A DNA stretch of 64,000 nucleotides from Candidatus Cloacimonadales bacterium (GTDB lineage: Bacteria; Cloacimonadota; Cloacimonadia; Cloacimonadales; JAFGVF01), in contig OY759729.1 in the NCBI GenBank assembly GCA_963662585.1, forward strand, positions 1,784,234 through 1,848,233, written 5' to 3'. Below are positions 1 to 64,000 of the stretch, in pieces (position 1 is the stretch's first letter; the number at the start of each line of letters is the position of its first letter). The translations under genes and the position numbers were made by a program. Below the pieces are notes generated by a model. That model was not told the DNA's origin and ran no database searches. It worked only from the letters and a program-made list of their open reading frames with translations.

Positions 1-72
1 GAAGCAATCCATAAACTGCTTAAATCAGGGGTATTGATAGATCCGTGGGGTAAGAAATACCAGAATATCTAA
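1..72 (+). CDS. 3' end of an upstream CDS (…LIDPWGKKYQNI*), possibly a GspG/pseudopilin-like protein
   Basis: Open frame running off the left edge, stop TAA 70-72. The DPWG..Y motif resembles type II secretion pseudopilin C-termini. Only 23 codons are visible. Confidence 0.25.
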   Translation, partial: EAIHKLLKSGVLIDPWGKKYQNI

Positions 73-82
73 ATCCTGATAG

Positions 83-632
83 GATTGTTTAACTGTTGAT
101 TTGTTTAATTGTTTAATTGAAAAAGAAGGATACAATATGGGCTATATGTTTTCTTTTGAAAGATTGGAAACATGGCAACTATCTAAAAGATTTGTTATAC
201 AAATATATAAAATTACAGACCAGTTTCCAAATAATGAGAAATTTGGATTAGTATCACAGATAAACAGAGCAGCAGTTTCTGTTCCTTCAAATTTAGCAGA
301 AGGAACTTCTAGAACTTCTTCAAAAGATCAAGCACACTTATCGCAGTTAGCTTTTAGTTCTTTAATGGAAGTTATTTGTCAGCTCAGTATTGCTCATGAG
401 TTAAAGTTTATTAAGCAAGAAGATTATTATAACCTTAGAAAACTAGCTGAAGAAATCTCAAACAAGATTAACTCTTTACGAAACTATCAATTAAACAGTT
501 AGAAACATCAACAGTTCAACATTAAATTAGACAATATGCAGGCAAAGCCAACTAAACTCTAAACAGTTTAACAAAGTGGCTGATTAATAAGCTATCAATT
601 AAACAACTAAACAAATCAACGATTAAACAAGG
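83..632. repeat. Inverted-repeat-bounded cassette 1 (IVS-like) carrying the four-helix-bundle gene
   Basis: Left arm 83-119 (GATTGTTTAACTGTTGATTTGTTTAATTGTTTAATTG). Its reverse complement matches right arm 596-632 at 32/37 positions. The element fills the gap between the upstream stop (72) and the aminotransferase ATG (640). Confidence 0.7.
137..502 (+). CDS. Four-helix-bundle protein (23S rRNA intervening-sequence / S23p family, Avd-like)
   Basis: ORF 101-502. It has FSFERLETWQ and VPSNLAEG motifs typical of this family. The track start at 101 lies inside the left repeat arm; the first ATG outside the arm is 137. Confidence 0.8.
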   Translation: MGYMFSFERLETWQLSKRFVIQIYKITDQFPNNEKFGLVSQINRAAVSVPSNLAEGTSRTSSKDQAHLSQLAFSSLMEVICQLSIAHELKFIKQEDYYNLRKLAEEISNKINSLRNYQLNS

Positions 633-639
633 TCATTAT

Positions 640-1815
640 ATGTTAAAGTATCAAGAAGTTATAAATTTTATCCGTGATATCTATGGAACAAACGATTTCA
701 TCCCTCTTCATGAGCCTCGTTTTTGGGGTAATGAAAAGAAATACTTGGAAGAGTGTATTGATTCTACCTTTGTCTCCTCTGTGGGGAAATTTGTAGATCA
801 AATAGAATCAGAGATTGCTAAATATACTGGAGCTAAGAAGGCTATCGCTGTGGTGAATGGAACTGCGGCTTTACACATAGCTCTAAAATTAGTAGGAGTA
901 GAGCCTGATACTGAGGTGATTACTCAACCACTTACTTTTATTGCTACTGCTAATGCTATTTCATATTGTGGAGCAAAGCCTATTTTCTTAGATGTTGATA
1001 GAGATACTATGGGATTATCTCCATTAGCGTTAAAGAAATTTTTCGAAAACGAAACAGAAATTAACAAATCAACAAATAAACGAATCAACAAATCAACAAA
1101 AAAAGAAATTACTGCTTGTGTTCCAATGCATACCTTTGGTCATGCTTGTAGAATAGACGAAATAGTTGCTATCTGTGATGAGTATAATATTCCTGTTGTG
1201 GAAGATTCTGCTGAATCAATAGGAAGTCATTATAAGGGAAAACATACAGGTACTTTTGGGAAGATAGGTGTCTTAAGCTTTAATGGTAATAAGACTATCA
1301 CTTCTGGTGGTGGTGGGATGATTATAACTGATGATGAAGATTTGGCTAAACTCGCAAAGCATCTAACAACTACTGCAAAGATCCCTCATAAATGGGAATA
1401 CAGGCATGATTATGTTGGTTACAACTACCGTATGCCTAATATTAATGCTGCACTTGCTTGTGCTCAATTAGAGCAATTAGATGGCTTTATTGAGAAGAAA
1501 AGAGATTTAGCAAAGAGATACTCTGAATTTTTTTTAGATCAACAAATCAACAAATCAACAAATCAACCGCAGTTTTTTTTTGAACCCAAAAACAGCCTAT
1601 CAAATTATTGGCTCAATGTTGTAATTTTAGAAAATAGGGAAGAGAGAGATTTATTTTTGAAAGAAACTAATGAAAATGGTGTAATGACAAGACCTATTTG
1701 GACATTAATGAATAAATTAGAGATGTTTAGAGATTGCTACACTGATGGATTAGAAAACGCTGAGTGGTTGGAAGATAGAGTCGTTAATATATTAAGTTCA
1801 GTAATTCATGGATAG
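640..1815 (+). CDS. DegT/DnrJ/EryC1/StrS-family PLP-dependent sugar aminotransferase
   Basis: 391 aa with AVVNGTAALH, the PLP-lysine context SFNGNKTITSGGGGMI and YNYRMPNINAAL. It is the first gene of the glycan locus. Confidence 0.85.
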   Translation: MLKYQEVINFIRDIYGTNDFIPLHEPRFWGNEKKYLEECIDSTFVSSVGKFVDQIESEIAKYTGAKKAIAVVNGTAALHIALKLVGVEPDTEVITQPLTFIATANAISYCGAKPIFLDVDRDTMGLSPLALKKFFENETEINKSTNKRINKSTKKEITACVPMHTFGHACRIDEIVAICDEYNIPVVEDSAESIGSHYKGKHTGTFGKIGVLSFNGNKTITSGGGGMIITDDEDLAKLAKHLTTTAKIPHKWEYRHDYVGYNYRMPNINAALACAQLEQLDGFIEKKRDLAKRYSEFFLDQQINKSTNQPQFFFEPKNSLSNYWLNVVILENREERDLFLKETNENGVMTRPIWTLMNKLEMFRDCYTDGLENAEWLEDRVVNILSSVIHG

Positions 1816-1820
1816 ATAAA

Positions 1821-2345
1821 ATGAAGAACAAATTTACTATGTGTGATATAAAATTTAGATGTTTGGAACTTGAAGATGCTGAAAGATTATACTCTATTCA
1901 TAATAATAAGTTGATAAAGGATTGTTATTCTGGTCATCCATTTCCTGTTAGTTTAGAAAGTACTCAAAAATGGATAAGAAGTGTTTCTGAACCAAACAAT
2001 AAACTATCCCTCTTTGGAATAGAGGTAGAAGAGAAATTTGTTGGAATATGTGGTTTAAAAGGGATTAATCATATAAATAGCAATGCTGAATTATTTATCT
2101 TTTTAGATCCTAACCAACAAGGTAAGGGGTTTGCAAGTTTAAGTGTCGCGAAATTACTTGATTTTGGTTTTAGTTCGTTGAACCTGAACAGAATATTTTT
2201 GCAGGTTCAAGCTGATAACACAAAAGCAATTAATTTATATACAAAAAATAAGTTTGTTGTTGAAGGCGAGTTACGTAAAGCAGTTTTTAAGAATAATAAA
2301 TATATTAATGTTATTGTTATGGCTATCCTAAAAGAGGATTTTTAA
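1821..2345 (+). CDS. GNAT-family N-acetyltransferase (RimJ/RimL-like)
   Basis: 174 aa with the acetyl-CoA binding motif QQGKGFAS. Adjacent to the sugar aminotransferase. Confidence 0.7.
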   Translation: MKNKFTMCDIKFRCLELEDAERLYSIHNNKLIKDCYSGHPFPVSLESTQKWIRSVSEPNNKLSLFGIEVEEKFVGICGLKGINHINSNAELFIFLDPNQQGKGFASLSVAKLLDFGFSSLNLNRIFLQVQADNTKAINLYTKNKFVVEGELRKAVFKNNKYINVIVMAILKEDF

Positions 2346-3413
2346 ATGAATTATAGAATTTTATCATCGAAAGATAAACAAGAATGGAATAAATACTTTG
2401 AATTATTACCAATTGAGCAACAAGATGTTTATTATACGCCAGAGTATCATCAATTATATGAAGAGAATGGAGATGGCAAGGCTCAGTGTTTTTTATTTGA
2501 AGAAGATGGAAAGGTTGCTTTATATCCATACTTAATCAACTCGGTTAATGAACTTGGTTACCAATTCAATGAAGAGTATTTTGATATACAAGGGGCGTAC
2601 GGATATAATGGAGTTGTTGCAAATTGCTATGATAGCGACTTTATAGATCGTTTCTTTAAAATATTTGATGCATATTGTTTAAAAGAAAATATTATCGCTG
2701 AATTTACGCGATATAATCCAATACTTGAAAATCATGAATTTGAATCTAGGTTTGAACCGATATACGCATTAGATAATGTTCTTATAGATATTTCTACTGA
2801 TATTGATACCATCTGGAGAGAATCATTTGATAATGGGGTTCGTAAGGCTGTAAAAAAAGGAATCAGAAATGAGCTGGAATATATAAGTTTTCGCGGTGAT
2901 GAAATTACTGATGATTTATTAAAAGCATTTTTAGATATTTATTATTCAACTATGGATAGAAATAACGCTAGTAATTTCTATTATTTTTCAGAAGATTATT
3001 TTTATCAAATGAAAAATTTAATTCCTGAAAGGATATTATTTAGTTTTGTGTTAAAAGATAAAAAAATCATTTCAGTTGAGTTGAATTTACTAAATACTGC
3101 TAATTCTTATGGCTTTTTAGGTGGGACTCTTGCTGATTATTTTCAAATCTCTCCTAATAGCTTTTTAAGGTTTGAACTTATAAAAGATCTTAAAAAGAGA
3201 GGTATTCTGAATTATTCAATAGGGGGTGGCATCACTAAGAATGATTCTAAATATAAATATAAAAAAAGTTTTTCAAAGAATATTGAAAGCAAGTTTTTTA
3301 TTGGAAAAAAAATTCATAATGAAAAGATATATAAACATGTGATAAATCAGTGGAAAAGTATTTATAGCAAAGAAGATAATAATAAATTATTAAGATATAG
3401 GGATGTTAAATGA
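2346..3413 (+). CDS. FemAB/BioF2-like GNAT-fold acyltransferase (tentative)
   Basis: 355 aa. The start abuts the upstream stop. General resemblance to FemAB-type proteins found in glycan loci, but no diagnostic motif could be pinned down by eye. Confidence 0.35.
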   Translation: MNYRILSSKDKQEWNKYFELLPIEQQDVYYTPEYHQLYEENGDGKAQCFLFEEDGKVALYPYLINSVNELGYQFNEEYFDIQGAYGYNGVVANCYDSDFIDRFFKIFDAYCLKENIIAEFTRYNPILENHEFESRFEPIYALDNVLIDISTDIDTIWRESFDNGVRKAVKKGIRNELEYISFRGDEITDDLLKAFLDIYYSTMDRNNASNFYYFSEDYFYQMKNLIPERILFSFVLKDKKIISVELNLLNTANSYGFLGGTLADYFQISPNSFLRFELIKDLKKRGILNYSIGGGITKNDSKYKYKKSFSKNIESKFFIGKKIHNEKIYKHVINQWKSIYSKEDNNKLLRYRDVK

Positions 3414-4621
3414 GGATCGCACTGATATGCCATTTTTCCAATAAGGAAGTTCAAAATATAATCAAACCTTGGAAAAAAATAAATGAATTCGCTCCCTGGA
3501 TTTCCTATTATATAGATGAATTTTGGAAACATCCTGAACATCATTTTTACATTATTTCCCCTCATCAGTGGTTAAAAAAAGACAAAATATATACTGAGGG
3601 GAATATAACGTTTTATTTGTTTAAATATGGGGTTCCATTAATAGGTAGAAGATGGCCTTTTACATTTGATTTAGATTATTATACTGGGTATAAAAAGAAC
3701 ATTAAAAAGGTAAAAAATTACATAGATGCTATAAACCCTGATGTCATTAATTTAATTGGCGCTGAGAATCCATATTACTCTTCATCTATTATGCAATTTA
3801 AAGATAAGTATCCAGTTTTACTCACAATTCAGGGGTTTGTAGGTAGAGCAAGATTAGATTTTAAACTGACCAAGTATTGGAAGTATAGATTAGATTTAGA
3901 AAATTCGATAATATCTACATTTAATCATTTTTGTATCAGAACTGAGGAAATGTTTAATTACATAAAAACTATTAACCCACAGGCAATAGCTTACAGGTTC
4001 AATTTTCCCACACCTTACGGTAAAATTCAGATAACAGAAAAAAAGAAAGAATATGATTTTGTGTTTTTTGCAAGAATTTCTAAAGAGAAGGGAATTTATG
4101 ATTATCTTAATGCTATAAAAAATATTAAAAATAAGTTGCCGACAATAAAAGCGATTATAGTTGGCCCTTGCAGTATTAAAATGAAAAATAAAGTATTAGA
4201 TTATATAAAAGCTAATAATATTCAAAATAATATTGAATTTATAGGATTTTTACCAAACCAACACGAGTTATTTGTGAAAATTAAAAGCGCTAAGATATCT
4301 GTTCTTCCAACATATAATGACTTGATTTCGGGAACTATTATTGAAAGTATGTTTCTCAGCTTACCAGTTGTTACATATAGAACAGGTAGCATTCCTGAGG
4401 TTAATAAGGATAGGGAAAATATTTTGATTTGTGAACAAGGTAATCAGCAAGCATTAGCTCAAGAAATGTATAGGCTGTTAATGGATACTACACTGCAAGA
4501 AGAATTATCTTTATATGGTAAGGAGTGGGTTAGTGAAAGATATAATAATGAAAAAGCAATGTCAGGTTATTTCAAAGCATTAAAGCAGATAATCAAAGAA
4601 TTTAAAAATAAAAGGAACTAA
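3410..4621 (+). CDS. Glycosyltransferase family 4 (GT-B)
   Basis: 403 aa. C-terminal donor-binding region FFARISKEKG…SGTIIESMFLSLPVVTYRTGSIPE. ATGA overlap with the upstream gene. Confidence 0.7.
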   Translation: MRIALICHFSNKEVQNIIKPWKKINEFAPWISYYIDEFWKHPEHHFYIISPHQWLKKDKIYTEGNITFYLFKYGVPLIGRRWPFTFDLDYYTGYKKNIKKVKNYIDAINPDVINLIGAENPYYSSSIMQFKDKYPVLLTIQGFVGRARLDFKLTKYWKYRLDLENSIISTFNHFCIRTEEMFNYIKTINPQAIAYRFNFPTPYGKIQITEKKKEYDFVFFARISKEKGIYDYLNAIKNIKNKLPTIKAIIVGPCSIKMKNKVLDYIKANNIQNNIEFIGFLPNQHELFVKIKSAKISVLPTYNDLISGTIIESMFLSLPVVTYRTGSIPEVNKDRENILICEQGNQQALAQEMYRLLMDTTLQEELSLYGKEWVSERYNNEKAMSGYFKALKQIIKEFKNKRN

Positions 4622-4714
4622 ATGTGATACAAGAAACTCCAGTTTTACAAATTACTTTTAAGAGAAACATTATTATTGATAAAATACATAAACAATATAT
4701 GAAGTTATATACTA

Positions 4715-6016
4715 ATGTTACAAAAAGATAAGTTTAAACTAGTAGATGCTATTGTTTTAATGGGAATGTTATCAACACTACTAAGTGTTTTAAGTAATAG
4801 ACTGCCTGTAGGCTTAGGCAGTTTTAGGTTTTTCTGGGGTCCGGCGATTATAATTGTAATACTGATAACTAAACCTCAATTGCTAATTAAAAGTCCAATA
4901 AAACAAGTAGCTCTATATGGATTTTTTGTAATTTTATTGCTCCAATATACTTTATGGAGACATCTGTCTGAACAGAATCATAGTAATATTGTGGAAGAAT
5001 TTCGTAATATAATAAATTTTTCTATAATATGGGCATATTATTATTATTCCAAGAGAATGAGCATGTTTTCAAAGATATCTCGATTTAGTTTTGTATTTAT
5101 TCTAATTACAATTATAACCACAAACATTGCATTAACAATTAATCCTCTTATAATTAGAGATTCAGCAAACAGTTTTTTTGCTGATGTTTCTCAAAGAAGG
5201 CTTTTTAGAATACTTGGTTCTGCCGGTTATGGTTATGCACAAGCTTTTGTAATGTTAATTCCAATATTAATTTATCATATAAAGAAAAACACAAAACTAG
5301 TATTAACGAAAAGATGGCTTTGGCTCGTGTTGTTTGCAATAATTGTTACTACTTTGAGATCTCAAGTTTTTGCTAATATGCTAGTTATGATAGCGACCTC
5401 ATTATTATCATTTGCAGGGTCTAAAAGAAGGAAAGCCATGTATCGTTATGTTTTTATATTTTTTCTCCTTTTTATAATAATACCCAATAGTACATACATT
5501 AATTTATTAAATTCGGTAAGCGAATACTTTCCTGAAGAATCTAATACATATTCAAAGATTAAAGATTTAGCTATGTTTATTGAAAATCCGGAATTAGAAA
5601 TGACAACAGGTACTGGAAGTAGAGCTGCGCGATACCCTCTTCTTTTCGAAGCATTGTTAAGAAAACCTATATTTGGAGATGCTTCTTACGAAAGTAAAAT
5701 GTCAATAGGTGCAGGTGGACATCTCTACCTGATGAATAAGTTGGCTCTTTTTGGTATTTTTGGTTTTTCTCTTTTTATTTACATGTTATATAAAATATAT
5801 AAATCTATAAGTCGTTTAATTTATGATAATGAAATGGCGTTTTATTATTTTTTATCAGTATTAGCATTTATAATGTTCGGATTAATCAAAACTGTTGGAG
5901 GAAGAGAAGTGTGGGTATTTTTAATAATAGTGATACCCGGACTATTTCTAGGTACTTTAGAAGATATGGAACAAGAAAGATTATGTTCAGAGGAAAACAA
6001 TGATGTTCAAAAATAA
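4715..6016 (+). CDS. Wzy-like O-antigen/capsule polymerase or ligase-family membrane protein
   Basis: 433 aa, about 10 or more hydrophobic helices, no soluble domain. Position inside the glycan locus. Confidence 0.5.
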   Translation: MLQKDKFKLVDAIVLMGMLSTLLSVLSNRLPVGLGSFRFFWGPAIIIVILITKPQLLIKSPIKQVALYGFFVILLLQYTLWRHLSEQNHSNIVEEFRNIINFSIIWAYYYYSKRMSMFSKISRFSFVFILITIITTNIALTINPLIIRDSANSFFADVSQRRLFRILGSAGYGYAQAFVMLIPILIYHIKKNTKLVLTKRWLWLVLFAIIVTTLRSQVFANMLVMIATSLLSFAGSKRRKAMYRYVFIFFLLFIIIPNSTYINLLNSVSEYFPEESNTYSKIKDLAMFIENPELEMTTGTGSRAARYPLLFEALLRKPIFGDASYESKMSIGAGGHLYLMNKLALFGIFGFSLFIYMLYKIYKSISRLIYDNEMAFYYFLSVLAFIMFGLIKTVGGREVWVFLIIVIPGLFLGTLEDMEQERLCSEENNDVQK

Positions 6017-7010
6017 AATTTTATTAATTACAGGTGGTACAGGTTCATTTGGAAATGCTGTACTTAGAAGGTTTGTAAATTCTGATTTGAAAGAAATTAG
6101 AATATTTAGTCGAGATGAGAAGAAACAGGATGATCTAAGAAAAAAAGTTAATAATCCTAAGGTCAAATTCTATATAGGGGATGTTAGAGATATTGAATCT
6201 GTAAACACAGTAATGAAAGGTGTGGATTATGTCTTTCATGCTGCTGCTCTTAAGCAAGTCCCATCTTGTGAGTTTTTCCCAATTGAAGCAGTGAAAACTA
6301 ATATTTTAGGTTCTAATAATGTTATGCAGTCAGCTATGCTTAATGGAGTAAAGAAGCTAATTGTTCTAAGTACAGATAAAGCTGTATATCCTATCAACGC
6401 AATGGGTATTTCTAAAGCTATGATGGAATTGGTTATGGTTGCTAACTCCCGTAATGGAGGGGAAGAGACAACTTTCTGTGGAACCCGTTATGGTAATGTA
6501 ATGGCTTCTCGTGGTTCGGTTATTCCTCTTTTTGTTGAGCAAATCAAAGCTGGTAAGCCACTTACTATTACAGATCCTAATATGACACGCTTTATGATGA
6601 CCTTGGACGATGCTGTCGATTTGGTTATGTTTGCTTTTGAACATGGAAATCAAGGGGACAGATTTGTTCAAAAAGCTCCAGCTTGCACAATTGAAGTATT
6701 AGCTAAAGCACTAAAAGAATTATATAAATCAGATAGTGAAATTAAACTTATTGGTACCAGACATGGAGAAAAATTATTTGAATCTTTAGTAAATCGTGAA
6801 GAGATGCTTAAAGCAGAAGACCTCGGAAGGTACTATCGCATCCCGGCTGATACAAGAGATTTAAACTATAATCGCTATTTCTCAGAAGGGGATAATAAGA
6901 TAGAAGAGATAGTAGAATATACTTCGCATAATACGCATCGGATGGATGTGGAAGAGACTAAGGAGCTCTTGCTGAAATTAGATTTTATCCGAGAGGATCT
7001 CGGGATTTAA
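6000..7010 (+). CDS. fnlA: UDP-N-acetylglucosamine 4,6-dehydratase/5-epimerase (FnlA/CapE/WbjB)
   Basis: 336 aa. ILLITGGTGSFGNAVLRRF, FSRDEKKQ, AAALKQVPSCEFFP and STDKAVYPINAMGISKAMME are near-canonical FnlA sequence. Followed by fnlB and fnlC. Confidence 0.85.
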   Translation: MMFKNKILLITGGTGSFGNAVLRRFVNSDLKEIRIFSRDEKKQDDLRKKVNNPKVKFYIGDVRDIESVNTVMKGVDYVFHAAALKQVPSCEFFPIEAVKTNILGSNNVMQSAMLNGVKKLIVLSTDKAVYPINAMGISKAMMELVMVANSRNGGEETTFCGTRYGNVMASRGSVIPLFVEQIKAGKPLTITDPNMTRFMMTLDDAVDLVMFAFEHGNQGDRFVQKAPACTIEVLAKALKELYKSDSEIKLIGTRHGEKLFESLVNREEMLKAEDLGRYYRIPADTRDLNYNRYFSEGDNKIEEIVEYTSHNTHRMDVEETKELLLKLDFIREDLGI

Positions 7011-7014
7011 GATT

Positions 7015-7245
7015 TTTAGCCACAAATAACACGAATAAACACAAATATGAAAGAAGATTTTTAGCCACGGATATCACAGATAAACACAAATAAGAAATAA
7101 AACAAAAAAATAGTAAAATTTTGTTACTTACAATAAAATTTAGGAAAAAATGTAGAAAAGATAGCAACATAGATAATTAATTTAATTAATACTCTATAAT
7201 ATTATTGCATTTTATTTGTGTAGATTTGTGTTATTTGTGGCCAAA
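7015..7245. repeat. Empty inverted-repeat cassette 2 between fnlA and fnlB
   Basis: Left arm 7015-7047 (TTTAGCCACAAATAACACGAATAAACACAAATA). Its reverse complement matches right arm 7213-7245 at 29/33. A second left-type arm starts near 7060. There is no credible ORF inside. Confidence 0.7.
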
Positions 7246-7265
7246 CAAAAAGAAAAGGTTTTAAG

Positions 7266-8372
7266 ATGAAGATAGGTATTACAGGCCAGACTGGATTTAT
7301 AGGCACTCACCTCTACAACAACTTGGGGTTAGATGATTCTTTTGAAAGGATACCCTTTGCTGATGAGTTTTTTCAAAGTGAAGAGGATTTAGATAAATTT
7401 GTAGCTCAATGTGATGTGATAGTGCATTTGGCTGCGATGAACAGACACAATGATCCTCAAGTATTATATAAAGCAAATATTGAATTAGTAGAAAAGCTGA
7501 TTAATAGTGTGAAAAGATGTGGTACAAAGCCTCATATAATTATGTCTTCCTCAACTCAAGAAGAAAGAGATAATCTTTATGGTAAATCTAAAAGAGAAGG
7601 ACGCGAGAAATTTGTTGAATTTGCTAAAGTAGGTGGATGTTTCTTCACAGGATTAGTAATTCCAAATGTCTATGGTCCTTTTGGAAATCCTTTCTATAAC
7701 TCTGTTACTTCAACTTTTTCTCATCTAATTGCGAATGGGAAAGATGTAAATATTGAGATTGATGCTGAATTAGAGATGATTTATGTGCAAGACCTTAGCC
7801 AAGAGATTATTAAAGCAATTAATGAAAAGAAATATTCTGATGAATTAAGATTAGGATATACTGGTAAGTGTAAGGTGTCTGAATTAAGAGATAAAATTCA
7901 AGAATTTCATAATTTATACTCCCAAGGTGTAATCCCTAAGTTTAGCAATAGATTTGAATTAACTTTATTCAATACCTATCGATGCTACCTTCCTAAAGAA
8001 CATTTTCCTGTTTTATACACGAAACATAGTGATAATCGAGGATCTTTTGTAGAAATTATCAAAAGTAATGGAGAGGGGCAGTTCTCTTTCTCAACTACGA
8101 AACCTGGAATTACTAGAGGGAATCATTTCCATACTAGAAAAATAGAAAGATTCGCTGTGATATCAGGAAAGGCTTCTATTAAGCTTAGAAAAATCGGAAC
8201 TAATGAGGTAATTGAATATATTGTGGATGGTTCAGAACCAGGATTTGTGGATATGCCTATCTGGTTTACTCATAATATAACTAATATTGGGGATGATGAA
8301 CTTATTACGCTCTTTTGGATTAATGAATTTTATGACCAGGAAGATCCCGATACCTTCTATGAAGAAGTCTGA
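7266..8372 (+). CDS. fnlB: FnlB/CapF/WbjC-type reductase-epimerase (Rossmann + cupin)
   Basis: 368 aa. N-terminal ITGQTGFIG, C-terminal cupin (GITRGNHFH…FWINE). Located between fnlA and fnlC. Confidence 0.85.
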   Translation: MKIGITGQTGFIGTHLYNNLGLDDSFERIPFADEFFQSEEDLDKFVAQCDVIVHLAAMNRHNDPQVLYKANIELVEKLINSVKRCGTKPHIIMSSSTQEERDNLYGKSKREGREKFVEFAKVGGCFFTGLVIPNVYGPFGNPFYNSVTSTFSHLIANGKDVNIEIDAELEMIYVQDLSQEIIKAINEKKYSDELRLGYTGKCKVSELRDKIQEFHNLYSQGVIPKFSNRFELTLFNTYRCYLPKEHFPVLYTKHSDNRGSFVEIIKSNGEGQFSFSTTKPGITRGNHFHTRKIERFAVISGKASIKLRKIGTNEVIEYIVDGSEPGFVDMPIWFTHNITNIGDDELITLFWINEFYDQEDPDTFYEEV

Positions 8373-8377
8373 GATTT

Positions 8378-9047
8378 TTTAGCCACGGATAACACAGAAA
8401 AACACTGATAAGAGAAGAAAAAAAATTATAAAAGTAAGATAATAGTTATTAAAAACATATTGTACTCGCTATTAACTTTAAAAATAATAATGAAATTACA
8501 AGATGTTTATTCTATTGATATTGTTGTATTAATCCGTGTTATTCGTGGCTAAGAAAAAGAGGAAGTTATGTTATTTGAACAGGAGTTATCAGACAAGGTT
8601 TTGGGGTGTGCATTTGAAGTATATAATACTTTAGGTAATGGTTTTTTAGAAAAGATTTATGAAAAAGCTTTACTAATAGAATTAGAAAGTAAAAATATTA
8701 AAGCTGAATCACAAAAAGAGATAAAAGTATATTATAAAAATAATTTAGTAGGTGAATATTTAGCAGATATTATAGTTGAAGGTAAAATAATACTTGAGTA
8801 AAATCTTGTTCAACTATCAACGATGCACATTTAGCTCAACTAATTAATTATCTTACCGCAACAGGAATTAAAATAGGTTACATACTAAATTTTGGTAAGT
8901 TTGGATCACTGCAATTTAAGCGGGTAGTAAAATAAAACAAGAAAAGTTAAAAGCACACTGCGCATAACAGAAAAGCGGATTTTAGTATTTGACTAACAAC
9001 AAAGCAATATTTCTTATCCGTGTTCATCAGTGTTATCCGTGGCTAAA
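8378..9047. repeat. Inverted-repeat cassette 3 between fnlB and fnlC, carrying a decayed GxxExxY gene
   Basis: Left arm 8378-8412 (TTTAGCCACGGATAACACAGAAAAACACTGATAAG). The reverse complement of 9013-9047 matches it at 31/35. An extra short right-type arm lies at 8531-8553. Confidence 0.65.
8568..8935 (+). pseudogene. GxxExxY-family (PD-(D/E)XK-like) gene with a 1-nt frameshift
   Basis: ORF 8568-8801 encodes the N-terminal 77 aa (LGNGFLEKIYEKAL). The C-terminal part (KSCSTINDAHLAQLINYLTATGIKIGYILNFG…KRVVK*) continues in the +1 frame to 8935. This is consistent with loss of one T in CTTGAG(T)TAAAATCT near 8799. Confidence 0.7.
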
Positions 9048-9061
9048 AGAAAGGACAAAAC

Positions 9062-10180
9062 ATGAAAAAACTCAAGGTTATTACTATCGTTGGAACGAGA
9101 CCGGAGATTATCCGTCTCTCCGAAGTAATGAAACTATTAGATAAATATACAGAGCACATAACTGTTCATACTGGACAGAACTACGATTATGAACTAAATG
9201 AAATATTTTATCAAGATTTAGATTTAAGGAAACCTGATTATTACCTAGGTGTTGATACTTCTTCTTTAGGTAAAGTCTTAGGTGAAACTTTGATTAAGGT
9301 GGAAGAAGTATTTCTTAAAGAAAAACCAGATGCGGTTTTAATTTTGGGTGATACTAATGCTTCTATAGCTGGGATTATTGCTAAAAGAATGAAGATTCCT
9401 ATCTTTCATATGGAAGCAGGAAATAGATCTTTTGATTTTAATGTTCCAGAAGAAATTAATAGAAGAATTATTGATCATGTTGCAGATTTTAACTTAGTCT
9501 ATACTGAAAATTCTCGTAGACACCTCTTATCAGAAGGATTACCTCACAGGCATATTTATGTTACAGGTTCTCCTATGTACGAAGTGCTTCATAAAAATAT
9601 GGATAAAATAAAAGATTCCAAAATTTTAGAGGAGTTAGGCTTAAAAGAGAAAGAATACTTTATTGTCTCAACTCACAGAGAAGAGAATGTTGATAATCCT
9701 GAAAATCTTAGAGAAATTTTAGATACTCTTAATATGATTGCTGAGACTTACAATGTACCGGTTGTGGTTTCAACCCATCCTCGTACCAAAAAGAGATTAG
9801 AGATGTTAGGGCAAGTGAAAATAGATGAAAGGATTCAGATTCTAAAACCGTTTGGTTTTTTTGATTATAACAAGCTCCAAATGCATGCTATTTGTGCTAT
9901 TTCAGACAGTGGAACTATAAGTGAAGAGTCTTCAATGCTTAAGTTTCCAGCCGTAACTATTAGAAACTCTCTGGAAAGACCAGAGGCTATGGACTATGGC
10001 TCAATTATCTTAACAGGTTTGAAAGCAGATATTGTTTTAAATGCAATTAAAATAGCAGTTGAAGAACCAATTGATTTCAAAAAATGCCCAGAATATGAAG
10101 TAGATAATACTTCTTATAGGGTATTGAAAATTATTACGGGATTAAGTGGATTGAGAAATAGGTGGATAGGACTAGTATGA
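9062..10180 (+). CDS. fnlC: UDP-N-acetylglucosamine 2-epimerase, non-hydrolysing (FnlC/CapG/WbjD)
   Basis: 372 aa. KVITIVGTRPEIIRLS and HTGQNYDYELNEIF. Third gene of the fnl trio. Confidence 0.85.
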   Translation: MKKLKVITIVGTRPEIIRLSEVMKLLDKYTEHITVHTGQNYDYELNEIFYQDLDLRKPDYYLGVDTSSLGKVLGETLIKVEEVFLKEKPDAVLILGDTNASIAGIIAKRMKIPIFHMEAGNRSFDFNVPEEINRRIIDHVADFNLVYTENSRRHLLSEGLPHRHIYVTGSPMYEVLHKNMDKIKDSKILEELGLKEKEYFIVSTHREENVDNPENLREILDTLNMIAETYNVPVVVSTHPRTKKRLEMLGQVKIDERIQILKPFGFFDYNKLQMHAICAISDSGTISEESSMLKFPAVTIRNSLERPEAMDYGSIILTGLKADIVLNAIKIAVEEPIDFKKCPEYEVDNTSYRVLKIITGLSGLRNRWIGLV

Positions 10181-11364
10181 GGATATTTTTGATAACAGGC
10201 CACCAATATCCTGCTGGTAAAGCAGCCACAAATCGTATTAGATCTTATTTAGAAGTTCTTGTTCAACTGGGTCATGATGTTAATGTGTTAATTTACAGGT
10301 CTTCAGAGATTAGTGAAAATATTCAAAATAAGTTTAGAGGCAAGCTTAATGGAGTTCATTATTCAACTAGTGCAAATTCAGTTATTAAAAAAAAAAATCC
10401 TATTTTAGCTAGAATAACTTGGATTTATAGTTATATCAATGCTTTAAAAATATTGAAAGATGAAAATAAAAAAAAACATATCGACATAATAATCCAAGGC
10501 AGTTCTAAAAGTTCAATTATTCCTTTTGTATATTTGATTTCAAGGGTTATGGGAACCAAATATATTTTAGAAAATAGTGAGTATCCATGGTTTATATTAA
10601 AAAAAAAAGTAAGCAATTTTCTGTATAAACCATTATATCTATATATATATTATCGATTATTTGATGGGTTTTTCCTAATGACGCAAAGTTTAATAGAATA
10701 TCACAAAAAATACTGTAAGAATACGGCCACAATGTTGCATATGCCGATGACAGTTGATTATGATAGATTTAATATTAATATTGAAAAAGAAAATCTAATC
10801 ACTTATGTTGGTAATAAGAGTTTTTTCAAAGATGGTGTAGATATATTGATTAAATCATTTGCAAATGTTTCGCCAGAATATCCTAAATGGAAGCTTATGA
10901 TAGTTGGTGAAACAACAAAAGATGATTATATCAAAGATTATTTTAGTGAGCTCAATCTTAGTGAAAAACTAATTTTAACAGGAAATGTTCATAGAGATGA
11001 AATTCCTGCACTTGTTTGCAAATCAAAAATATTAGCACTGTCCCGACCAAATAACAAACAGGCTGAAGGTGGATTCCCTACAAAACTTGGTGAATATTTA
11101 GCTTCAGGAAATCTTGTTATTGCGACTTCTGTTGGAGAAATTCCAAATTATTTGAAAGATAATGTAAATGCCTTGTTAGCATTTCCTAATGATATTGATA
11201 GTTTTTCCAACAGGTTAAGAGATGGAATGCAAAATTATGCCGAATTATCAGAAGTGAGAAAGAAGGGTAGAATTCTTGCAAAAGAGGTTTTTAACGCTAG
11301 AACTCAAGGAAAACGACTTTCAGAATTTTTAATGAGTTTCTTCAACCATAAGGAATTAATATGA
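10177..11364 (+). CDS. Glycosyltransferase family 4 (WbuB-like position, candidate L-FucNAc transferase)
   Basis: ATG 10177 overlaps the fnlC stop (ATGA); the track start 10162 is a GTG. GT-B C-terminal region NKQAEGGFPTKLGEYLASGNLVIATSVGEIP. Confidence 0.7.
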   Translation: MRIFLITGHQYPAGKAATNRIRSYLEVLVQLGHDVNVLIYRSSEISENIQNKFRGKLNGVHYSTSANSVIKKKNPILARITWIYSYINALKILKDENKKKHIDIIIQGSSKSSIIPFVYLISRVMGTKYILENSEYPWFILKKKVSNFLYKPLYLYIYYRLFDGFFLMTQSLIEYHKKYCKNTATMLHMPMTVDYDRFNINIEKENLITYVGNKSFFKDGVDILIKSFANVSPEYPKWKLMIVGETTKDDYIKDYFSELNLSEKLILTGNVHRDEIPALVCKSKILALSRPNNKQAEGGFPTKLGEYLASGNLVIATSVGEIPNYLKDNVNALLAFPNDIDSFSNRLRDGMQNYAELSEVRKKGRILAKEVFNARTQGKRLSEFLMSFFNHKELI

Positions 11365-12677
11365 ATAAAACTAAACTAATCGATTTGATATCAGGAAAAA
11401 ATGTTTTCAAATACTATGAACTTTACAAAAAAACTCAATGGTTTTCTAAGGAAGAAATGGAAGAATTCCAATTAAAAAAATTACAAGCTCTTGTAAATCA
11501 TTGTTTTGTTAATGTACCATATTATACTGAAATTATGAAAAACAATAGCATCATCCCATCAGACATTAAAAGTATAAAAGATTTAGAAAAATTCCCAATA
11601 TTGACTAAAGAGATTATTCAAGAAAATTACGAAAAGTTTTATCCTCTTAATTTAAATAAAATTAAGGGGGTAAAAACCAGTCAAACCTCAGGTACAACAG
11701 GTAGTGTTTTATATAAGAGAAATGATGCAAACACTAGAAGCTCTGTCTGGGGATCATATAAAAGATTTTATGACTGGATGGGAATAAATGAAAAAGACAA
11801 AAATTTTTTATATATGAGTGAAAGTCTTTTAAAGGTAGGAAAAAAGAAAAAAATCTCAAAATATATTAGTCATAAGTTAAAAAACACTATTTCCATAAGT
11901 CCTCATGATACGAGCAAAGCAACATTCGATAAAATAATTTCTATCTTAAATAATAAAAACATCCAATTTATAAGATGTTATCCTCAAGCTTTATATACAT
12001 TAGCATTAAAATTGAAAGAACATGGGCATAGATTTTCACTAAAAGCAATCATGACAACAGCTGAACCATTGACGATTCAACATAGAGAACTATTTAAAGA
12101 GGTTTTTAATGCAGACTGTTTTGATCAATATGGTTCTGGAGAGATAGGTGGTCTTGCCTATGAGTGTTCTGAACATTGTGGATTGCACATAACTGAAGAA
12201 AGAGTCATCATAGAGAGTAATGAAAAGAATGAATTATTGATTACAGATCTAGATAATTATTCTATGCCATTTATTAGATATTGGAATGCTGATCAGGCTA
12301 TTATTTCGGAAAAAAAATGTGCATGCGGACGAGAAGGTAAAATGATAGAACGGGTGTTAGGAAGAACTTGTGATTGTTTAGTTGGAGTTAACGATATAGT
12401 TGTGCATTGGGGTTTTTTTTGGCAGTTGCTGATGTATGATACAAAAATTGCTACAAAGAGAAATTTTAAAAAATTTCAATTAATTCAAAAAACTAAGGAT
12501 CACTTAGTGTTTAGAATAGTTGGTGAATTTTTATCTAAAGAAGAAGAGTCTCAGATAATTTCGATAACAAGAAAGAAATTAGGAGATATGAAAATTGATT
12601 TTATTTATGAAGAAGATATTGAAAATTCAATATCAGGTAAGTATAGAACTTTTATAAATGAAACAATTTTGAGATAA
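11361..12677 (+). CDS. CapK/PaaK-like adenylate-forming ligase (phenylacetate-CoA ligase / F390 synthetase family)
   Basis: 438 aa with the AMP-binding P-loop SQTSGTTGS. ATGA overlap with the upstream GT. Confidence 0.65.
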   Translation: MNKTKLIDLISGKNVFKYYELYKKTQWFSKEEMEEFQLKKLQALVNHCFVNVPYYTEIMKNNSIIPSDIKSIKDLEKFPILTKEIIQENYEKFYPLNLNKIKGVKTSQTSGTTGSVLYKRNDANTRSSVWGSYKRFYDWMGINEKDKNFLYMSESLLKVGKKKKISKYISHKLKNTISISPHDTSKATFDKIISILNNKNIQFIRCYPQALYTLALKLKEHGHRFSLKAIMTTAEPLTIQHRELFKEVFNADCFDQYGSGEIGGLAYECSEHCGLHITEERVIIESNEKNELLITDLDNYSMPFIRYWNADQAIISEKKCACGREGKMIERVLGRTCDCLVGVNDIVVHWGFFWQLLMYDTKIATKRNFKKFQLIQKTKDHLVFRIVGEFLSKEEESQIISITRKKLGDMKIDFIYEEDIENSISGKYRTFINETILR

Positions 12678-12684
12678 GGATAAT

Positions 12685-13752
12685 ATGAAAAAAATAATTA
12701 TATTAGCATCAGCAGAAATGGGAACAGGAACTACTGAAGCAAAATTTGTTCCAATTATTAATACTCAAAAAATTTCTAAAATATATGTATTGCGAAAGAG
12801 CAAAGGTATAGAAATAAATGGTGTAGAGTACTTAGTAGTACCTAAACTTTTCAGAGGGAAAATTAGTGGGTTAATTTTTAGACCTTTATTGCTACTGTAT
12901 TATGCTTTAAAGCTCAAGCCTGGAATCTTGCTTGCTTATCACTTGATTCCTCATTTATTCTTCGTTGCTATTGTAGGCTATCTCTGTAAAATACCCTATA
13001 TCATAGGTCAAACTGGTCTAAGTATTCAAGAAAAAAATACAAATAATAAAGTACTTAGGTTTTTTATACTTAAAGCACTGAAGCATGCTTCATATTTGAA
13101 TGTTCCAGGCACTAAATCATATGAGTTCTGGAAAGAATTAGGTGTCAGTGAAAAAAAAATCAATTTACTTCATAGCACAATTGATACTGATAAGTTTCAT
13201 TTTCAAAATAGTCAAAAAAAATACGATTTTATAGTTCTTGGTGGACTTTGTAAAGGAAAGCGTATAGATTTAATAATCAATATTTTATATAAATTAAAAG
13301 AAGAAGGGCATCCTTATAAAGCTGTTATAGTAGGAGATGGAGAGGAGAGAGTTAATCTCTTGAACCAAGTTAAAAAGCTAAATTTATCTAATCATATAGA
13401 GTTTGTAGGTTTTCAAAAAAATACAGCTAACTGGTTTAATAGCTCCAAATATTTTCTTATGCATTCTGAAAGCGAAGGTCTTCCCACAGCTTTAATGCAA
13501 GCTATGGCTTGCCATTTAATACCTATAGTTACTAATGTGGGTAATATTCCTGATTTGGTAAACCCTAACAATGGATTTTTAATTGAATTTGGAGATGAAG
13601 AGTCTTACAGGAAAAGTTTAATAACTCTATTAAAGGCAGATATCAAGTCGTTAACATCTCTTCAATTATCAGGTCGTTCAGAAATTGAGCAAAAGCATTC
13701 TTATAAATATGCAACACATAAATGGATTAAACTAATTGAAGATATTAAATAA
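12685..13752 (+). CDS. Glycosyltransferase family 4
   Basis: 355 aa. HSESEGLPTALMQAMACHLIPIVTNVGNIPDLV is the E-x7-E GT4 motif. Confidence 0.7.
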   Translation: MKKIIILASAEMGTGTTEAKFVPIINTQKISKIYVLRKSKGIEINGVEYLVVPKLFRGKISGLIFRPLLLLYYALKLKPGILLAYHLIPHLFFVAIVGYLCKIPYIIGQTGLSIQEKNTNNKVLRFFILKALKHASYLNVPGTKSYEFWKELGVSEKKINLLHSTIDTDKFHFQNSQKKYDFIVLGGLCKGKRIDLIINILYKLKEEGHPYKAVIVGDGEERVNLLNQVKKLNLSNHIEFVGFQKNTANWFNSSKYFLMHSESEGLPTALMQAMACHLIPIVTNVGNIPDLVNPNNGFLIEFGDEESYRKSLITLLKADIKSLTSLQLSGRSEIEQKHSYKYATHKWIKLIEDIK

Positions 13753-13860
13753 GTTTGGACTATATTATGGATTTATATTATAAGTTAAAAAGTTTTAAAT
13801 AATGTAATAAAGATGATTTTATTAAGTCAATGCAACAGATATTGGAAGGAGATTGTATTA

Positions 13861-15219
13861 ATGAGTTTCAATAATATTGTATCAGAAAAATTTATTTTGC
13901 CATTAAGCGATTTATTGCTAGGTTTTTCAATTAACAAAGATCTGAAATTTCTTATGAAAAGCCAATGGTGGAGTAAAAAACAAATTGATGATTATCAAAA
14001 TAAGAAGTTAAGAGAACTTATTCACCATGCATATACCAATGTTCCATATTATAAGGAAATGTTTGATAAAATTGGACTAAAACCAGAAGACATTAAAACA
14101 AAAGAAGATTTACATAAAATTCCTATTACTACAAAATCAGATTTAAAAAAACATAAAGATAAGCATGTAGCTGTAAATATTTCTCCTAAAAATTTAATGT
14201 TTAGAAGTTCAAGTGGATCTACAGGAGAACCATTTCAATTTTATACCACAAAAAAAGCTGAATCATTTTCTAAGGCAACAACTATTAGGGGGTGGTATTG
14301 GATGGGATATAAGCTTGGTGATAAATATGTCAAACTTAGTATGAATCCCCGATCATCAAAAATAAAGAAACTCCAAGACAAAATTAATAATTGTTTGTAT
14401 TTGTCCGTAAATCAATTGTCACCTAAAGAGATTGTTAAGATTGGAAAAGCTATAAGTAATTTCAACCCTAAATTTATTCGTGGGTACCCTGTTCCTCTCT
14501 ATTCGCTTGCAAAGGCTATTAAAGATGTGGGAGGATATTCAAAAAGTTCTTTAAGAGGAATAAATACTACCGGTAGTTCTTTGCGTGAAAATGTTCGTGA
14601 CGAGATAGAATCTGTATTTCAAAGCAAAATTTATGATGCTTATAGTTGCGAAGGTGGTTCATGTTTTCATCAATGTTCAGCAAGTAAATTCTATCATCCT
14701 GCTGAAGAATATGCTATTTCAGAATTTATTGAAGATGATTTCTCCAAATCAAACAATGAATATCCTTTAAGGCATATTACAACAGATCTGCATAATTTTG
14801 CTTCACCTTTTATTAGATATGATACCCAAGATTATATTATTTTAGAAGATAAAGATAGGTGTGAATGTGGAAGAAGTTTTATTAATGTTAAAAAAATATT
14901 GGGTAGAGATGGTGATATTTTGATTACTCCATCTGGGAAGTATTTAATTGTAGAAAATTTTGTTGCTTATTTTGAATGGATAGTTGGGATAGATCAAATA
15001 CAAGTTATCCAAGAAAAAATAAATAAAATTACTATAAATATTATTATAAACAATGATTTTACTAAAACAATTTTTAATACAGTTCAGGATTATTGGAAGA
15101 CCTACATAGGAAATGATGTTGAAGTTAATCTCAAAATAGTTGATGATATAAGACTAACACCCACAGGCAAAAGAAGAACTGTTATTCGAAATGCGGACAT
15201 AAAATTATATGATAATTAA
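13861..15219 (+). CDS. Second CapK/PaaK-like adenylate-forming ligase
   Basis: RBS GGAAGGAG lies 8 nt before ATG 13861; the track start 13813 is less likely. P-loop SSSGSTGEPF. Paralogue of 11361-12677. Confidence 0.65.
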   Translation: MSFNNIVSEKFILPLSDLLLGFSINKDLKFLMKSQWWSKKQIDDYQNKKLRELIHHAYTNVPYYKEMFDKIGLKPEDIKTKEDLHKIPITTKSDLKKHKDKHVAVNISPKNLMFRSSSGSTGEPFQFYTTKKAESFSKATTIRGWYWMGYKLGDKYVKLSMNPRSSKIKKLQDKINNCLYLSVNQLSPKEIVKIGKAISNFNPKFIRGYPVPLYSLAKAIKDVGGYSKSSLRGINTTGSSLRENVRDEIESVFQSKIYDAYSCEGGSCFHQCSASKFYHPAEEYAISEFIEDDFSKSNNEYPLRHITTDLHNFASPFIRYDTQDYIILEDKDRCECGRSFINVKKILGRDGDILITPSGKYLIVENFVAYFEWIVGIDQIQVIQEKINKITINIIINNDFTKTIFNTVQDYWKTYIGNDVEVNLKIVDDIRLTPTGKRRTVIRNADIKLYDN

Positions 15220-16078
15220 ATCTCTTGTTAAAGGAATTTTATCTTACATTCCTGGTGTTTTAGAATACAGCCATCATAATAGAAATAAAATGAGGCATAG
15301 TTGTGCTGATTCTCACTATAGCTATAATCTTTGGCTAACAATTTTTTTATTTTTAAAAGAAAATAACGTAAATCCACATTTTGATACAATTGCTGAATTA
15401 GGAACAGGAGGTTCTTTAGGAGTGGCAAGTTGTTTTTTGTTATTAGGTGTAAAGCAATTTTACGCATTAGAAGTAGAAGATGAATTCGATTTAGACAAAA
15501 ATCTAAAAATATATGATGAACTGGTGAATCTTCTAAGGATACAAAGCCCTGCAACATCAAAATATAAAAATTTAAATTTTAGATTAATTGATTCAGCTTA
15601 CCCTGAGGAACTGAAAAACTTAGAAATTCTTAAATCTGAGAATATTGAATCTGTAAGAAAGTCACTATTATCTATAGGTCAGTCAGATAATCGGATAAAG
15701 ATTATTTATGATTGGCACAATAAAGAAAAGATATCTTTAGATTTTATTTACTCAAGAGCTGTTATGGAACATGTTGATAATCCTCCAGAAGTTCATCTCA
15801 AGCTATATAACACTTTAAATGAAGGTGGTTATATATTGCATGATATCGAACTTCACTCACATGGAATCACTAAGCAACCGCATGGTCACCTTAAGATTAA
15901 TAAGTTTGTTTGGAAACTTATTAAAGGGAAAAGAAAATATTCATTGAATAGATTTACCATGGAAGATCATCTTGATGCTATGAAAAATTGTGGGTTCAAA
16001 ATTATCTCTCAAAATCCTGTATATCTTGAAAATTACTCCAAACATGCATATGGGGTTGTTATATTGGCAATGAAATAA
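15209..16078 (+). CDS. Class I SAM-dependent methyltransferase (tentative)
   Basis: 289 aa with motif I-like AELGTGGSLG. 11-nt overlap with the upstream ligase. Confidence 0.5.
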   Translation: MIIKSLVKGILSYIPGVLEYSHHNRNKMRHSCADSHYSYNLWLTIFLFLKENNVNPHFDTIAELGTGGSLGVASCFLLLGVKQFYALEVEDEFDLDKNLKIYDELVNLLRIQSPATSKYKNLNFRLIDSAYPEELKNLEILKSENIESVRKSLLSIGQSDNRIKIIYDWHNKEKISLDFIYSRAVMEHVDNPPEVHLKLYNTLNEGGYILHDIELHSHGITKQPHGHLKINKFVWKLIKGKRKYSLNRFTMEDHLDAMKNCGFKIISQNPVYLENYSKHAYGVVILAMK

Positions 16079-16207
16079 ACTTTTATTTATGATGTCATAG
16101 ATTAACTAAAGGTTTAGTTTGTACTAATGCTTAAGAGTGTAAAGTTTTCTTTGATGTATTTACTCTCATGAAACCTAAAAACAAAAATTTTTTTATAAAG
16201 GACCAAA

Positions 16208-17344
16208 ATGAAAGTTATATTTGCAGTTAATCACCCATCACAATACCACATGTTTAAAAATCTTGCAAGAAAAATTATAAAAGATAATGGAGATGTAATG
16301 TTCTTTATTCAGTCAAGGGGGATTATAGAAGATTTAATTGAATCTGATGGCTTTAAATATAGATATTCAGTATCTACTAAAATAAGATCTAATCTAAAAG
16401 GTAAGGTAGGCATTGCACTCCGAACTGTTATTACTTTGATTAGTCAAGAGTTAAATTTACTATTATATATGTGTTTTAATAAAGTTGATTTTTTAATGGG
16501 TACCGATGTCGCTATCTCGCATGTTGGATTTCTCTTTAGGAAAAAAGTTTTTGTATTTACTGATGATGATTACTATTTTATAAAACCGTTTTGCCATCTT
16601 GCTTTCCCTTTAGCTACACATATAGTTGCTGCAGAAGTTGTTGATGTAAATAAATGGAGTAAAAAACAAATAACCTACCTTGGTACTCAAAAAAATACAT
16701 ACTTGCACCCAAAATATTTTTCTCCAAATCCTGAGGTATTGGATAAGTATAAATTAGCAGGGAAAAGATTTTTTATAATACGATTAGTTGATTTTAAAGC
16801 ATTTCATGATTCATCACATAACGCTTTTACTGGCTTGTCTGATTTAGTGATTGATAACTTGCTAGCTTATTTAGAAAAATTAGGAGTAGTGATTATTAAC
16901 ATCGAAAAAGGATTAGACTCTAAATACGCTAACTATTCTCCTAAAATAGAACCTGAAGATATGCATAGTTTAATGTTTTATTCTGATCTATTAATTGGTG
17001 ATAGCCAAAGTATGATTATAGAGGCAGCTTTGTTAGGAACTCCTGCTATAAGATCTAATAAGTGGGTCGTATCGGAAGAAAAAGTTAGTGTTATAGAGTA
17101 TCTTGAAAAAAAGTATTCACTGTTTTATAGCGTAGCACCAAATGATGGTGACAGTATTTTAGAACTAACGAAAAAACTTATTGGTTTACATATAAAGGGT
17201 CAATGGAAAGAAAAGAGAGAAAAATTCTTTTCAGAAAATACAAATCTTACAGACTTTTTATTTTGGATTATCAAAGATTATGAAACTAATATACAGGAAT
17301 TGAAGAAAAATAAAGACCTTATTAAGGAGTTTTCAAAATTATGA
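16208..17344 (+). CDS. DUF354-like GT-B-fold protein of unknown function
   Basis: 378 aa. The N-terminus MKVIFAVNHPSQYHMFKNLARKI…GDVMFF resembles DUF354/epimerase-like proteins. This is recall-based only. Confidence 0.35.
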   Translation: MKVIFAVNHPSQYHMFKNLARKIIKDNGDVMFFIQSRGIIEDLIESDGFKYRYSVSTKIRSNLKGKVGIALRTVITLISQELNLLLYMCFNKVDFLMGTDVAISHVGFLFRKKVFVFTDDDYYFIKPFCHLAFPLATHIVAAEVVDVNKWSKKQITYLGTQKNTYLHPKYFSPNPEVLDKYKLAGKRFFIIRLVDFKAFHDSSHNAFTGLSDLVIDNLLAYLEKLGVVIINIEKGLDSKYANYSPKIEPEDMHSLMFYSDLLIGDSQSMIIEAALLGTPAIRSNKWVVSEEKVSVIEYLEKKYSLFYSVAPNDGDSILELTKKLIGLHIKGQWKEKREKFFSENTNLTDFLFWIIKDYETNIQELKKNKDLIKEFSKL

Positions 17345-18402
17345 AGAAAATAATAACAATAGTTGGAGCAAGACCTCAATTTATAAAATTAGCACCGATA
17401 TCAAGAGAGCTTAGAAAGTATTTCAAGGAAATTATAGTTCATACTGGACAGCATTATGATGATAATATGTCTGATGTGTTTTTCAAGCAACTTAATATTC
17501 CTTATCCTGATATAAATCTAGGTGTTGGTTCTGCTTCTCATGCTATCCAAACAGCCAACATGTTGACCAAATTAGAGGAAATATTTATAAAAGAGAATCC
17601 ATCATTAATAGTAATTTTTGGTGACACAAATTCTACCTTAGCTGCTACCTTAGCTGCTGTTAAAATACATTTGCCCATTGCCCATATTGAAGCAGGCTTA
17701 AGAAATTTTGATCTCTCAATTCCAGAAGAAGTTAATAGACTTGTTGCTGACAGATTATCTACATTTCTTTATGCACCTACAAATCTAGCTGTTAATAACT
17801 TAGCTAAGGAAGGTATAAGAGAAAATGTATTTATGTTAGGTGATGTCATGTATGACTCTCTTTTAAGTGGATTAGAGAAGGCAAAGCAATTTTCTAAAAT
17901 ATTAAATACCTTAAATATTGAGGAAAAAAAATATTGCTTAGCTACAATTCATCGTGCAGAAAATACAGACAATATACATAATCTTAAAGAAGTAATCAAG
18001 GCTATAGGGCTGTTTGAAGAGAAGGTTATTTTTCCAATTCACCCAAGAACCAGAAAAGTAATTGAAGAGAATATAATTGAAATACCCCAAAATGTTATGC
18101 TTATACAACCACTAGGATATTTAGATTTTATTAGTTTAGAGAATAATGCTCGGATGATTGTAACAGACTCAGGCGGAGTACAAAAAGAAGCTTATTGCCT
18201 AAAAATCCCTTGTATTACAATTTTTCCATCGACATCTTGGAATGAAACAGTTGAAGATGGTTGGAATAAATTGGCAGATGCAAAAGTTGATTCAATCATG
18301 GAAAAGTATAATTCTGTTTATAATGATTCAATCTACAATTATCACTTTGGTGATGGAAATTCAGCTGTTAAGATTATCGATAACATTAAAAGTCTTATAT
18401 AG
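17341..18402 (+). CDS. UDP-N-acetylglucosamine 2-epimerase (WecB-type, non-hydrolysing)
   Basis: 353 aa. IVGARPQFIKLAPI, HTGQHYDDNMS, DSGGVQKEA. ATGA overlap with the upstream gene. Confidence 0.8.
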   Translation: MKKIITIVGARPQFIKLAPISRELRKYFKEIIVHTGQHYDDNMSDVFFKQLNIPYPDINLGVGSASHAIQTANMLTKLEEIFIKENPSLIVIFGDTNSTLAATLAAVKIHLPIAHIEAGLRNFDLSIPEEVNRLVADRLSTFLYAPTNLAVNNLAKEGIRENVFMLGDVMYDSLLSGLEKAKQFSKILNTLNIEEKKYCLATIHRAENTDNIHNLKEVIKAIGLFEEKVIFPIHPRTRKVIEENIIEIPQNVMLIQPLGYLDFISLENNARMIVTDSGGVQKEAYCLKIPCITIFPSTSWNETVEDGWNKLADAKVDSIMEKYNSVYNDSIYNYHFGDGNSAVKIIDNIKSLI

Positions 18403-18411
18403 GAGGATTAG

Positions 18412-19044
18412 ATGGATGATTTTAAAAAAGTACTAATATTAGCACCACATACAGATGATGGGGAGTTCGGTTGTGGAGGCACTATTGCTAAGCTTATAGA
18501 GCAAGGGGCAGATGTCTACTATGCTGCTTTTTCTCTTGCAGAGGAATCGGTTCCTGAGGGGTTCCCAAAGAATATTCTTGAGACTGAGGTAAAGTTAGCA
18601 ACAGAAATATTAGGAATTAAACCCGAAAATTTATTGATTTACCGATATCGTGTAAGGAGATTTGCTCAATATCGTCAAGAGATATTGGAAGATTTAGTTA
18701 AACTAAGTAGAGATTTAGCCCCAGATTTAGTCTTCTTACCTTCTACCAATGATTTACATCAAGATCATAGCACTATTGCTATAGAAGGAATTAGAGCATT
18801 TAAAAAGACAAGTATATTATCTTATGAAATTCCTTGGAACAATTTGAACTTTTCAACTCAGCTATTTGTCAAAATAACCGACAATCACCTTAAGAAAAAA
18901 ATTGAAGCATTAAAAGCTTATGAATCTCAATATCATAGATCATACGCATCCGAAGAATTTATAAAGAGCTTAGCTGTTACTAGAGGAACACAAATAGGCA
19001 CAAAATATGCTGAAATTTTTGAAGTAATTAGATGGATACTATAG
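18412..19044 (+). CDS. PIG-L/LmbE-family N-deacetylase
   Basis: 210 aa. APHTDDGEFGCGGTIAK (PHxDD metal motif) and HQDH. RBS AGGAGG upstream. Confidence 0.75.
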   Translation: MDDFKKVLILAPHTDDGEFGCGGTIAKLIEQGADVYYAAFSLAEESVPEGFPKNILETEVKLATEILGIKPENLLIYRYRVRRFAQYRQEILEDLVKLSRDLAPDLVFLPSTNDLHQDHSTIAIEGIRAFKKTSILSYEIPWNNLNFSTQLFVKITDNHLKKKIEALKAYESQYHRSYASEEFIKSLAVTRGTQIGTKYAEIFEVIRWIL

Positions 19045-19054
19045 GATTAAGAAC

Positions 19055-19891
19055 ATGAAATATGAGAATAAAGAAAAAAATATTAAAATTTATGCTGAAG
19101 ATATTGAAATTGGAGAGAATGTTAAGTTTGGGGATAATATAAATATTAAAATTAACGGGAAATTTAAGATAGGTAATCACTCAAGATTAGGTTCTAATAC
19201 AAAAATTACAGGAAATAATATCATTTTAGGAGAACATTTATTTAATAGCAGTGGATTAATTATTGGGGGAGGTGGAAGATATCATCCAAATGCTAATTTA
19301 ACAATCGGTGATAGATGTACAATTCATAATAACTTTATCAATGTTTGCGAGGATATCATTATTGGTAATGATGTTGGGCTTTCTCCAGATGTATCTATCC
19401 TGTCTCATGGATATTGGTTATCTGTTTTAGAAGGATATCCTGCAAAATTTTCTGGTGTAAAAATTGGAAATTCTGTCATAGTTGGTTATAGAAGTCTTAT
19501 AATGATGGGTGTTAGTATAGCTAATGAGGTTGTTGTAGGAGCTTCTTCTGTAGTAACAAAATCAATAGATAAAAAAGGAATTTATGCAGGTAATCCTGCA
19601 AGATTTTTAAAAGAAATAAAACCGTTGACTGAAAATGAAAGTATAGAAAAAGTACAGCAAATTGTGATTGAATATAAGAAAATTGCAAAATATCATAATA
19701 TTACTCCTAAAATAAAAATTGATTACCCACTAATATATGTTAATGATTTGTGCATCAATGTTATTACTCAATCCCACGAAGGTACAGAAGATAACGAAAC
19801 AGATGATTTTAGAGATTATGTGAGAAAATGGGGTATAAGGATTTATACTAGCAGAGGCTTTAAATCAATTTTACCTGAAAGGTTAAGGTAG
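19055..19891 (+). CDS. Left-handed beta-helix (hexapeptide-repeat) acyl/acetyltransferase
   Basis: 278 aa with imperfect hexapeptide periodicity over roughly residues 20-180 (IGENVKFGDNINIKINGKFKIGNHSRLGSNTKITGNNIILGEH…). Confidence 0.6.
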   Translation: MKYENKEKNIKIYAEDIEIGENVKFGDNINIKINGKFKIGNHSRLGSNTKITGNNIILGEHLFNSSGLIIGGGGRYHPNANLTIGDRCTIHNNFINVCEDIIIGNDVGLSPDVSILSHGYWLSVLEGYPAKFSGVKIGNSVIVGYRSLIMMGVSIANEVVVGASSVVTKSIDKKGIYAGNPARFLKEIKPLTENESIEKVQQIVIEYKKIAKYHNITPKIKIDYPLIYVNDLCINVITQSHEGTEDNETDDFRDYVRKWGIRIYTSRGFKSILPERLR

Positions 19892-19900
19892 GTAATAGAT

Positions 19901-20893
19901 ATGAAACAAATGGTTAGAAATGTAAAAATTATTGGTACTGGGTCTTATGTACCAGAAAATATATATACAAATGAATATTTAGAGACATTGGTGGATACTA
20001 ATTCTGAATGGATTTATAAAACTCTAGGTATTAAAGAGAGAAGAATTGCCTCAAAAGATGAAGCAACTAGTGATTTAGCATGGAAGGCTGGAAATAGAGC
20101 AATTGAAAATGCTAGATTAACTGTTGACGATATCCAGTTAATAATTGTTGCTACCTCCACACCTGATAGATTAGCTCCTTCCACTGCAGCCTTTGTTCAA
20201 TACAAATTGCAGGCTTTTAATGCTGTTGCATTTGATATAGCTGCTGTGTGTTCAGGCTTCTTATACGGTATGTCTGTTGCTTCTCAATATGTAGCTTCAG
20301 GAGTTTATGATAATGTTCTTGTAATTGGTGCTGACACTTTTTCTAAAATAACTGATTGGACAAGAAGAGATAGTGTCTTTTTTGGTGATGGAGCTGGGGC
20401 GGCTGTAGTAACTCATTGTGATTCAGATTCAGGATTTCTGGCCTACAGATTATATACTGATAGTCGCGGGAGATACCATTTTACAGTACCTGCTGGTGGT
20501 TCTGAACAACCAGCAAGTAAAGAAACCGTAAAAAAAGGACTTCACTATTTTCAAATGGATGGAGGAGAGGTTTATAGAACAGCTACTCAAGTCTTACCTC
20601 AAGCAATTAATCAAGTTTTAGAAGATACAGGTTTAACAATTGATGATATTGACTTGATGATACCTCATCAACCAAGTATAGGAATTTTGAAAAAGACTGC
20701 CGAAATTATAGGACTTCCTTTTGAAAAAGTCATGACTTCAATGGATAGATATGCCAATACATCTGGTGGAACAGTTCCTATAATGTTAGATGAAGTTAAT
20801 AGAGCGGGAAAACTTAAACCTGGAATGAATATTCTTTTTGCAGCTGTTGGAAGTGGTTGGACCTATGGAGCTTCAATAATTAAGTGGGGATAG
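19901..20893 (+). CDS. KAS III (FabH-like) 3-oxoacyl synthase / acyltransferase
   Basis: 330 aa. Catalytic contexts AAVCSGF (Cys), IPHQPS (His), YANTSGG (Asn). Confidence 0.8.
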   Translation: MKQMVRNVKIIGTGSYVPENIYTNEYLETLVDTNSEWIYKTLGIKERRIASKDEATSDLAWKAGNRAIENARLTVDDIQLIIVATSTPDRLAPSTAAFVQYKLQAFNAVAFDIAAVCSGFLYGMSVASQYVASGVYDNVLVIGADTFSKITDWTRRDSVFFGDGAGAAVVTHCDSDSGFLAYRLYTDSRGRYHFTVPAGGSEQPASKETVKKGLHYFQMDGGEVYRTATQVLPQAINQVLEDTGLTIDDIDLMIPHQPSIGILKKTAEIIGLPFEKVMTSMDRYANTSGGTVPIMLDEVNRAGKLKPGMNILFAAVGSGWTYGASIIKWG

Positions 20894-20894
20894 G

Positions 20895-21575
20895 ATGATA
20901 ATTATTACTGGAGCATCTAAAGGGATTGGTAACTATTTAACAAAGAAATTTATGGAGGAGGGTGAAGAGGTTTTTGGTACCTATAATACCACTATTCCTA
21001 ATAACATAAATAATGAACTATTAACTAAAGTAGATGTTAGTGATTATTCTTCTGTTGAGAAATGGATTCATTCACTGACAAATAAAAAAAATTTAGTCTT
21101 AATTAATTGTGCAGGTATAAACTATAACTGCTTTGCTCATAAATGTGATATTGATAAGTGGGTTGAAGTTATTAATACAAATTTGATTGGTTCTTTTAAT
21201 ACTATTAGGTCTATTCTTCCCTATATGAGGCAAGAAAGCTTTGGTAGAATAATTAACTTCTCTTCTATTGTAGCACAAACAGGTGCAATGGGAGCTTCTG
21301 CTTATGGAGCTTCGAAAGCTGGTTTATGGGGACTTACTAAATCCTTAGCTAAAGAAAATGGGAATAAAAACATCACTATTAATAATTTGAATATTGGATA
21401 TTTTAATATTGGTATAATCTCTGAAGTTCCTGATAATTACCAAGATTACCTAAAAACACAAATACCATCAGCAAAATTTGGTGATCCTGAAGAGATATTT
21501 AAAATAGTTAAATACCTGATTGATAGTGAATATGTTAATGGAACTTCGATTGATATAAATGGTGGATTGTATTAA
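20895..21575 (+). CDS. Short-chain dehydrogenase/reductase (FabG-like)
   Basis: 226 aa. ITGASKGIG cofactor motif and YGASKAG (Y-x3-K). Confidence 0.75.
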   Translation: MIIITGASKGIGNYLTKKFMEEGEEVFGTYNTTIPNNINNELLTKVDVSDYSSVEKWIHSLTNKKNLVLINCAGINYNCFAHKCDIDKWVEVINTNLIGSFNTIRSILPYMRQESFGRIINFSSIVAQTGAMGASAYGASKAGLWGLTKSLAKENGNKNITINNLNIGYFNIGIISEVPDNYQDYLKTQIPSAKFGDPEEIFKIVKYLIDSEYVNGTSIDINGGLY

Positions 21576-22021
21576 GAACTTAAGATTTACCACTAAGTCA
21601 CAAAAGTCACTAAGAAGAAAGAATTTTTTAGCCACGAATGAACACAAATTAACACGAATAATTTAAGACAAGGTGAATAAGAATTTTTACCACAAAGGCA
21701 CAAAAGACACAAATAAAATGAAAAGAAGAATGTTGAATTGTTTAGGTGTTTAAAATTTTCAAAAAAAATAGTTATTGAAATCACCCCCTGTGTCCCCCTT
21801 GAGGCGTCGCACAAGGCTATGGAAGGGGATTTAAGAGATTTATTATGGAAGCAGGGACGCTTCCATTCCATAGGAATCACCCCTTGTGTCCCCCTCATGG
21901 AAGGGGATTTTAAGAGTTTAGGAATTAAGTTCTAGCCACAAATTAACACAAATAAGAAAAAACAATAAGAGTTTTATCAGTCTATTACTTTAAATTAAAG
22001 GATGATATTACAGGTAAAAAT
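21576..22021. repeat. Repeat-filled intergenic block: four left-type CCAC… arms plus an H1-H2-H1 hairpin triad (21779-21910)
   Basis: Arms TTACCACTAAGTCACAAAAGTCAC, TTAGCCACGAATGAACACAAATTAACACGAATAA, TTACCACAAAGGCACAAAAGACACAAATA and CTAGCCACAAATTAACACAAATAAG. Hairpins TGGAAGC-AGGGAC-GCTTCCA and ATCCCC…GGGGAT. Confidence 0.6.
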
Positions 22022-22444
22022 ATGCCAAACACAACAATAGACAAAATCAGAAAAGCCTTTAATGCAACTAAGAAGCCTGAAAAGATTAATGAATCTTTAG
22101 CAAAAGCTAAATCTATATTCGAGGAAAGTCTAAAAGAGCAATTTGTCAGGTGTGAAAAGATAGATTTCAATGATGTGGTTTTGTATGAGTATAAATCTTT
22201 TTCTAGTTCAGGATGTTATCTCTGTAATGAAAGTACTTTTGTTTTGTTGAATGTTAAAGCTCATCCTAATTTTGTGAATTACTGGAAGATTAAAACCGAT
22301 GGCCTGGCAGAAAAGATTGAGAATGCGATTGTGTTTTTTGAGAAAGGGAGTCATGGTGTGTCTGAAGTAGTGTTATCGAAGTATGAGATTGAGAAAAGAA
22401 GGGGCTTGCTGAAGCAAGAATTAAAAGATAAAAATGAAAAGTGA
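22022..22444 (+). CDS. Hypothetical protein (140 aa)
   Basis: ORF only, with no recognisable motif. Embedded between repeat blocks. Confidence 0.4.
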   Translation: MPNTTIDKIRKAFNATKKPEKINESLAKAKSIFEESLKEQFVRCEKIDFNDVVLYEYKSFSSSGCYLCNESTFVLLNVKAHPNFVNYWKIKTDGLAEKIENAIVFFEKGSHGVSEVVLSKYEIEKRRGLLKQELKDKNEK

Positions 22445-22687
22445 AAAGTTGTGGTATTGCCTTGCAATGATGATCTGAAGAAGAAAGAAGTTTTAGCCAC
22501 TAATGAACACAAATTAACACGAATAATTTAAGACAGGGTGTAATAGTGACGGGGAGACATAGAGACAAGGCGATTAAGAGATTTAATTATTTAAGAGTTT
22601 ATAAATTTAAAAATAAGAATAGAACACAGTATACTCAGAGTGGACAGATTAATAAGATAGAGTGACGGGGATTTTAAGAATTTTTAT

Positions 22688-22806
22688 GGAATCACCCCTG
22701 TATCCCCCTCATGGAAGGGGATTTTAAGAGTTTTATTATGGAAGCAGGGACGCTTCCATTCCATAGGAATCACCCACTGTGTCCCCCTCGTGGAAGGGGA
22801 TTTTAA
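22688..22806. repeat. H1-H2-H1 hairpin triad (second copy)
   Basis: ATCACCCCTGTATCCCCCTCATGGAAGGGGAT / TGGAAGCAGGGACGCTTCCATTCCATAGG / ATCACCCACTGTGTCCCCCTCGTGGAAGGGGAT. Nearly the same as 21779-21910. Confidence 0.7.
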
Positions 22807-22912
22807 AACTTTTTTCAACTTTTTTTTCAAAAGTGGACCATTTTCAGAAAAAGTGGGCCCTATAAGTATATGAAGGGTTAATAACCTTAATACTTAAAAA
22901 GGAGAAACCATT

Positions 22913-23281
22913 ATGAGTTTCCAAAAAAAAGAAAATTTAGTAGCAGTTAATGAAGAGTGTCCAGTGTTAGCAAAGGAAAGACAGAAGAAAAAAGAAGTGT
23001 GTGAATATTTAGCATTAGTCTCCAATTTATTATTACTTGTAGATGATTTCACAGAAGAATATCTAGCTGATATGAAACAATTAAGGTTTGAAGTAGAACA
23101 TTATTTATACAAAGGTATTAAAAATTTAGATCCTGATTTTCCTTGGGATGATCCTTTTTGCAAAGTAGGATCTGGAGAAACAAATAACGAAGATGTTCCT
23201 GAAGGGATGTATGAAATACTTAAAGAATATCTTGAAGAAGAAGAAATAATAGCTAATAAGCAATTAGCTTCTCCCTGTTAA
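22913..23281 (+). CDS. Hypothetical acidic protein (122 aa)
   Basis: ORF preceded by RBS AAAGGAG and followed by a strong terminator. No recognisable motif. Confidence 0.45.
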   Translation: MSFQKKENLVAVNEECPVLAKERQKKKEVCEYLALVSNLLLLVDDFTEEYLADMKQLRFEVEHYLYKGIKNLDPDFPWDDPFCKVGSGETNNEDVPEGMYEILKEYLEEEEIIANKQLASPC

Positions 23282-23345
23282 TACAATAGATTCTTAGTCT
23301 CAATGTCGTGGTTTATAAAATTTAATTAGTTTGGCCTCCTTTACA

Positions 23346-23382
23346 CTGCCGAATAAGTATTTCTTGTTCGGCAGTTTTTTTT
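23346..23382 (+). terminator. Rho-independent terminator
   Basis: CTGCCGAA-(13 nt loop)-TTCGGCAG followed by T8. Confidence 0.7.
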
Positions 23383-23420
23383 AATCTGAAAAGAACAAGA
23401 TCTTTCACACGAATTAACAC

Positions 23421-23888
23421 AAATTAAAGACGAATTTCACAAATTAAGAGAAAGAAAAGAAAAATCCTTAACACAGAGTTGTACAGAGGTTAAGAGGAGT
23501 TTCACAGAGTTTTGTAGGGTGCAAGTCATTATTCGCCATCTTAAATGAAGTTTTAACCACAAATGAACATTAATAATTAAGACAAAGTGATGGAGTGTCG
23601 GAGAGACAAGGAGAATAAGAGTTTTCACCACTTAGACACAAAGGCACTAAGAAGAGAAAGAATATAAAAGTGAAAAATGAAAAGTTAAAGAAGTTTTAGC
23701 CACGAATGAATACAAATTAAAGACGAATTTCACAAATTAAGAGAAAGAAAAGAAAAATCCTTAACACAGAGTTGTACAGAGGTTAAGAGGAGTTTCACAG
23801 AGTTTTGTAGGGTGCAAGTCATTATTCGCCCTCTTAAATGAAGTTTTAACCACAAATAAACACGAATAATTAAGACAAAGACTAAGTG
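23421..23888. repeat. Direct duplication of a ~175-bp segment (copies at ~23421 and ~23714, offset 293 bp)
   Basis: The first ~145 nt differ at 1 position. Each copy contains a left-type arm TCCTTAACACAGAGTTGTACAGAGGTTAAGAGGAGTTTCACAGAGTTT and a CCACAAAT… arm. Confidence 0.7.
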
Positions 23889-24021
23889 AAGGAGTGACGG
23901 AGAGAATTTTTATTACTAATTTGTTTTCATCATTAGTGGAATGTATTTTTTGTGTCTTAGTGTCTTTGTGGTGATAAATATTCTTGGACTCCCCTCTTAT
24001 GGAAAGGGGATTTATATGAAA

Positions 24022-24064
24022 AGACTGATTAATAGGTAAAAGCCTAATAATCAGTCTTTTTTTT
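24022..24064 (+). terminator. Candidate Rho-independent terminator
   Basis: AGACTGATTAATAGG-TAAAAG-CCTAATAATCAGTCT (one mismatch) followed by T8. It is not obvious which transcript it ends. Confidence 0.5.
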
Positions 24065-24136
24065 ATTGACAAGTTTATTGACTATAGAATAGTTAAGAAG
24101 AGAGGATTTAAGATAGAAGCGGAATATGATAATGAA

Positions 24137-24277
24137 GCACCCCCTGTGTCCCTCTTGAGGTGTCGCACAAGGCTATGCCCTCACAGGCTATGAGGGGAAT
24201 TTTAAGAGATTTATGGAAGCAGAGACGCTTTCATTCCATAGGAAACACCCCCTGTGTCCCCCTCGTAGAGGGGGATA
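24137..24277. repeat. H1-H2-H1 hairpin triad (third copy)
   Basis: CACCCCCTGTGTCCCTCTTGAGG…, TGGAAGCAGAGACGCTTTCATTCCATAGG, ACACCCCCTGTGTCCCCCTCGTAGAGGGGGAT. Lies directly upstream of the sugar transferase gene. Confidence 0.7.
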
Positions 24278-24302
24278 AATAAATTTGAGAGAAGGTAGTG
24301 TG

Positions 24303-25910
24303 ATGAAAAAGAAGGTTTGGTATCTTTTATATTTACTGTTGGATATAGGAATAGTTCTTTTTTCTTTTGCGGTAGTCGCATGGTTAAGGAACGGGACTCG
24401 TAAAGTCCTAGTTGTTTATGCTAGACCGGTGATAGGTTTATCTGTCGCATGGGTTATTGCTGGTTTAATCGGTGGGAAGTTCTCGATTAAGAATAAACCA
24501 AGGTTAAGATCCTTGTGGGCTTCGATTATTAAGAACGATGCAATGGCCATTGCGGTTGTTTTTGGGGCTATGATCTTCTTCCATAGGTTTGAGTATTCTC
24601 GCTATATTACTTTTGGAACTATCGGTTTAACTATTGTTATAGAATTAATTATTTTTGGATTGATGTATTTTTCTTTTAGATTTCATAAGGATAATCCTTC
24701 TTTTGCTAAAACTACCTTTATTACTAAGTCTAAAAAATTAGAGGAAGAGGGTTCTGCTTATGAGTTATCCAAGTTTGAATCTTCCGATAAGGTACCTGAA
24801 AGTCCTATTAAGATAGTGAAACATTATTGTTTGGAAGATAAAATTCAGAAGCAATCGATGAAGCAATTACTGAAAGATAAATTCCTCCATGATGAAGAGG
24901 AAATATTTGAATTTGTTAATAAATATCTTGATCTTGATTGTTTCTGCAAGGATAAGTCTATGGTGATTAACAGTCATGCACTTTATAATATTGAGAGCAT
25001 AGATTCCGGTTCACAAGCTCTGTTTATGAATCTACATAAAGCTAATAATTTTCGAAGAATCAATCAATATATCATTCAGGTAAATGAGAATCTTACTCAT
25101 GGTGGTGTTTTTGTTGGTTGTGTAGAAACAAAAAATCAAAGACGAAGACGCTTCATTAAGACTTATTCTGTTATTTTTGGTAATATTTTTTATTTTATAG
25201 ATTTTATTCTACGCCGAGTTTTTCCTAAACTTGCTCTTCTAAAAGGCTTATACTTCGCTATTACTAAAGGGAAAAACAGAGCTTTTAGTGAAACTGAAAT
25301 TTTAGGTAGACTCTACTTTTGTGGTTTTGAGCTATTAGCTAAGAGAGAGATTCATGGAATAAACTACTTTATTGCAATTAAGACTAAAGAACCCTCTCAA
25401 GATGAAAGTCCATCTTATGGTCCGATTATTCAGTTAAAACGCAAAGGGAAGAATGGTAAACTTCTCTATGTTAATAAATTTAGGACTATGCACCCTTATT
25501 CAGAATATCTTCAAGATTATGTTTATAAGACTTGTAGTCTGCAAGAGGGTGGTAAATTTAAAAATGATTTCCGGGTTACTCGTTGGGGAAAGGTATTCCG
25601 TAAATTATGGATTGATGAGCTTCCTCAATTTATTAACTTCTTTAAAGGTGAACTTAATTTAGTTGGTGTCAGAGCTCTTAGTGAACATTACTTTAGTCTT
25701 TATCCGGAAGATGTAAGAGTGCTTAGGGTTCAGGTTAAACCAGGCTTATTGCCTCCATTTTATGCAGATATGCCGAAGACATTTGAAGAGATTGTTGCTT
25801 CGGAGAAGAAGTATTTGTTGCAGAAGATAGAGAGACCGGTGTGGACGGATTTTAAGTATTTCTGGTTGGTATTATGGAATATAATCGTGAAACGAGCTCG
25901 AAGTAACTAA
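24303..25910 (+). CDS. Polyprenyl-phosphate sugar-phosphate transferase (WbaP/WcaJ-type initiating enzyme)
   Basis: ATG 24303 (MKKKVWYLL…). N-terminal TM helices. C-terminal bacterial sugar-transferase motifs KFRTM…DELPQFINFFKGELNLVGVRAL. Confidence 0.75.
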   Translation: MKKKVWYLLYLLLDIGIVLFSFAVVAWLRNGTRKVLVVYARPVIGLSVAWVIAGLIGGKFSIKNKPRLRSLWASIIKNDAMAIAVVFGAMIFFHRFEYSRYITFGTIGLTIVIELIIFGLMYFSFRFHKDNPSFAKTTFITKSKKLEEEGSAYELSKFESSDKVPESPIKIVKHYCLEDKIQKQSMKQLLKDKFLHDEEEIFEFVNKYLDLDCFCKDKSMVINSHALYNIESIDSGSQALFMNLHKANNFRRINQYIIQVNENLTHGGVFVGCVETKNQRRRRFIKTYSVIFGNIFYFIDFILRRVFPKLALLKGLYFAITKGKNRAFSETEILGRLYFCGFELLAKREIHGINYFIAIKTKEPSQDESPSYGPIIQLKRKGKNGKLLYVNKFRTMHPYSEYLQDYVYKTCSLQEGGKFKNDFRVTRWGKVFRKLWIDELPQFINFFKGELNLVGVRALSEHYFSLYPEDVRVLRVQVKPGLLPPFYADMPKTFEEIVASEKKYLLQKIERPVWTDFKYFWLVLWNIIVKRARSN

Positions 25911-25913
25911 GAG

Positions 25914-27065
25914 TCCTTAACACAGAGTTACACAGAGGTCACCACAGAGTTTAACGGAGTTTTAAGAGAGTTATTATTAATAAGAATGATAGATTAAAAA
26001 AGTAGCCAAGAATAAAGATGTCATTTGGAACAGAGACTGGATAAGCTTAAAATCAGAGTTGAAGAGAGTAAGAAGAAGATTCTTAATTCCTTTAATTTCT
26101 TGGATGGTGCAGTGTTAATGATGAAATTTAAATTTAGAAAAAGATCTTTACGTTACAGATGTAAAATACTGTGGGAAATCATGTTCTGTTGTATTGTATT
26201 AAACTCTGTGAAACTCCTCTTAAACCTCTGTGTAACTCTGTGTTAAAGGAAAATTATATTAAGTAAAAGGAGGTTGCTGGTATGTATGAAGAATTAACAG
26301 AAAGAATTTTAAACTGTGCTTATAAGGTACATAGTAAGCTTGGTGCTGGTATGTTAGAGTCTGTATATCAAAGATGTTTAAGTTACGAACTAACTAAAAA
26401 TGGTATAAAGAATGAAACAGAAAAAGCAATTCCATTAAAGTATGGAGATATGTTTATTGAAAATGCTTTTAAGATTGATATCTTAGTTGAAAATTGCGTA
26501 ATCTTAGAATTGAAATCTGTTGAAAAGTTTAATGAACTGCATCAATCTCAGATATTGAGTTATATGAAGACAGCTGAGAAAAAAGTAGGCTTGTTGATAA
26601 ATTTTAATGTGGGTAGTTTGAGGAATGGGATTAAAAGATATAGCTTGTAATTCCTTAATGTAGAGTGAAGAGAAGATCCTTAACACAGAGTTACACAGAG
26701 GTCATCACAGAGTTTCGCAGAGTTTAAGAGAGAAAGAAAGAAGATTCTTATTTTTTTTAATTTATTGGATGGAGAAGTGTTAGTGATGAAATATAAATAT
26801 AGAAAAAGATCTTTATGTTAGATTTGTAAAGTACTTTGCGAAATCATGTTTTGTTATATTATATTAATCTCTGTGAAACTCTGTGTTAAGGAAAAATAGT
26901 TTGAAAAGAATATCCTTGATACAAAGTTTGAAGATACTGGTTAATATAGAAAAGTTACCAAAATTTAGAGTTTAATTTATAAAAGTGAAGAAGAGCATAA
27001 TTTATTGTATTATATTAAACTCTGTGAAACTCTGTGGTGACCTCTGTGTAACTCTGTGTTAAGGA
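25914..27065. repeat. Nested inverted-repeat cassette 4 enclosing an intact GxxExxY gene
   Basis: Outer left arm 25914-25962. The reverse complement of 27017-27065 matches it at 47/49. Inner right arm 26201-26250, inner left arm 26677-25 (26677-26725, also 47/49 to the outer right arm), and a truncated right arm near 26866-26892. The ~150-bp cores at ~26085 and ~26745 are diverged copies of each other. Confidence 0.7.
26282..26650 (+). CDS. GxxExxY-family protein (PD-(D/E)XK nuclease-like superfamily)
   Basis: 122 aa. LGAGMLESVYQRCL (GxxExxY), DILVENCVILELKSV and SQILSYMK are typical of the family. RBS AAGGAGG upstream. Confidence 0.8.
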   Translation: MYEELTERILNCAYKVHSKLGAGMLESVYQRCLSYELTKNGIKNETEKAIPLKYGDMFIENAFKIDILVENCVILELKSVEKFNELHQSQILSYMKTAEKKVGLLINFNVGSLRNGIKRYSL

Positions 27066-27094
27066 AAAATAGTGAGTAAGTATTAGGAGAAAAG

Positions 27095-28150
27095 ATGAAG
27101 ATTTTAATAACAGGTACAGCCGGATTTATCGGCTTTCATTTAGCAAACAGGTTGCTCAAAGAGCAAGATGTTGAGATAGTAGGATTAGATGTAATTAATG
27201 ATTATTATGATTTGAGAGTAAAGTATGGTAGATTAGCTGAAGATGGTTTTCCTCTCCAGAACATTCGTTATGGCGAGATTATTCAGAGTGAGAAGCATGC
27301 TAACTACAGATTTATAAAATTAGATTTATGTGATAGAGCTAAACTCTACAAACTTTTTCAAAATGAGGAGTTTGATGTCGTAGTAAATTTGGCTGCACAG
27401 GCTGGAGTCCGCTATAGTATTACCAATCCTGATGCTTATTTAGAGAGTAATATTATTGGTTTCTTTAATATTTTAGAAGCATCGCGTCAGAATAAAATTA
27501 AGCATTTAGTTTATGCTAGTTCTTCTAGTGTTTATGGTTGGAACGACAAGCTTCCTTTCTGTACCACTGATAATGTGGATCATCCTATTTCACTTTATGC
27601 AGCCAGTAAGAAATCTAATGAATTATTAGCTCATTCTTATAGTGCTTTGTATGATATTCCTACAACAGGTCTAAGATTCTTTACAGTCTATGGTCCATGG
27701 GGCAGACCTGATATGGCTCTATTCCTTTTTGCCAAAGCAATTGCTGAAGGAAAGCCGATTGATGTCTTTAATCATGGTAAAATGAAACGCGACTTTACTT
27801 ACATTGATGATATTGTAGAAGGTATAAAACGCGTGATTTATCATCCTGCCCAGCCAATGCCAGGCTGGAGTGGTGAAAATCCTACTCCAGGAGCTTCAAA
27901 AGCACCATATAAGATCTATAACATAGGAAATAACGATACTGTATTGCTAATGGATTTCATCGAAGCTATTGAGGAAGAAATGGGCAAGAAAGCCATTAAG
28001 AATATGTTGCCACTTCAACCAGGGGATGTTCCTGCTTCTCATGCCGATGTTACTGATTTAGTTGAAGATCTAGGTTACAGACCTAATACTCCTATTAGGG
28101 AAGGGGTGAAGAAGTTTATTGAGTGGTACAAGAATTTCTACAGAATTTGA
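27095..28150 (+). CDS. UDP-glucuronate 4-epimerase (CapI/WbnF/LpsL-type NAD-dependent epimerase)
   Basis: 351 aa. ITGTAGFIGFHL, YAASKKSNE (Y-x3-K), FTVYGPWGRPDMA. Confidence 0.8.
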   Translation: MKILITGTAGFIGFHLANRLLKEQDVEIVGLDVINDYYDLRVKYGRLAEDGFPLQNIRYGEIIQSEKHANYRFIKLDLCDRAKLYKLFQNEEFDVVVNLAAQAGVRYSITNPDAYLESNIIGFFNILEASRQNKIKHLVYASSSSVYGWNDKLPFCTTDNVDHPISLYAASKKSNELLAHSYSALYDIPTTGLRFFTVYGPWGRPDMALFLFAKAIAEGKPIDVFNHGKMKRDFTYIDDIVEGIKRVIYHPAQPMPGWSGENPTPGASKAPYKIYNIGNNDTVLLMDFIEAIEEEMGKKAIKNMLPLQPGDVPASHADVTDLVEDLGYRPNTPIREGVKKFIEWYKNFYRI

Positions 28151-28540
28151 CGGAGAGACAAAGAGATGGAGATTTTTTTCGCCTGTGGCTCAAAGACGGG
28201 GAGACGGGGTGATGGAGAGAATGTAGGGGCAAAACATTTTTTGCCCAATGAATGATTAGAGATTCTGAAAAATGGACTTTTTCCAAGTCAGAAGATGGAG
28301 AGACAAAGAGATAGAGAGGGGAATTAAGCCACGAACTAAAGGTCCTTAACCCTATTTATAAAGATATAAAGATAGACAAAGAGAATGGAGCTTTGATTAA
28401 AGGTTTTCATTGAATACAAAGAATTATTAGAATGGAAAACAAGAAGATAATGATTTATGGAAAAGATGGATGTAAGAGTATTTTTCTTTCTCTCTATCAC
28501 TCCCTCTCTCCATCACTTTGTCTTTTTTTCAAGGAAATAT

Positions 28541-28909
28541 ATGAATATATATAAATTAATTAGATGGTTTTTAGTCCTCTATCTCATAACACTGATAACA
28601 GTATCGGTAATTCCCTTAGGGAGTGTGAGTAGAGAAATTACTAATGTTACAGTAATTCATCTGCGAGGAGATTATTTTTTACATTTGCTGGTGTATCTTC
28701 CGGTAGTGTCCCTCTTAATGCTTAGTTTGCAGAAATGGAAGTGGAAAATGCTACTTGTAGCTTTTGGTGTAGCGATAGGTTTGGAATATATCCAAATGTT
28801 GCTTCCTTATAGAAGCTTTAATATTAATGACTTGATTGCTAATGCTTCTGGGGTTCTTGTAGGAGCTTTGATTTATCCTCTAATTACACGGATTTCAAGA
28901 ATTCTGTAA
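28541..28909 (+). CDS. VanZ-like family membrane protein
   Basis: ATG 28541 (MNIYKLIRW…), four hydrophobic helices, NINDLIANASGVLVG near the C-terminus. The 5' extension to 28457 in the ORF track lies in repeat sequence. Confidence 0.5.
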   Translation: MNIYKLIRWFLVLYLITLITVSVIPLGSVSREITNVTVIHLRGDYFLHLLVYLPVVSLLMLSLQKWKWKMLLVAFGVAIGLEYIQMLLPYRSFNINDLIANASGVLVGALIYPLITRISRIL

Positions 28910-28915
28910 AGATTC

Positions 28916-29446
28916 AAAATTATGGACATAACCCTGTAAGGATTTAATCAAATTTATATAATAAGGTCCTTGCACCTTAAATTTTCCAGTTCTCCGCTAG
29001 AGCGTCGAACCACTAATGGTGGGTTGCTTTGTGCTACCAAGAAACAGCTCCTCTGGAGCTAAAACCAATGAATTAACTCAGAATGATGCTAGCAAGAAAC
29101 CGCTCCGCTGACAGGAACCAAAATTATCTCTTTATGATACCAAGATTGAACCAAGCATATCTCTTCGCTTCGGAGAAGCGGTTTCTTGGTAGTCATGAGT
29201 ACCTATCACGAACACCTTCGCTCCGTAGGTGCGAATTTATTTTAATTAAATAGCATATTATATAATATTTATTAACAAATAATATAAATATATTTTGTTT
29301 GTATACTTTTTTACTAGCAAGGAAAAATAATATCCCTGAAAGGGATTAATAGATTAGCCTGGGGTAAGATCCTATAGGGATCGTCACCCCAGGTGCAATA
29401 TCTAAAATTATGGACATAACCCTGTAAGGGTTTAATCAAATTTATA
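28916..29446. repeat. Segment bracketed by 43-bp direct repeats, containing a hairpin-rich GC-richer core and an AT-rich stretch
   Basis: AAAATTATGGACATAACCCTGTAAGG(A/G)TTTAATCAAATTTATA at 28916-28958 and 29404-29446 (42/43). Inside, ACCAAGAAAC(A/C)GCT occurs three times, one of them inverted. Confidence 0.55.
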
Positions 29447-29463
29447 GAAGGATTAATGAGAAA

Positions 29464-32458
29464 TTTTATAAGGTATTTCGCACGCAAGGGTGCATGCAAT
29501 CCGGCAGAAGAGGTCTTATCATGCTGTAAACTATCATCTTTAGTGATTAACTGGGGTTACGGACCTTTAGTCCGTGAATACATCAGGCTGTATTTCAGTC
29601 TGTTTTATTTAATCCCTTTGGGATTGAATGACACAGGGGGTGTTTTCTTCTATGGAGTGGAAGCGTCTCTGCTTCCACATTAGACAAAAATAAGATAACA
29701 TTAGAATTTTATAAGGTTTTTCGCATGCAAGGGTGCATGCAATCCGGCAGAAGAGGTCTTATCACATTTGTTACCTTTTTAGGATATGTCGCCCTGCTAG
29801 GGCTATATGCTGGTTGTTTCCTCTAGGAGTGTCTTGCGAACACTCCCTGTTATATGTTATCCCTCCGGGATGTAAAAGGCTCGACAAGAATACAGCACAT
29901 TAAACCAGGATTAAAGAGGTCAACATTATTCACCATTCTACCAGCTCCCTCTGCAGCTAAGAAGATTTTGAAGGATTAATGAGAAATTTTATAAGGTATT
30001 TCGCACGCAAGGGTGCATGCAATCTGGCAGAAGAGGTCTTATCATGCTGTAAACTATCATCTTTAGTGATTAACTGGGGTTACGGACCTTTAGTCCGTGA
30101 ATACATCAGGCTGTATTTCAGTCTGTTTTATTTAATCCCTTTGGGATTGAATGACACAGGGGGTGTTTACTTCTATGGAGTGGAAGCGTCTCTGCTTCCA
30201 CATTAGTCAAAAATAAAATAACATTAGAATTTTATAAGGTTTTTCGCATGCAAGGGTGCATGCAATCCGGCAGAAGAGGTCTTATCAAATTTGTTACCTT
30301 TTTAGGATATGTCGCCCTGCTAGGGCTATATGCTGGTTGTTTCTTCTAGGAGTGTCTTGCGAACACTCCCTGTTATATGTTATCCCTCCGGGATGTAAGA
30401 GGTCCCGTATCAAGTATTTATTACAGCACATTAAACCAGGATTAAAGAGGTCAACATTATTCACCAATCTACCAGCTGCCTCTGCAGCTAATAAGATTTT
30501 GAAGGATTAATGAAATATTTTTATAAGGTATTTCGCACGCAAGGGTGCATGCAATCCGGCAGAAGAGGTCTTATCACATTTGTTACCTTTTTAGGATATG
30601 TCGCCCTGCTAGGGCTAAATGCTGGATGTTTCTTCTAGGAGTGTCTTGCGAACACTCCCTGTTATATGTTATCCCTCCGGGATGTAAGAGGTCCCGTATC
30701 AAGTATTTATTACAGCACATTAAACCAGGATTAAAGAGGTCAACATTATTCACCAATCTACCAGCTGCCTCTGCAGCTAAGAAGATTTTGAAGGATTAAT
30801 GAGAAATTTTATAAGGTATTTCGCACGCAAGGGTGCATGCAATCCGGCAGAAGAGTTCTTATCATGCTGTAAACTATCATCTTTAGTGATTAACTGGGGT
30901 TACGGACCTTTAGTCCGTGAATACATCAGGCTGTATTTCAGTCTGTTTTATTTAATCCCTTTGGGATTGAATGACACAGGGGGTGTTTTCTTCTATGGAG
31001 TGGAAGCGTCTCTGCTTCCACATTAGACAAAAATAAGATAACATTAGAATTTTATAAGGTTTTTCGCATGCAAGGGTGCATGCAATCCGGCAGAAGAGTT
31101 CTTATCATATTTGTTACCTTTTTAGGATATGTCGCCCTGCTAGGGCTATATGCTGGTTGTTTCTTCTAGGAGTGTCTTGCGAACACTCCCTGGTATATGT
31201 TATCCCTCCGGGATGTAAGAGGTCCCGTATCAAGTATTTATTACAGCACATTAAACCAGGATTAAAGAGGTCAACATTATTCACCATTCTACCAGCTCCC
31301 TCTGCAGCTAAGAAGATTTTGAAGGATTAATGAGAAATTTTATAAGGTATTTCGCACGTAAGGGTGCATGCAATCTGGCAGAAGAGGTCTTATCATGCTG
31401 TAAACTATCATCTTTAGTGATTAACTGGGGTTACGGACCTTTAGTCCGTGAATACATCAGGCTGTATTTCAGTCTGTTTTATTTAATCCCTTTGGGATTG
31501 AATGACACAGGGGGTGTTTACTTCTATGGAGTGGAAGCGTCTCTGCTTCCACATTAGTCAAAAATAAAATAACATTAGAATTTTATAAGGTTTTTCGCAT
31601 GCAAGGGTGCATGCAATCCGGCAGAAGAGGTCTTATCAAATTTGTTACCTTTTTAGGATATGTCGCCCTGCTAGGGCTATATGCTGGTTGTTTCTTCTAG
31701 GAGTGTCTTGCGAACACTCCCTGTTATATGTTATCCCTCCGGGATGTAAGAGGTCCCGTATCAAGTATTTATTACAGCACATTAAACCAGGATTAAAGAG
31801 GTCAACATTATTCACCATTCTACCAGCTCCCTCTGCAGCTAAGAAGATTTTGAAGGATTAATGAGATATTTTATAAGGTATTTCGCACGCAAGGGTGCAT
31901 GCAATCCGGCAGAAGAGGTCTTATGATGCTGTAAACTATCATCTTTAGTGATTAACTGGGGTTACGGACCTTTAGTCCGTGAATACATCAGGCTGTATTT
32001 CAGTCTGTTTTATTTAATCCCTTTGGGATTGAATGACACAGGGTGTGTTTTCTTCTATGGAGTGGAAGCGTCTCTGCTTCCACATTAGACAAAAATAAGA
32101 TAACATTAGAATTTTATAAGGTTTTTCGCATGCAAGGGTGCATGCAATCCGGCAGAAGAGGTCTTATCACATTTGTTACCTTTTTAGGATATGTCGCCCT
32201 GCCAGGGCTATATTCTGGTTGTTTCTTCTAGGAGTGTCTTGTGAACACTCCCTGTTATATGTTATCCCTCCGGGATGTAAGAGGTCCCGTATCAAGTATT
32301 TATTACAGCACATTAAACCAGGATTAAAGAGGTCAACATTATTCACCATTCTACCAGCTCCCTCTGCAGCTAAGAAGATTTTGAAGGATTAATGAAATAT
32401 TTTTATAAGGTATTTCGCACGCAAGGGTGCATGCAATCTGGCAGAAGAGGTCTTATCA
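29464..32458. repeat. Composite tandem array: 12 copies of a 58-bp hairpin repeat (J) alternating with two body types (A 185 bp, B 222-231 bp)
   Basis: J starts at 29464, 29707, 29987, 30230, 30519, 30807, 31050, 31338, 31581, 31869, 32112 and 32401. Periods are 243 (A) and 280-289 (B). Order: A B A' B B A B A' B A B. Confidence 0.9.
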
Positions 32459-32550
32459 TTTACTTAAGTTAATACTAAAACTCTGTGTTAAGGAACTTCT
32501 CTTATTCTTTCTTATTAGTGAAATTAGTGGATAGATTCTTCTTGCTTAAA

Positions 32551-34509
32551 CTAATCATTAATCAAGGAGAATTTAATAATATCCTTTTCAGGGTCTATTC
32601 TGTCAATTATAAGATTAACACTATCTCCAACAAGGAGTTCTTCTTTGCATCTAATATTATACCTTTTTCCAAAAGAGAGTAATTCGCAGGTGTAATTATT
32701 TTGGTTATCACTAACGACTACTGCAGGTAGTGGTTCATAGAGAAGATTCTGTTTTAAGTATTTCAGGAACCAATAATTAAAGGAACTAGAATAAAGTTGA
32801 GAGTAGTTTTTGTTTGTCCATTCGATATCAGAAAGGAAGCTAAGTAACTCTTCTTGGGTGTAGGAAAAGATTTGATTCTTTAAATAACCTGTTATTTGAC
32901 GCTGTGTTAATAAGTCAAAATACCTGCGTAAAGGCGAAGTAATCTGAGAATAGTAATCAACACCTAATCCGTAATGTTTTCCTGGAATAGAAGAGAAATT
33001 AGAAGGACGGATAAGTCTGATGAGTTTATCATTCATTATTGGGTCATAATAATCTGGCTGAAGAAAGTGCTTATAATCCTCATTGGGCATTTCTTGAATT
33101 CTGTAGATATAAGGGATATTATTCGTAGAAGCAAATTCAGCAAGACTTGTATTCATTTGGATCATTAATTCACTGATAATTTTACGGGAGAATGATCTTT
33201 GGTTAGTCATTTTCAAAGTTACTTCATCATTGATTACCCTCATTTCAATTTCAGGTCTGTTAATCTCGATTGCTCCAGCTTCAAATCTTCTATTTCTAAG
33301 ATTATCAGTTAATTTTCTGAGAATATTAAAATCACTATTGGCTTCGTTTTTGGATTTCTTCAGTATTTTATCAAATTCATCGTAGGATATTTTGTGAGTT
33401 ACTGCTAGTTTTGATAAGATAATTTTTTTATCTAATAACTCAAATTCTGGTGAGAAAGTGAATAGAGTGCTGAGAGTTGGGCGTATTTGTCCTTTAACTA
33501 AGCTGAGTTTATCATGACTAAGTTCAGGAGGAAGCATTGGGATTTCTCCAGTTTCAAGATAGACAGTAGAGACTCTTTGATTAGCTACTTTGTCTAAGAG
33601 TGAATCCTTAGGGATATAGCTTCCTAAATCTGTTATATGAACACCAAGAAGATAGTTACCTTCAATTATGTCGAAAGATATAGCATCATCAATTTCTTTA
33701 GTATCCTCACTGTCTATAGTATAGCTAGTGAGGTGAGATAGGTCTTCTCTTCCTGTGAGGTCAATTTTTAGATGATTAGCTTCATCAATTTCTGCTAGGG
33801 AAAATTCAGTAGTAAGACCGTAGATTATAGCAAATTTATCTGAATCCTGAGCTACTTTATCATTAATCTTTAAAATATTATAAACAAAGAAGCGACTATC
33901 TTGTCCGTTAGCATATTTATCAATAACGGAAGTAAGTACTTGATTTTCAGGCTTCTTTAACCAAGAAAAAAGACAGTCGAATATTTTAGAATCGACTGCT
34001 TGGTCATTTCTCATTGCTAAACCAATATTGTCAGAGTAGAAGCTATGAATCTCAAGTTTCTCTTTCTCTTTTTTCTCTTGAACTAGTATTTCCTCAATCT
34101 GTTCTAAAGAGCGGGGAGTAACTTGTAGTCCTTTTCTTTTGAAGTGATTTTTTTCTTCTCTAATTGCCCGAAAAAGAGCAGATTGGATTAAGGTACTAGG
34201 ACTATCTATTAAAAAAGAGGCTAGTTCCTCTATAGAATACTCTCTACTATCTTCTTGGGTAAGTTCCCATAGGTCCATAACTGAGATATTATCTTTTTCT
34301 GATTCTATTAAATGGTCCAAATCAGAGATAGCACTTGAAAGGTTATCTTGAGATAGAACTTGATGTTGGAAAAGTATCCGACTACTAGTTAATTTTAGTT
34401 TTTGCTTAGAAGCTTTCTCAACAACAATACGATTATCTGATTCTTCTGTTTTCTTACCAAAATGAATTTCATTACCTTCGAAGTATTCTACTATCTCTAA
34501 TTTTTCCAT
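32551..34509 (-). CDS. RNB-domain 3'-5' exoribonuclease (RNase II/R family)
   Basis: 652 aa. DSEDTKEIDDAIS and HYGLGVDYYSQITSPLRRYFDL catalytic motifs. Confidence 0.75.
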   Translation of the reverse strand: MEKLEIVEYFEGNEIHFGKKTEESDNRIVVEKASKQKLKLTSSRILFQHQVLSQDNLSSAISDLDHLIESEKDNISVMDLWELTQEDSREYSIEELASFLIDSPSTLIQSALFRAIREEKNHFKRKGLQVTPRSLEQIEEILVQEKKEKEKLEIHSFYSDNIGLAMRNDQAVDSKIFDCLFSWLKKPENQVLTSVIDKYANGQDSRFFVYNILKINDKVAQDSDKFAIIYGLTTEFSLAEIDEANHLKIDLTGREDLSHLTSYTIDSEDTKEIDDAISFDIIEGNYLLGVHITDLGSYIPKDSLLDKVANQRVSTVYLETGEIPMLPPELSHDKLSLVKGQIRPTLSTLFTFSPEFELLDKKIILSKLAVTHKISYDEFDKILKKSKNEANSDFNILRKLTDNLRNRRFEAGAIEINRPEIEMRVINDEVTLKMTNQRSFSRKIISELMIQMNTSLAEFASTNNIPYIYRIQEMPNEDYKHFLQPDYYDPIMNDKLIRLIRPSNFSSIPGKHYGLGVDYYSQITSPLRRYFDLLTQRQITGYLKNQIFSYTQEELLSFLSDIEWTNKNYSQLYSSSFNYWFLKYLKQNLLYEPLPAVVVSDNQNNYTCELLSFGKRYNIRCKEELLVGDSVNLIIDRIDPEKDIIKFSLIND

Positions 34510-34601
34510 TAATCTTTAGTCCTAAATTTTTGACTGATGTTTTCAGCCTTCTTTCTCGTGTATTATATCATACACTTGTATCAAGCTGTTCTCTATTTCT
34601 A

Positions 34602-35891
34602 TTACTTGGAGTTTTTACTCTCTGTCTGCTTTGCATTAATAGCTTCTCGCTTGAAAGGCATGGTCATACAACGACAGCCACCACCACCTCTAGCTAATTC
34701 TGAACCCTCAATAGCTACACAGTATCTCTCATAATCAGCAATATTTGTCTTCTTAGAAACAATATCTCGAGCAGGAATAATAGCATAACCATGTTTAGCT
34801 AATTCATCCATTGTGTGAGTATTTCTTCCGTAACCAAGGACTTTTCCAGGTCCAACAGAAAAGAAGTTTGTTCCACTATGCCATTGCTCTCTTTCTTGAG
34901 TCCAAACATCTGTTCTTCCTCCACAAAAGAGTGGTTCAACTTCATGACCTAAACTCTTTAAAGCTGTAATGAGGTTGTTTTCATAAGAGATTTTAACTTC
35001 TCCATTTCTGATTAAAATAGAGACAGTTTCTAGTCGATTATTTTTTAATATTACAGGTTCATAAACCATACATTGATTAAAATCTAAGAAAGTAAATACC
35101 ATGTCTAAATGGATAAAGGATTCTGGAGCGAGAGGTAGTTCCTGAACAATAATATTGAAGTCCTTACCACTATTTTTATAATGCTCTATTAAGTAATCTA
35201 TACCTTCAGATGTCGTTCTTCCTCCCATTCCGATAAGTAGAGTATTCTCATTAGCCACAAGTACATCACCACCTTCGATAGTAATCTTATGAGCAGGAAC
35301 TTTTTTGGAGTTAAGTGGATTGAAAGTTCTTGTTTTAAAATCAGGATGATAATCAAAGATAGTTTCCATTATTATGGATTCTCTCTCTCTCACTTGATTA
35401 GCCATCTTTCCAATTAATACTTCATTGCCAATAGACATAGAAGCATCTCTCATGAAAAAGAAGTTATGTAAAGGGCGTAAAATATATTTCTCTTGACTAA
35501 GAAAATTAGTCAGATTATTCTTCTTAAGAACTACTCCTTCAAATAATTGACGAGTTGTTTCTTTAGGTGAAAGTGCCATTAGAGAGCTAAAGATTCTTGG
35601 CTCATTCTCATTCTGGCATATTTTGTGAATAAGATTGTGTTTAACTTTTTCGTTGATCAAAACCTCTGTAAGTAAATCTCTTACTTCATAAGTGTTAGTT
35701 ATCATTGAAAGAACATCGTAAAAATCTGAATACTCTTTATCTGCTACATTTAAATTTAGAATATCACTGTAAAGTGCTTTTTCTGCATTTCCCGGAGTCA
35801 TGTTCTCAACTTCTCTGCCAGGTCTATGGAGAATTACACCATCTAATTTACCGACTTCAGAAGAGACTTGCACAGGTATTAAGTTTGTCAT
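34602..35891 (-). CDS. arcA: Arginine deiminase
   Basis: 429 aa. N-terminal SEVGKLDGVILHRPGRE and the C-terminal active-site context GGGGCRCMTMP. Confidence 0.8.
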   Translation of the reverse strand: MTNLIPVQVSSEVGKLDGVILHRPGREVENMTPGNAEKALYSDILNLNVADKEYSDFYDVLSMITNTYEVRDLLTEVLINEKVKHNLIHKICQNENEPRIFSSLMALSPKETTRQLFEGVVLKKNNLTNFLSQEKYILRPLHNFFFMRDASMSIGNEVLIGKMANQVRERESIIMETIFDYHPDFKTRTFNPLNSKKVPAHKITIEGGDVLVANENTLLIGMGGRTTSEGIDYLIEHYKNSGKDFNIIVQELPLAPESFIHLDMVFTFLDFNQCMVYEPVILKNNRLETVSILIRNGEVKISYENNLITALKSLGHEVEPLFCGGRTDVWTQEREQWHSGTNFFSVGPGKVLGYGRNTHTMDELAKHGYAIIPARDIVSKKTNIADYERYCVAIEGSELARGGGGCRCMTMPFKREAINAKQTESKNSK

Positions 35892-35921
35892 TTAAATCTC
35901 CTTTAATGGGATAGGAATTTT

Positions 35922-35958
35922 AAAAAAAATCCCTGTACTTAAACTGTTAGCACAGGGA
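35922..35958 (-). terminator. Rho-independent terminator after the efp / small-protein unit
   Basis: On the minus strand: TCCCTGT-(15 nt)-ACAGGGA followed by T8. Confidence 0.6.
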
Positions 35959-35977
35959 TATAATAAATCAATTCAAA

Positions 35978-36190
35978 TTAAGCGTTAACTTTTCCAGCTG
36001 CTATATCTTTTTCATTGCATTTACACATGCTAACAAATTGATATTTAGGAGCCCAAGTGTTTCCTTTGCTATTTCTGGATCTAACTAATTTAATCTTTTT
36101 TACTTCTGAATTACAAACTGGGCAAATTACCTTACCTTCACTTGAAAGTTCATGGGCAAGTTTTGCCGCAAATGCTTTTCCTTTTGCCAT
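35978..36190 (-). CDS. Small zinc-ribbon-like protein (70 aa), unknown function
   Basis: CPVC…CKC cysteine pairs, basic composition, RBS AGGAGG upstream. Immediately downstream of efp. Confidence 0.4.
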   Translation of the reverse strand: MAKGKAFAAKLAHELSSEGKVICPVCNSEVKKIKLVRSRNSKGNTWAPKYQFVSMCKCNEKDIAAGKVNA

Positions 36191-36224
36191 ATAATCCTCC
36201 TAGGGATATCTTATTATTGTTGTT

Positions 36225-36785
36225 TTAAGCTCTTTCTATATATTCACCATTTCTGGTGTCAATCTTAATCTTCTCACCTTGTTCTACAAAGAAAGGAACA
36301 GTAATTCTCAAACCTGTTTCAGTAATAGCAACTTTTCCACTTCCTGAAGCAGTGTTTCCTTTGAAGTTAGGCTCACACTCAGCAATTTCTTGAATCACAT
36401 AAACAGGTAATTCTATATCAACAATCTCCATATCGGGAGTTGTTTTGATAGTAATCTGCATATTTTCTTTCAAGAATTTTGCATATTTTTCCATAACATT
36501 TTGGTGCACATTCATCATCTCATAATTCTCTAAATCCATGAGTACATAAAATTCACCATCTCTGTATAAATACTCTTTTTTACTCTTTTCTATTCTAACT
36601 TCATTAAATGTTTCGTTGATCCTGAAAGAGTTATCAATAACTTGACCAGTTCTCACATTTCTTAATTTCGATCTTACAAAGGTATTACCTTTACCTGGTT
36701 TAACATGAAGGAATTCGATAAATTCGTAAATTCCATTTTTCCATTCTATAATCATTCCATTACGGATATCAGAAGTTGAAGCCAT
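36225..36785 (-). CDS. efp: Translation elongation factor P
   Basis: 186 aa. MASTSDIRNGMIIE…HVKPGKGNTFVRSKLRN is canonical EF-P. Confidence 0.9.
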   Translation of the reverse strand: MASTSDIRNGMIIEWKNGIYEFIEFLHVKPGKGNTFVRSKLRNVRTGQVIDNSFRINETFNEVRIEKSKKEYLYRDGEFYVLMDLENYEMMNVHQNVMEKYAKFLKENMQITIKTTPDMEIVDIELPVYVIQEIAECEPNFKGNTASGSGKVAITETGLRITVPFFVEQGEKIKIDTRNGEYIERA

Positions 36786-37069
36786 ATATTCCTCTTTATT
36801 TTATTATCTCAACTATGACAAAAAAATTAAAGTAACAAATATGGCAAGAAAAAAATCTAAATACTTTCAAGTAATCTCTTTATAACTATAATTTTAGCCT
36901 CAAATTCCACAAATAAATCACAAAAGAAGTTTTGTAAAACTACTAAGTGTTTTTTATTAATTTTTAGTGTCGCTAAAAATATCAATATAATTTTTAGTAG
37001 CTAGCTAGGTGAAATATTCGGTACTATCTAGCTTCAAACATAACTTAATCAGTAATTTATATTTTTTTA

Positions 37070-37098
37070 TTGACAATTATTTAGTAACAGTATATTGT
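37070..37098 (+). promoter_or_regulatory. Possible sigma-70-type promoter upstream of the histidine kinase gene
   Basis: TTGACA (37070-37075), 17-nt spacer, TATTGT (37093-37098). Pattern match only. Confidence 0.25.
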
Positions 37099-37180
37099 AG
37101 TAAAACATTATTATTCAATGAAGACTGTGAATGATTTGGACCTATAAAAAGGCTATGGTAGTTTTTTTTGAGGAGTAAAT

Positions 37181-39487
37181 ATGGCTTATAAAAATAGATT
37201 AGTAGAATTGTTGAACAATGCTAATGAAACAGATTCTATGGACCCTGAGACTAAATTAAAAAATGTACTAGAACTATATTCAGAGATAAAGGATAGTGAT
37301 GACTATGAATCAATAGGGAAGTTATGCAAACTTATAGGGACAATTTATCTTCAGAATGGTCATTCCGAAAAATCTGCAAATTATTATCAGCAAGCAATCG
37401 CTAATTTTAAGCTAGTAAATAGTTATAGTGATTTAGGCAATGTATATAACAATTTAGTAATAACTGCTTACTATCAAAATACTTTTAATAAGATTGAAGA
37501 GTATAGCAATTTAGCCTTAGAGAATTTTGAAAAAGCTGGTGTTGCAAGTGGGGTAATTGCAGTAACTAATAATTTAGCTAAGTATTATAGAAATATTCAG
37601 GCCTTTGATAAAGCTTATTCATTATTAAAAAAGACTCTTAGTGATTATGGTAAATTATTGGATGATGAAAGTAGAGTAGTAATGCGAGCAAACTATGGTA
37701 ATGTGTGTATAAACCTTGGAAATATTGATGAGGGACTTAATATCTTAAAAGAGATTTCTCAAGAAGTTGATGGTAGTAGGAATTTTCAAGGTATGGCTAT
37801 TGTTAATCTTTATTTAGCTGAATATTATGAATCTATTGGTGATTATAAAAGTGCTTTGAGTAGTTACAAGAGAAGGTACACAAGTGCAATAGTTGGTAGG
37901 CAAGAAGAAATTAACTCTGAACTGAATAAATATTTAAACTCTTTCAATATGGATATTGACAGACTTCAATATGATAGAATGGTAAAGCAGAATGAAAAAT
38001 TAATAAATGATCACAAAGCAGCCACAAAAAAGAATGGTTTCTTAGAAACTTTGATTAATACAATTCCTTTACCTCTATTTTACTGTGATTTAGATTATTA
38101 TTATCTTGGATGTAATGATGCACTTGCCAAATACTTTGACATTACAAAGAAAGATATCATAGGTAGGCGGGTCGGATTTACTCTGACCAAAGATAAAGAG
38201 GTCAACTATATTGCTAAGAAAATATTAGAATTAAAAGAGCAAAAAGAACCAGTCCAATTTGTTACTAAATTAACTAAACATGGTAATGATAAAAGGACTG
38301 TTGAGCTTTTCTTTAGTCTGTTTTATAATGATGATGGAGAAGTAGCTGGAATATTAGGGATGATTAAAGATATTACTCAAGAGAAAAAACAGCAGTATGA
38401 GATTAAAGAGTTAAATGCTCATTTGAAGTCTGTTTTGGAGAGTGCTTCTCAAGTATATATCTGTTCCATAGATAGGAATTATAAGTACAAGTATTTTAAT
38501 AAAAACTATGCAAAATCAGTTAAAAGGCATATTGGAAAAGTAATTGATAAAGGTAGTAGCTATTTTGAGAGATATCAAACTGAAACAGAGATAAGAGATA
38601 AACATAAATTACTTGATAAAGTCTTTGCTGGTGAAGTTATCTCTGGTATTCGAGAATATAATGATGTTAATCCACCTGAAATTCTTCAATACTATTACTC
38701 ACCAATTATTGAAGAAGGTGGCCAGATTATTGGGGCAACTGTCTTTTCTTATGATATAACAGAGCGAGTATTAGCTCAGAGAGAACTAGCTCTTTCTAAC
38801 AAGACTAAGGATAAATTCTTTTCAATTATCGCTCATGATTTACGCTCTCCTATTGGAAATATTAAATCTGCTTTAGAATTCATCACCACTGAAGAAGAGT
38901 TATCAAATAGTGAGATGATGGAGTTACTAGAAAAGCTATCAGGTTCAGCAATGAATACTTACGATTTATTAGAGAATCTACTACAATGGTCATTAACCCA
39001 GAGAGGACTTATAGAAAATAACTCTACTTATCATTGGCTTTCTAATTTATGCGAAAAAGTGATAAAACTTTCCCTAAACATAGCTCATAGCAAGAACATA
39101 AATATTGAAGTTATTTGTTCTGAAGAGATAAAAGTTTTTGTAGATAAAAATATGTTCTTTACTATTCTAAGAAATCTTCTAAATAACGCAATTAAGTACT
39201 CTTATGAAAATACTACTATTTTTGTTAAAGTAGAAAGTGATGATAATTTTGCAGTTATAAGAGTAATTGATCATGGAATCGGGATTAAGCCAGAAGTAAT
39301 ACCTTATCTTAATCAAATGGATAAAACAGTTACTACTTATGGTACTGCTGGTGAAATTGGCTCAGGTTTAGGCTTGGTTTTATGTCATGAGTTAGTTGAT
39401 AAATTAGGTGGAAGACTTTGGATCGAGAGTGAAGAAGGTAAAGGCTCTACCTTCAGTTTTACTGTACCAGTAAAAGAGAGTTATTAA
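37181..39487 (+). CDS. Sensor histidine kinase with TPR-like N-terminus and PAS domains
   Basis: 768 aa. H-box FFSIIAHDLRSP. HATPase boxes NNAIKYS, DHGIGI, GSGLGL. Confidence 0.8.
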   Translation: MAYKNRLVELLNNANETDSMDPETKLKNVLELYSEIKDSDDYESIGKLCKLIGTIYLQNGHSEKSANYYQQAIANFKLVNSYSDLGNVYNNLVITAYYQNTFNKIEEYSNLALENFEKAGVASGVIAVTNNLAKYYRNIQAFDKAYSLLKKTLSDYGKLLDDESRVVMRANYGNVCINLGNIDEGLNILKEISQEVDGSRNFQGMAIVNLYLAEYYESIGDYKSALSSYKRRYTSAIVGRQEEINSELNKYLNSFNMDIDRLQYDRMVKQNEKLINDHKAATKKNGFLETLINTIPLPLFYCDLDYYYLGCNDALAKYFDITKKDIIGRRVGFTLTKDKEVNYIAKKILELKEQKEPVQFVTKLTKHGNDKRTVELFFSLFYNDDGEVAGILGMIKDITQEKKQQYEIKELNAHLKSVLESASQVYICSIDRNYKYKYFNKNYAKSVKRHIGKVIDKGSSYFERYQTETEIRDKHKLLDKVFAGEVISGIREYNDVNPPEILQYYYSPIIEEGGQIIGATVFSYDITERVLAQRELALSNKTKDKFFSIIAHDLRSPIGNIKSALEFITTEEELSNSEMMELLEKLSGSAMNTYDLLENLLQWSLTQRGLIENNSTYHWLSNLCEKVIKLSLNIAHSKNINIEVICSEEIKVFVDKNMFFTILRNLLNNAIKYSYENTTIFVKVESDDNFAVIRVIDHGIGIKPEVIPYLNQMDKTVTTYGTAGEIGSGLGLVLCHELVDKLGGRLWIESEEGKGSTFSFTVPVKESY

Positions 39488-39895
39488 TTGGAGACAGTTT
39501 GTGTTAGATTAACCCCAGGTTCAAAGCTGAGGGAATCAATTTATCAGATAGCTAAAGAAGGAAATATAAAGGCTGGGATAGTTTTAACTTGTGTAGGAAG
39601 TTTGCAAGAGCTTAATATCCGCTTAGCTGGAGCAAATCATAAAATCTCCAATCATGACAAGTATGAAATAGTATCTTTAGTCGGAACATTTAACCAACTA
39701 GATCAGGGACATTTTCATATCTCTGTTGCAGATAGGAAAGGAAATTGTTATGGAGGACATCTTTTGGAAGATAATATAGTAGCTACAACAATAGAATTAG
39801 TGTTAGGTATTTTACCTGGAAAACAATTTTTGAGAAAAACAGACCCTGAAACAGGATATTTAGAGTTAGTAATAGAAGATGATATACTTAGATAA
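39488..39895 (+). CDS. PPC/DUF296-domain protein
   Basis: 135 aa. VRLTPGSKLRESI…GSLQELNIRLAG…GHFHISV resembles the DUF296 fold family. TTG start. Confidence 0.55.
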   Translation: METVCVRLTPGSKLRESIYQIAKEGNIKAGIVLTCVGSLQELNIRLAGANHKISNHDKYEIVSLVGTFNQLDQGHFHISVADRKGNCYGGHLLEDNIVATTIELVLGILPGKQFLRKTDPETGYLELVIEDDILR

Positions 39896-41033
39896 TGCGG
39901 CTACATCATTTCCTAAAGCACCTGGCCTTGCAGAAGGAATTGCTTGGCATCTTAACAATATTGCTGGAAATACTGGTCGCTCTTCCTATAGAGCTTCTGT
40001 TCATAATTCTATAATGATTTATGAAGCTAGGGAGAAGTTAGCTGACTTGCTTCATTGCTCAGATAGCTCTAGAATAATTTTTACAAATAATGCTACCCAC
40101 TCTTTAAATATGGTAATTTTAGGAAGTATAAAAGAAGGGGAGAGGATTTTAGTTTCTCCTTTAGAACACAATTCAGTAATGCGTCCTTTATCCTACCTCA
40201 AGCAGAATAAAAATATTGAAATATTAACTTATAAATTAACTGATAATTTAGAAATAGATTGGACTGATTTCCACTTTCAGCTCAAGAATAACAAAATTGA
40301 CAGAGTGGTAACTACTATTTCTTCTAATGTTACCGGGACTATTTTTCCTTTAGAGAAAATTAGTGAACTTTGTACTCAGTATAATATCCCCCTTCTAGTA
40401 GATGCTGCTCAATTTATTGGCTATGAAGAACTAGACTTAAGTAAAATGAATGTTAGTGCTCTTTGTTTTCCTGGTCATAAAGGCTTATTAGGACCAAGTG
40501 GTACTGGAGCTTTATGGTTTAAGGAAGATTATGATTTTCAAGCCCTTACTTTTGGTGGGACTGGCTCTAAATCAGATTCAATTCTCCAACCAGATTTCCT
40601 TCCTGATAAATATGAAAGTGGGACTTTGAATATTAGTGGTATTTATGGATTGTCTCTTGCTTTAGATTATCTAAAAAAGAAAGGGATAAGCAATATAAGA
40701 AAAGAAAGAAAAGAAATCACCCACTATATACTTCAAAGAATGAATGAAATTGATGAAGCTATTATCTACAGTAATTCTGATTTAGATAGACAGATAGGGG
40801 TAATTTCCTTTAACCTGAAAAATATACCTTCTTCTGATGTAACTCTACACTTAGATAGAAAAGATATTGCGGTCAGAATGGGATTGCATTGTTCTCCCCA
40901 AGCCCATAAATTCCTGGGCACTTTAGAGTTAGGTGGAACTGTGAGGATTAGTCCAAGTTCCTTCACAACATCAGATGAGATTGATAAAACTATTGAAACA
41001 TTAAAAGAGATTATTTATGGATTTAAAATTTAA
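39879..41033 (+). CDS. Class V aminotransferase: cysteine desulfurase / selenocysteine lyase-like
   Basis: 384 aa. PLP-lysine context FPGHKGLLGPSGTGALW and active-site RMGLHCSP. Directly upstream of selD. Confidence 0.75.
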   Translation: MIYLDNAATSFPKAPGLAEGIAWHLNNIAGNTGRSSYRASVHNSIMIYEAREKLADLLHCSDSSRIIFTNNATHSLNMVILGSIKEGERILVSPLEHNSVMRPLSYLKQNKNIEILTYKLTDNLEIDWTDFHFQLKNNKIDRVVTTISSNVTGTIFPLEKISELCTQYNIPLLVDAAQFIGYEELDLSKMNVSALCFPGHKGLLGPSGTGALWFKEDYDFQALTFGGTGSKSDSILQPDFLPDKYESGTLNISGIYGLSLALDYLKKKGISNIRKERKEITHYILQRMNEIDEAIIYSNSDLDRQIGVISFNLKNIPSSDVTLHLDRKDIAVRMGLHCSPQAHKFLGTLELGGTVRISPSSFTTSDEIDKTIETLKEIIYGFKI

Positions 41034-42066
41034 AGTTAAAAAGCTTACTGATTACAGTAAGTACTCCGGCTGAGGAGCTAAATTGAGTCCAGAGGTTCTG
41101 GATAGAGCTTTGTCAGGTATGGTGCAAGCCCATTACCCTAACTTACTGCTTGATTATTCTCATGCTGAAGATGCAGGTGTTTATCTCATAAATGAGGACT
41201 TAGCCATTGTGCAAACTTTGGACTTCTTCCCACCAATTGTAGATGACCCTTATCATTTTGGACAGATTGCTGCCTGTAATGCTCTTTCTGATATCTACGC
41301 CATGGGAGGAATACCTAAAACTGCTATGAGTATTGTCTGTTTCCCTGATGATACTCTCGATATTGGTATTCTTAGAGAAATAATGCAAGGAGCCTTGAGT
41401 ATCTTAACAGAGGCGGAAACAGCTCTTGTAGGTGGGCATAGTATTAGTGATAGTGATATTAAATTTGGACTTTCAGTAACGGGTTTTGTTAATCCTAAAA
41501 AAATAATTAAGAATAATACACCGCGAGATAAGGATGTAATTATTGTTACTAAACCTATCGGAACAGGGATTATTAATACTGTGTTAAAAGCAGATATGGC
41601 TTCACCTAAATTGATAGACTTGTCAATAAAATACATGACTCAACTCAACAAGAAGGCAGCTGAAATTGCTTTAAAATATGATATATCATGCGGGACAGAT
41701 ATTACAGGATTTGGTCTCTTAGGCCATCTAGTGGAAATGATTCAAGACTCTTCACTTGGTGCTTTAATTCAATATGAGAAGATTAATGTTTTGCCTGAAG
41801 TTTTAGATTTTGCTGAAATGGGACTAGTTCCTGCTGGAGCTTATAATAACAAAAATTATAGAAGCTGTTTTATAAATAATTTTGCTAATCACCCTGCGGA
41901 AAAAATGGATATTCTTTTTGATCCTCAAACTTCAGGAGGGCTTATGTTAGGAGTAAATCCTGAACAAGCAGAATTAATGCTCAAAGAATTACTTGAAGCT
42001 GGGATTGATGCCTATATTTGTGGTAAGTTTAGCTCTAGTATTTCTAAGATAGAGGTTGAGTTTTAA
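41017..42066 (+). CDS. selD: Selenophosphate synthetase (selenide, water dikinase), selenocysteine-containing
   Basis: ATG 41017 is in frame with track ORF 41083-42066 through one TGA at 41071-41073. The translation MDLKFKVKKLTDYSKYSG-U-GAKLSPEVLDRAL aligns with the E. coli SelD N-terminus [23 protein letters not shown], with U at the catalytic Cys17 position. Confidence 0.8.
41088..41102 (+). promoter_or_regulatory. Candidate SECIS hairpin apex
   Basis: TCCAGA-GGT-TCTGGA perfect 6-bp stem starting 14 nt after the UGA, with a G/U-containing loop. Bacterial SECIS elements lie immediately downstream of the UGA. Confidence 0.4.
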
Positions 42067-42305
42067 TGCAGTTCGTGATTACCTTTCCTTCTTCTCATAA
42101 TGCTATGCAGGCTAATAAGATATTCTCTTCTAGTGATATAAAATGTGAAATAATTCCTACTCCTAGGCAAATAAGTTCAGAGTGCGGTTTCGCTATCTTA
42201 GGTGAGATTGAAGATATAATAGATTTGACAGAATTTAGCTCGATAAATAAACTAAAAATTGATAAAATATATATAAAGAGAGGGGAGATTTATGAAGAGT
42301 GTTGA
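42066..42305 (+). CDS. DUF3343-like small protein
   Basis: 79 aa. Starts at the selD stop. This family is commonly next to selD/yedF; assignment is recall-based. Confidence 0.5.
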   Translation: MQFVITFPSSHNAMQANKIFSSSDIKCEIIPTPRQISSECGFAILGEIEDIIDLTEFSSINKLKIDKIYIKRGEIYEEC

Positions 42306-42909
42306 TGGCAGAAAACTAGCTTGTCCAAAGCCTGTTTTGTTAACCAAAGAAGCAATTAGTGATGAATCAACTAATCAAGTTGAAGTGATTGTAGATAACT
42401 CTGCAGCCTTAGAGAATGTTAAAAGATTTCTTGTGAAATTTGGTTTTGAGGTTAAGGATGTTCAGCAGAAGGCTAATGACTATCATATTTTTGCTGATAG
42501 ACTGGAAATTATTGACTCTGACTCCGAATTCGATGTTAATGAATATCCTTGTCCTGTGCCAAATACCGCAAATAAAGGGAAAACAATATTTATTAAGAGT
42601 GAATTCCTAGGTATCGGAGATGATAAACTAGGTGCTTTACTTATGAAAGCATTCATCTATACTTTGAATGAAGTTGATAACCAACCAGTGAGGCTTCTCT
42701 TTATGAATTCAGGAGTAAAACTCTGTATTGAGAATGCAATTACTCTTGATAATTTGCAAAAATTAGAAGAGAAAGGTGTGGATATTTTAGTTTGTGGTAC
42801 TTGCTTAGATTTCTTTGGATTATCAGACAAATTAAAAGTTGGCAAAGTATCAAATATGTACGATATAGCTGGAAGTCTTACTAGCGACAAGGATGTGGTA
42901 ACTATTTAA
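42292..42909 (+). CDS. YedF-type selenium-metabolism protein (TusA/SirA-like N-domain + DsrE-like C-domain)
   Basis: 205 aa with an N-terminal LACPKPVL (CPxP) motif. C-terminal half ends with VCGTCLDFFG. Confidence 0.65.
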   Translation: MKSVDGRKLACPKPVLLTKEAISDESTNQVEVIVDNSAALENVKRFLVKFGFEVKDVQQKANDYHIFADRLEIIDSDSEFDVNEYPCPVPNTANKGKTIFIKSEFLGIGDDKLGALLMKAFIYTLNEVDNQPVRLLFMNSGVKLCIENAITLDNLQKLEEKGVDILVCGTCLDFFGLSDKLKVGKVSNMYDIAGSLTSDKDVVTI

Positions 42910-42955
42910 TGATTTAAAAGACAAAATCTTGGTCAAAGCAAATATAATTATGATT

Positions 42956-42985
42956 AGGGCAAACTTCAGTGATTGCCCTTTTTTA
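42956..42985 (+). terminator. Rho-independent terminator between convergent genes
   Basis: AGGGCAA-(10 nt)-TTGCCCT followed by T6. Overlaps the stop of the minus-strand kinase. Confidence 0.55.
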
Positions 42986-45325
42986 TAGCTTCTTTTTAAT
43001 TTTATAAGCTCTTTCTAATATAATGGTTAAGTGTTTAATGTTAATAGGTTTACTAATATAGTTATCCATCCCTGCATCTAGATATTTGCTTTCATCTTCT
43101 GTTTTAGCATTCGCAGTAACTGCAACAATATATGGTTGAAGAAGGTCTTTCTTTTCTCTAATTAATTCCATAGCCTTCACCCCGTTCATAACTGGCATTT
43201 CAACATCCATTAAGATAATATCATAAATGTTGTTTATTGCTTTCTCATAAGCCTCTTTGCCATTATTGACTAAAGTAGGTAGATATCCAAGTTTTTTAAG
43301 GATAGCTATAATTAATTTTTGATTAATTTTATTATCTTCAGCAATTAAAATTTTAAGTGGGTAGTGTTTAGCAAAATCTTTATCAAATTTAAAGTGTGTA
43401 GAAATAGTTTGGTCTATCTTTTTAATATTTTCTTCAGTAGAAGGAGAAATATTTAATTCTACTGTGAAAGTTGAGCCTCGCCCGTATTTACTTTTAACAT
43501 AAACTTTACCTTGCATTGCATCAACTAATCTTTTAACAATAGCTAGACCTAAACCCGTTCCACCGGTTTGATTTGTTATTGATGATTTAGTTTGGGTAAA
43601 AGGTTCAAAGAGGTTCTTTAAATCTTCATTTTTTATCCCAATTCCAGTATCTTGAATAGAGAATCTATAATAGTTTTCTTGGATCATTTTTTCGAAAGTA
43701 ATTTCTATGCCACCTGTATCAGTGAATTTTACGGCATTATAGATAATATTCAACAATATCTGCTTAATTCTGATTTTGTCTCCATAAAAAAAGTTCTTCC
43801 CTTCTTTGTCATAGACAAATTTTATATATAGTCCTTTTTCTCTAATTCTAGAAATTACGATTGTTTCTATTTCGTGAAAAAGTTCGACTATTGAGAAGTT
43901 AGACTTTATAAGAGAGAAATTTGTTGATTCAAGTTTAGAAAAGTCTAAGACATCGTTAATAACCTCGAGTAATGTTCTTCCAGAAATTTTGATAGAGTTA
44001 ACAAAATCTTCTTGTTCTGCGTCAAGATGAGTATCCCTTAATAGGTCAGTCATTCCTAAAATACCATTGAGGGGAGTTCTGATCTCATGGCTCATTGTTG
44101 CTAAGAATTGACTTTTAGCAATATTCGCCGTTTCAGCTCTTTCTGTTTCTAATTTCAATTTATTTTGAAATTCAATAAATCGAGTGATATCCCGGGAAAT
44201 AATGGAAATTCCCACTACTTCATCGTTAAATACGATAGGGCTTGAAGAGAGCTCTCTGTAAATGGTTTTATTATCAACTTTTACCACAATATTCTTTTTC
44301 CTGCTACTCCCTTGAAAAGCATTTTCTATGAAACTTCTATGAGCTTCTAACTTGCTAGCTTCTTTATGAAGATAGAGGTTTAAACCAATTTCTATTTTAA
44401 AACCATACTCTCTAAGAAGATGTTCTTGATAAGATTTATTGAAATAAACAACATTTCCCAGAATATCTAAAGAGATGATCATTTCATCAATACTTTCAAG
44501 GAGAGAGTTAAGGTAGAGTTTTGTTTTAGTTAACTCTGAATGGGTCTTAATTTCATCATCTATGTCTCTGTAAATAGCATATAATCCGAAAGAACCATCT
44601 GGGAATCTAATTCTAGTACTCACTAAAGAGACATTCTTGGGATGTCCATCCTTGTGATATCTGATTAGGTTAATTTTAATAGTTTCTTGTGTTTCTAAGT
44701 CACGGTTAATTTTTTTACCAGCTTCTCGATCTTCAATTGAACAAATTGCATCATCAATAGATTTGCCAATTAAATCATCAGGCGTGTACCCAAAAATTTT
44801 AGTGAACATTGGATTTATACTAACAACATAACCATCTTCAGAGGTAAGAGCAATTGCTTCAGGAGCATTTTCGAAAAGTGTCTTGAACATTACCTCTTGT
44901 TTAGCAAGTTGATCTTCAATTAAATGAGTTTTAAAACTTGTTCTGGAGTTATCTATAATTGATTTAATAGCTATTGGTAGGCGAAAAGAGAATTTAGCAT
45001 CACTTAAACTATAATCTTTAACCCCTAGTTCAAGAAGATGCTTTATATCACCAACTTTAGTCCTTTCGACAAAGGCGAATATTGGTACTTGCGGTCTTAG
45101 GGAATTTAAAAAGGTGATAATTTGCTCACTTTTTCCCCAAGTGATATTGCAATAAAGAATCGCAATATCGAAAGCGTTACTTTCGAAAATACTTTTAAAC
45201 TCTTGCCAAGCCTGAACGCTAGAAATTATTGATTCTGGGAAATCAGTATTAAGTCGTTCTTTAGCAATAACTAAGTCCTGATTATTTTCGTGAATGATTA
45301 AAAATTTATATATTTCTCTTTTCAT
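42983..45325 (-). CDS. Hybrid sensor histidine kinase / response regulator with PAS domains
   Basis: 780 aa. H-box MSHEIRTPLNG, HATPase GGTGLGLAI, C-terminal receiver ILIAEDN…DVEMPVMNG. Confidence 0.8.
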   Translation of the reverse strand: MKREIYKFLIIHENNQDLVIAKERLNTDFPESIISSVQAWQEFKSIFESNAFDIAILYCNITWGKSEQIITFLNSLRPQVPIFAFVERTKVGDIKHLLELGVKDYSLSDAKFSFRLPIAIKSIIDNSRTSFKTHLIEDQLAKQEVMFKTLFENAPEAIALTSEDGYVVSINPMFTKIFGYTPDDLIGKSIDDAICSIEDREAGKKINRDLETQETIKINLIRYHKDGHPKNVSLVSTRIRFPDGSFGLYAIYRDIDDEIKTHSELTKTKLYLNSLLESIDEMIISLDILGNVVYFNKSYQEHLLREYGFKIEIGLNLYLHKEASKLEAHRSFIENAFQGSSRKKNIVVKVDNKTIYRELSSSPIVFNDEVVGISIISRDITRFIEFQNKLKLETERAETANIAKSQFLATMSHEIRTPLNGILGMTDLLRDTHLDAEQEDFVNSIKISGRTLLEVINDVLDFSKLESTNFSLIKSNFSIVELFHEIETIVISRIREKGLYIKFVYDKEGKNFFYGDKIRIKQILLNIIYNAVKFTDTGGIEITFEKMIQENYYRFSIQDTGIGIKNEDLKNLFEPFTQTKSSITNQTGGTGLGLAIVKRLVDAMQGKVYVKSKYGRGSTFTVELNISPSTEENIKKIDQTISTHFKFDKDFAKHYPLKILIAEDNKINQKLIIAILKKLGYLPTLVNNGKEAYEKAINNIYDIILMDVEMPVMNGVKAMELIREKKDLLQPYIVAVTANAKTEDESKYLDAGMDNYISKPINIKHLTIILERAYKIKKKL

Positions 45326-45430
45326 ATTAATAAAAATAAACTATATTGTATTTTAGTCAATCTAAAAAAGAAAAAAATATAAAAAAAGTAATAGATTGAG
45401 AAAAAAATAAGATTAGAATAAGGAGTCTCT

Positions 45431-46348
45431 ATGAAAAGAGGAGTGTTTTTTTTAATTGCGATAACAATAATATCAGTTTTTGCTTGTAGTAAAGATACTA
45501 AAGTTGAAGAGAATTATTTCGTAAGCATTTTACCACAAAAGTATTTTGTTGAGAGAGTAGTTGGTGAGATGTTTAATATCGAGGTACTTGTTAAGCCAGG
45601 AGAAAGTCCTGCTACTTATGAACCAACTACCAAACAGATGATTGGATTAAGTAAGGCTAAAGCTCTATTTACTATTGGAGTGGCTTTTGAAGATAATTTA
45701 ATTCCAAAACTTAAAGAACAATATCCTAAGCTAGGAATAGTAGCCACTGATAAAAATATTATTAAGCATAATCCTGCTAGTTTTGTAGAAATTTTTGCAG
45801 AGGAAGATCATACTTCTCATCAGCATAATGAAGAAATGGATGAACACCACCACCATGAAGGATTAGATCCGCATATTTGGCTAAGTCCCGACCTAGTAAA
45901 AATACAAGTAACTAATATTGCAGATTATTTTATCAGAGCATATCCAGAGGAAAAGTCTTATTTTGAAAAGAATAGGGATGCCTTTATTGCGGAATTAGAT
46001 GAGGTCTCTCAAGAGATAAAACAAATATTTATAAATAAAGAAAGCAGAGAATTTTTATGTTTTCATCCTGCTTGGGGATATTTTGCTGATCAATTTAATT
46101 TGAAACAGATTCCTATTGAAATAGAAGGGAAAGAGCCAACCCCTAGAGAACAAGAACAGATTATAGAATTCGCTCAAACTCAAGGAATTAAATTTATTTT
46201 TGTACAGGCCCAGTTTGATCAAAGAGTCGCATCTTCAATAGCAGAACAAATTTCTGGTTCAGTAATTTTGATTGACCCTTTAGCTGAAAATTATTTAGTT
46301 AACTTAAAAAATATCGCTATTAAATTAGCAGAAAGTATGGGAAAATGA
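45431..46348 (+). CDS. Metal (probably zinc) ABC transporter substrate-binding lipoprotein, ZnuA-like
   Basis: 305 aa. Signal peptide plus lipobox-like FAC. His-rich loop HTSHQHNEEMDEHHHHEGLDPHIW typical of ZnuA. Confidence 0.8.
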   Translation: MKRGVFFLIAITIISVFACSKDTKVEENYFVSILPQKYFVERVVGEMFNIEVLVKPGESPATYEPTTKQMIGLSKAKALFTIGVAFEDNLIPKLKEQYPKLGIVATDKNIIKHNPASFVEIFAEEDHTSHQHNEEMDEHHHHEGLDPHIWLSPDLVKIQVTNIADYFIRAYPEEKSYFEKNRDAFIAELDEVSQEIKQIFINKESREFLCFHPAWGYFADQFNLKQIPIEIEGKEPTPREQEQIIEFAQTQGIKFIFVQAQFDQRVASSIAEQISGSVILIDPLAENYLVNLKNIAIKLAESMGK

Positions 46349-47073
46349 ATGTAATTGAATTTGAAGATGTAGATTTTAACTATGATAACAGTCCAGCATT
46401 AATAGATATAAATTTTTCTATTGATAGTAATGATTTTGTAGCTATAGTTGGACCTAACGGAGGGGGCAAGTCAACACTGCTTAAGTTAATTCTTGCCCAG
46501 TTATCCCCTTCAAAGGGAACAATAAGCGTGTTTGGAGAGAAGAACTATAAGTCTTTAGAGAAACTAGGTTATGTTCCTCAATTCACTACTCATCAACATG
46601 ATTTTCCATTAAGGTTGATGGATATGGTTTTACAGGGTCGGCTTAGAAGCAACTCTCTCTTTGTTAGACATTCCCGAGAGGATAAGAGAAGAGCAACTGA
46701 AATATTAGAAATGCTTAAGATTGGTGAATTTAAAGATAGGTTCTTGTCAGAACTATCAGGAGGGCAGAGACAAAGGGCTCTAATTGCTCGAGCTTTAATT
46801 GATGACCCAGAAATCTTAATTTTAGATGAGCCTACTGCTTCTGTAGATATCTCAGTTGAACAAGATATTTATGATATTTTGAAGAATTTAAACAAGAATA
46901 TGACTATTTTGTTGGTTACTCATGATGTTAGTTTTGTCTCTAAATATGTAAATAAGGTATTTTGTGTTAATAGATATCTTCATGCTCATCAGTTGGATGA
47001 ATTAACAGATACTAATGCTCAGGAAGTATATAATAAATCAATGAAAATGATAAAACATCAGTGTGGATTATAA
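46345..47073 (+). CDS. Metal ABC transporter ATP-binding protein (ZnuC-like)
   Basis: 242 aa. Walker A GPNGGGKST, signature LSGGQRQR, Walker B ILILDEP. Confidence 0.85.
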   Translation: MNVIEFEDVDFNYDNSPALIDINFSIDSNDFVAIVGPNGGGKSTLLKLILAQLSPSKGTISVFGEKNYKSLEKLGYVPQFTTHQHDFPLRLMDMVLQGRLRSNSLFVRHSREDKRRATEILEMLKIGEFKDRFLSELSGGQRQRALIARALIDDPEILILDEPTASVDISVEQDIYDILKNLNKNMTILLVTHDVSFVSKYVNKVFCVNRYLHAHQLDELTDTNAQEVYNKSMKMIKHQCGL

Positions 47074-47074
47074 G

Positions 47075-47881
47075 ATGGAATTTTTTGAATCACTATTCAC
47101 TGTCTCATTTCTAAGAAATGCCTTATTAGCTGGATTAATGGCCAGCATTGTTTGCGGAGTTACTGGAAGCTTGGTTGTAGTTAAAAGAATATCTTTCGTT
47201 AGTGGAGCAATTGCTCATTCAGTTTTAGGTGGCATAGGAATAGCTTATTTCTTGAATATTTCTCCTACGATTGGGGCCTTTGTTTTTGCTATATTGGCTG
47301 CTATTTTAATTAGTATTATTAAACAGAAGAAGAAGCAAAACGAAGATACTGTTTTAAGCGCTTTTTGGGCTGTGGGTATGGCTATAGGTATCATATTTAT
47401 GTCAATGACTCCTGGTTATAACTCCAATCTAATGAGTTATCTTTTTGGGAACATACTTTTGGTTACCAACTCTGATCTTTGGTCTCTCTTGGCTTTGGTT
47501 TTTGTGATTGTCATTACAGTAGTAATATTTTACAGACAGTTCTTAGCAATGATTTTTGATGAAGAATATGCCCGGTTAAAGAAAATAAAGGTAAATTTTC
47601 TCTACACTCTTTTACTTATCTTGATTTCGCTTAGTGTAGTTATTCTTATTAGAGTAGTTGGTATTATTCTGGTCATTGCACTTCTTACCCTACCAGCAGC
47701 TATTTCAAGATTATTTAATCGTTCTATTGGGGGGATGATGTTCTGGGCTTCAATTTTGGGACTAGTTTTCACCTTTCTTGGTCTGTGGTTATCATATTTA
47801 CTAAATCTTCCTACAGGCTCTGTGATCATCGTTTTAGCTGGCATAAGCTATATTATAGGTGCTTTTGCTGTAAAGAAATAG
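47075..47881 (+). CDS. Metal ABC transporter permease (ZnuB-like)
   Basis: ATG 47075 (MEFFESLF…); the track start 47063 is a GTG. About 8 TM helices. Confidence 0.8.
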   Translation: MEFFESLFTVSFLRNALLAGLMASIVCGVTGSLVVVKRISFVSGAIAHSVLGGIGIAYFLNISPTIGAFVFAILAAILISIIKQKKKQNEDTVLSAFWAVGMAIGIIFMSMTPGYNSNLMSYLFGNILLVTNSDLWSLLALVFVIVITVVIFYRQFLAMIFDEEYARLKKIKVNFLYTLLLILISLSVVILIRVVGIILVIALLTLPAAISRLFNRSIGGMMFWASILGLVFTFLGLWLSYLLNLPTGSVIIVLAGISYIIGAFAVKK

Positions 47882-47899
47882 GGGTAGCTAACTACCCCT
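47880..47899. terminator. Hairpin between convergent genes (possible bidirectional terminator)
   Basis: AGGGGTAG-CTAA-CTACCCCT perfect 8-bp stem, but without a clear U-tract. Confidence 0.35.
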
Positions 47900-47920
47900 A
47901 AAGTTATTATATTTTAACTA

Positions 47921-48823
47921 TTAATTATTAGCTACAAGTAAACCCATTGCCATACAGAGCATTTTAGTCTCTCCTGAGTCTGCTCTTGAAGGAATAAGGA
48001 TTGGTACTTTAGTTCCCATAACAGCATGAGCTACGCGATAATTACAGTAATAAGTTAACATTTTACCATAAATATTACCTGCTTCAATATTAGGAACGAT
48101 GAGCACATCAGCTTTACCACCAACAGGAGAATTAATCCCTTTGATTTTACAAGCTTCTTCATCAATTGCATTATCAAATGCTAGAGGTCCATCTACTGTG
48201 CAACCTTTGATTTGTCCTCTCTTATTCATTGCTGAAATAATTGCTGCATCAATGGTTGCTGGCATTTTGGGATTTACCTTTTCAACTGCACAGATTAAGG
48301 CAATTTTAGGGTCTTTTATTCCAAAAGCTCTTGCTACTTGAGCTCCACTATTTACGATTGCCACTTTTTCAGCTAATTCAGGTAAGAGGTTGATTCCTCC
48401 ATCACCCATAAAAAGAATCTTCTCAGGATGTTCATAAGCAAGAATATCACAAATTACTTTACTAGTTCTAATTCCAGTTTCTTTATCTAAAACTGCTTTT
48501 AAGAGAAGAGCTGTATCAGCTTTTCCTTTCAAAATAACATGTCCTTTATTCTCTTTAGCTAAGCGGACACTCACTTTACAAGCTTCAACTAAATCACTGC
48601 CTGTATCGATAATTTCGAAAGTATCAGCAATTTCTGGAGCCATAGATTGTAAAAGATGCTTGATTTTTTCTGCATCTCCAACTAGAATACTGTCACAAAG
48701 ACCCTCTGTTTTTGCTAAGATTGCTGCTTCTAAAGGAAGTTCTCCTTGAGCTCCGGCAATAATTGCTTTTTTACCTTCAATAGCCTTGGCAGCTTCTAAC
48801 ATCTCTGTAAAGTTTTTAATCAT
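47921..48823 (-). CDS. Phosphate butyryltransferase / phosphotransacylase (PTA_PTB family)
   Basis: 300 aa. Length and overall sequence are typical of Ptb-type enzymes. No adjacent acyl kinase. Confidence 0.7.
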   Translation of the reverse strand: MIKNFTEMLEAAKAIEGKKAIIAGAQGELPLEAAILAKTEGLCDSILVGDAEKIKHLLQSMAPEIADTFEIIDTGSDLVEACKVSVRLAKENKGHVILKGKADTALLLKAVLDKETGIRTSKVICDILAYEHPEKILFMGDGGINLLPELAEKVAIVNSGAQVARAFGIKDPKIALICAVEKVNPKMPATIDAAIISAMNKRGQIKGCTVDGPLAFDNAIDEEACKIKGINSPVGGKADVLIVPNIEAGNIYGKMLTYYCNYRVAHAVMGTKVPILIPSRADSGETKMLCMAMGLLVANN

Positions 48824-48835
48824 TTCTCCTCCAAT

Positions 48836-49696
48836 TTATAATTCATTATTTTTAAAATATTCTTCAAACTTCTCTTTATGATAGGAAATCTTATCTCTGA
48901 TCTTCTCTAAAGCTATTATCTGAAGTTGCCTTACTCTCTCTCTTGATAGTCCCATTTTTTCTGCTATTTGAGCAAAGTTCTCCGATTTATTATCTTTCAA
49001 CCCGAAATAGGAATTGATGATAAATTTTTCTCTGGGACTTAAGGATTCAATCGCATTATCAATCTCTTGGGTAATCTTCTCTTTATAATAAATGGACTGG
49101 GGATCTTGAGATTCTATATTACTAATAAAATCTCCTAAAGATAAGCCTTCATCATCACCAATCTTAGAATCCATAGATAAGGTATCAACAATTTGATGCT
49201 TCAATTTCTTGATAATTTTCTCATTTATATCTGTATTATTACTAAGTTCTTGGTCCGAAGCATGCCGTCCTGTTTTAGTATAAATAGAAGATTCTGTCGA
49301 TTTTAGTTTATAAGCAGTATTGATTTTTCCAAGAGGAACTTTTATCATCGAACTTCTTTCAGCTACTGCTTGCATAATCTTTTGCTTTATCCACCAGATA
49401 GCATAAGAGATAAGTTTTATATTTTTATCAGGGTCAAATTTTTGAATTGCTCTGATTAATCCTAAGTTTCCTTCACTAATGAGCTCTGATAAAGTTAAGC
49501 CACGATTCTGATATTTAGCTGCTATTTTAACCACAAACTTTAAATTAGCTTGGAGAAGCTTATTCATTGCGTCTTGGTCTCCTCTTGCTGCTTTTATCGC
49601 GAGAGCATTCTCCTCTTCTCTAGTATAAGTACCAAATTTGGAAATCTGGTTTAAATAACTCTGAAGAGCTCTGTCAGAAAATACATTTTCACTCAT
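48836..49696 (-). CDS. Sigma-70 family RNA polymerase sigma factor (RpoS/RpoD-like, 286 aa)
   Basis: Region 2 FDPDKNIKLISYAIWWIKQ and region 4 HTH IAEKMGLSRERVRQL. Confidence 0.8.
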   Translation of the reverse strand: MSENVFSDRALQSYLNQISKFGTYTREEENALAIKAARGDQDAMNKLLQANLKFVVKIAAKYQNRGLTLSELISEGNLGLIRAIQKFDPDKNIKLISYAIWWIKQKIMQAVAERSSMIKVPLGKINTAYKLKSTESSIYTKTGRHASDQELSNNTDINEKIIKKLKHQIVDTLSMDSKIGDDEGLSLGDFISNIESQDPQSIYYKEKITQEIDNAIESLSPREKFIINSYFGLKDNKSENFAQIAEKMGLSRERVRQLQIIALEKIRDKISYHKEKFEEYFKNNEL

Positions 49697-49723
49697 CTTT
49701 TATCTCCTAATTATCTGTATAAA

Positions 49724-50713
49724 TTATATCTTCTTAAGAGTATTAATCTCTGATATAATTTTAGCAGGGTCAATTGGTTTATTAGCCACTCTAATCTCAA
49801 AATGTAGATGTGGACCAGTTGATCGTCCAGTTGAGCCTAAGCGGGCAATTATATCACCCTTATTTACTTTATCACTCTTTTTTACTAAATTAATCTCGTT
49901 GTGGGCATAAACTGTTACAACATCTTTACCATGCTCAATAACTATGACATTTCCATAGTCCCTTAAAAAGCCAGTATAGCTGACTGTTCCAGAATAAGCT
50001 GCCTTTATTTCAGTACCTGGGGGAGCAGTTATATCAACCCCTTTGTGGAGACTTCCTCTTCTCATCCCAAAAGGAGATGAAATTCTACCACTCACAGGTA
50101 ACAAATAGCTATTTTTCCACTCTTGAGGGAAGCTACTCGCCTTTCCTTCATTAGGTGAAGAGAAAAGAGTTGAAGATTTAGTGCCTGTTTGGGAAATTTT
50201 AGGCTGAGAAATCTTATCCTTCTTTTTAGCTTCTTCAATATTCTTTTTTTGCTTCTTTTTAGCTTCAAATTTCTTAATATATAATTCTTGATCAATTGAT
50301 ATAAGATCTGTATCAAGATTATTTATCTCTTTTAACTGAGAAACTGTTAATCCAAAATTTCTACTAATCCCATATAGTGTATCCCCTGCTTTAACTTTGT
50401 AGAGCAGACCATCTTTACTTTTTAAAGAGTTATACTCTTTTTCTACTATTTGATTATCTTTAACATAAGTTTCTTTTATTGCTAAATCATGGTTAGCTAA
50501 AGGAATATAAAGTCTTTCACCTATTATCAAGTCTGCAAAATATTTATCATTATAATACATAAGTGCAGAGACAGGTACATTATACTCGCTACTTATTTTA
50601 GATAATGTATCGCCACTTTTAACTACATAAATAAAACCTTCACTTTTTCCCTTATTAAAGGAACAAGCAGAAAGTAGTATCATTAATATTAAAAGTAGCA
50701 GTTTTATTTTCAT
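49724..50713 (-). CDS. LysM-domain M23 peptidase lipoprotein (NlpD-like)
   Basis: Lipobox LLSAC. Two LysM repeats (YVVKSGDTLSKIS, YKVKAGDTLYGIS). M23 motifs HKGVD and GPHLHFE. Confidence 0.8.
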   Translation of the reverse strand: MKIKLLLLILMILLSACSFNKGKSEGFIYVVKSGDTLSKISSEYNVPVSALMYYNDKYFADLIIGERLYIPLANHDLAIKETYVKDNQIVEKEYNSLKSKDGLLYKVKAGDTLYGISRNFGLTVSQLKEINNLDTDLISIDQELYIKKFEAKKKQKKNIEEAKKKDKISQPKISQTGTKSSTLFSSPNEGKASSFPQEWKNSYLLPVSGRISSPFGMRRGSLHKGVDITAPPGTEIKAAYSGTVSYTGFLRDYGNVIVIEHGKDVVTVYAHNEINLVKKSDKVNKGDIIARLGSTGRSTGPHLHFEIRVANKPIDPAKIISEINTLKKI

Positions 50714-50979
50714 TTAATAGCAAATCCTTCATACTCTTTCACTAAAGGTATTTTGAAGGAAGTAACCTTCTCTACTCGGGAGAAAGTATTTCCTTTTTCT
50801 AATTTATCAAGAAATAAGTTTATCCTAAATTCCTCTCCTGTGGCAATTATATAAACTTCTCTTGTGAACCTATTCTTCACATAGCCTGAAATGTTATATT
50901 GGTGAGCTAGGCCTAAGACAAATCGTCTAAACCCCACACCTTGAACTTTTCCCGTAACTACAATTTCGCAACTTATCAT
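50710..50979 (-). CDS. Acylphosphatase
   Basis: 89 aa. VTGKVQGVGFRRF and GYVKN motifs. Confidence 0.8.
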   Translation of the reverse strand: MISCEIVVTGKVQGVGFRRFVLGLAHQYNISGYVKNRFTREVYIIATGEEFRINLFLDKLEKGNTFSRVEKVTSFKIPLVKEYEGFAIK

Positions 50980-51238
50980 AAGTATTAGAATAAAACAATA
51001 ATTGAATTGATGTCAAGATAAAAGTTTTATAATTTTACAAAATCTATAAAGTTTTACAAATTTAGAGTGATTTAAAGCTAGATCTGCTATTCTCGAAAGA
51101 GACAGTATGAATTGGGATTTAGCTGAAATAATTTCTGATTTTTGTAGTTTAACTATTAATATCTGCTTTTTAAGTAAATAATTTGCTTTTTTCTAAATAA
51201 ACTCTTGCCAAAAAAAAGAATGGTTTATAAAAAAGAGA

Positions 51239-53074
51239 TTGAGACAAAATGATAATAGGATAAAGGATTTGAAAATTAATAAAGTACTGTTGATGATATT
51301 AAGTTTATTGGGATTAAGCTATCTAATAGGTGAAGAAGCAGTTCTTCACTATCTTTTAGAAGCAGATAAATTTACTTATCATTTAATTGAAAAAGAAGAT
51401 AAGCTAAATATAGATAACCTAAACTCAGATCTTTTAGATTGGTATAGTATAGATTACTTAAACTATAAAGAGAAGAAAAATACTGAAAAGATTCTCTATA
51501 GGTTAGAGTTACCTGATTCATTAGGAGCTCAAAATAGGATTTTTTTTGTAGGTTATTATACAGCTTTTAGAATTTACTATGATTCTCAAGAAATCTATGC
51601 AGATACTACTCGCTCAGAGTTTATTCATCTTTTTACTTTAAATTATCAGCCTAATGAAAAGTATCTCTACTTCCTCTATGATGAGGTAATTCCTGGTTAT
51701 CCTGTTCCTTTTTCTTTAGTCTTTTTAAATGAAGATCTCACAGATACGCCATTTGTATATTTAATTATAGAATTAATTTTTGTGCAAATGCTCAACTACT
51801 CGGTTGCTATATTCTTCTTTTTAATAGCCTTGATTAGTCTATTTCTTCTTCTGAGAAGTGCCAAATCTATTAAGAAATATGTGTTTGCTGTCTTTATTTA
51901 CTCCCTAATAATTGGACTTGATCATGGTCTGAATACCCTTCTAATGGCCTATACTGGAGTATCACCAAAGATATACTATTGGATTGATTCCATGATGTTC
52001 CAACTTTTCTTAATTATGATTGTTACGATGGCAGATTATATCTTCTCTGATGGCAAATCTAAGTTTTTACGCCTGTTAAAATACCTGATTATTTTACTTA
52101 CAGTCGTTAATTTATTAGTAACTAACTTTATCCAGTTCTTCACCTTTTTTGATAAGCTGAATTTTGCTTTATATGCTATCACTATTATCTATTTAATTAT
52201 TTATTTAATCAAGAAATTTAGATTTATAAAAGAAAAACTTAATATATTTGTGGCTATTATCTTTATTTTAGCCCCCATGCTAATGTTTGTAACTCGTAAT
52301 CTTAAGTATGTCCCTTATGTCTCATCAATTTATGTTCTTATCTCTGTATCAATTCTCTATATCTTTGTCTATAATTTCTTTGCTAGATTTAGAAATAATG
52401 AAACTATTTTAATCAATACTAAGCTAGATCTACAAGAGAAAGAGAATGAAATTCTCAGATTAGAAAAAGACCAACTTAAGAGCAGTGTTTCTCATTTGAA
52501 AGGACAGCTCAATCCTCACTTCTTATTTAACAGCCTATCAACCTTAACAGGGATTATTACTCTTGATCAAGAAAAAGCAGTTAATTATGTTGAAGAATTA
52601 TCTTCTATGTATCGGTATGTACTGCAAACCGATAGTAAAGAACTTATAGATTTAGGCTCTGAGTTAGATTTAATTAATTCTTATAACTATTTAATCAAAA
52701 TGAAATATGGCAAAAACTATTGCCTAAATATAGATATTGATGATGAGTACTTAGAGTACAAACTCCCACCTTTATCGCTTCAAACTATGTTGGAAAATGT
52801 CTTTAAGCATAACACCATAGATATTAATCACAAAATGAATATTGACATCTTTATGGAGAAAATGTTTATTGTAATTATTAATGATATTCATGAGAAAGCC
52901 TCTGCTTTCCAATATAAAGAGAAATTACCAGGTATAGGTCAGCAGAATATTACAGCTATTTACCAATACTATGGTCATGAAAAACCAAGTTATGAGATAG
53001 TAGAAAATAAATATATTGTAAAAATACCACTAATAGATAAGGATGTAAAAAATGTTAAATATACTAATCATTGA
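51239..53074 (+). CDS. LytS/YehU-type sensor histidine kinase with multi-TM sensor domain
   Basis: 611 aa. His_kinase motif LNPHFLFNSLS. The start is uncertain (TTG 51239 or ATG 51293). Confidence 0.75.
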   Translation: MRQNDNRIKDLKINKVLLMILSLLGLSYLIGEEAVLHYLLEADKFTYHLIEKEDKLNIDNLNSDLLDWYSIDYLNYKEKKNTEKILYRLELPDSLGAQNRIFFVGYYTAFRIYYDSQEIYADTTRSEFIHLFTLNYQPNEKYLYFLYDEVIPGYPVPFSLVFLNEDLTDTPFVYLIIELIFVQMLNYSVAIFFFLIALISLFLLLRSAKSIKKYVFAVFIYSLIIGLDHGLNTLLMAYTGVSPKIYYWIDSMMFQLFLIMIVTMADYIFSDGKSKFLRLLKYLIILLTVVNLLVTNFIQFFTFFDKLNFALYAITIIYLIIYLIKKFRFIKEKLNIFVAIIFILAPMLMFVTRNLKYVPYVSSIYVLISVSILYIFVYNFFARFRNNETILINTKLDLQEKENEILRLEKDQLKSSVSHLKGQLNPHFLFNSLSTLTGIITLDQEKAVNYVEELSSMYRYVLQTDSKELIDLGSELDLINSYNYLIKMKYGKNYCLNIDIDDEYLEYKLPPLSLQTMLENVFKHNTIDINHKMNIDIFMEKMFIVIINDIHEKASAFQYKEKLPGIGQQNITAIYQYYGHEKPSYEIVENKYIVKIPLIDKDVKNVKYTNH

Positions 53075-53843
53075 AGATGAAGAAATTATTGCTCAACGCT
53101 TAGTTCAGTTATTAAATCAAATACAAGTTGATTACCATCTTTGTGGCATATTAGGTTCTGTACAGGAAACTATTGAATGGTTAACCCAAAATGATCAGCC
53201 TGATTTAATTTTTGCCGATATTCAATTATCAGATGGTAACAGTTTTTCTATCTTCAAAGCTGTAACCGTTAAGTCAAAAATTATTTTCACAACCTCTTAT
53301 GATGAATTTGCCCTTGATGCTTTCAATGTCAATAGCGTAGATTATCTCCTTAAACCTATTACTGCCAAAAAACTACAAAAATCTTTTGAAAAACTAGAAG
53401 AAATGACCTTAGCCTTTGCTCATAATCAAGAAGAAAAGAGTGATGAATCAGAAGAAGAAAAAATTGCTCATCTGTTAGATTATCTAGATCATAAAGATAA
53501 AGGTTTTAGAAATCGCTTCCTAATCAAAATGGGTAACTCCTATAAATCTATTACTGCCGAAGAGATAGCTTATTTCTTTGTTTCTAACAAAACTACTTAT
53601 CTCATGACTTTTACAAAAAGAAAGTACTCCTTAGATACTCCCCTAGATGAACTCGATAAAGAACTTGATACTAAACTTTTTTTTAGAATTAACCGTCAAA
53701 TGATTGTTAATATTAATGCTATTCAAGAAATTCATACCTTCTTTAATAGTAGATTACTTCTAAATATTGATCCTTCTTTTGAGGAAGATGTATTGGTTAC
53801 CAGATCTAATATTGCCAAGTTTAAAGATTGGATGAATAGCTAA
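53052..53843 (+). CDS. LytTR-family response regulator
   Basis: 263 aa. Receiver (ILIIEDEE…DLIFADIQLSDGNS…DYLLKP) plus a C-terminal LytTR DNA-binding domain. Confidence 0.85.
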   Translation: MLNILIIEDEEIIAQRLVQLLNQIQVDYHLCGILGSVQETIEWLTQNDQPDLIFADIQLSDGNSFSIFKAVTVKSKIIFTTSYDEFALDAFNVNSVDYLLKPITAKKLQKSFEKLEEMTLAFAHNQEEKSDESEEEKIAHLLDYLDHKDKGFRNRFLIKMGNSYKSITAEEIAYFFVSNKTTYLMTFTKRKYSLDTPLDELDKELDTKLFFRINRQMIVNINAIQEIHTFFNSRLLLNIDPSFEEDVLVTRSNIAKFKDWMNS

Positions 53844-53862
53844 AAAGCAAATTTATAATTTA

Positions 53863-53927
53863 GAATGGAGAATGGAGAATGGAGAATTGAGAGACAGAGA
53901 GACAGAGAGACAAAGAGACAGAGAGAA
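53863..53927. repeat. Microsatellite block: (GAATGGA)3-GAATTGA then (GAGAGA/GAGACA) hexamers
   Basis: Read directly from the sequence. Starts 20 nt after the response-regulator stop. Confidence 0.85.
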
Positions 53928-54320
53928 GAAAAATCTACCAATAATTTCACGAATTAAGAAAATATCCTGAAGGGATTAAATAGATTAGCCCAGGGTCTCA
54001 TTTTTTGAAGAAAAATTGACCCTGGGTATGGTACACCAATATTTATTTAACCCTGTCTTGTGAAGGCGAAGCATTAGCGTAGACTCAAAGGGTTTAATAG
54101 AGAAAATAATAATTACTAAAAAATCGGTCAAATTATTTAGGACTGAACATTCACACGAATTAACGCGAATGTAGGGGCCAATTGCCATACGCCTTCTTGA
54201 AAAGTTCCCTAACACAAAGTTTTTAAGAAAAGTTTTGAGAATGTGATAAGATCTCTTCAGCCGGATTGCATGCACCCTTGCATGCGAAAAACCTTATAAA
54301 AATCTAATGTTATCTTATTA

Positions 54321-55973
54321 CTAATCTTTCCGACACCTAAGTTATTGCAAATAAACTACTAATTTGCACATCATAGCGACTCATATGTCTTTTTATCAGT
54401 TAATTATGCAATTCTGCCATTATACCGAATATCTACCTCTGTGATTTTATCTATAATTTCTTCATTTTCAAAGAATTTTCTTATCATGATATCAACATCC
54501 TTTCTTAACTCAGTTAAATTTGTGTATCCATAAGCTATTGAATAATCGATGAAGTCTTTTACTTTTTGAGTAAAAATCGTATTAATAAATATGATTAATG
54601 ATGCATCTTCAAGCTCTTCATAAAATTCAATTAATAACTGTTCCATAGAAGGATATGGTTTTTGCTGTTTTTTGTAACATAGTATGTTATAAAAAACATA
54701 CCTAATAGTCAAATCAGCTATCATAGCAGAGTATTTTGAAGAATGGCTCTGATTATATCCAAAATATTGTTTAATCTCTTTAAATACACATTCTATTGAC
54801 CATCTTCTCATATAAATTTTTAAAACTTCTATTTCTGAAAGTTGTAAATCAGTTGCTAAAATAGCCTTCCATCTTTTAACATTAGGGTACTTAAAAAAGC
54901 ATATTTTAATCTTTTCTATTACTTTTCTTTCATTTATTTTTCTTGAACTTGAAGTATCTAATAATTCAACAATAACAGATTTATATTTTATTCCGGATTT
55001 CCTATCATAAAACCATTTACCAGCTATTTTGTTTAGGGTTTTCAAATCATAATATTGACCTTTAAACTTATATTTCTGGGAACCATTTTTTAACATAGAC
55101 ACTAGTGTTATTCCAAGTGGTACAAGTCTTTTAAATACAAAGTTATAACTTGTGTTGTTATTGAACCAAGAATCCCATAATACATATTTAAAAGGTATTT
55201 TTCTCTGAATAGTGCGTTTTATCATTTTAATTACAATTTGAGTCTTCTTTTCTTTTGAGAAACGATTTCTTTGCTCAGTATGAGTGCCTTTGTGGTATCT
55301 GGGTCTTTTTGACTTTTTGACTTTTTTCTTTCCAATTTTTAATTCAAAATCTAATACAATAGCTGATAACCCATTACTCCACACTTCAGTTATGTTTTGA
55401 AACCCTTTGAAGTATTTTGATAAACAGTGATCATGAAACCAACTGATATATTCTGTCTTTTTCCCTGTTTTTACTTTCGATGTATCATCAAAAATTATAC
55501 AATTATCATTTTCACAGGAAGTATCACTTAGCTTAATAAACCTTAAAGCAACTTTATATAATAGATTTCTCCATTTATAATTAGAGTTGTTTAGCATATC
55601 ATTAATGGGTGTTTTAAATTTTGATATATTATTGAATTTTAGACCAAAATATAAGGATTTTTTATTCTCAAGAATCATGAACATAAAAAGAAGCATCAAT
55701 TCAATGATGGTATGACCTTTTTGTTTTACTATACCAACTTGCTTCAAAATACTTCCAAATTTAAATATTTCAAATAACTCTATTATTAATCCTGAATTCA
55801 AGCTTGACACTTTTACCTGTTTGTATTTTTTTAGCATATATACCTCGTTTTTTATAGTTTCGTTTATTTCCGTAAACAACTAAACTATAATCATATACGA
55901 GGTATTTTTGTCAATATCTATTTTTATCTATTTTATTGTTACACAACAACTTAATTCATGTCGGAAAGATTAG
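54321..55973 (-). mobile_element. IS4-family insertion sequence (1653 bp)
   Basis: 15-bp perfect terminal inverted repeats CTAATCTTTCCGACA. 6-bp direct duplication TTATTA (54315-54320 / 55974-55979). An uninterrupted paralogous site occurs at ~56451-56470. Confidence 0.8.
54404..55879 (-). CDS. IS4-family DDE transposase
   Basis: 491 aa. D (IIFDDTS), D (VLWDSWF) and an exact Y-x2-R-x3-E-x6-K signature (YMRRWSIECVFKEIK). Confidence 0.8.
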   Translation of the reverse strand: MFTEINETIKNEVYMLKKYKQVKVSSLNSGLIIELFEIFKFGSILKQVGIVKQKGHTIIELMLLFMFMILENKKSLYFGLKFNNISKFKTPINDMLNNSNYKWRNLLYKVALRFIKLSDTSCENDNCIIFDDTSKVKTGKKTEYISWFHDHCLSKYFKGFQNITEVWSNGLSAIVLDFELKIGKKKVKKSKRPRYHKGTHTEQRNRFSKEKKTQIVIKMIKRTIQRKIPFKYVLWDSWFNNNTSYNFVFKRLVPLGITLVSMLKNGSQKYKFKGQYYDLKTLNKIAGKWFYDRKSGIKYKSVIVELLDTSSSRKINERKVIEKIKICFFKYPNVKRWKAILATDLQLSEIEVLKIYMRRWSIECVFKEIKQYFGYNQSHSSKYSAMIADLTIRYVFYNILCYKKQQKPYPSMEQLLIEFYEELEDASLIIFINTIFTQKVKDFIDYSIAYGYTNLTELRKDVDIMIRKFFENEEIIDKITEVDIRYNGRIA

Positions 55974-57110
55974 TTATTATTGTCTTATGTGGAAGCAGAG
56001 ACGCTTCCACTCCATAGAAGAAAACACCCCCTGTGTCCCCCTCACGGAGGGGGATTTAAGATTCACGGACTAAAGGTCCGTAACCGTAACCCCAGTTCTT
56101 CAATCCCAAAGGGATTAAATAGATTAGCCCAGGGTCTCATTTTTTGAAGAAAAATTGACCCTGGGTATGGTACACCAATATTTGTGTAACCCTGTCTTGT
56201 GAAGGCGAAGCATTAGCGTAGACTCAAAGGGTTTAATAGAGAAAATAATAATTACTAAAAAATCGGTCAAATTATTTAGGACTGAACATTCACACGAATT
56301 AACGCGAATGTAGGGGCCTATTGCCATACGCCTTCTTGAAAAGTTCCCTAACACAAAGTTTTTAAGAAAAGTTTTGAGAATGTGATAAGATCTCTTCTGC
56401 CGGATTGCATGCACCCTTGCATGCGAAAAACCTTATAAAAATCTAATGTTATCTTATTATTGTCTTATGTGGAAGCAGAGACGCTTCCACTCCATAGAAG
56501 AAAACACCCCCTGTGTCCCCCTCACGGAGGGGGATTTAAGATTCACGGACTAAAGGTCCGTAACCCCAGTTAATCACTAAAGATGATAGTTTACAGCATG
56601 ATAATCCCTCTTCTGCCGGATTGCATGCACCCTTGCATGCGAAAAACCTTATAAAAATCTAATGTTATCTTATTATTGTCTTATGTGGAAGCAGAGAGGC
56701 TTCCACTCCATAGAAGAAAACACCCCCTGTGTCCCCCTCACGGAGGGGGATTTGAGATTCACGGACTAAAGGTCCGTAACCCCAGTTCTTCAATCCCAAA
56801 GGGATTAAATAGATTAGCCCTGGGTCTCATTTTTTGAAGAAAAATTGACCCTGGGTATGGTACACCAATATTCGTGTAACCCTGTAAGGTTTTATCACAC
56901 TCTTGAAATTCTCTCCATTTCCCTTGCTCTGTGACTGTCATCTCAAATATTATTTGAATTTTATTCGTAATATCATTAATGGAGCATTAAGAGACTAAGA
57001 GAAAAGGAAAGAAAAAGCAGAATTGTAGAAAAGGATAAAAGCTATAATATCAACAATTTACGAATCTAAAATCTAAAGTAAAAGATAATAATATAAAAAA
57101 GATATTGACA

Positions 57111-57130
57111 GTTTGACGAATTTGTCAAAC
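57111..57130 (+). promoter_or_regulatory. Palindromic candidate ArsR operator overlapping the ars promoter region
   Basis: GTTTGAC-GAATTT-GTCAAAC perfect 7-bp inverted repeat, 25 nt upstream of the arsR ATG, flanked by TTGACA/TTGACG -35-like hexamers. Confidence 0.45.
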
Positions 57131-57154
57131 TTGAAATTATCAGGAGATAAAACT

Positions 57155-57478
57155 ATGGAATATTCAAAAGAAAAATATGAAATGCTAGCAGATATATTAA
57201 AAGCTACAGCACACCCTGTCAGACTTTATATATTAGAGACTTTGTTAGATCGTAAGCTCTGCGTAAAGGAATTTGCCGATGAATTAGGTTTTGATATTTC
57301 AACCATATCAAAACATTTAACTATGATGAAGAAGAGTGGTTTAATTTATGATTATCGAGAAGGTAATTGTGTTTATTACATGATTAGATGTGATTGTGTT
57401 AGCAGATTTTTAAAGGCTTCTAAGGATATTTTATATTCAAATATGGAGCGAGAAAAACAGCTTTTTAAAGGAAATTAG
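57155..57478 (+). CDS. arsR: ArsR/SmtB-family transcriptional repressor
   Basis: RBS AGGAG lies 8 nt before ATG 57155. Winged HTH: HPVRLYILETL…CVKEFADELGFDISTISKHL. Confidence 0.75.
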   Translation: MEYSKEKYEMLADILKATAHPVRLYILETLLDRKLCVKEFADELGFDISTISKHLTMMKKSGLIYDYREGNCVYYMIRCDCVSRFLKASKDILYSNMEREKQLFKGN

Positions 57479-57481
57479 ATT

Positions 57482-58438
57482 ATGTTTCATTTTTTAGAAG
57501 TTTTTGGAGAATTCATAACGAGATCAGTTGGCTTGGATTTAGATTCACATTGGGGTGAAGCTTTAACTTTCTTTATCTATGATACTTTAAAGATTATTAT
57601 TATGCTAAGTATAATGATTTTCTTAATATCATATTTAAGATCTTACATTAATCCGACTAAATTAAAGAAGGTAATATCTAAGGTTAGTGGGCTTGGTGGT
57701 CATATTTTAGCATCAATATTTGGTATAGTGACTCCATTCTGTTCTTGTTCATCAGTGCCAATGTTCATAGCTTTTGTCGAGGCTGGTATTCCTGTAGGAG
57801 TAACACTCTCATTTTTGATAACTTCACCAATAGTTAATGAAGCAGCATTTGCTATTTTATTAGCATCCTTTGGCTGGAAAATTGCTGTTATATATGTTAT
57901 CTGTGGTCTTGTAGTGGGAATTGTTGGTGGAATAGTAATTGGATTATTTAAACCAAGAAAATGGGTTGAACCCTATGTTTTTGAAATGAAGTTTGGTAAC
58001 TCAGCAGAAGAGCAATTCTCAAGTCAAAATGATAGATTGAAGTGGTCAATTGATCAGGTGAAAGATATTGTCGGAAGAGTTTGGTACTTCGTTTTAATAG
58101 GAATAGGAATTGGAGCCGTTATTCATGGTTGGGTGCCTGACGGAGCTTTAGCAAATATTGCTGGTTCAGATAATCCTTTTAGCGTAATAGTAGCTGTAAT
58201 TGTAGGTATTCCTTTGTATTCTAATGCTTTAGGGACAATACCAATTGCTGAAGCATTAATTAATAAAGGTGTGGGAATCGGTACTGCCTTAGCATTCATG
58301 ATGTCTGTTACTGCCTTATCTCTTCCTGAGTGTATAATCCTTAAGAAGGTAATAAAACCGAAATTAATAGCTATATTTATAGCAACTACAGGGATTGGAA
58401 TTATCCTGGTGGGATATGTTTTTAATCTGTTATTTTAA
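57482..58438 (+). CDS. ArsP-type (DUF318/PF03773) permease
   Basis: 318 aa, multi-TM, with a conserved TPFCSCSSVP cysteine motif. ars operon context. Confidence 0.65.
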   Translation: MFHFLEVFGEFITRSVGLDLDSHWGEALTFFIYDTLKIIIMLSIMIFLISYLRSYINPTKLKKVISKVSGLGGHILASIFGIVTPFCSCSSVPMFIAFVEAGIPVGVTLSFLITSPIVNEAAFAILLASFGWKIAVIYVICGLVVGIVGGIVIGLFKPRKWVEPYVFEMKFGNSAEEQFSSQNDRLKWSIDQVKDIVGRVWYFVLIGIGIGAVIHGWVPDGALANIAGSDNPFSVIVAVIVGIPLYSNALGTIPIAEALINKGVGIGTALAFMMSVTALSLPECIILKKVIKPKLIAIFIATTGIGIILVGYVFNLLF

Positions 58439-58465
58439 ACAAAATCAATAAAAAGGAGAAGAGAG

Positions 58466-58699
58466 ATGATTATTAAAGTATTAGGTACAGGTTGTAGCAA
58501 GTGTAAAAAACTCGAGCAAGAAACTATTAAAGCTGTGAAAGAAACAGGAATCGAAGCAACTATTGAAAAAGTAACAGAACTAAAAGATATTATGGAATAT
58601 GGGGTAATGATGACACCTGCCTTAGTAATTGATGAAAAAGTAGTCTCTTCGGGTAGGCTAATATATTCCAAAGAAATCATAAAATTAATAAAAGGTTAA
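58466..58699 (+). CDS. Thioredoxin-fold redox-active disulfide protein (77 aa)
   Basis: CxxC motif GTGCSKCKK. Size and context match small thioredoxin-like proteins that accompany ArsP-type permeases. Confidence 0.65.
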   Translation: MIIKVLGTGCSKCKKLEQETIKAVKETGIEATIEKVTELKDIMEYGVMMTPALVIDEKVVSSGRLIYSKEIIKLIKG

Positions 58700-58701
58700 T
58701 T

Positions 58702-59097
58702 ATGAAAAGAGTCTTATTTCTTTGTACAGGTAATTCCTGCCGTAGTCAAATCGCAGAGGGATTAATGAATCAGTATGAAGGATATGAAGCTTTTTCAGCT
58801 GGGACAAAACCGACAGAAAGAGTGAATCCTAATGCTATAGAAGTTATGAAAGAGTTAGGTATAGATATTTCAAAACATAGACCAAAATTAGTAGATGAAT
58901 TTTTGCAAGCTGAATTTGATTTTGTAATTACTGTTTGTGATTCAGCCAAAGAGACTTGTCCTATTTTTACAGGAAAAGTAAAGAATCATCTTCATATTGG
59001 CTTTGAAGATCCTGATGGCCACTCTTTAGAAAAGTTTAGAGAAGTTAGGGATTTGATTTCTGATGCAGTAAGAGAGTTAATTAAATTGACTAAATAA
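58702..59097 (+). CDS. arsC: Arsenate reductase, LMW-PTPase family (thioredoxin-coupled)
   Basis: 131 aa. P-loop LCTGNSCRSQ and downstream cysteines (VCDSAKETCP). Confidence 0.8.
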   Translation: MKRVLFLCTGNSCRSQIAEGLMNQYEGYEAFSAGTKPTERVNPNAIEVMKELGIDISKHRPKLVDEFLQAEFDFVITVCDSAKETCPIFTGKVKNHLHIGFEDPDGHSLEKFREVRDLISDAVRELIKLTK

Positions 59098-59120
59098 TCC
59101 CTATAAATATTCTAACTTCT

Positions 59121-59696
59121 ATGAGAAAAATACTGCTTATAGATAATTATGATTCATTCACTTATAATCTTTATTACTTAATTCAAGAGAACTATTCTGG
59201 AGAAGTTGAGGTAATAAGGAATAATCTTGTTCGCTTAGAAGAAATAGGAAATTATGAAGCGATAGTGATTTCACCAGGACCTGGTAGGCCTGAGAACTCT
59301 GGACTTACCATGAGAGTTCTTGCCGAATATTATGATAAGAAAGCTATTCTAGGAATATGCTTAGGAATGCAGTGTATCAATGAGTATTTTGGAGGGAAAA
59401 CTATTAAAGCTCCTTTTCCAGTACATGGCAAGCAATGTGAAGTTTTTACTACTTGTCAAAGTTTAATTATGAATAATTTGACTAATCCAAGCAAAGTAGC
59501 CCGTTATCACTCTTTAGTTATTAGTGATATTAGTGATATTCTGAGAGTTACGGCTAAAACTTCTGATAATTTGCCTATGGTTATTGAACATAAATTTCTC
59601 CCCATTTACGGAATCCAATTTCATCCTGAATCATTCATGACAGAAGAAGGCAAGGCTATGATTAAGAACTTTTTAGAAATATTGGAGAAGAGATGA
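59121..59696 (+). CDS. pabA: Aminodeoxychorismate/anthranilate synthase glutamine amidotransferase component
   Basis: 191 aa. Triad contexts ILGICLGMQ and FHPES. Followed by pabB and pabC. Confidence 0.7.
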   Translation: MRKILLIDNYDSFTYNLYYLIQENYSGEVEVIRNNLVRLEEIGNYEAIVISPGPGRPENSGLTMRVLAEYYDKKAILGICLGMQCINEYFGGKTIKAPFPVHGKQCEVFTTCQSLIMNNLTNPSKVARYHSLVISDISDILRVTAKTSDNLPMVIEHKFLPIYGIQFHPESFMTEEGKAMIKNFLEILEKR

Positions 59697-60979
59697 AGAT
59701 TCAAGTGAAAGCTTTAAAAAAAGTTCCCTTTATTGAACCTCTTGAATGGGTTAATAATCACAATTATCATAACTCTTCTCTTTTAACTGGTCATGAATCA
59801 CAATCTGAATTCTCTCTTTATGGCTGGAATCCTCTTCATCAATATCAATATTCTCAAGATAGAGAAGTCTGGACAAAAATAGCTGATTTGATTGAAAAAT
59901 ATGACTTTAATCACTTAGATTTTCCTGCTAATAGATGTGGGTGGATTGGTTATTTAGACTACGATTTAGGGAGATATTTAGAGACATTGCCTGATATAAA
60001 TAAATACTCTTATAAACTACCCCAAGCAATCATAACTCTCTATAGGAATTACAGATATTGGGATAATAAGACTCAGCAATGCTGGGATGTTATCTTCGAT
60101 TATAGTGAGTTTATGCCATCACAAGCTAATGAGAATCAAGCTCCTTATCAGCTTACAAATTTCTCTCAAGAGTGTAATGAAGAAGAGTATTGCTCTAAAG
60201 TTAAGAGAATTCAAGACTATATTCTTAGTGGCGATGTTTATGAAGTAAATCTTACTCAGCAATTCACTGCAGACTTCTCTGGTTCAACTTGGAATTTCTT
60301 CAAAAAGCTCTACCAGAAAAACAGTGCTCCCTTCTCTGCTTATTTAACTTATGATGACTTTACAGTATGTAGTATTTCTCCTGAGCAGTTCCTCAAGTGT
60401 GAAAATAAAAAGGTGCTAACCAAGCCTATCAAAGGTACAGCTCCTCGAGGAAAAGACAAGACGGAAGATAGAATTAATCAAGAGATGCTTTTAAGCTCAG
60501 AGAAAGATTTAGCAGAACTGCACATGATTGTTGACTTACTCAGAAATGATCTGTCAAAAGTTTGCGAGATTGGCACGGTAAATGTCTTACAAGCTAATAA
60601 ATTAGAGACTTTTGCCAATGTCTTTCACTTAGTTGGAGTTGTTGAAGGTCTTTTAAAAGAAGGATTCTCTAATATTGATTTACTTAAAGCTTGTTTCCCT
60701 GGAGGTTCTATTACAGGTTGTCCTAAAATAGCTTCTATGAAGGTTATTGAAGAGTTAGAAACCTATAAAAGAAAGCTCTACACTGGAAGCATCTTTATTA
60801 TGAATAATGTTTTTCTCCAAAGTAGTATTGTGATCAGAACTGGCATAGTTGTTCAAGATAAGTTGTTTGTTAACAGCGGAGGAGCAATCACAATAGAATC
60901 AGACCCTAAAAGTGAATATCAAGAGATTCTTCATAAAATTAGAACTTTCTTAAATATAAGTGAGCTTAACAATGATTAG
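59693..60979 (+). CDS. pabB: Aminodeoxychorismate synthase component I
   Basis: 428 aa. Chorismate-binding motifs GDVYEVNL, PGGSITGCPK. ATGA overlap with pabA. Confidence 0.7.
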   Translation: MKIQVKALKKVPFIEPLEWVNNHNYHNSSLLTGHESQSEFSLYGWNPLHQYQYSQDREVWTKIADLIEKYDFNHLDFPANRCGWIGYLDYDLGRYLETLPDINKYSYKLPQAIITLYRNYRYWDNKTQQCWDVIFDYSEFMPSQANENQAPYQLTNFSQECNEEEYCSKVKRIQDYILSGDVYEVNLTQQFTADFSGSTWNFFKKLYQKNSAPFSAYLTYDDFTVCSISPEQFLKCENKKVLTKPIKGTAPRGKDKTEDRINQEMLLSSEKDLAELHMIVDLLRNDLSKVCEIGTVNVLQANKLETFANVFHLVGVVEGLLKEGFSNIDLLKACFPGGSITGCPKIASMKVIEELETYKRKLYTGSIFIMNNVFLQSSIVIRTGIVVQDKLFVNSGGAITIESDPKSEYQEILHKIRTFLNISELNND

Positions 60980-61742
60980 TTATTATAATGGTAGATATCT
61001 GCCTCAAGAATCTATTCTAATCTCTGGAGAAAGTCCTGCTTTTCAATATGGCTTGGGAGTTTTTACTTCTCTAAGAACAAAGCAAGGTAAAGCTATTCTT
61101 CTAACTCAGCATCTTAACAGATTAAATGAAAATGGCAAGAAGCTTGGATTAACTTTGCCTAGGGTTGATTATGAAGAGATTATTCAGGAACTAGTAAGGC
61201 TAAATAAAAGCGAAAAGCTTCGCCTAAAGATTATTCTTTTTGAAGATACTAATAAAAAGACAGGATTGTTAATAATGACTTCTCAATTTCAAGCAAATAA
61301 TACACCTAGAAAGCTAACTGTAATATCTGATAATTACCAGCCTAGTATGTTCAGGAATATTAAATCTTTGAATTATATGGAAAATGTTATCTTACATCGA
61401 GAGGCTATTAGAAAAGGCTTTGATGATGGGCTTTTGGTTAATTCGCAAGAGCTTATCTGTGAATGTTGCTATGCTAATATCTTCTTTGTAAGGCAGGGTA
61501 TTATTTATACACCAAAAGCTAATGGAAATATTCTTAATGGTATTATAAGGCAAGAACTTATGAAAGAATTTCCTATAATAGAGAAAGATATTCTTCTCTC
61601 AGAACTTGCCAGCTTTGAACAAGTATTTACTAGCAATTCAGTTCAAGGTATTAGCTTTGTCAAAGAAATAGCTGGATATTGCTATAATAGCCAGGCTATT
61701 CCTGAACTTGAAAAGTGGGCTACTAAGCTAGGATTTCTTTAG
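60972..61742 (+). CDS. pabC: Aminodeoxychorismate lyase (class IV aminotransferase fold)
   Basis: ATG 60972 (MISYYNGRYL…) overlaps the pabB stop by 8 nt. Fold-type IV layout. Confidence 0.6.
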   Translation: MISYYNGRYLPQESILISGESPAFQYGLGVFTSLRTKQGKAILLTQHLNRLNENGKKLGLTLPRVDYEEIIQELVRLNKSEKLRLKIILFEDTNKKTGLLIMTSQFQANNTPRKLTVISDNYQPSMFRNIKSLNYMENVILHREAIRKGFDDGLLVNSQELICECCYANIFFVRQGIIYTPKANGNILNGIIRQELMKEFPIIEKDILLSELASFEQVFTSNSVQGISFVKEIAGYCYNSQAIPELEKWATKLGFL

Positions 61743-61886
61743 TAGATAAAGCAATACTACATTGTTAGGGAGATGCTAATTCCTGCAATTACTCCGACAG
61801 TAGATAGTATGATTAATCTTGTATAACTATTTTTGTATTGACACAAAATCGATATAAAAAATAGGGTACGCTTGAGGTATAAATAT

Positions 61887-63686
61887 ATGAAACAAACTAA
61901 TATTAGAAATTTCTGTATAATTGCTCACATCGACCATGGTAAATCAACTTTGGCTGATCGATTATTAGAAGAAACAAATACAATAGATAGAAATAAAATC
62001 GTAGATCAGGTTTTAGATAACATGGATCTTGAGCGAGAAAAAGGGATAACTATTAAATCCCATGCAATTAGAATGAAGCACACTAAAGATAAAGAAGAGT
62101 ATGTTTTTAATCTGATTGATACTCCAGGTCATGTTGACTTCACTTATGAAGTATCAAGATCTTTAGCTTCTTGTGAAGCTGCTCTGCTTCTAGTAGATGC
62201 TGCTCAAGGAATTGAAGCACAAACAATGAGTAATCTTTATCTAGCAATGGATAATAATTTAGAGGTTATTCCTGTAATAAATAAGATTGATTTACCTAAA
62301 GCTGATGTGGAAGGTACTGAACATGATTTAATGGATTTATTAGGTTGTGACCCTGATCATATTTTCAAGGTTAGTGCTAAAACAGGTTTAGGAGTTCAAG
62401 AATTATTAGATGGAATCGTAGATGCTATTTCTGCACCTAAAGGTCTTATTGATGCCCCACCGAAAGCTGTTATATTTGATTCCTATTTTGACACTTACCG
62501 TGGTGTAGTAGTCTTGGTAAGAGTTTTCAACGGAAAGCTGACTAAGGGTGATACAATAAGATTAATGCAAACTGATAAAGTTTATGATATAGAAGAGATT
62601 GGCTATCTAGGAATGAAATTAGAACCTCAAAAAGAACTCACAACTGGAGAAGTAGGTTATCTGATTTGTAATATTAAAGAGATAGCTGATGCTCGGGTAG
62701 GCGATACAGTTACTTCTGTAAAAAACGGTTGTAAAGAAGCAATAACAGGTTATGAAGAACCAAAGCCTATGGTTTATAGTGGAATATTCCCTATTGATGG
62801 AGATGATTATGCAGGTTTAGTTGAGGCCATGGGCAAACTAAAATTAAATGACTCTTCTCTAATCTATGAGAAAGAAAGCTCTCTTGCTTTGGGTTATGGG
62901 TTCCGTTGTGGTTTCCTAGGAATGCTTCATCTTGAAATCGTTAAAGAGAGACTTTATCGTGAGTATAATGTCCCAATTATTGCTACAACTCCAAGTGTTA
63001 AATTTATTATTCATTTAAAAGATGGAACAGAAAAAATCGTCTATAATCCTATTGATTTCCCAGATCCTACCTTAATTGATTTTATTGAAGAACCAGTAAT
63101 GAATGTGGAAATCATTCTTCCTTCTGAATATATAGGGAATATTATGCAATTAGCTCAAGATAGAAGAGGCGTGCAAAAAGATATTCAATATATTGATGAT
63201 AAAAGAGTTGCACTTCACTATGATCTACCTCTAATTGAAATTATTTTTGACTTCTATGATAAGTTGAAGACCTTGTCTCGTGGCTATGCCTCATTTGATT
63301 ATAGCTTTAAAAACTATCAAACTTCTGATGTTTCAAAAGTTGATATAATGATTAATGGAGAAAAAGTTGATGCTATGTCCTTTATCTGCCATGTCGATAA
63401 AGCCTATAGTTGGGGTAAAAGTGTTACTGAAAAACTTTCTGAAGTGATACCTAGACATCTCTTCAAAATCGCTCTTCAAGCTTGTATCGGTGGTAAAATC
63501 ATCGCCCGTTCTACTATCAACGCTATGAGAAAAGATGTTTTAGCTAAATGTTATGGTGGCGATATCTCTCGTAAAAGAAAACTTCTTGATAAACAAAAGA
63601 AGGGTAAGAAGAGAATGAAAGAAATCGGTTCAGTTACTGTACCTCAAGAAGCCTTCTTAGAAGTATTAAAAGCAGATAGAGAGTAG
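61887..63686 (+). CDS. lepA: Translation elongation factor 4 (LepA)
   Basis: ATG 61887. IRNFCIIAHIDHGKSTLADRLL, DTPGHVDF, NKIDL and a LepA-type C-terminus. Confidence 0.9.
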   Translation: MKQTNIRNFCIIAHIDHGKSTLADRLLEETNTIDRNKIVDQVLDNMDLEREKGITIKSHAIRMKHTKDKEEYVFNLIDTPGHVDFTYEVSRSLASCEAALLLVDAAQGIEAQTMSNLYLAMDNNLEVIPVINKIDLPKADVEGTEHDLMDLLGCDPDHIFKVSAKTGLGVQELLDGIVDAISAPKGLIDAPPKAVIFDSYFDTYRGVVVLVRVFNGKLTKGDTIRLMQTDKVYDIEEIGYLGMKLEPQKELTTGEVGYLICNIKEIADARVGDTVTSVKNGCKEAITGYEEPKPMVYSGIFPIDGDDYAGLVEAMGKLKLNDSSLIYEKESSLALGYGFRCGFLGMLHLEIVKERLYREYNVPIIATTPSVKFIIHLKDGTEKIVYNPIDFPDPTLIDFIEEPVMNVEIILPSEYIGNIMQLAQDRRGVQKDIQYIDDKRVALHYDLPLIEIIFDFYDKLKTLSRGYASFDYSFKNYQTSDVSKVDIMINGEKVDAMSFICHVDKAYSWGKSVTEKLSEVIPRHLFKIALQACIGGKIIARSTINAMRKDVLAKCYGGDISRKRKLLDKQKKGKKRMKEIGSVTVPQEAFLEVLKADRE

Positions 63687-63690
63687 TTTA

Positions 63691-63725
63691 GAATTGAGAA
63701 TTGAGAATTGAGAATTGAGAATTGA
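63691..63725. repeat. Perfect heptamer microsatellite (GAATTGA)x5
   Basis: Read directly from the sequence. Begins 5 nt after the lepA stop. Confidence 0.9.
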
Positions 63726-63784
63726 AGAAAGATGAATCTATCCACTAATTTCACGAAATTTTAAAAATATCACCAAGGGATTAA

Positions 63785-64000
63785 ATGGATTCGCCCGAAT
63801 GTAGGGGCGTATTGCCATACGCCCTTTTAATCAAAAAAGAGGTAATTATCACTAAAAACTGGAAATTATTTAAGATATTCTTTAAGATTGGAGCCTTCAC
63901 TATTGGAGGTGGCTATGCAATGCTACATTTAATTGAGTATGAATTGGTGGAAAAAGAGAAATTATTAGATTATGATACTTTTCATGATGGTCTTGCTCTT
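63785..64000 (+). CDS. 5' part of a chromate-transporter (CHR) family protein, runs off the right edge
   Basis: Open frame to the window end encoding …FFKIGAFTIGGGYAMLHLIEYELVEKEKLL, the CHR-family FGGGxAM motif. The start is uncertain (ATG 63785 inside a repeat module, or TTG 63812). Confidence 0.45.
   Translation, partial: MDSPECRGVLPYALLIKKEVIITKNWKLFKIFFKIGAFTIGGGYAMLHLIEYELVEKEKLLDYDTFHDGLAL

Follow-up and report, generated by a model that had tools for sequence, protein, structure and literature searches.

A mosaic tandem array of intergenic hairpin modules in a Cloacimonadales bacterium

REP elements and BIMEs often reach more than 100 copies per genome and are accompanied by an associated RAYT (Y1 transposase) gene. 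The BOX elements of Streptococcus pneumoniae are modular as well, with the structure boxA-(boxB)n-boxC, in which the order of the modules is fixed, and they are not known to form multi-kilobase arrays. REP elements and BIMEs have been described in Enterobacteria and Pseudomonas (PMC3333891, PMC2817692, PMC3733652); the REP palindrome has, on one side, a conserved GTAG or CGTC tag that remains unpaired (PMC3733652), and in BIMEs the REPs stand in alternating orientation with linker motifs between them (PMC2817692). REPINs have been described by Bertels and Rainey in 2011 (PMC3116915). The structured RNA that is relevant here is the Acido-Lenti-1 motif (Rfam RF01687), reported by Weinberg et al. 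in 2010 (PMC2864571).

In this work, a 64 kb stretch of a Cloacimonadales genome, referred to below as the window, has been analyzed together with two 21 kb loci of a sister strain, a comparison genome with flanks 98.5-99.5% identical to the window, which amounts to about 106 kb of sequence read for the species. The Cloacimonadota are abundant uncultured syntrophs in anaerobic digesters. A full-text search of the literature on Cloacimonas repeats and Cloacimonadota non-coding RNAs gave nothing relevant. With moderate confidence, we interpret the locus at 53945-56896 (array 2) as a non-coding mosaic tandem array of the BIME/REP-like type that expands and exchanges modules by recombination and whose hairpins probably function at transcript 3' ends.

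Composition of array 2 and of related loci

Array 2 is composed of three minus-strand copies of connector J, two full and one partial copy of module C, three A-like bodies (A*) and one insertion sequence (IS) (Table 1). The modules are intergenic and built of stem-loops of 13-40 nt, with 38-43% GC versus about 31% for the genome and folding energy z-scores of -3 to -5.5 versus about 0 for coding controls. The three reverse-complement copies of J noticed in the first-pass annotation are confirmed, sharing 91-97% identity with the 12 J copies that array 1 has on the plus strand, and the 22-nt core of J (TCCGRCAGAAGAGRTCTTATCA) has 15 matches in the window where 0 are expected. The description of the A* bodies as A with a swapped H1 segment is also correct: in the alignment, 24 nt with CCCCCTCACGGAGGGGG (56037, 56517 and 56733) take the place of 51 nt that in array 1 contain a terminator-like CAGGCTG..CAGTCTG hairpin and AATCCCTTTGGGATT. 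Body 1 additionally holds an a1 fragment, CGGACTAAAGGTCCG, and a short joint to element P, and the region of body 2 is homologous to array 1 over 56379-56517 and 56541-56656 at 94-97% identity.

Module C carries the previously noted motif GAATGTAGGGGCC(A/T)ATTGCCATACGCC at 54167 and 56306, and the C+J unit indeed occurs twice, 2139 bp apart (C at 53945-54243 and 56084-56382, 98% identical), so that subtraction of the IS and its 6-bp duplication yields the proposed native period (2139-1659 = 480 bp). The P part of C copy 1 consists of hp1 (ATCCTGAAGGGAT), a linker (TAAATAGATTAG), hp2 (CCCAGGGTC-20 nt-GACCCTGGG, the loop having been counted as 21 nt before) and the 5' half of hp3. The 31-nt insert in hp3 is missing from the otherwise matching C units of the sister strain, and a stretch resembling it adjoins P in metagenome locus L015 (9700-9734). 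Read on the minus strand, the AAAAAATCGGTCAAATTATTTAGGACTGAACAT motif of C is a promoter-like TTGACC-17-TATTTT site, which is present also in L022 and in the sister-strain locus L025. The terminal P element of the array is orthologous to L025 9311-9414. Module C had been described as absent from array 1, which holds for its non-P part; the first ~110 nt, corresponding to P, are present there at 29331-29445. Module B, in turn, is absent from array 2.

Low-complexity arms had been suspected to bracket the locus. The left one is real (53862-53926 by TRF) and immediately follows the stop codon of the LytTR response-regulator gene, whereas the right one (56905-56945) is plain unique sequence, which the sister strain has conserved. 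The arms do not bracket the locus: short-period word arrays sit at many other window positions, and the left one belongs to a leader module that recurs at window 63688 and L025 18600; its homologues lie at window 63688-63732 and L025 18560-18600, with a shorter version at the orthologous sister site. The spacer AAAAATCTACCAATAATTTCACGAATTAAGAAAAT is likewise found in L025, at 18500-18530. At the lepA locus, which holds a further C-like fragment, the GTAGGGGCGTATTGCCATACGCCC sequence with its TTTT right after lepA is terminator-like, and the sister strain is longer by 135 nt comprising hp2, hp3 and the promoter-like motif.

There is no convincing coding content in array 2. No ORF of at least 100 aa is found in either array, and a 96-aa ORF across C+J matched no family and runs over the 31-nt indel by which the window C differs from the sister C, 31 not being a multiple of three. 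The inserted element is a member of the IS4 family with perfect 15-bp terminal inverted repeats (CTAATCTTTCCGACA) and a 6-bp target duplication, TTATTA (54315-54320 on the left, 55974-55979 on the right). Its minus-strand transposase ORF (54404-55879) contains the Pfam domain DDE_5 and scores 271.7 bits with the NCBIfam IS4-family model NF049925 (cutoff 250). A 99.6% identical copy occupies another site in the sister strain, for which the window has the matching empty site (47919-47924); the family model, inverted repeats, duplication and mobility are all in agreement. The IS is a later insertion into one A* body and a passenger unrelated to the repeat family.

Table 1. Features of array 2 and of the other family loci in the window (window coordinates)
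Feature	Position	Strand	Remarks
Low-complexity word array	53862..53927	+	GAGAATGG x3, GAGAGACA x5; TRF; part of recurring leader module
Conserved spacer AAAAATCTACCAATAATTTCACGAATTAAGAAAAT	53928..53962	+	Separates word array from P; 81% identical to 63726-63796
C copy 1, P part	53963..54056	+	nhmmer P profile, E = 4e-15
31-nt insert CTTGTGAAGGCGAAGCATTAGCGTAGACTCA in hp3 loop of P	54057..54087	+	Gap between BLAST segments versus sister C units
C copy 1, remainder	54088..54243	+	AAAAAATCGGTCAAATTATTTAGGACTGAACAT motif, CACGAAT words, GTAG-tagged palindrome 54171-54193, C tail
J copy 1	54244..54301	-	Reverse complement of array-1 J; 22-nt core 54244-54265
A* body 1, tail AATCTAATGTTATCTTATTA	54302..54320	-	Cut by IS; identified by uninterrupted copy 56441-56465
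IS4-family insertion sequence	54321..55973	-	1653 bp
A* body 1, rest	55974..56096	-	Complete H element 55990-56061, H1 hairpin 56037-56053
C copy 2	56097..56382	+	P part 56104-56195, 31-nt insert 56196-56226, remainder 56227-56382, GTAG palindrome 56310-56332
J copy 2	56383..56440	-	Matches array-1 J
A* body 2	56441..56598	-	Tail, H element 56470-56541 (H1 56517-56533), complete a1
J copy 3	56599..56656	-	Core variant ..GAGGGATTATCA; orthologous to the one J that the sister strain has at locus 2 (L025 9118-9175)
A* body 3	56657..56786	-	H1 56733-56749
Terminal P element (partial third C)	56787..56896	+	hp3 intact (AACCCTGTAAGGTT); nhmmer E = 1e-20
Array 1	29331..32459	+	P leader 29331-29445, then 12 J alternating with 5 A and 6 B; period 531
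Third family locus, after lepA	63688..63830	+	Word array, spacer, 5' part of P, GTAGGGGCGTATTGCCATACGCCC then TTTT

Joints, elementary hairpins and differences between strains

The junctions do not always fall in J: the constant joint is the 22-nt core common to J and a second connector, K, which the sister strain and other taxa possess and in which the core stands behind a hairpin unrelated to that of J. In the two strains and in the metagenome locus L016, the position of the core coincides exactly with module boundaries, behind three unrelated hairpins, the one in L016 being different from that of K. The K hairpin followed by the core is also found in L015, where the sequence is core-like, and in the viral contig L039, where it is cut off at the end of the locus. 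The pattern of the 22-nt J core has 0 matches in public genome, metagenome and viral contig collections, and no homologues of J, A and B have been detected outside the species in the collections scanned. The eight viral matches to a 17-nt core are attributed to chance: seven lack the hairpin context and the eighth (L030), in a contig with 47% GC, is preceded by an unrelated palindrome alone. Some breakpoints lie outside the core, for example inside hairpin loops, as with the insert in C hp3 and a ~95-nt indel in a B hairpin.

The modules are not the elementary units either, since C, A and A* are composites of the smaller elements P, H and a GTAG-tagged palindrome, which also occur on their own, both in the window and in other Cloacimonadales as well as in a viral contig. 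Element P has been identified in L003 and in the metagenome loci L011, L012, L015, L016, L018, L019, L020 and L022, and partially in L029. It faces either way relative to the neighboring genes, is arranged in L003, L012 and L019 as tail-to-tail inverted doublets whose arms are 37-43 nt apart, and shows compensatory changes in hp2 across species (CG 12/UA 7 and AU 10/GC 9). The H element is present in the viral contig L007, and all its non-array copies (window 21.8-24.3 kb; L007) are co-oriented with co-directional flanking genes. The GTAG-tagged palindrome GTAGGGGCSTATTGCCATACGCC occurs at 54171, 56310 and 63801; the tag is absent from the J, K, H, P and a1 hairpins. No array is found next to the RNase II gene in four other Cloacimonadales genomes, nor upstream of arsR in two related species, in which synteny differs at this place.

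Module content and copy number differ between the two strains at every locus compared. Array 1 contains 12 J, 5 A and 6 B in the window versus 2 J, 1 K, 0 A and 1.5 B in the sister strain; locus 2 contains 3 J and 2.3 C versus 1 J and 1 K; and the sister strain has A at locus 2. The window C units are 96-97% identical to units of a third locus in the sister strain that are inverted while gene order is unchanged, which points to copying and not inversion, and the indel in the B hairpin lies between GCTGC direct repeats, a signature of slippage. Since strains with near-identical flanks differ at all loci, module exchange between loci is real and recent. The presence of the family at several loci in both orientations is thus borne out by the window and the sister-strain loci, and of the proposed kit of interchangeable hairpin modules joined through J, interchangeability stands, with the reservations that J is not the universal joint and that the modules are composite.

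Origin and possible function of the arrays

The building blocks of the mosaic array are short GC-rich stem-loops, namely P, H, a1, the GTAG-tagged palindrome and the two connectors, J and K. Isolated copies of the same elements stand after genes in this genome, in genomes related to it and in viral contigs. The most likely role of the single elements is that of hairpins at the 3' end of the transcript, where they would terminate or stabilize RNA, as REP elements do. The A body contains a terminator-like piece (CAGGCTG..CAGTCTG followed by TTTTATTT), and a scan of the array-1 region gives 18 terminator-like sites versus 3.2 expected; the terminator scan of array 2 found none, which counts against the preferred reading. 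From the arrays as they stand, we infer that shared identical segments, chiefly the J/K 22-nt core and the CCCTnnAAGGG hairpins, would permit replication slippage, ectopic gene conversion and unequal crossing-over. By these routes, the elements may become fused into the larger modules A, A*, B and C, and the modules may be copied from one locus to another in either orientation and be amplified or lost in tandem series. That the core is strictly conserved at the joints and is present in two or three other taxa could point to a site-specific process over general recombination. No recombinase, reverse transcriptase, Cas protein or Y1 transposase is encoded by the ORFs scanned (window 22 to 63.7 kb), and the array as such is probably without a dedicated function other than the one its hairpins have.

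The outcome that would have been at odds with the modular view, array 2 as a simple diverged inverted segmental duplicate of array 1 without module exchange, can be regarded as refuted, which strengthens the view of interchangeable modules. Although J and the flanking A pieces are 94-97% identical and inverted between the arrays, P keeps the same orientation at both loci, B is missing from one array and the non-P part of C from the other, the sister strain lacks A in array 1 and yet has it at locus 2, and the C units are closer to the third locus than to anything in array 1; such a duplication is extremely improbable. Movement of non-autonomous REPIN-, PATE- or MITE-like elements in trans, by a transposase encoded elsewhere in the genome, with the J/K hairpin and the core as the recognised end and arrays arising by repeated insertion beside an existing core, would explain the exact position of the core behind unrelated hairpins, the REPIN-like doublets of P, the GTAG-tagged palindrome, which is a hallmark of RAYT-mobilised REPs (PMC3733652), and the occurrence of modules in viral contigs. 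We consider it improbable: no target-site duplications or terminal inverted repeats are found at any module or strain-specific indel, the sole indel whose ends are clear resembles the product of slippage between direct repeats of 5 bp, a GTAG or CGTC tag is missing from most hairpins, and no Y1, RAYT or other candidate transposase is found in the scanned window ORFs or among the genes of the two sister loci. A MITE in the strict sense is rejected, as only the IS has inverted repeats and duplications. Other classes of arrays have also been discarded. In a CRISPR array the "spacers" would be A, B and C, which are themselves repeated, no cas domains occur among the ORFs scanned, and the only CRISPR-type RNA match (18.6 bits) is attributed to chance; the units contain no ORFs and have no integrase nearby, in disagreement with integron cassettes; no reverse transcriptase among the ORFs scanned (22 to 63.7 kb) supports a retroelement; and a replication origin is unlikely in view of the lack of a GC-skew switch.

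The repeats might also be small-RNA genes in tandem, in which every C unit, and possibly every J-A or J-B unit as well, would yield a structured sRNA with dosage set by copy number. The promoter-like minus-strand site in C, which lies beside hp3 in the C units of the two strains and in a weaker form in L022, would then drive a ~110-140-nt RNA corresponding to reverse-complement P, an expanded relative of Acido-Lenti-1. The Rfam scan of the whole window gave 0 hits at the gathering threshold, and the E-value scans of both arrays, one 531-bp unit and related loci gave noise with the exception of this lead. The window P copies match Acido-Lenti-1 on the minus strand at 18.1-21.4 bits, below the gathering score of 37 (53963-53995 in C copy 1; 56792-56824, at 21.4 bits, in the terminal P), and L022 contains a bona fide member (46.6 bits) at 34-79, with a P copy about 300 nt away. 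The linker CUAAUuUAUgcC and the second hairpin of Acido-Lenti-1 align well with the linker and hp1 of P, the first hairpin being replaced by a longer one, hp2, the pairing of which is supported by covariation. That the promoter-like site points into P in the Rfam orientation fits sRNA genes better than a passive repeat, and GC-rich, strongly structured modules are typical of structured RNAs in AT-rich genomes. However, P occurs in both orientations and in tail-to-tail inverted doublets, as is typical of repeats and not of genes; the folding z-scores are equal on both strands; and the G.U versus C.A counts in P, 43 to 4, are dominated by an invariant closing G-T and by doubtful inner pairs. The J and a2 hairpins give contradictory strand signals. 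J has no consensus sigma-70 site, and the TTGAAG-16-TATAAG sequence at the B-to-J joints is rejected as a promoter because the invariant T of the -10 hexamer is missing; inspection by eye revealed no Bacteroidetes-type promoter motifs. Together with array content that is wildly different between near-identical strains and modules J, A and B that have no homologues elsewhere, this makes sRNA genes rather unlikely. It is quite improbable that the arrays are banks from which structured RNAs (P/Acido-Lenti-1-like, J/K-core and H units) are expressed, with hairpin modules shared with Cloacimonadota phages (H in L007, K plus core in L039) and with strain-specific reshuffling and changes in copy number under selection. 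Such RNAs could, for example, serve as decoys or sponges that capture a hairpin-binding factor of the phage or the host, and the 22-nt core could be a processing or recombination site; if so, this would be a new kind of modular RNA locus and the first functional context for Acido-Lenti-1.

Comparison with known repeat families

The preferred reading, a recombining mosaic of hairpin repeats, reveals no new biological mechanism, and portrays the intergenic DNA of Cloacimonadota as built from a set of hairpin elements common to the clade, large arrays being formed from them by recombination. As the arrays change between strains that are ~99% identical, they are useful strain markers and a likely cause of breaks in MAG assemblies.

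Among known motifs, Acido-Lenti-1 resembles the reverse complement of P in having a hairpin, a ~12-nt linker (GCUAAUcUAUuu) and a 5-bp hairpin with a small loop; P differs in that its first hairpin is the long two-level hp2 and that it has an additional hp3, and the strand of P is putative. This link provides many new sequences and a genomic context for an orphan Rfam motif. The BOX elements are comparable in being non-coding, modular and intergenic, in varying in the number of their internal modules and in having a strong predicted secondary structure, but their sequences and host phylum are unrelated to those described here. Like REPINs, P forms inverted doublets with a short spacer in other Cloacimonadales; its arm, however, is about 105 nt long versus about 20-25 nt, no RAYT is known here, and within the window P stands alone or forms part of tandem units. 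REP elements and BIMEs differ from the arrays in that the modules here are much larger (60-300 nt), that the units run head to tail in both arrays and in the sister arrays instead of alternating in orientation, that most hairpins have no GTAG or CGTC tag and no RAYT is found in the ORFs scanned, and that the sequences are unrelated, the Cloacimonadota lying outside the surveyed phyla. In common with them, the arrays are extragenic, mostly located after genes, and consist of short imperfect GC-rich palindromes (20-40 bp in REP) and linkers in mosaic clusters of variable copy number that differ between strains; one module (GTAGGGGCSTATTGCCATACGCC) carries the GTAG tag, and a role at transcript 3' ends is presumed in both. 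The intergenic hairpin-repeat family of Cloacimonadota is a new, though not revolutionary, example of mosaic intergenic repeats.

Composition and setting of array 2

The modules of array 2 (53945-56896) and array 1 (29331-32459, plus strand) are non-coding and intergenic, and they are rich in hairpins: their folding z-scores lie between -3 and -5.5, versus about 0 in coding controls. The window has a G+C content of about 31%, and the RNase II protein encoded in it shares 68-79% identity with proteins from Candidatus Cloacimonadales MAGs. The window contains 56 ORFs that reach 100 aa, none of them within the arrays. The 29 scanned for families (22-63.7 kb) are ordinary chromosomal genes, except an IS transposase and two small ORFs without a family match; no gene for a recombinase, a reverse transcriptase, a Cas protein or a Y1 transposase is among these 29. 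A 96-aa ORF across two of the modules, C and J, was rejected as a gene, as it matches no family and spans a 31-nt indel, not a multiple of three. No Rfam family reached threshold in the window. Word arrays with a period of 7-10 nt (AAATCAAC, CACAAATAAA, ACACAGAGTT, GAGAATGG, GAGAGACA, AGAATTG) occur at many sites, mostly intergenic.

A repeat finder and BLAST recovered the three minus-strand copies of J, a 58-nt connector, noticed in the first-pass annotation (starts at 54244, 56383 and 56599), as well as its two full copies of the larger module C, which lie 2139 bp apart and are 98% identical. The same methods revealed a 216-bp repeat composed of J and A*, the array-2 form of module A, and inverted matches of 116-139 nt (94-97% identity) to array 1. 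The window contains 15 copies of the 22-nt J core, versus 0 expected by chance; J returned no match in 185,579 species-representative genomes, the JGI metagenomes and IMG/VR. The proposed replacement of a segment of the A-like bodies by the H1 hairpin is borne out by explicit alignment: 51 nt of array-1 A are missing and 24 nt with CCCCCTCACGGAGGGGG stand in their place, the 51-nt segment being a CAGGCTG..CAGTCTG hairpin with a T-run plus AATCCCTTTGGGATT. The array is interrupted by an IS4-family element (DDE_5; NF049925 above cutoff), and subtraction of this element and its duplication (2139 - 1653 - 6) gives 480 bp, in agreement with the native period of about 480 bp suggested earlier. The description of C had to be amended slightly: the motif of its second hairpin (hp2) is present, but with a loop of 20 rather than 21 nt; the two full copies are accompanied by a third, partial copy (56787-56896) and a C-like fragment (63688-63830); and C is absent from array 1 as a whole module, but its first third is found there too, as the leader.

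Features of the window and of compared loci (window positions unless a locus is named)
Feature	Position	Strand	Remark
Word arrays	596-630, 1047-1109, 1538-1567, 7009-7097, 23409-23447, 26201-26242, 26683-26724, 27018-27059, 53862-53926, 63690-63725		Short-period repeats
Similar words	L009 6780-6810		Cloacimonadota phage contig
Intergenic-rich region	21600-24290		Two small ORFs without family match (22022-22444, 22913-23281); four H copies and a related 'CCCCCTTGAGGCGTCGCACAAGGCTATG' element
'CCCCCTTGAGGCGTCGCACAAGGCTATG' element	L007 4680-4740		Recurrence in viral contig
GxxExxY/PDDEXK_3 nuclease-family gene	26282-26650		Like a small cassette
144-nt direct repeats on both sides of that gene	26073-26216, 26738-26881		86% identical
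Intergenic space	28150-28457		About 300 bp, where sister has 23S_rRNA_IVP gene
23S_rRNA_IVP (four-helix-bundle) gene	L026 14352-14753		Extra in sister, 133 aa, between epimerase and VanZ genes
Leader before array 1 (about 375 nt)	28955-29330	+ (z-score)	Strongly structured, z = -5.0; repeated CAAGAAACNGCTCC hairpins
Leader + P, tandem duplication	L026 12794-13757		Sister; extra internal 55-nt duplication
P copies	29331 (array-1 leader), 53963, 56104, 56794		
Empty IS target TATTAA	47919-47924		Same IS4-family element inserted in sister, L025 1076-2739
LytS/LytTR two-component pair	51239-53843	+	Left neighbour of array 2
IS4-family IS	54321-55973		15-bp inverted ends, 6-bp TTATTA duplication
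arsR-arsP operon	57113 onward	+	Right neighbour of array 2
CCACCA(G/A)ACTTGAACTTGAGCC	L003 21100-21125; L015 9838-9862; L016 2365-2390; L019 about 1845		
105-106-nt tandem repeat, about 5 copies	L003 7093-7562		Upstream of RNase II gene; unrelated to J, A, B, C

Smaller elements within the modules

The modules are put together from smaller elements that are clade-wide and also stand singly in genomes of the clade and in viral contigs. The first of these, P, comprises about the first 110 nt of C and consists of three hairpins: hp1 (ATCCCnnnGGGAT), followed by a linker (TAATAGATTAG), the two-level hp2, and hp3 (AACCCTGTAAGGGTT). Outside the window it was found in another Cloacimonadales genome (L003), in eight metagenome loci (L011-L022), most of which belong to one sample, and as a partial copy in L029. 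In a 20-sequence alignment, hp2 carries compensatory changes (CG 12/UA 7 and AU 10/GC 9), as does the inner stem. Two P copies stand tail to tail as an inverted doublet in L003, L012 and L019, separated by spacers of 37-43 nt. Four contigs from other Cloacimonadales share the conserved motif CCACCA(G/A)ACTTGAACTTGAGCC, located at a distance of 100-150 nt from P. The 20-mer of hp3, TAACCCTGTAAGGRTTTAAT, is present in unrelated contigs too (L010, L013, L014, L021, L023, L024); four contigs, drawn from three metagenomes, carry it within an identical hairpin-rich stretch of about 100 nt, which has no Rfam match and is situated about 90 nt from a contig end in three of the four.

The H1 hairpin of A* belongs to a second element, H, of about 75 nt (GGAAGCAGAGACGCTTCC ... 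CACCCCCTGTGTCCCCCTCnnnGAGGGGGAT), of which the region at 21.8-24.3 kb has four copies, set between co-directional genes; an IMG/VR viral contig carries H too, and all of these copies are sense-oriented. The GAATGTAGGGGCC.. motif of the first-pass annotation is a GTAG-tagged palindrome; the copy after lepA is intact and, with the TTTT that follows it, resembles an intrinsic terminator. Single copies of K, a second connector, with a core-like sequence occur in L015 and in the viral contig L039. In L016 the core stands behind a different hairpin and is fused straight to the middle of P, so the core marks a mosaic boundary there too.

Reshuffling between sister strains

The sister genome (ENA ERZ25042269 ctg13228c, 3.12 Mb), found by a search for ArsP homologues, has flanks 98.5-99.5% identical to those of the window. 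The intergenic space at locus 2, the site of array 2, is about 1.0 kb in the sister versus 3.3 kb in the window, and orthology is restricted to the right-hand part, a1-J-A*-P; the left part lacks both a P-bearing C and the IS and has K where the window has J. The core of K is the same 22-nt sequence, TCCGRCAGAAGAGRTCTTATCA, set behind unrelated hairpins (GGCGGAGAGAATCTCCACCG, CATTGCGCGGCAATG). Just past the window end, locus 3 of the sister holds an inverted 318-bp tandem array of C and K, whose C units match those of array 2 at 96-97% identity but lack a 31-nt insert that the window copies carry in the hp3 loop; since gene order is unchanged between the loci, C was copied rather than inverted. 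In array 1 the sister lacks A altogether; it has a duplicated leader with P, two copies of J, one of K and one and a half of B, versus 12 J, 5 A and 6 B in the window. After lepA, the sister has 135 nt more. The IS location differs as well, and the same element is inserted in the sister at a site that is empty in the window, which indicates that this IS4-family element is currently mobile in the species.

These differences between near-identical strains show that copy-number change and the module exchange claimed in the first-pass annotation are real, and that both are very recent. The counter-case it raised, that array 2 is a plain diverged duplicate of array 1, was tested and is refuted.

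Interpretation and relation to known systems

On balance, we lean towards reading the family as 3'-end hairpin elements whose arrays are by-products of recombination. Single elements would act as transcript 3'-end hairpins, a role suggested by the invariably sense orientation of H between genes, the GTAG palindrome with TTTT after lepA, the hairpin and T-run held by the A module, and the excess of terminator-like sites in the array-1 region (18 versus 3.2 expected). The arrays may have arisen through slippage, unequal crossing-over and ectopic gene conversion, with short shared segments such as the core and CCCTnnAAGGG hairpins as probable exchange sites; a strain-specific indel of about 95 nt in B, flanked by GCTGC direct repeats, is a slippage signature.

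An array of small RNA genes appears unlikely to us. Covariation in P, its resemblance to the Rfam motif Acido-Lenti-1 and a promoter-like site, TTGACC-17-TATTTT, that is conserved on the C minus strand and directed into P would fit such genes, but module orientations are mixed, P occurs in inverted doublets, no strand signal was found and variability between strains is extreme. Miniature elements mobilised in trans, with the core as their end, would account for the GTAG tag and for a core that stays constant at the joints; however, neither duplications nor inverted ends were found at the modules, nor a candidate transposase among the ORFs scanned in the window and the genes called in the two sister loci, and this origin is considered very doubtful. 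CRISPR, integron, MITE and retroelement were rejected, each lacking a defining feature.

The opposite strand of P, over hp1 and the linker, aligns with Acido-Lenti-1 at 18-21 bits, missing the gathering score of 37; in L022 a true member of the motif (46.6 bits) and a copy of P are about 300 nt apart. The family is chiefly of use for marking strains, for explaining MAG assembly breaks and as context for this orphan RNA motif. It is not a member of REP/BIME; unlike in those mosaics, its units are arranged head to tail, most of its hairpins are untagged and its modules are far larger. In behaviour, however, REP/BIME mosaics (PMC3333891, PMC2817692, PMC3733652) are its nearest counterpart.
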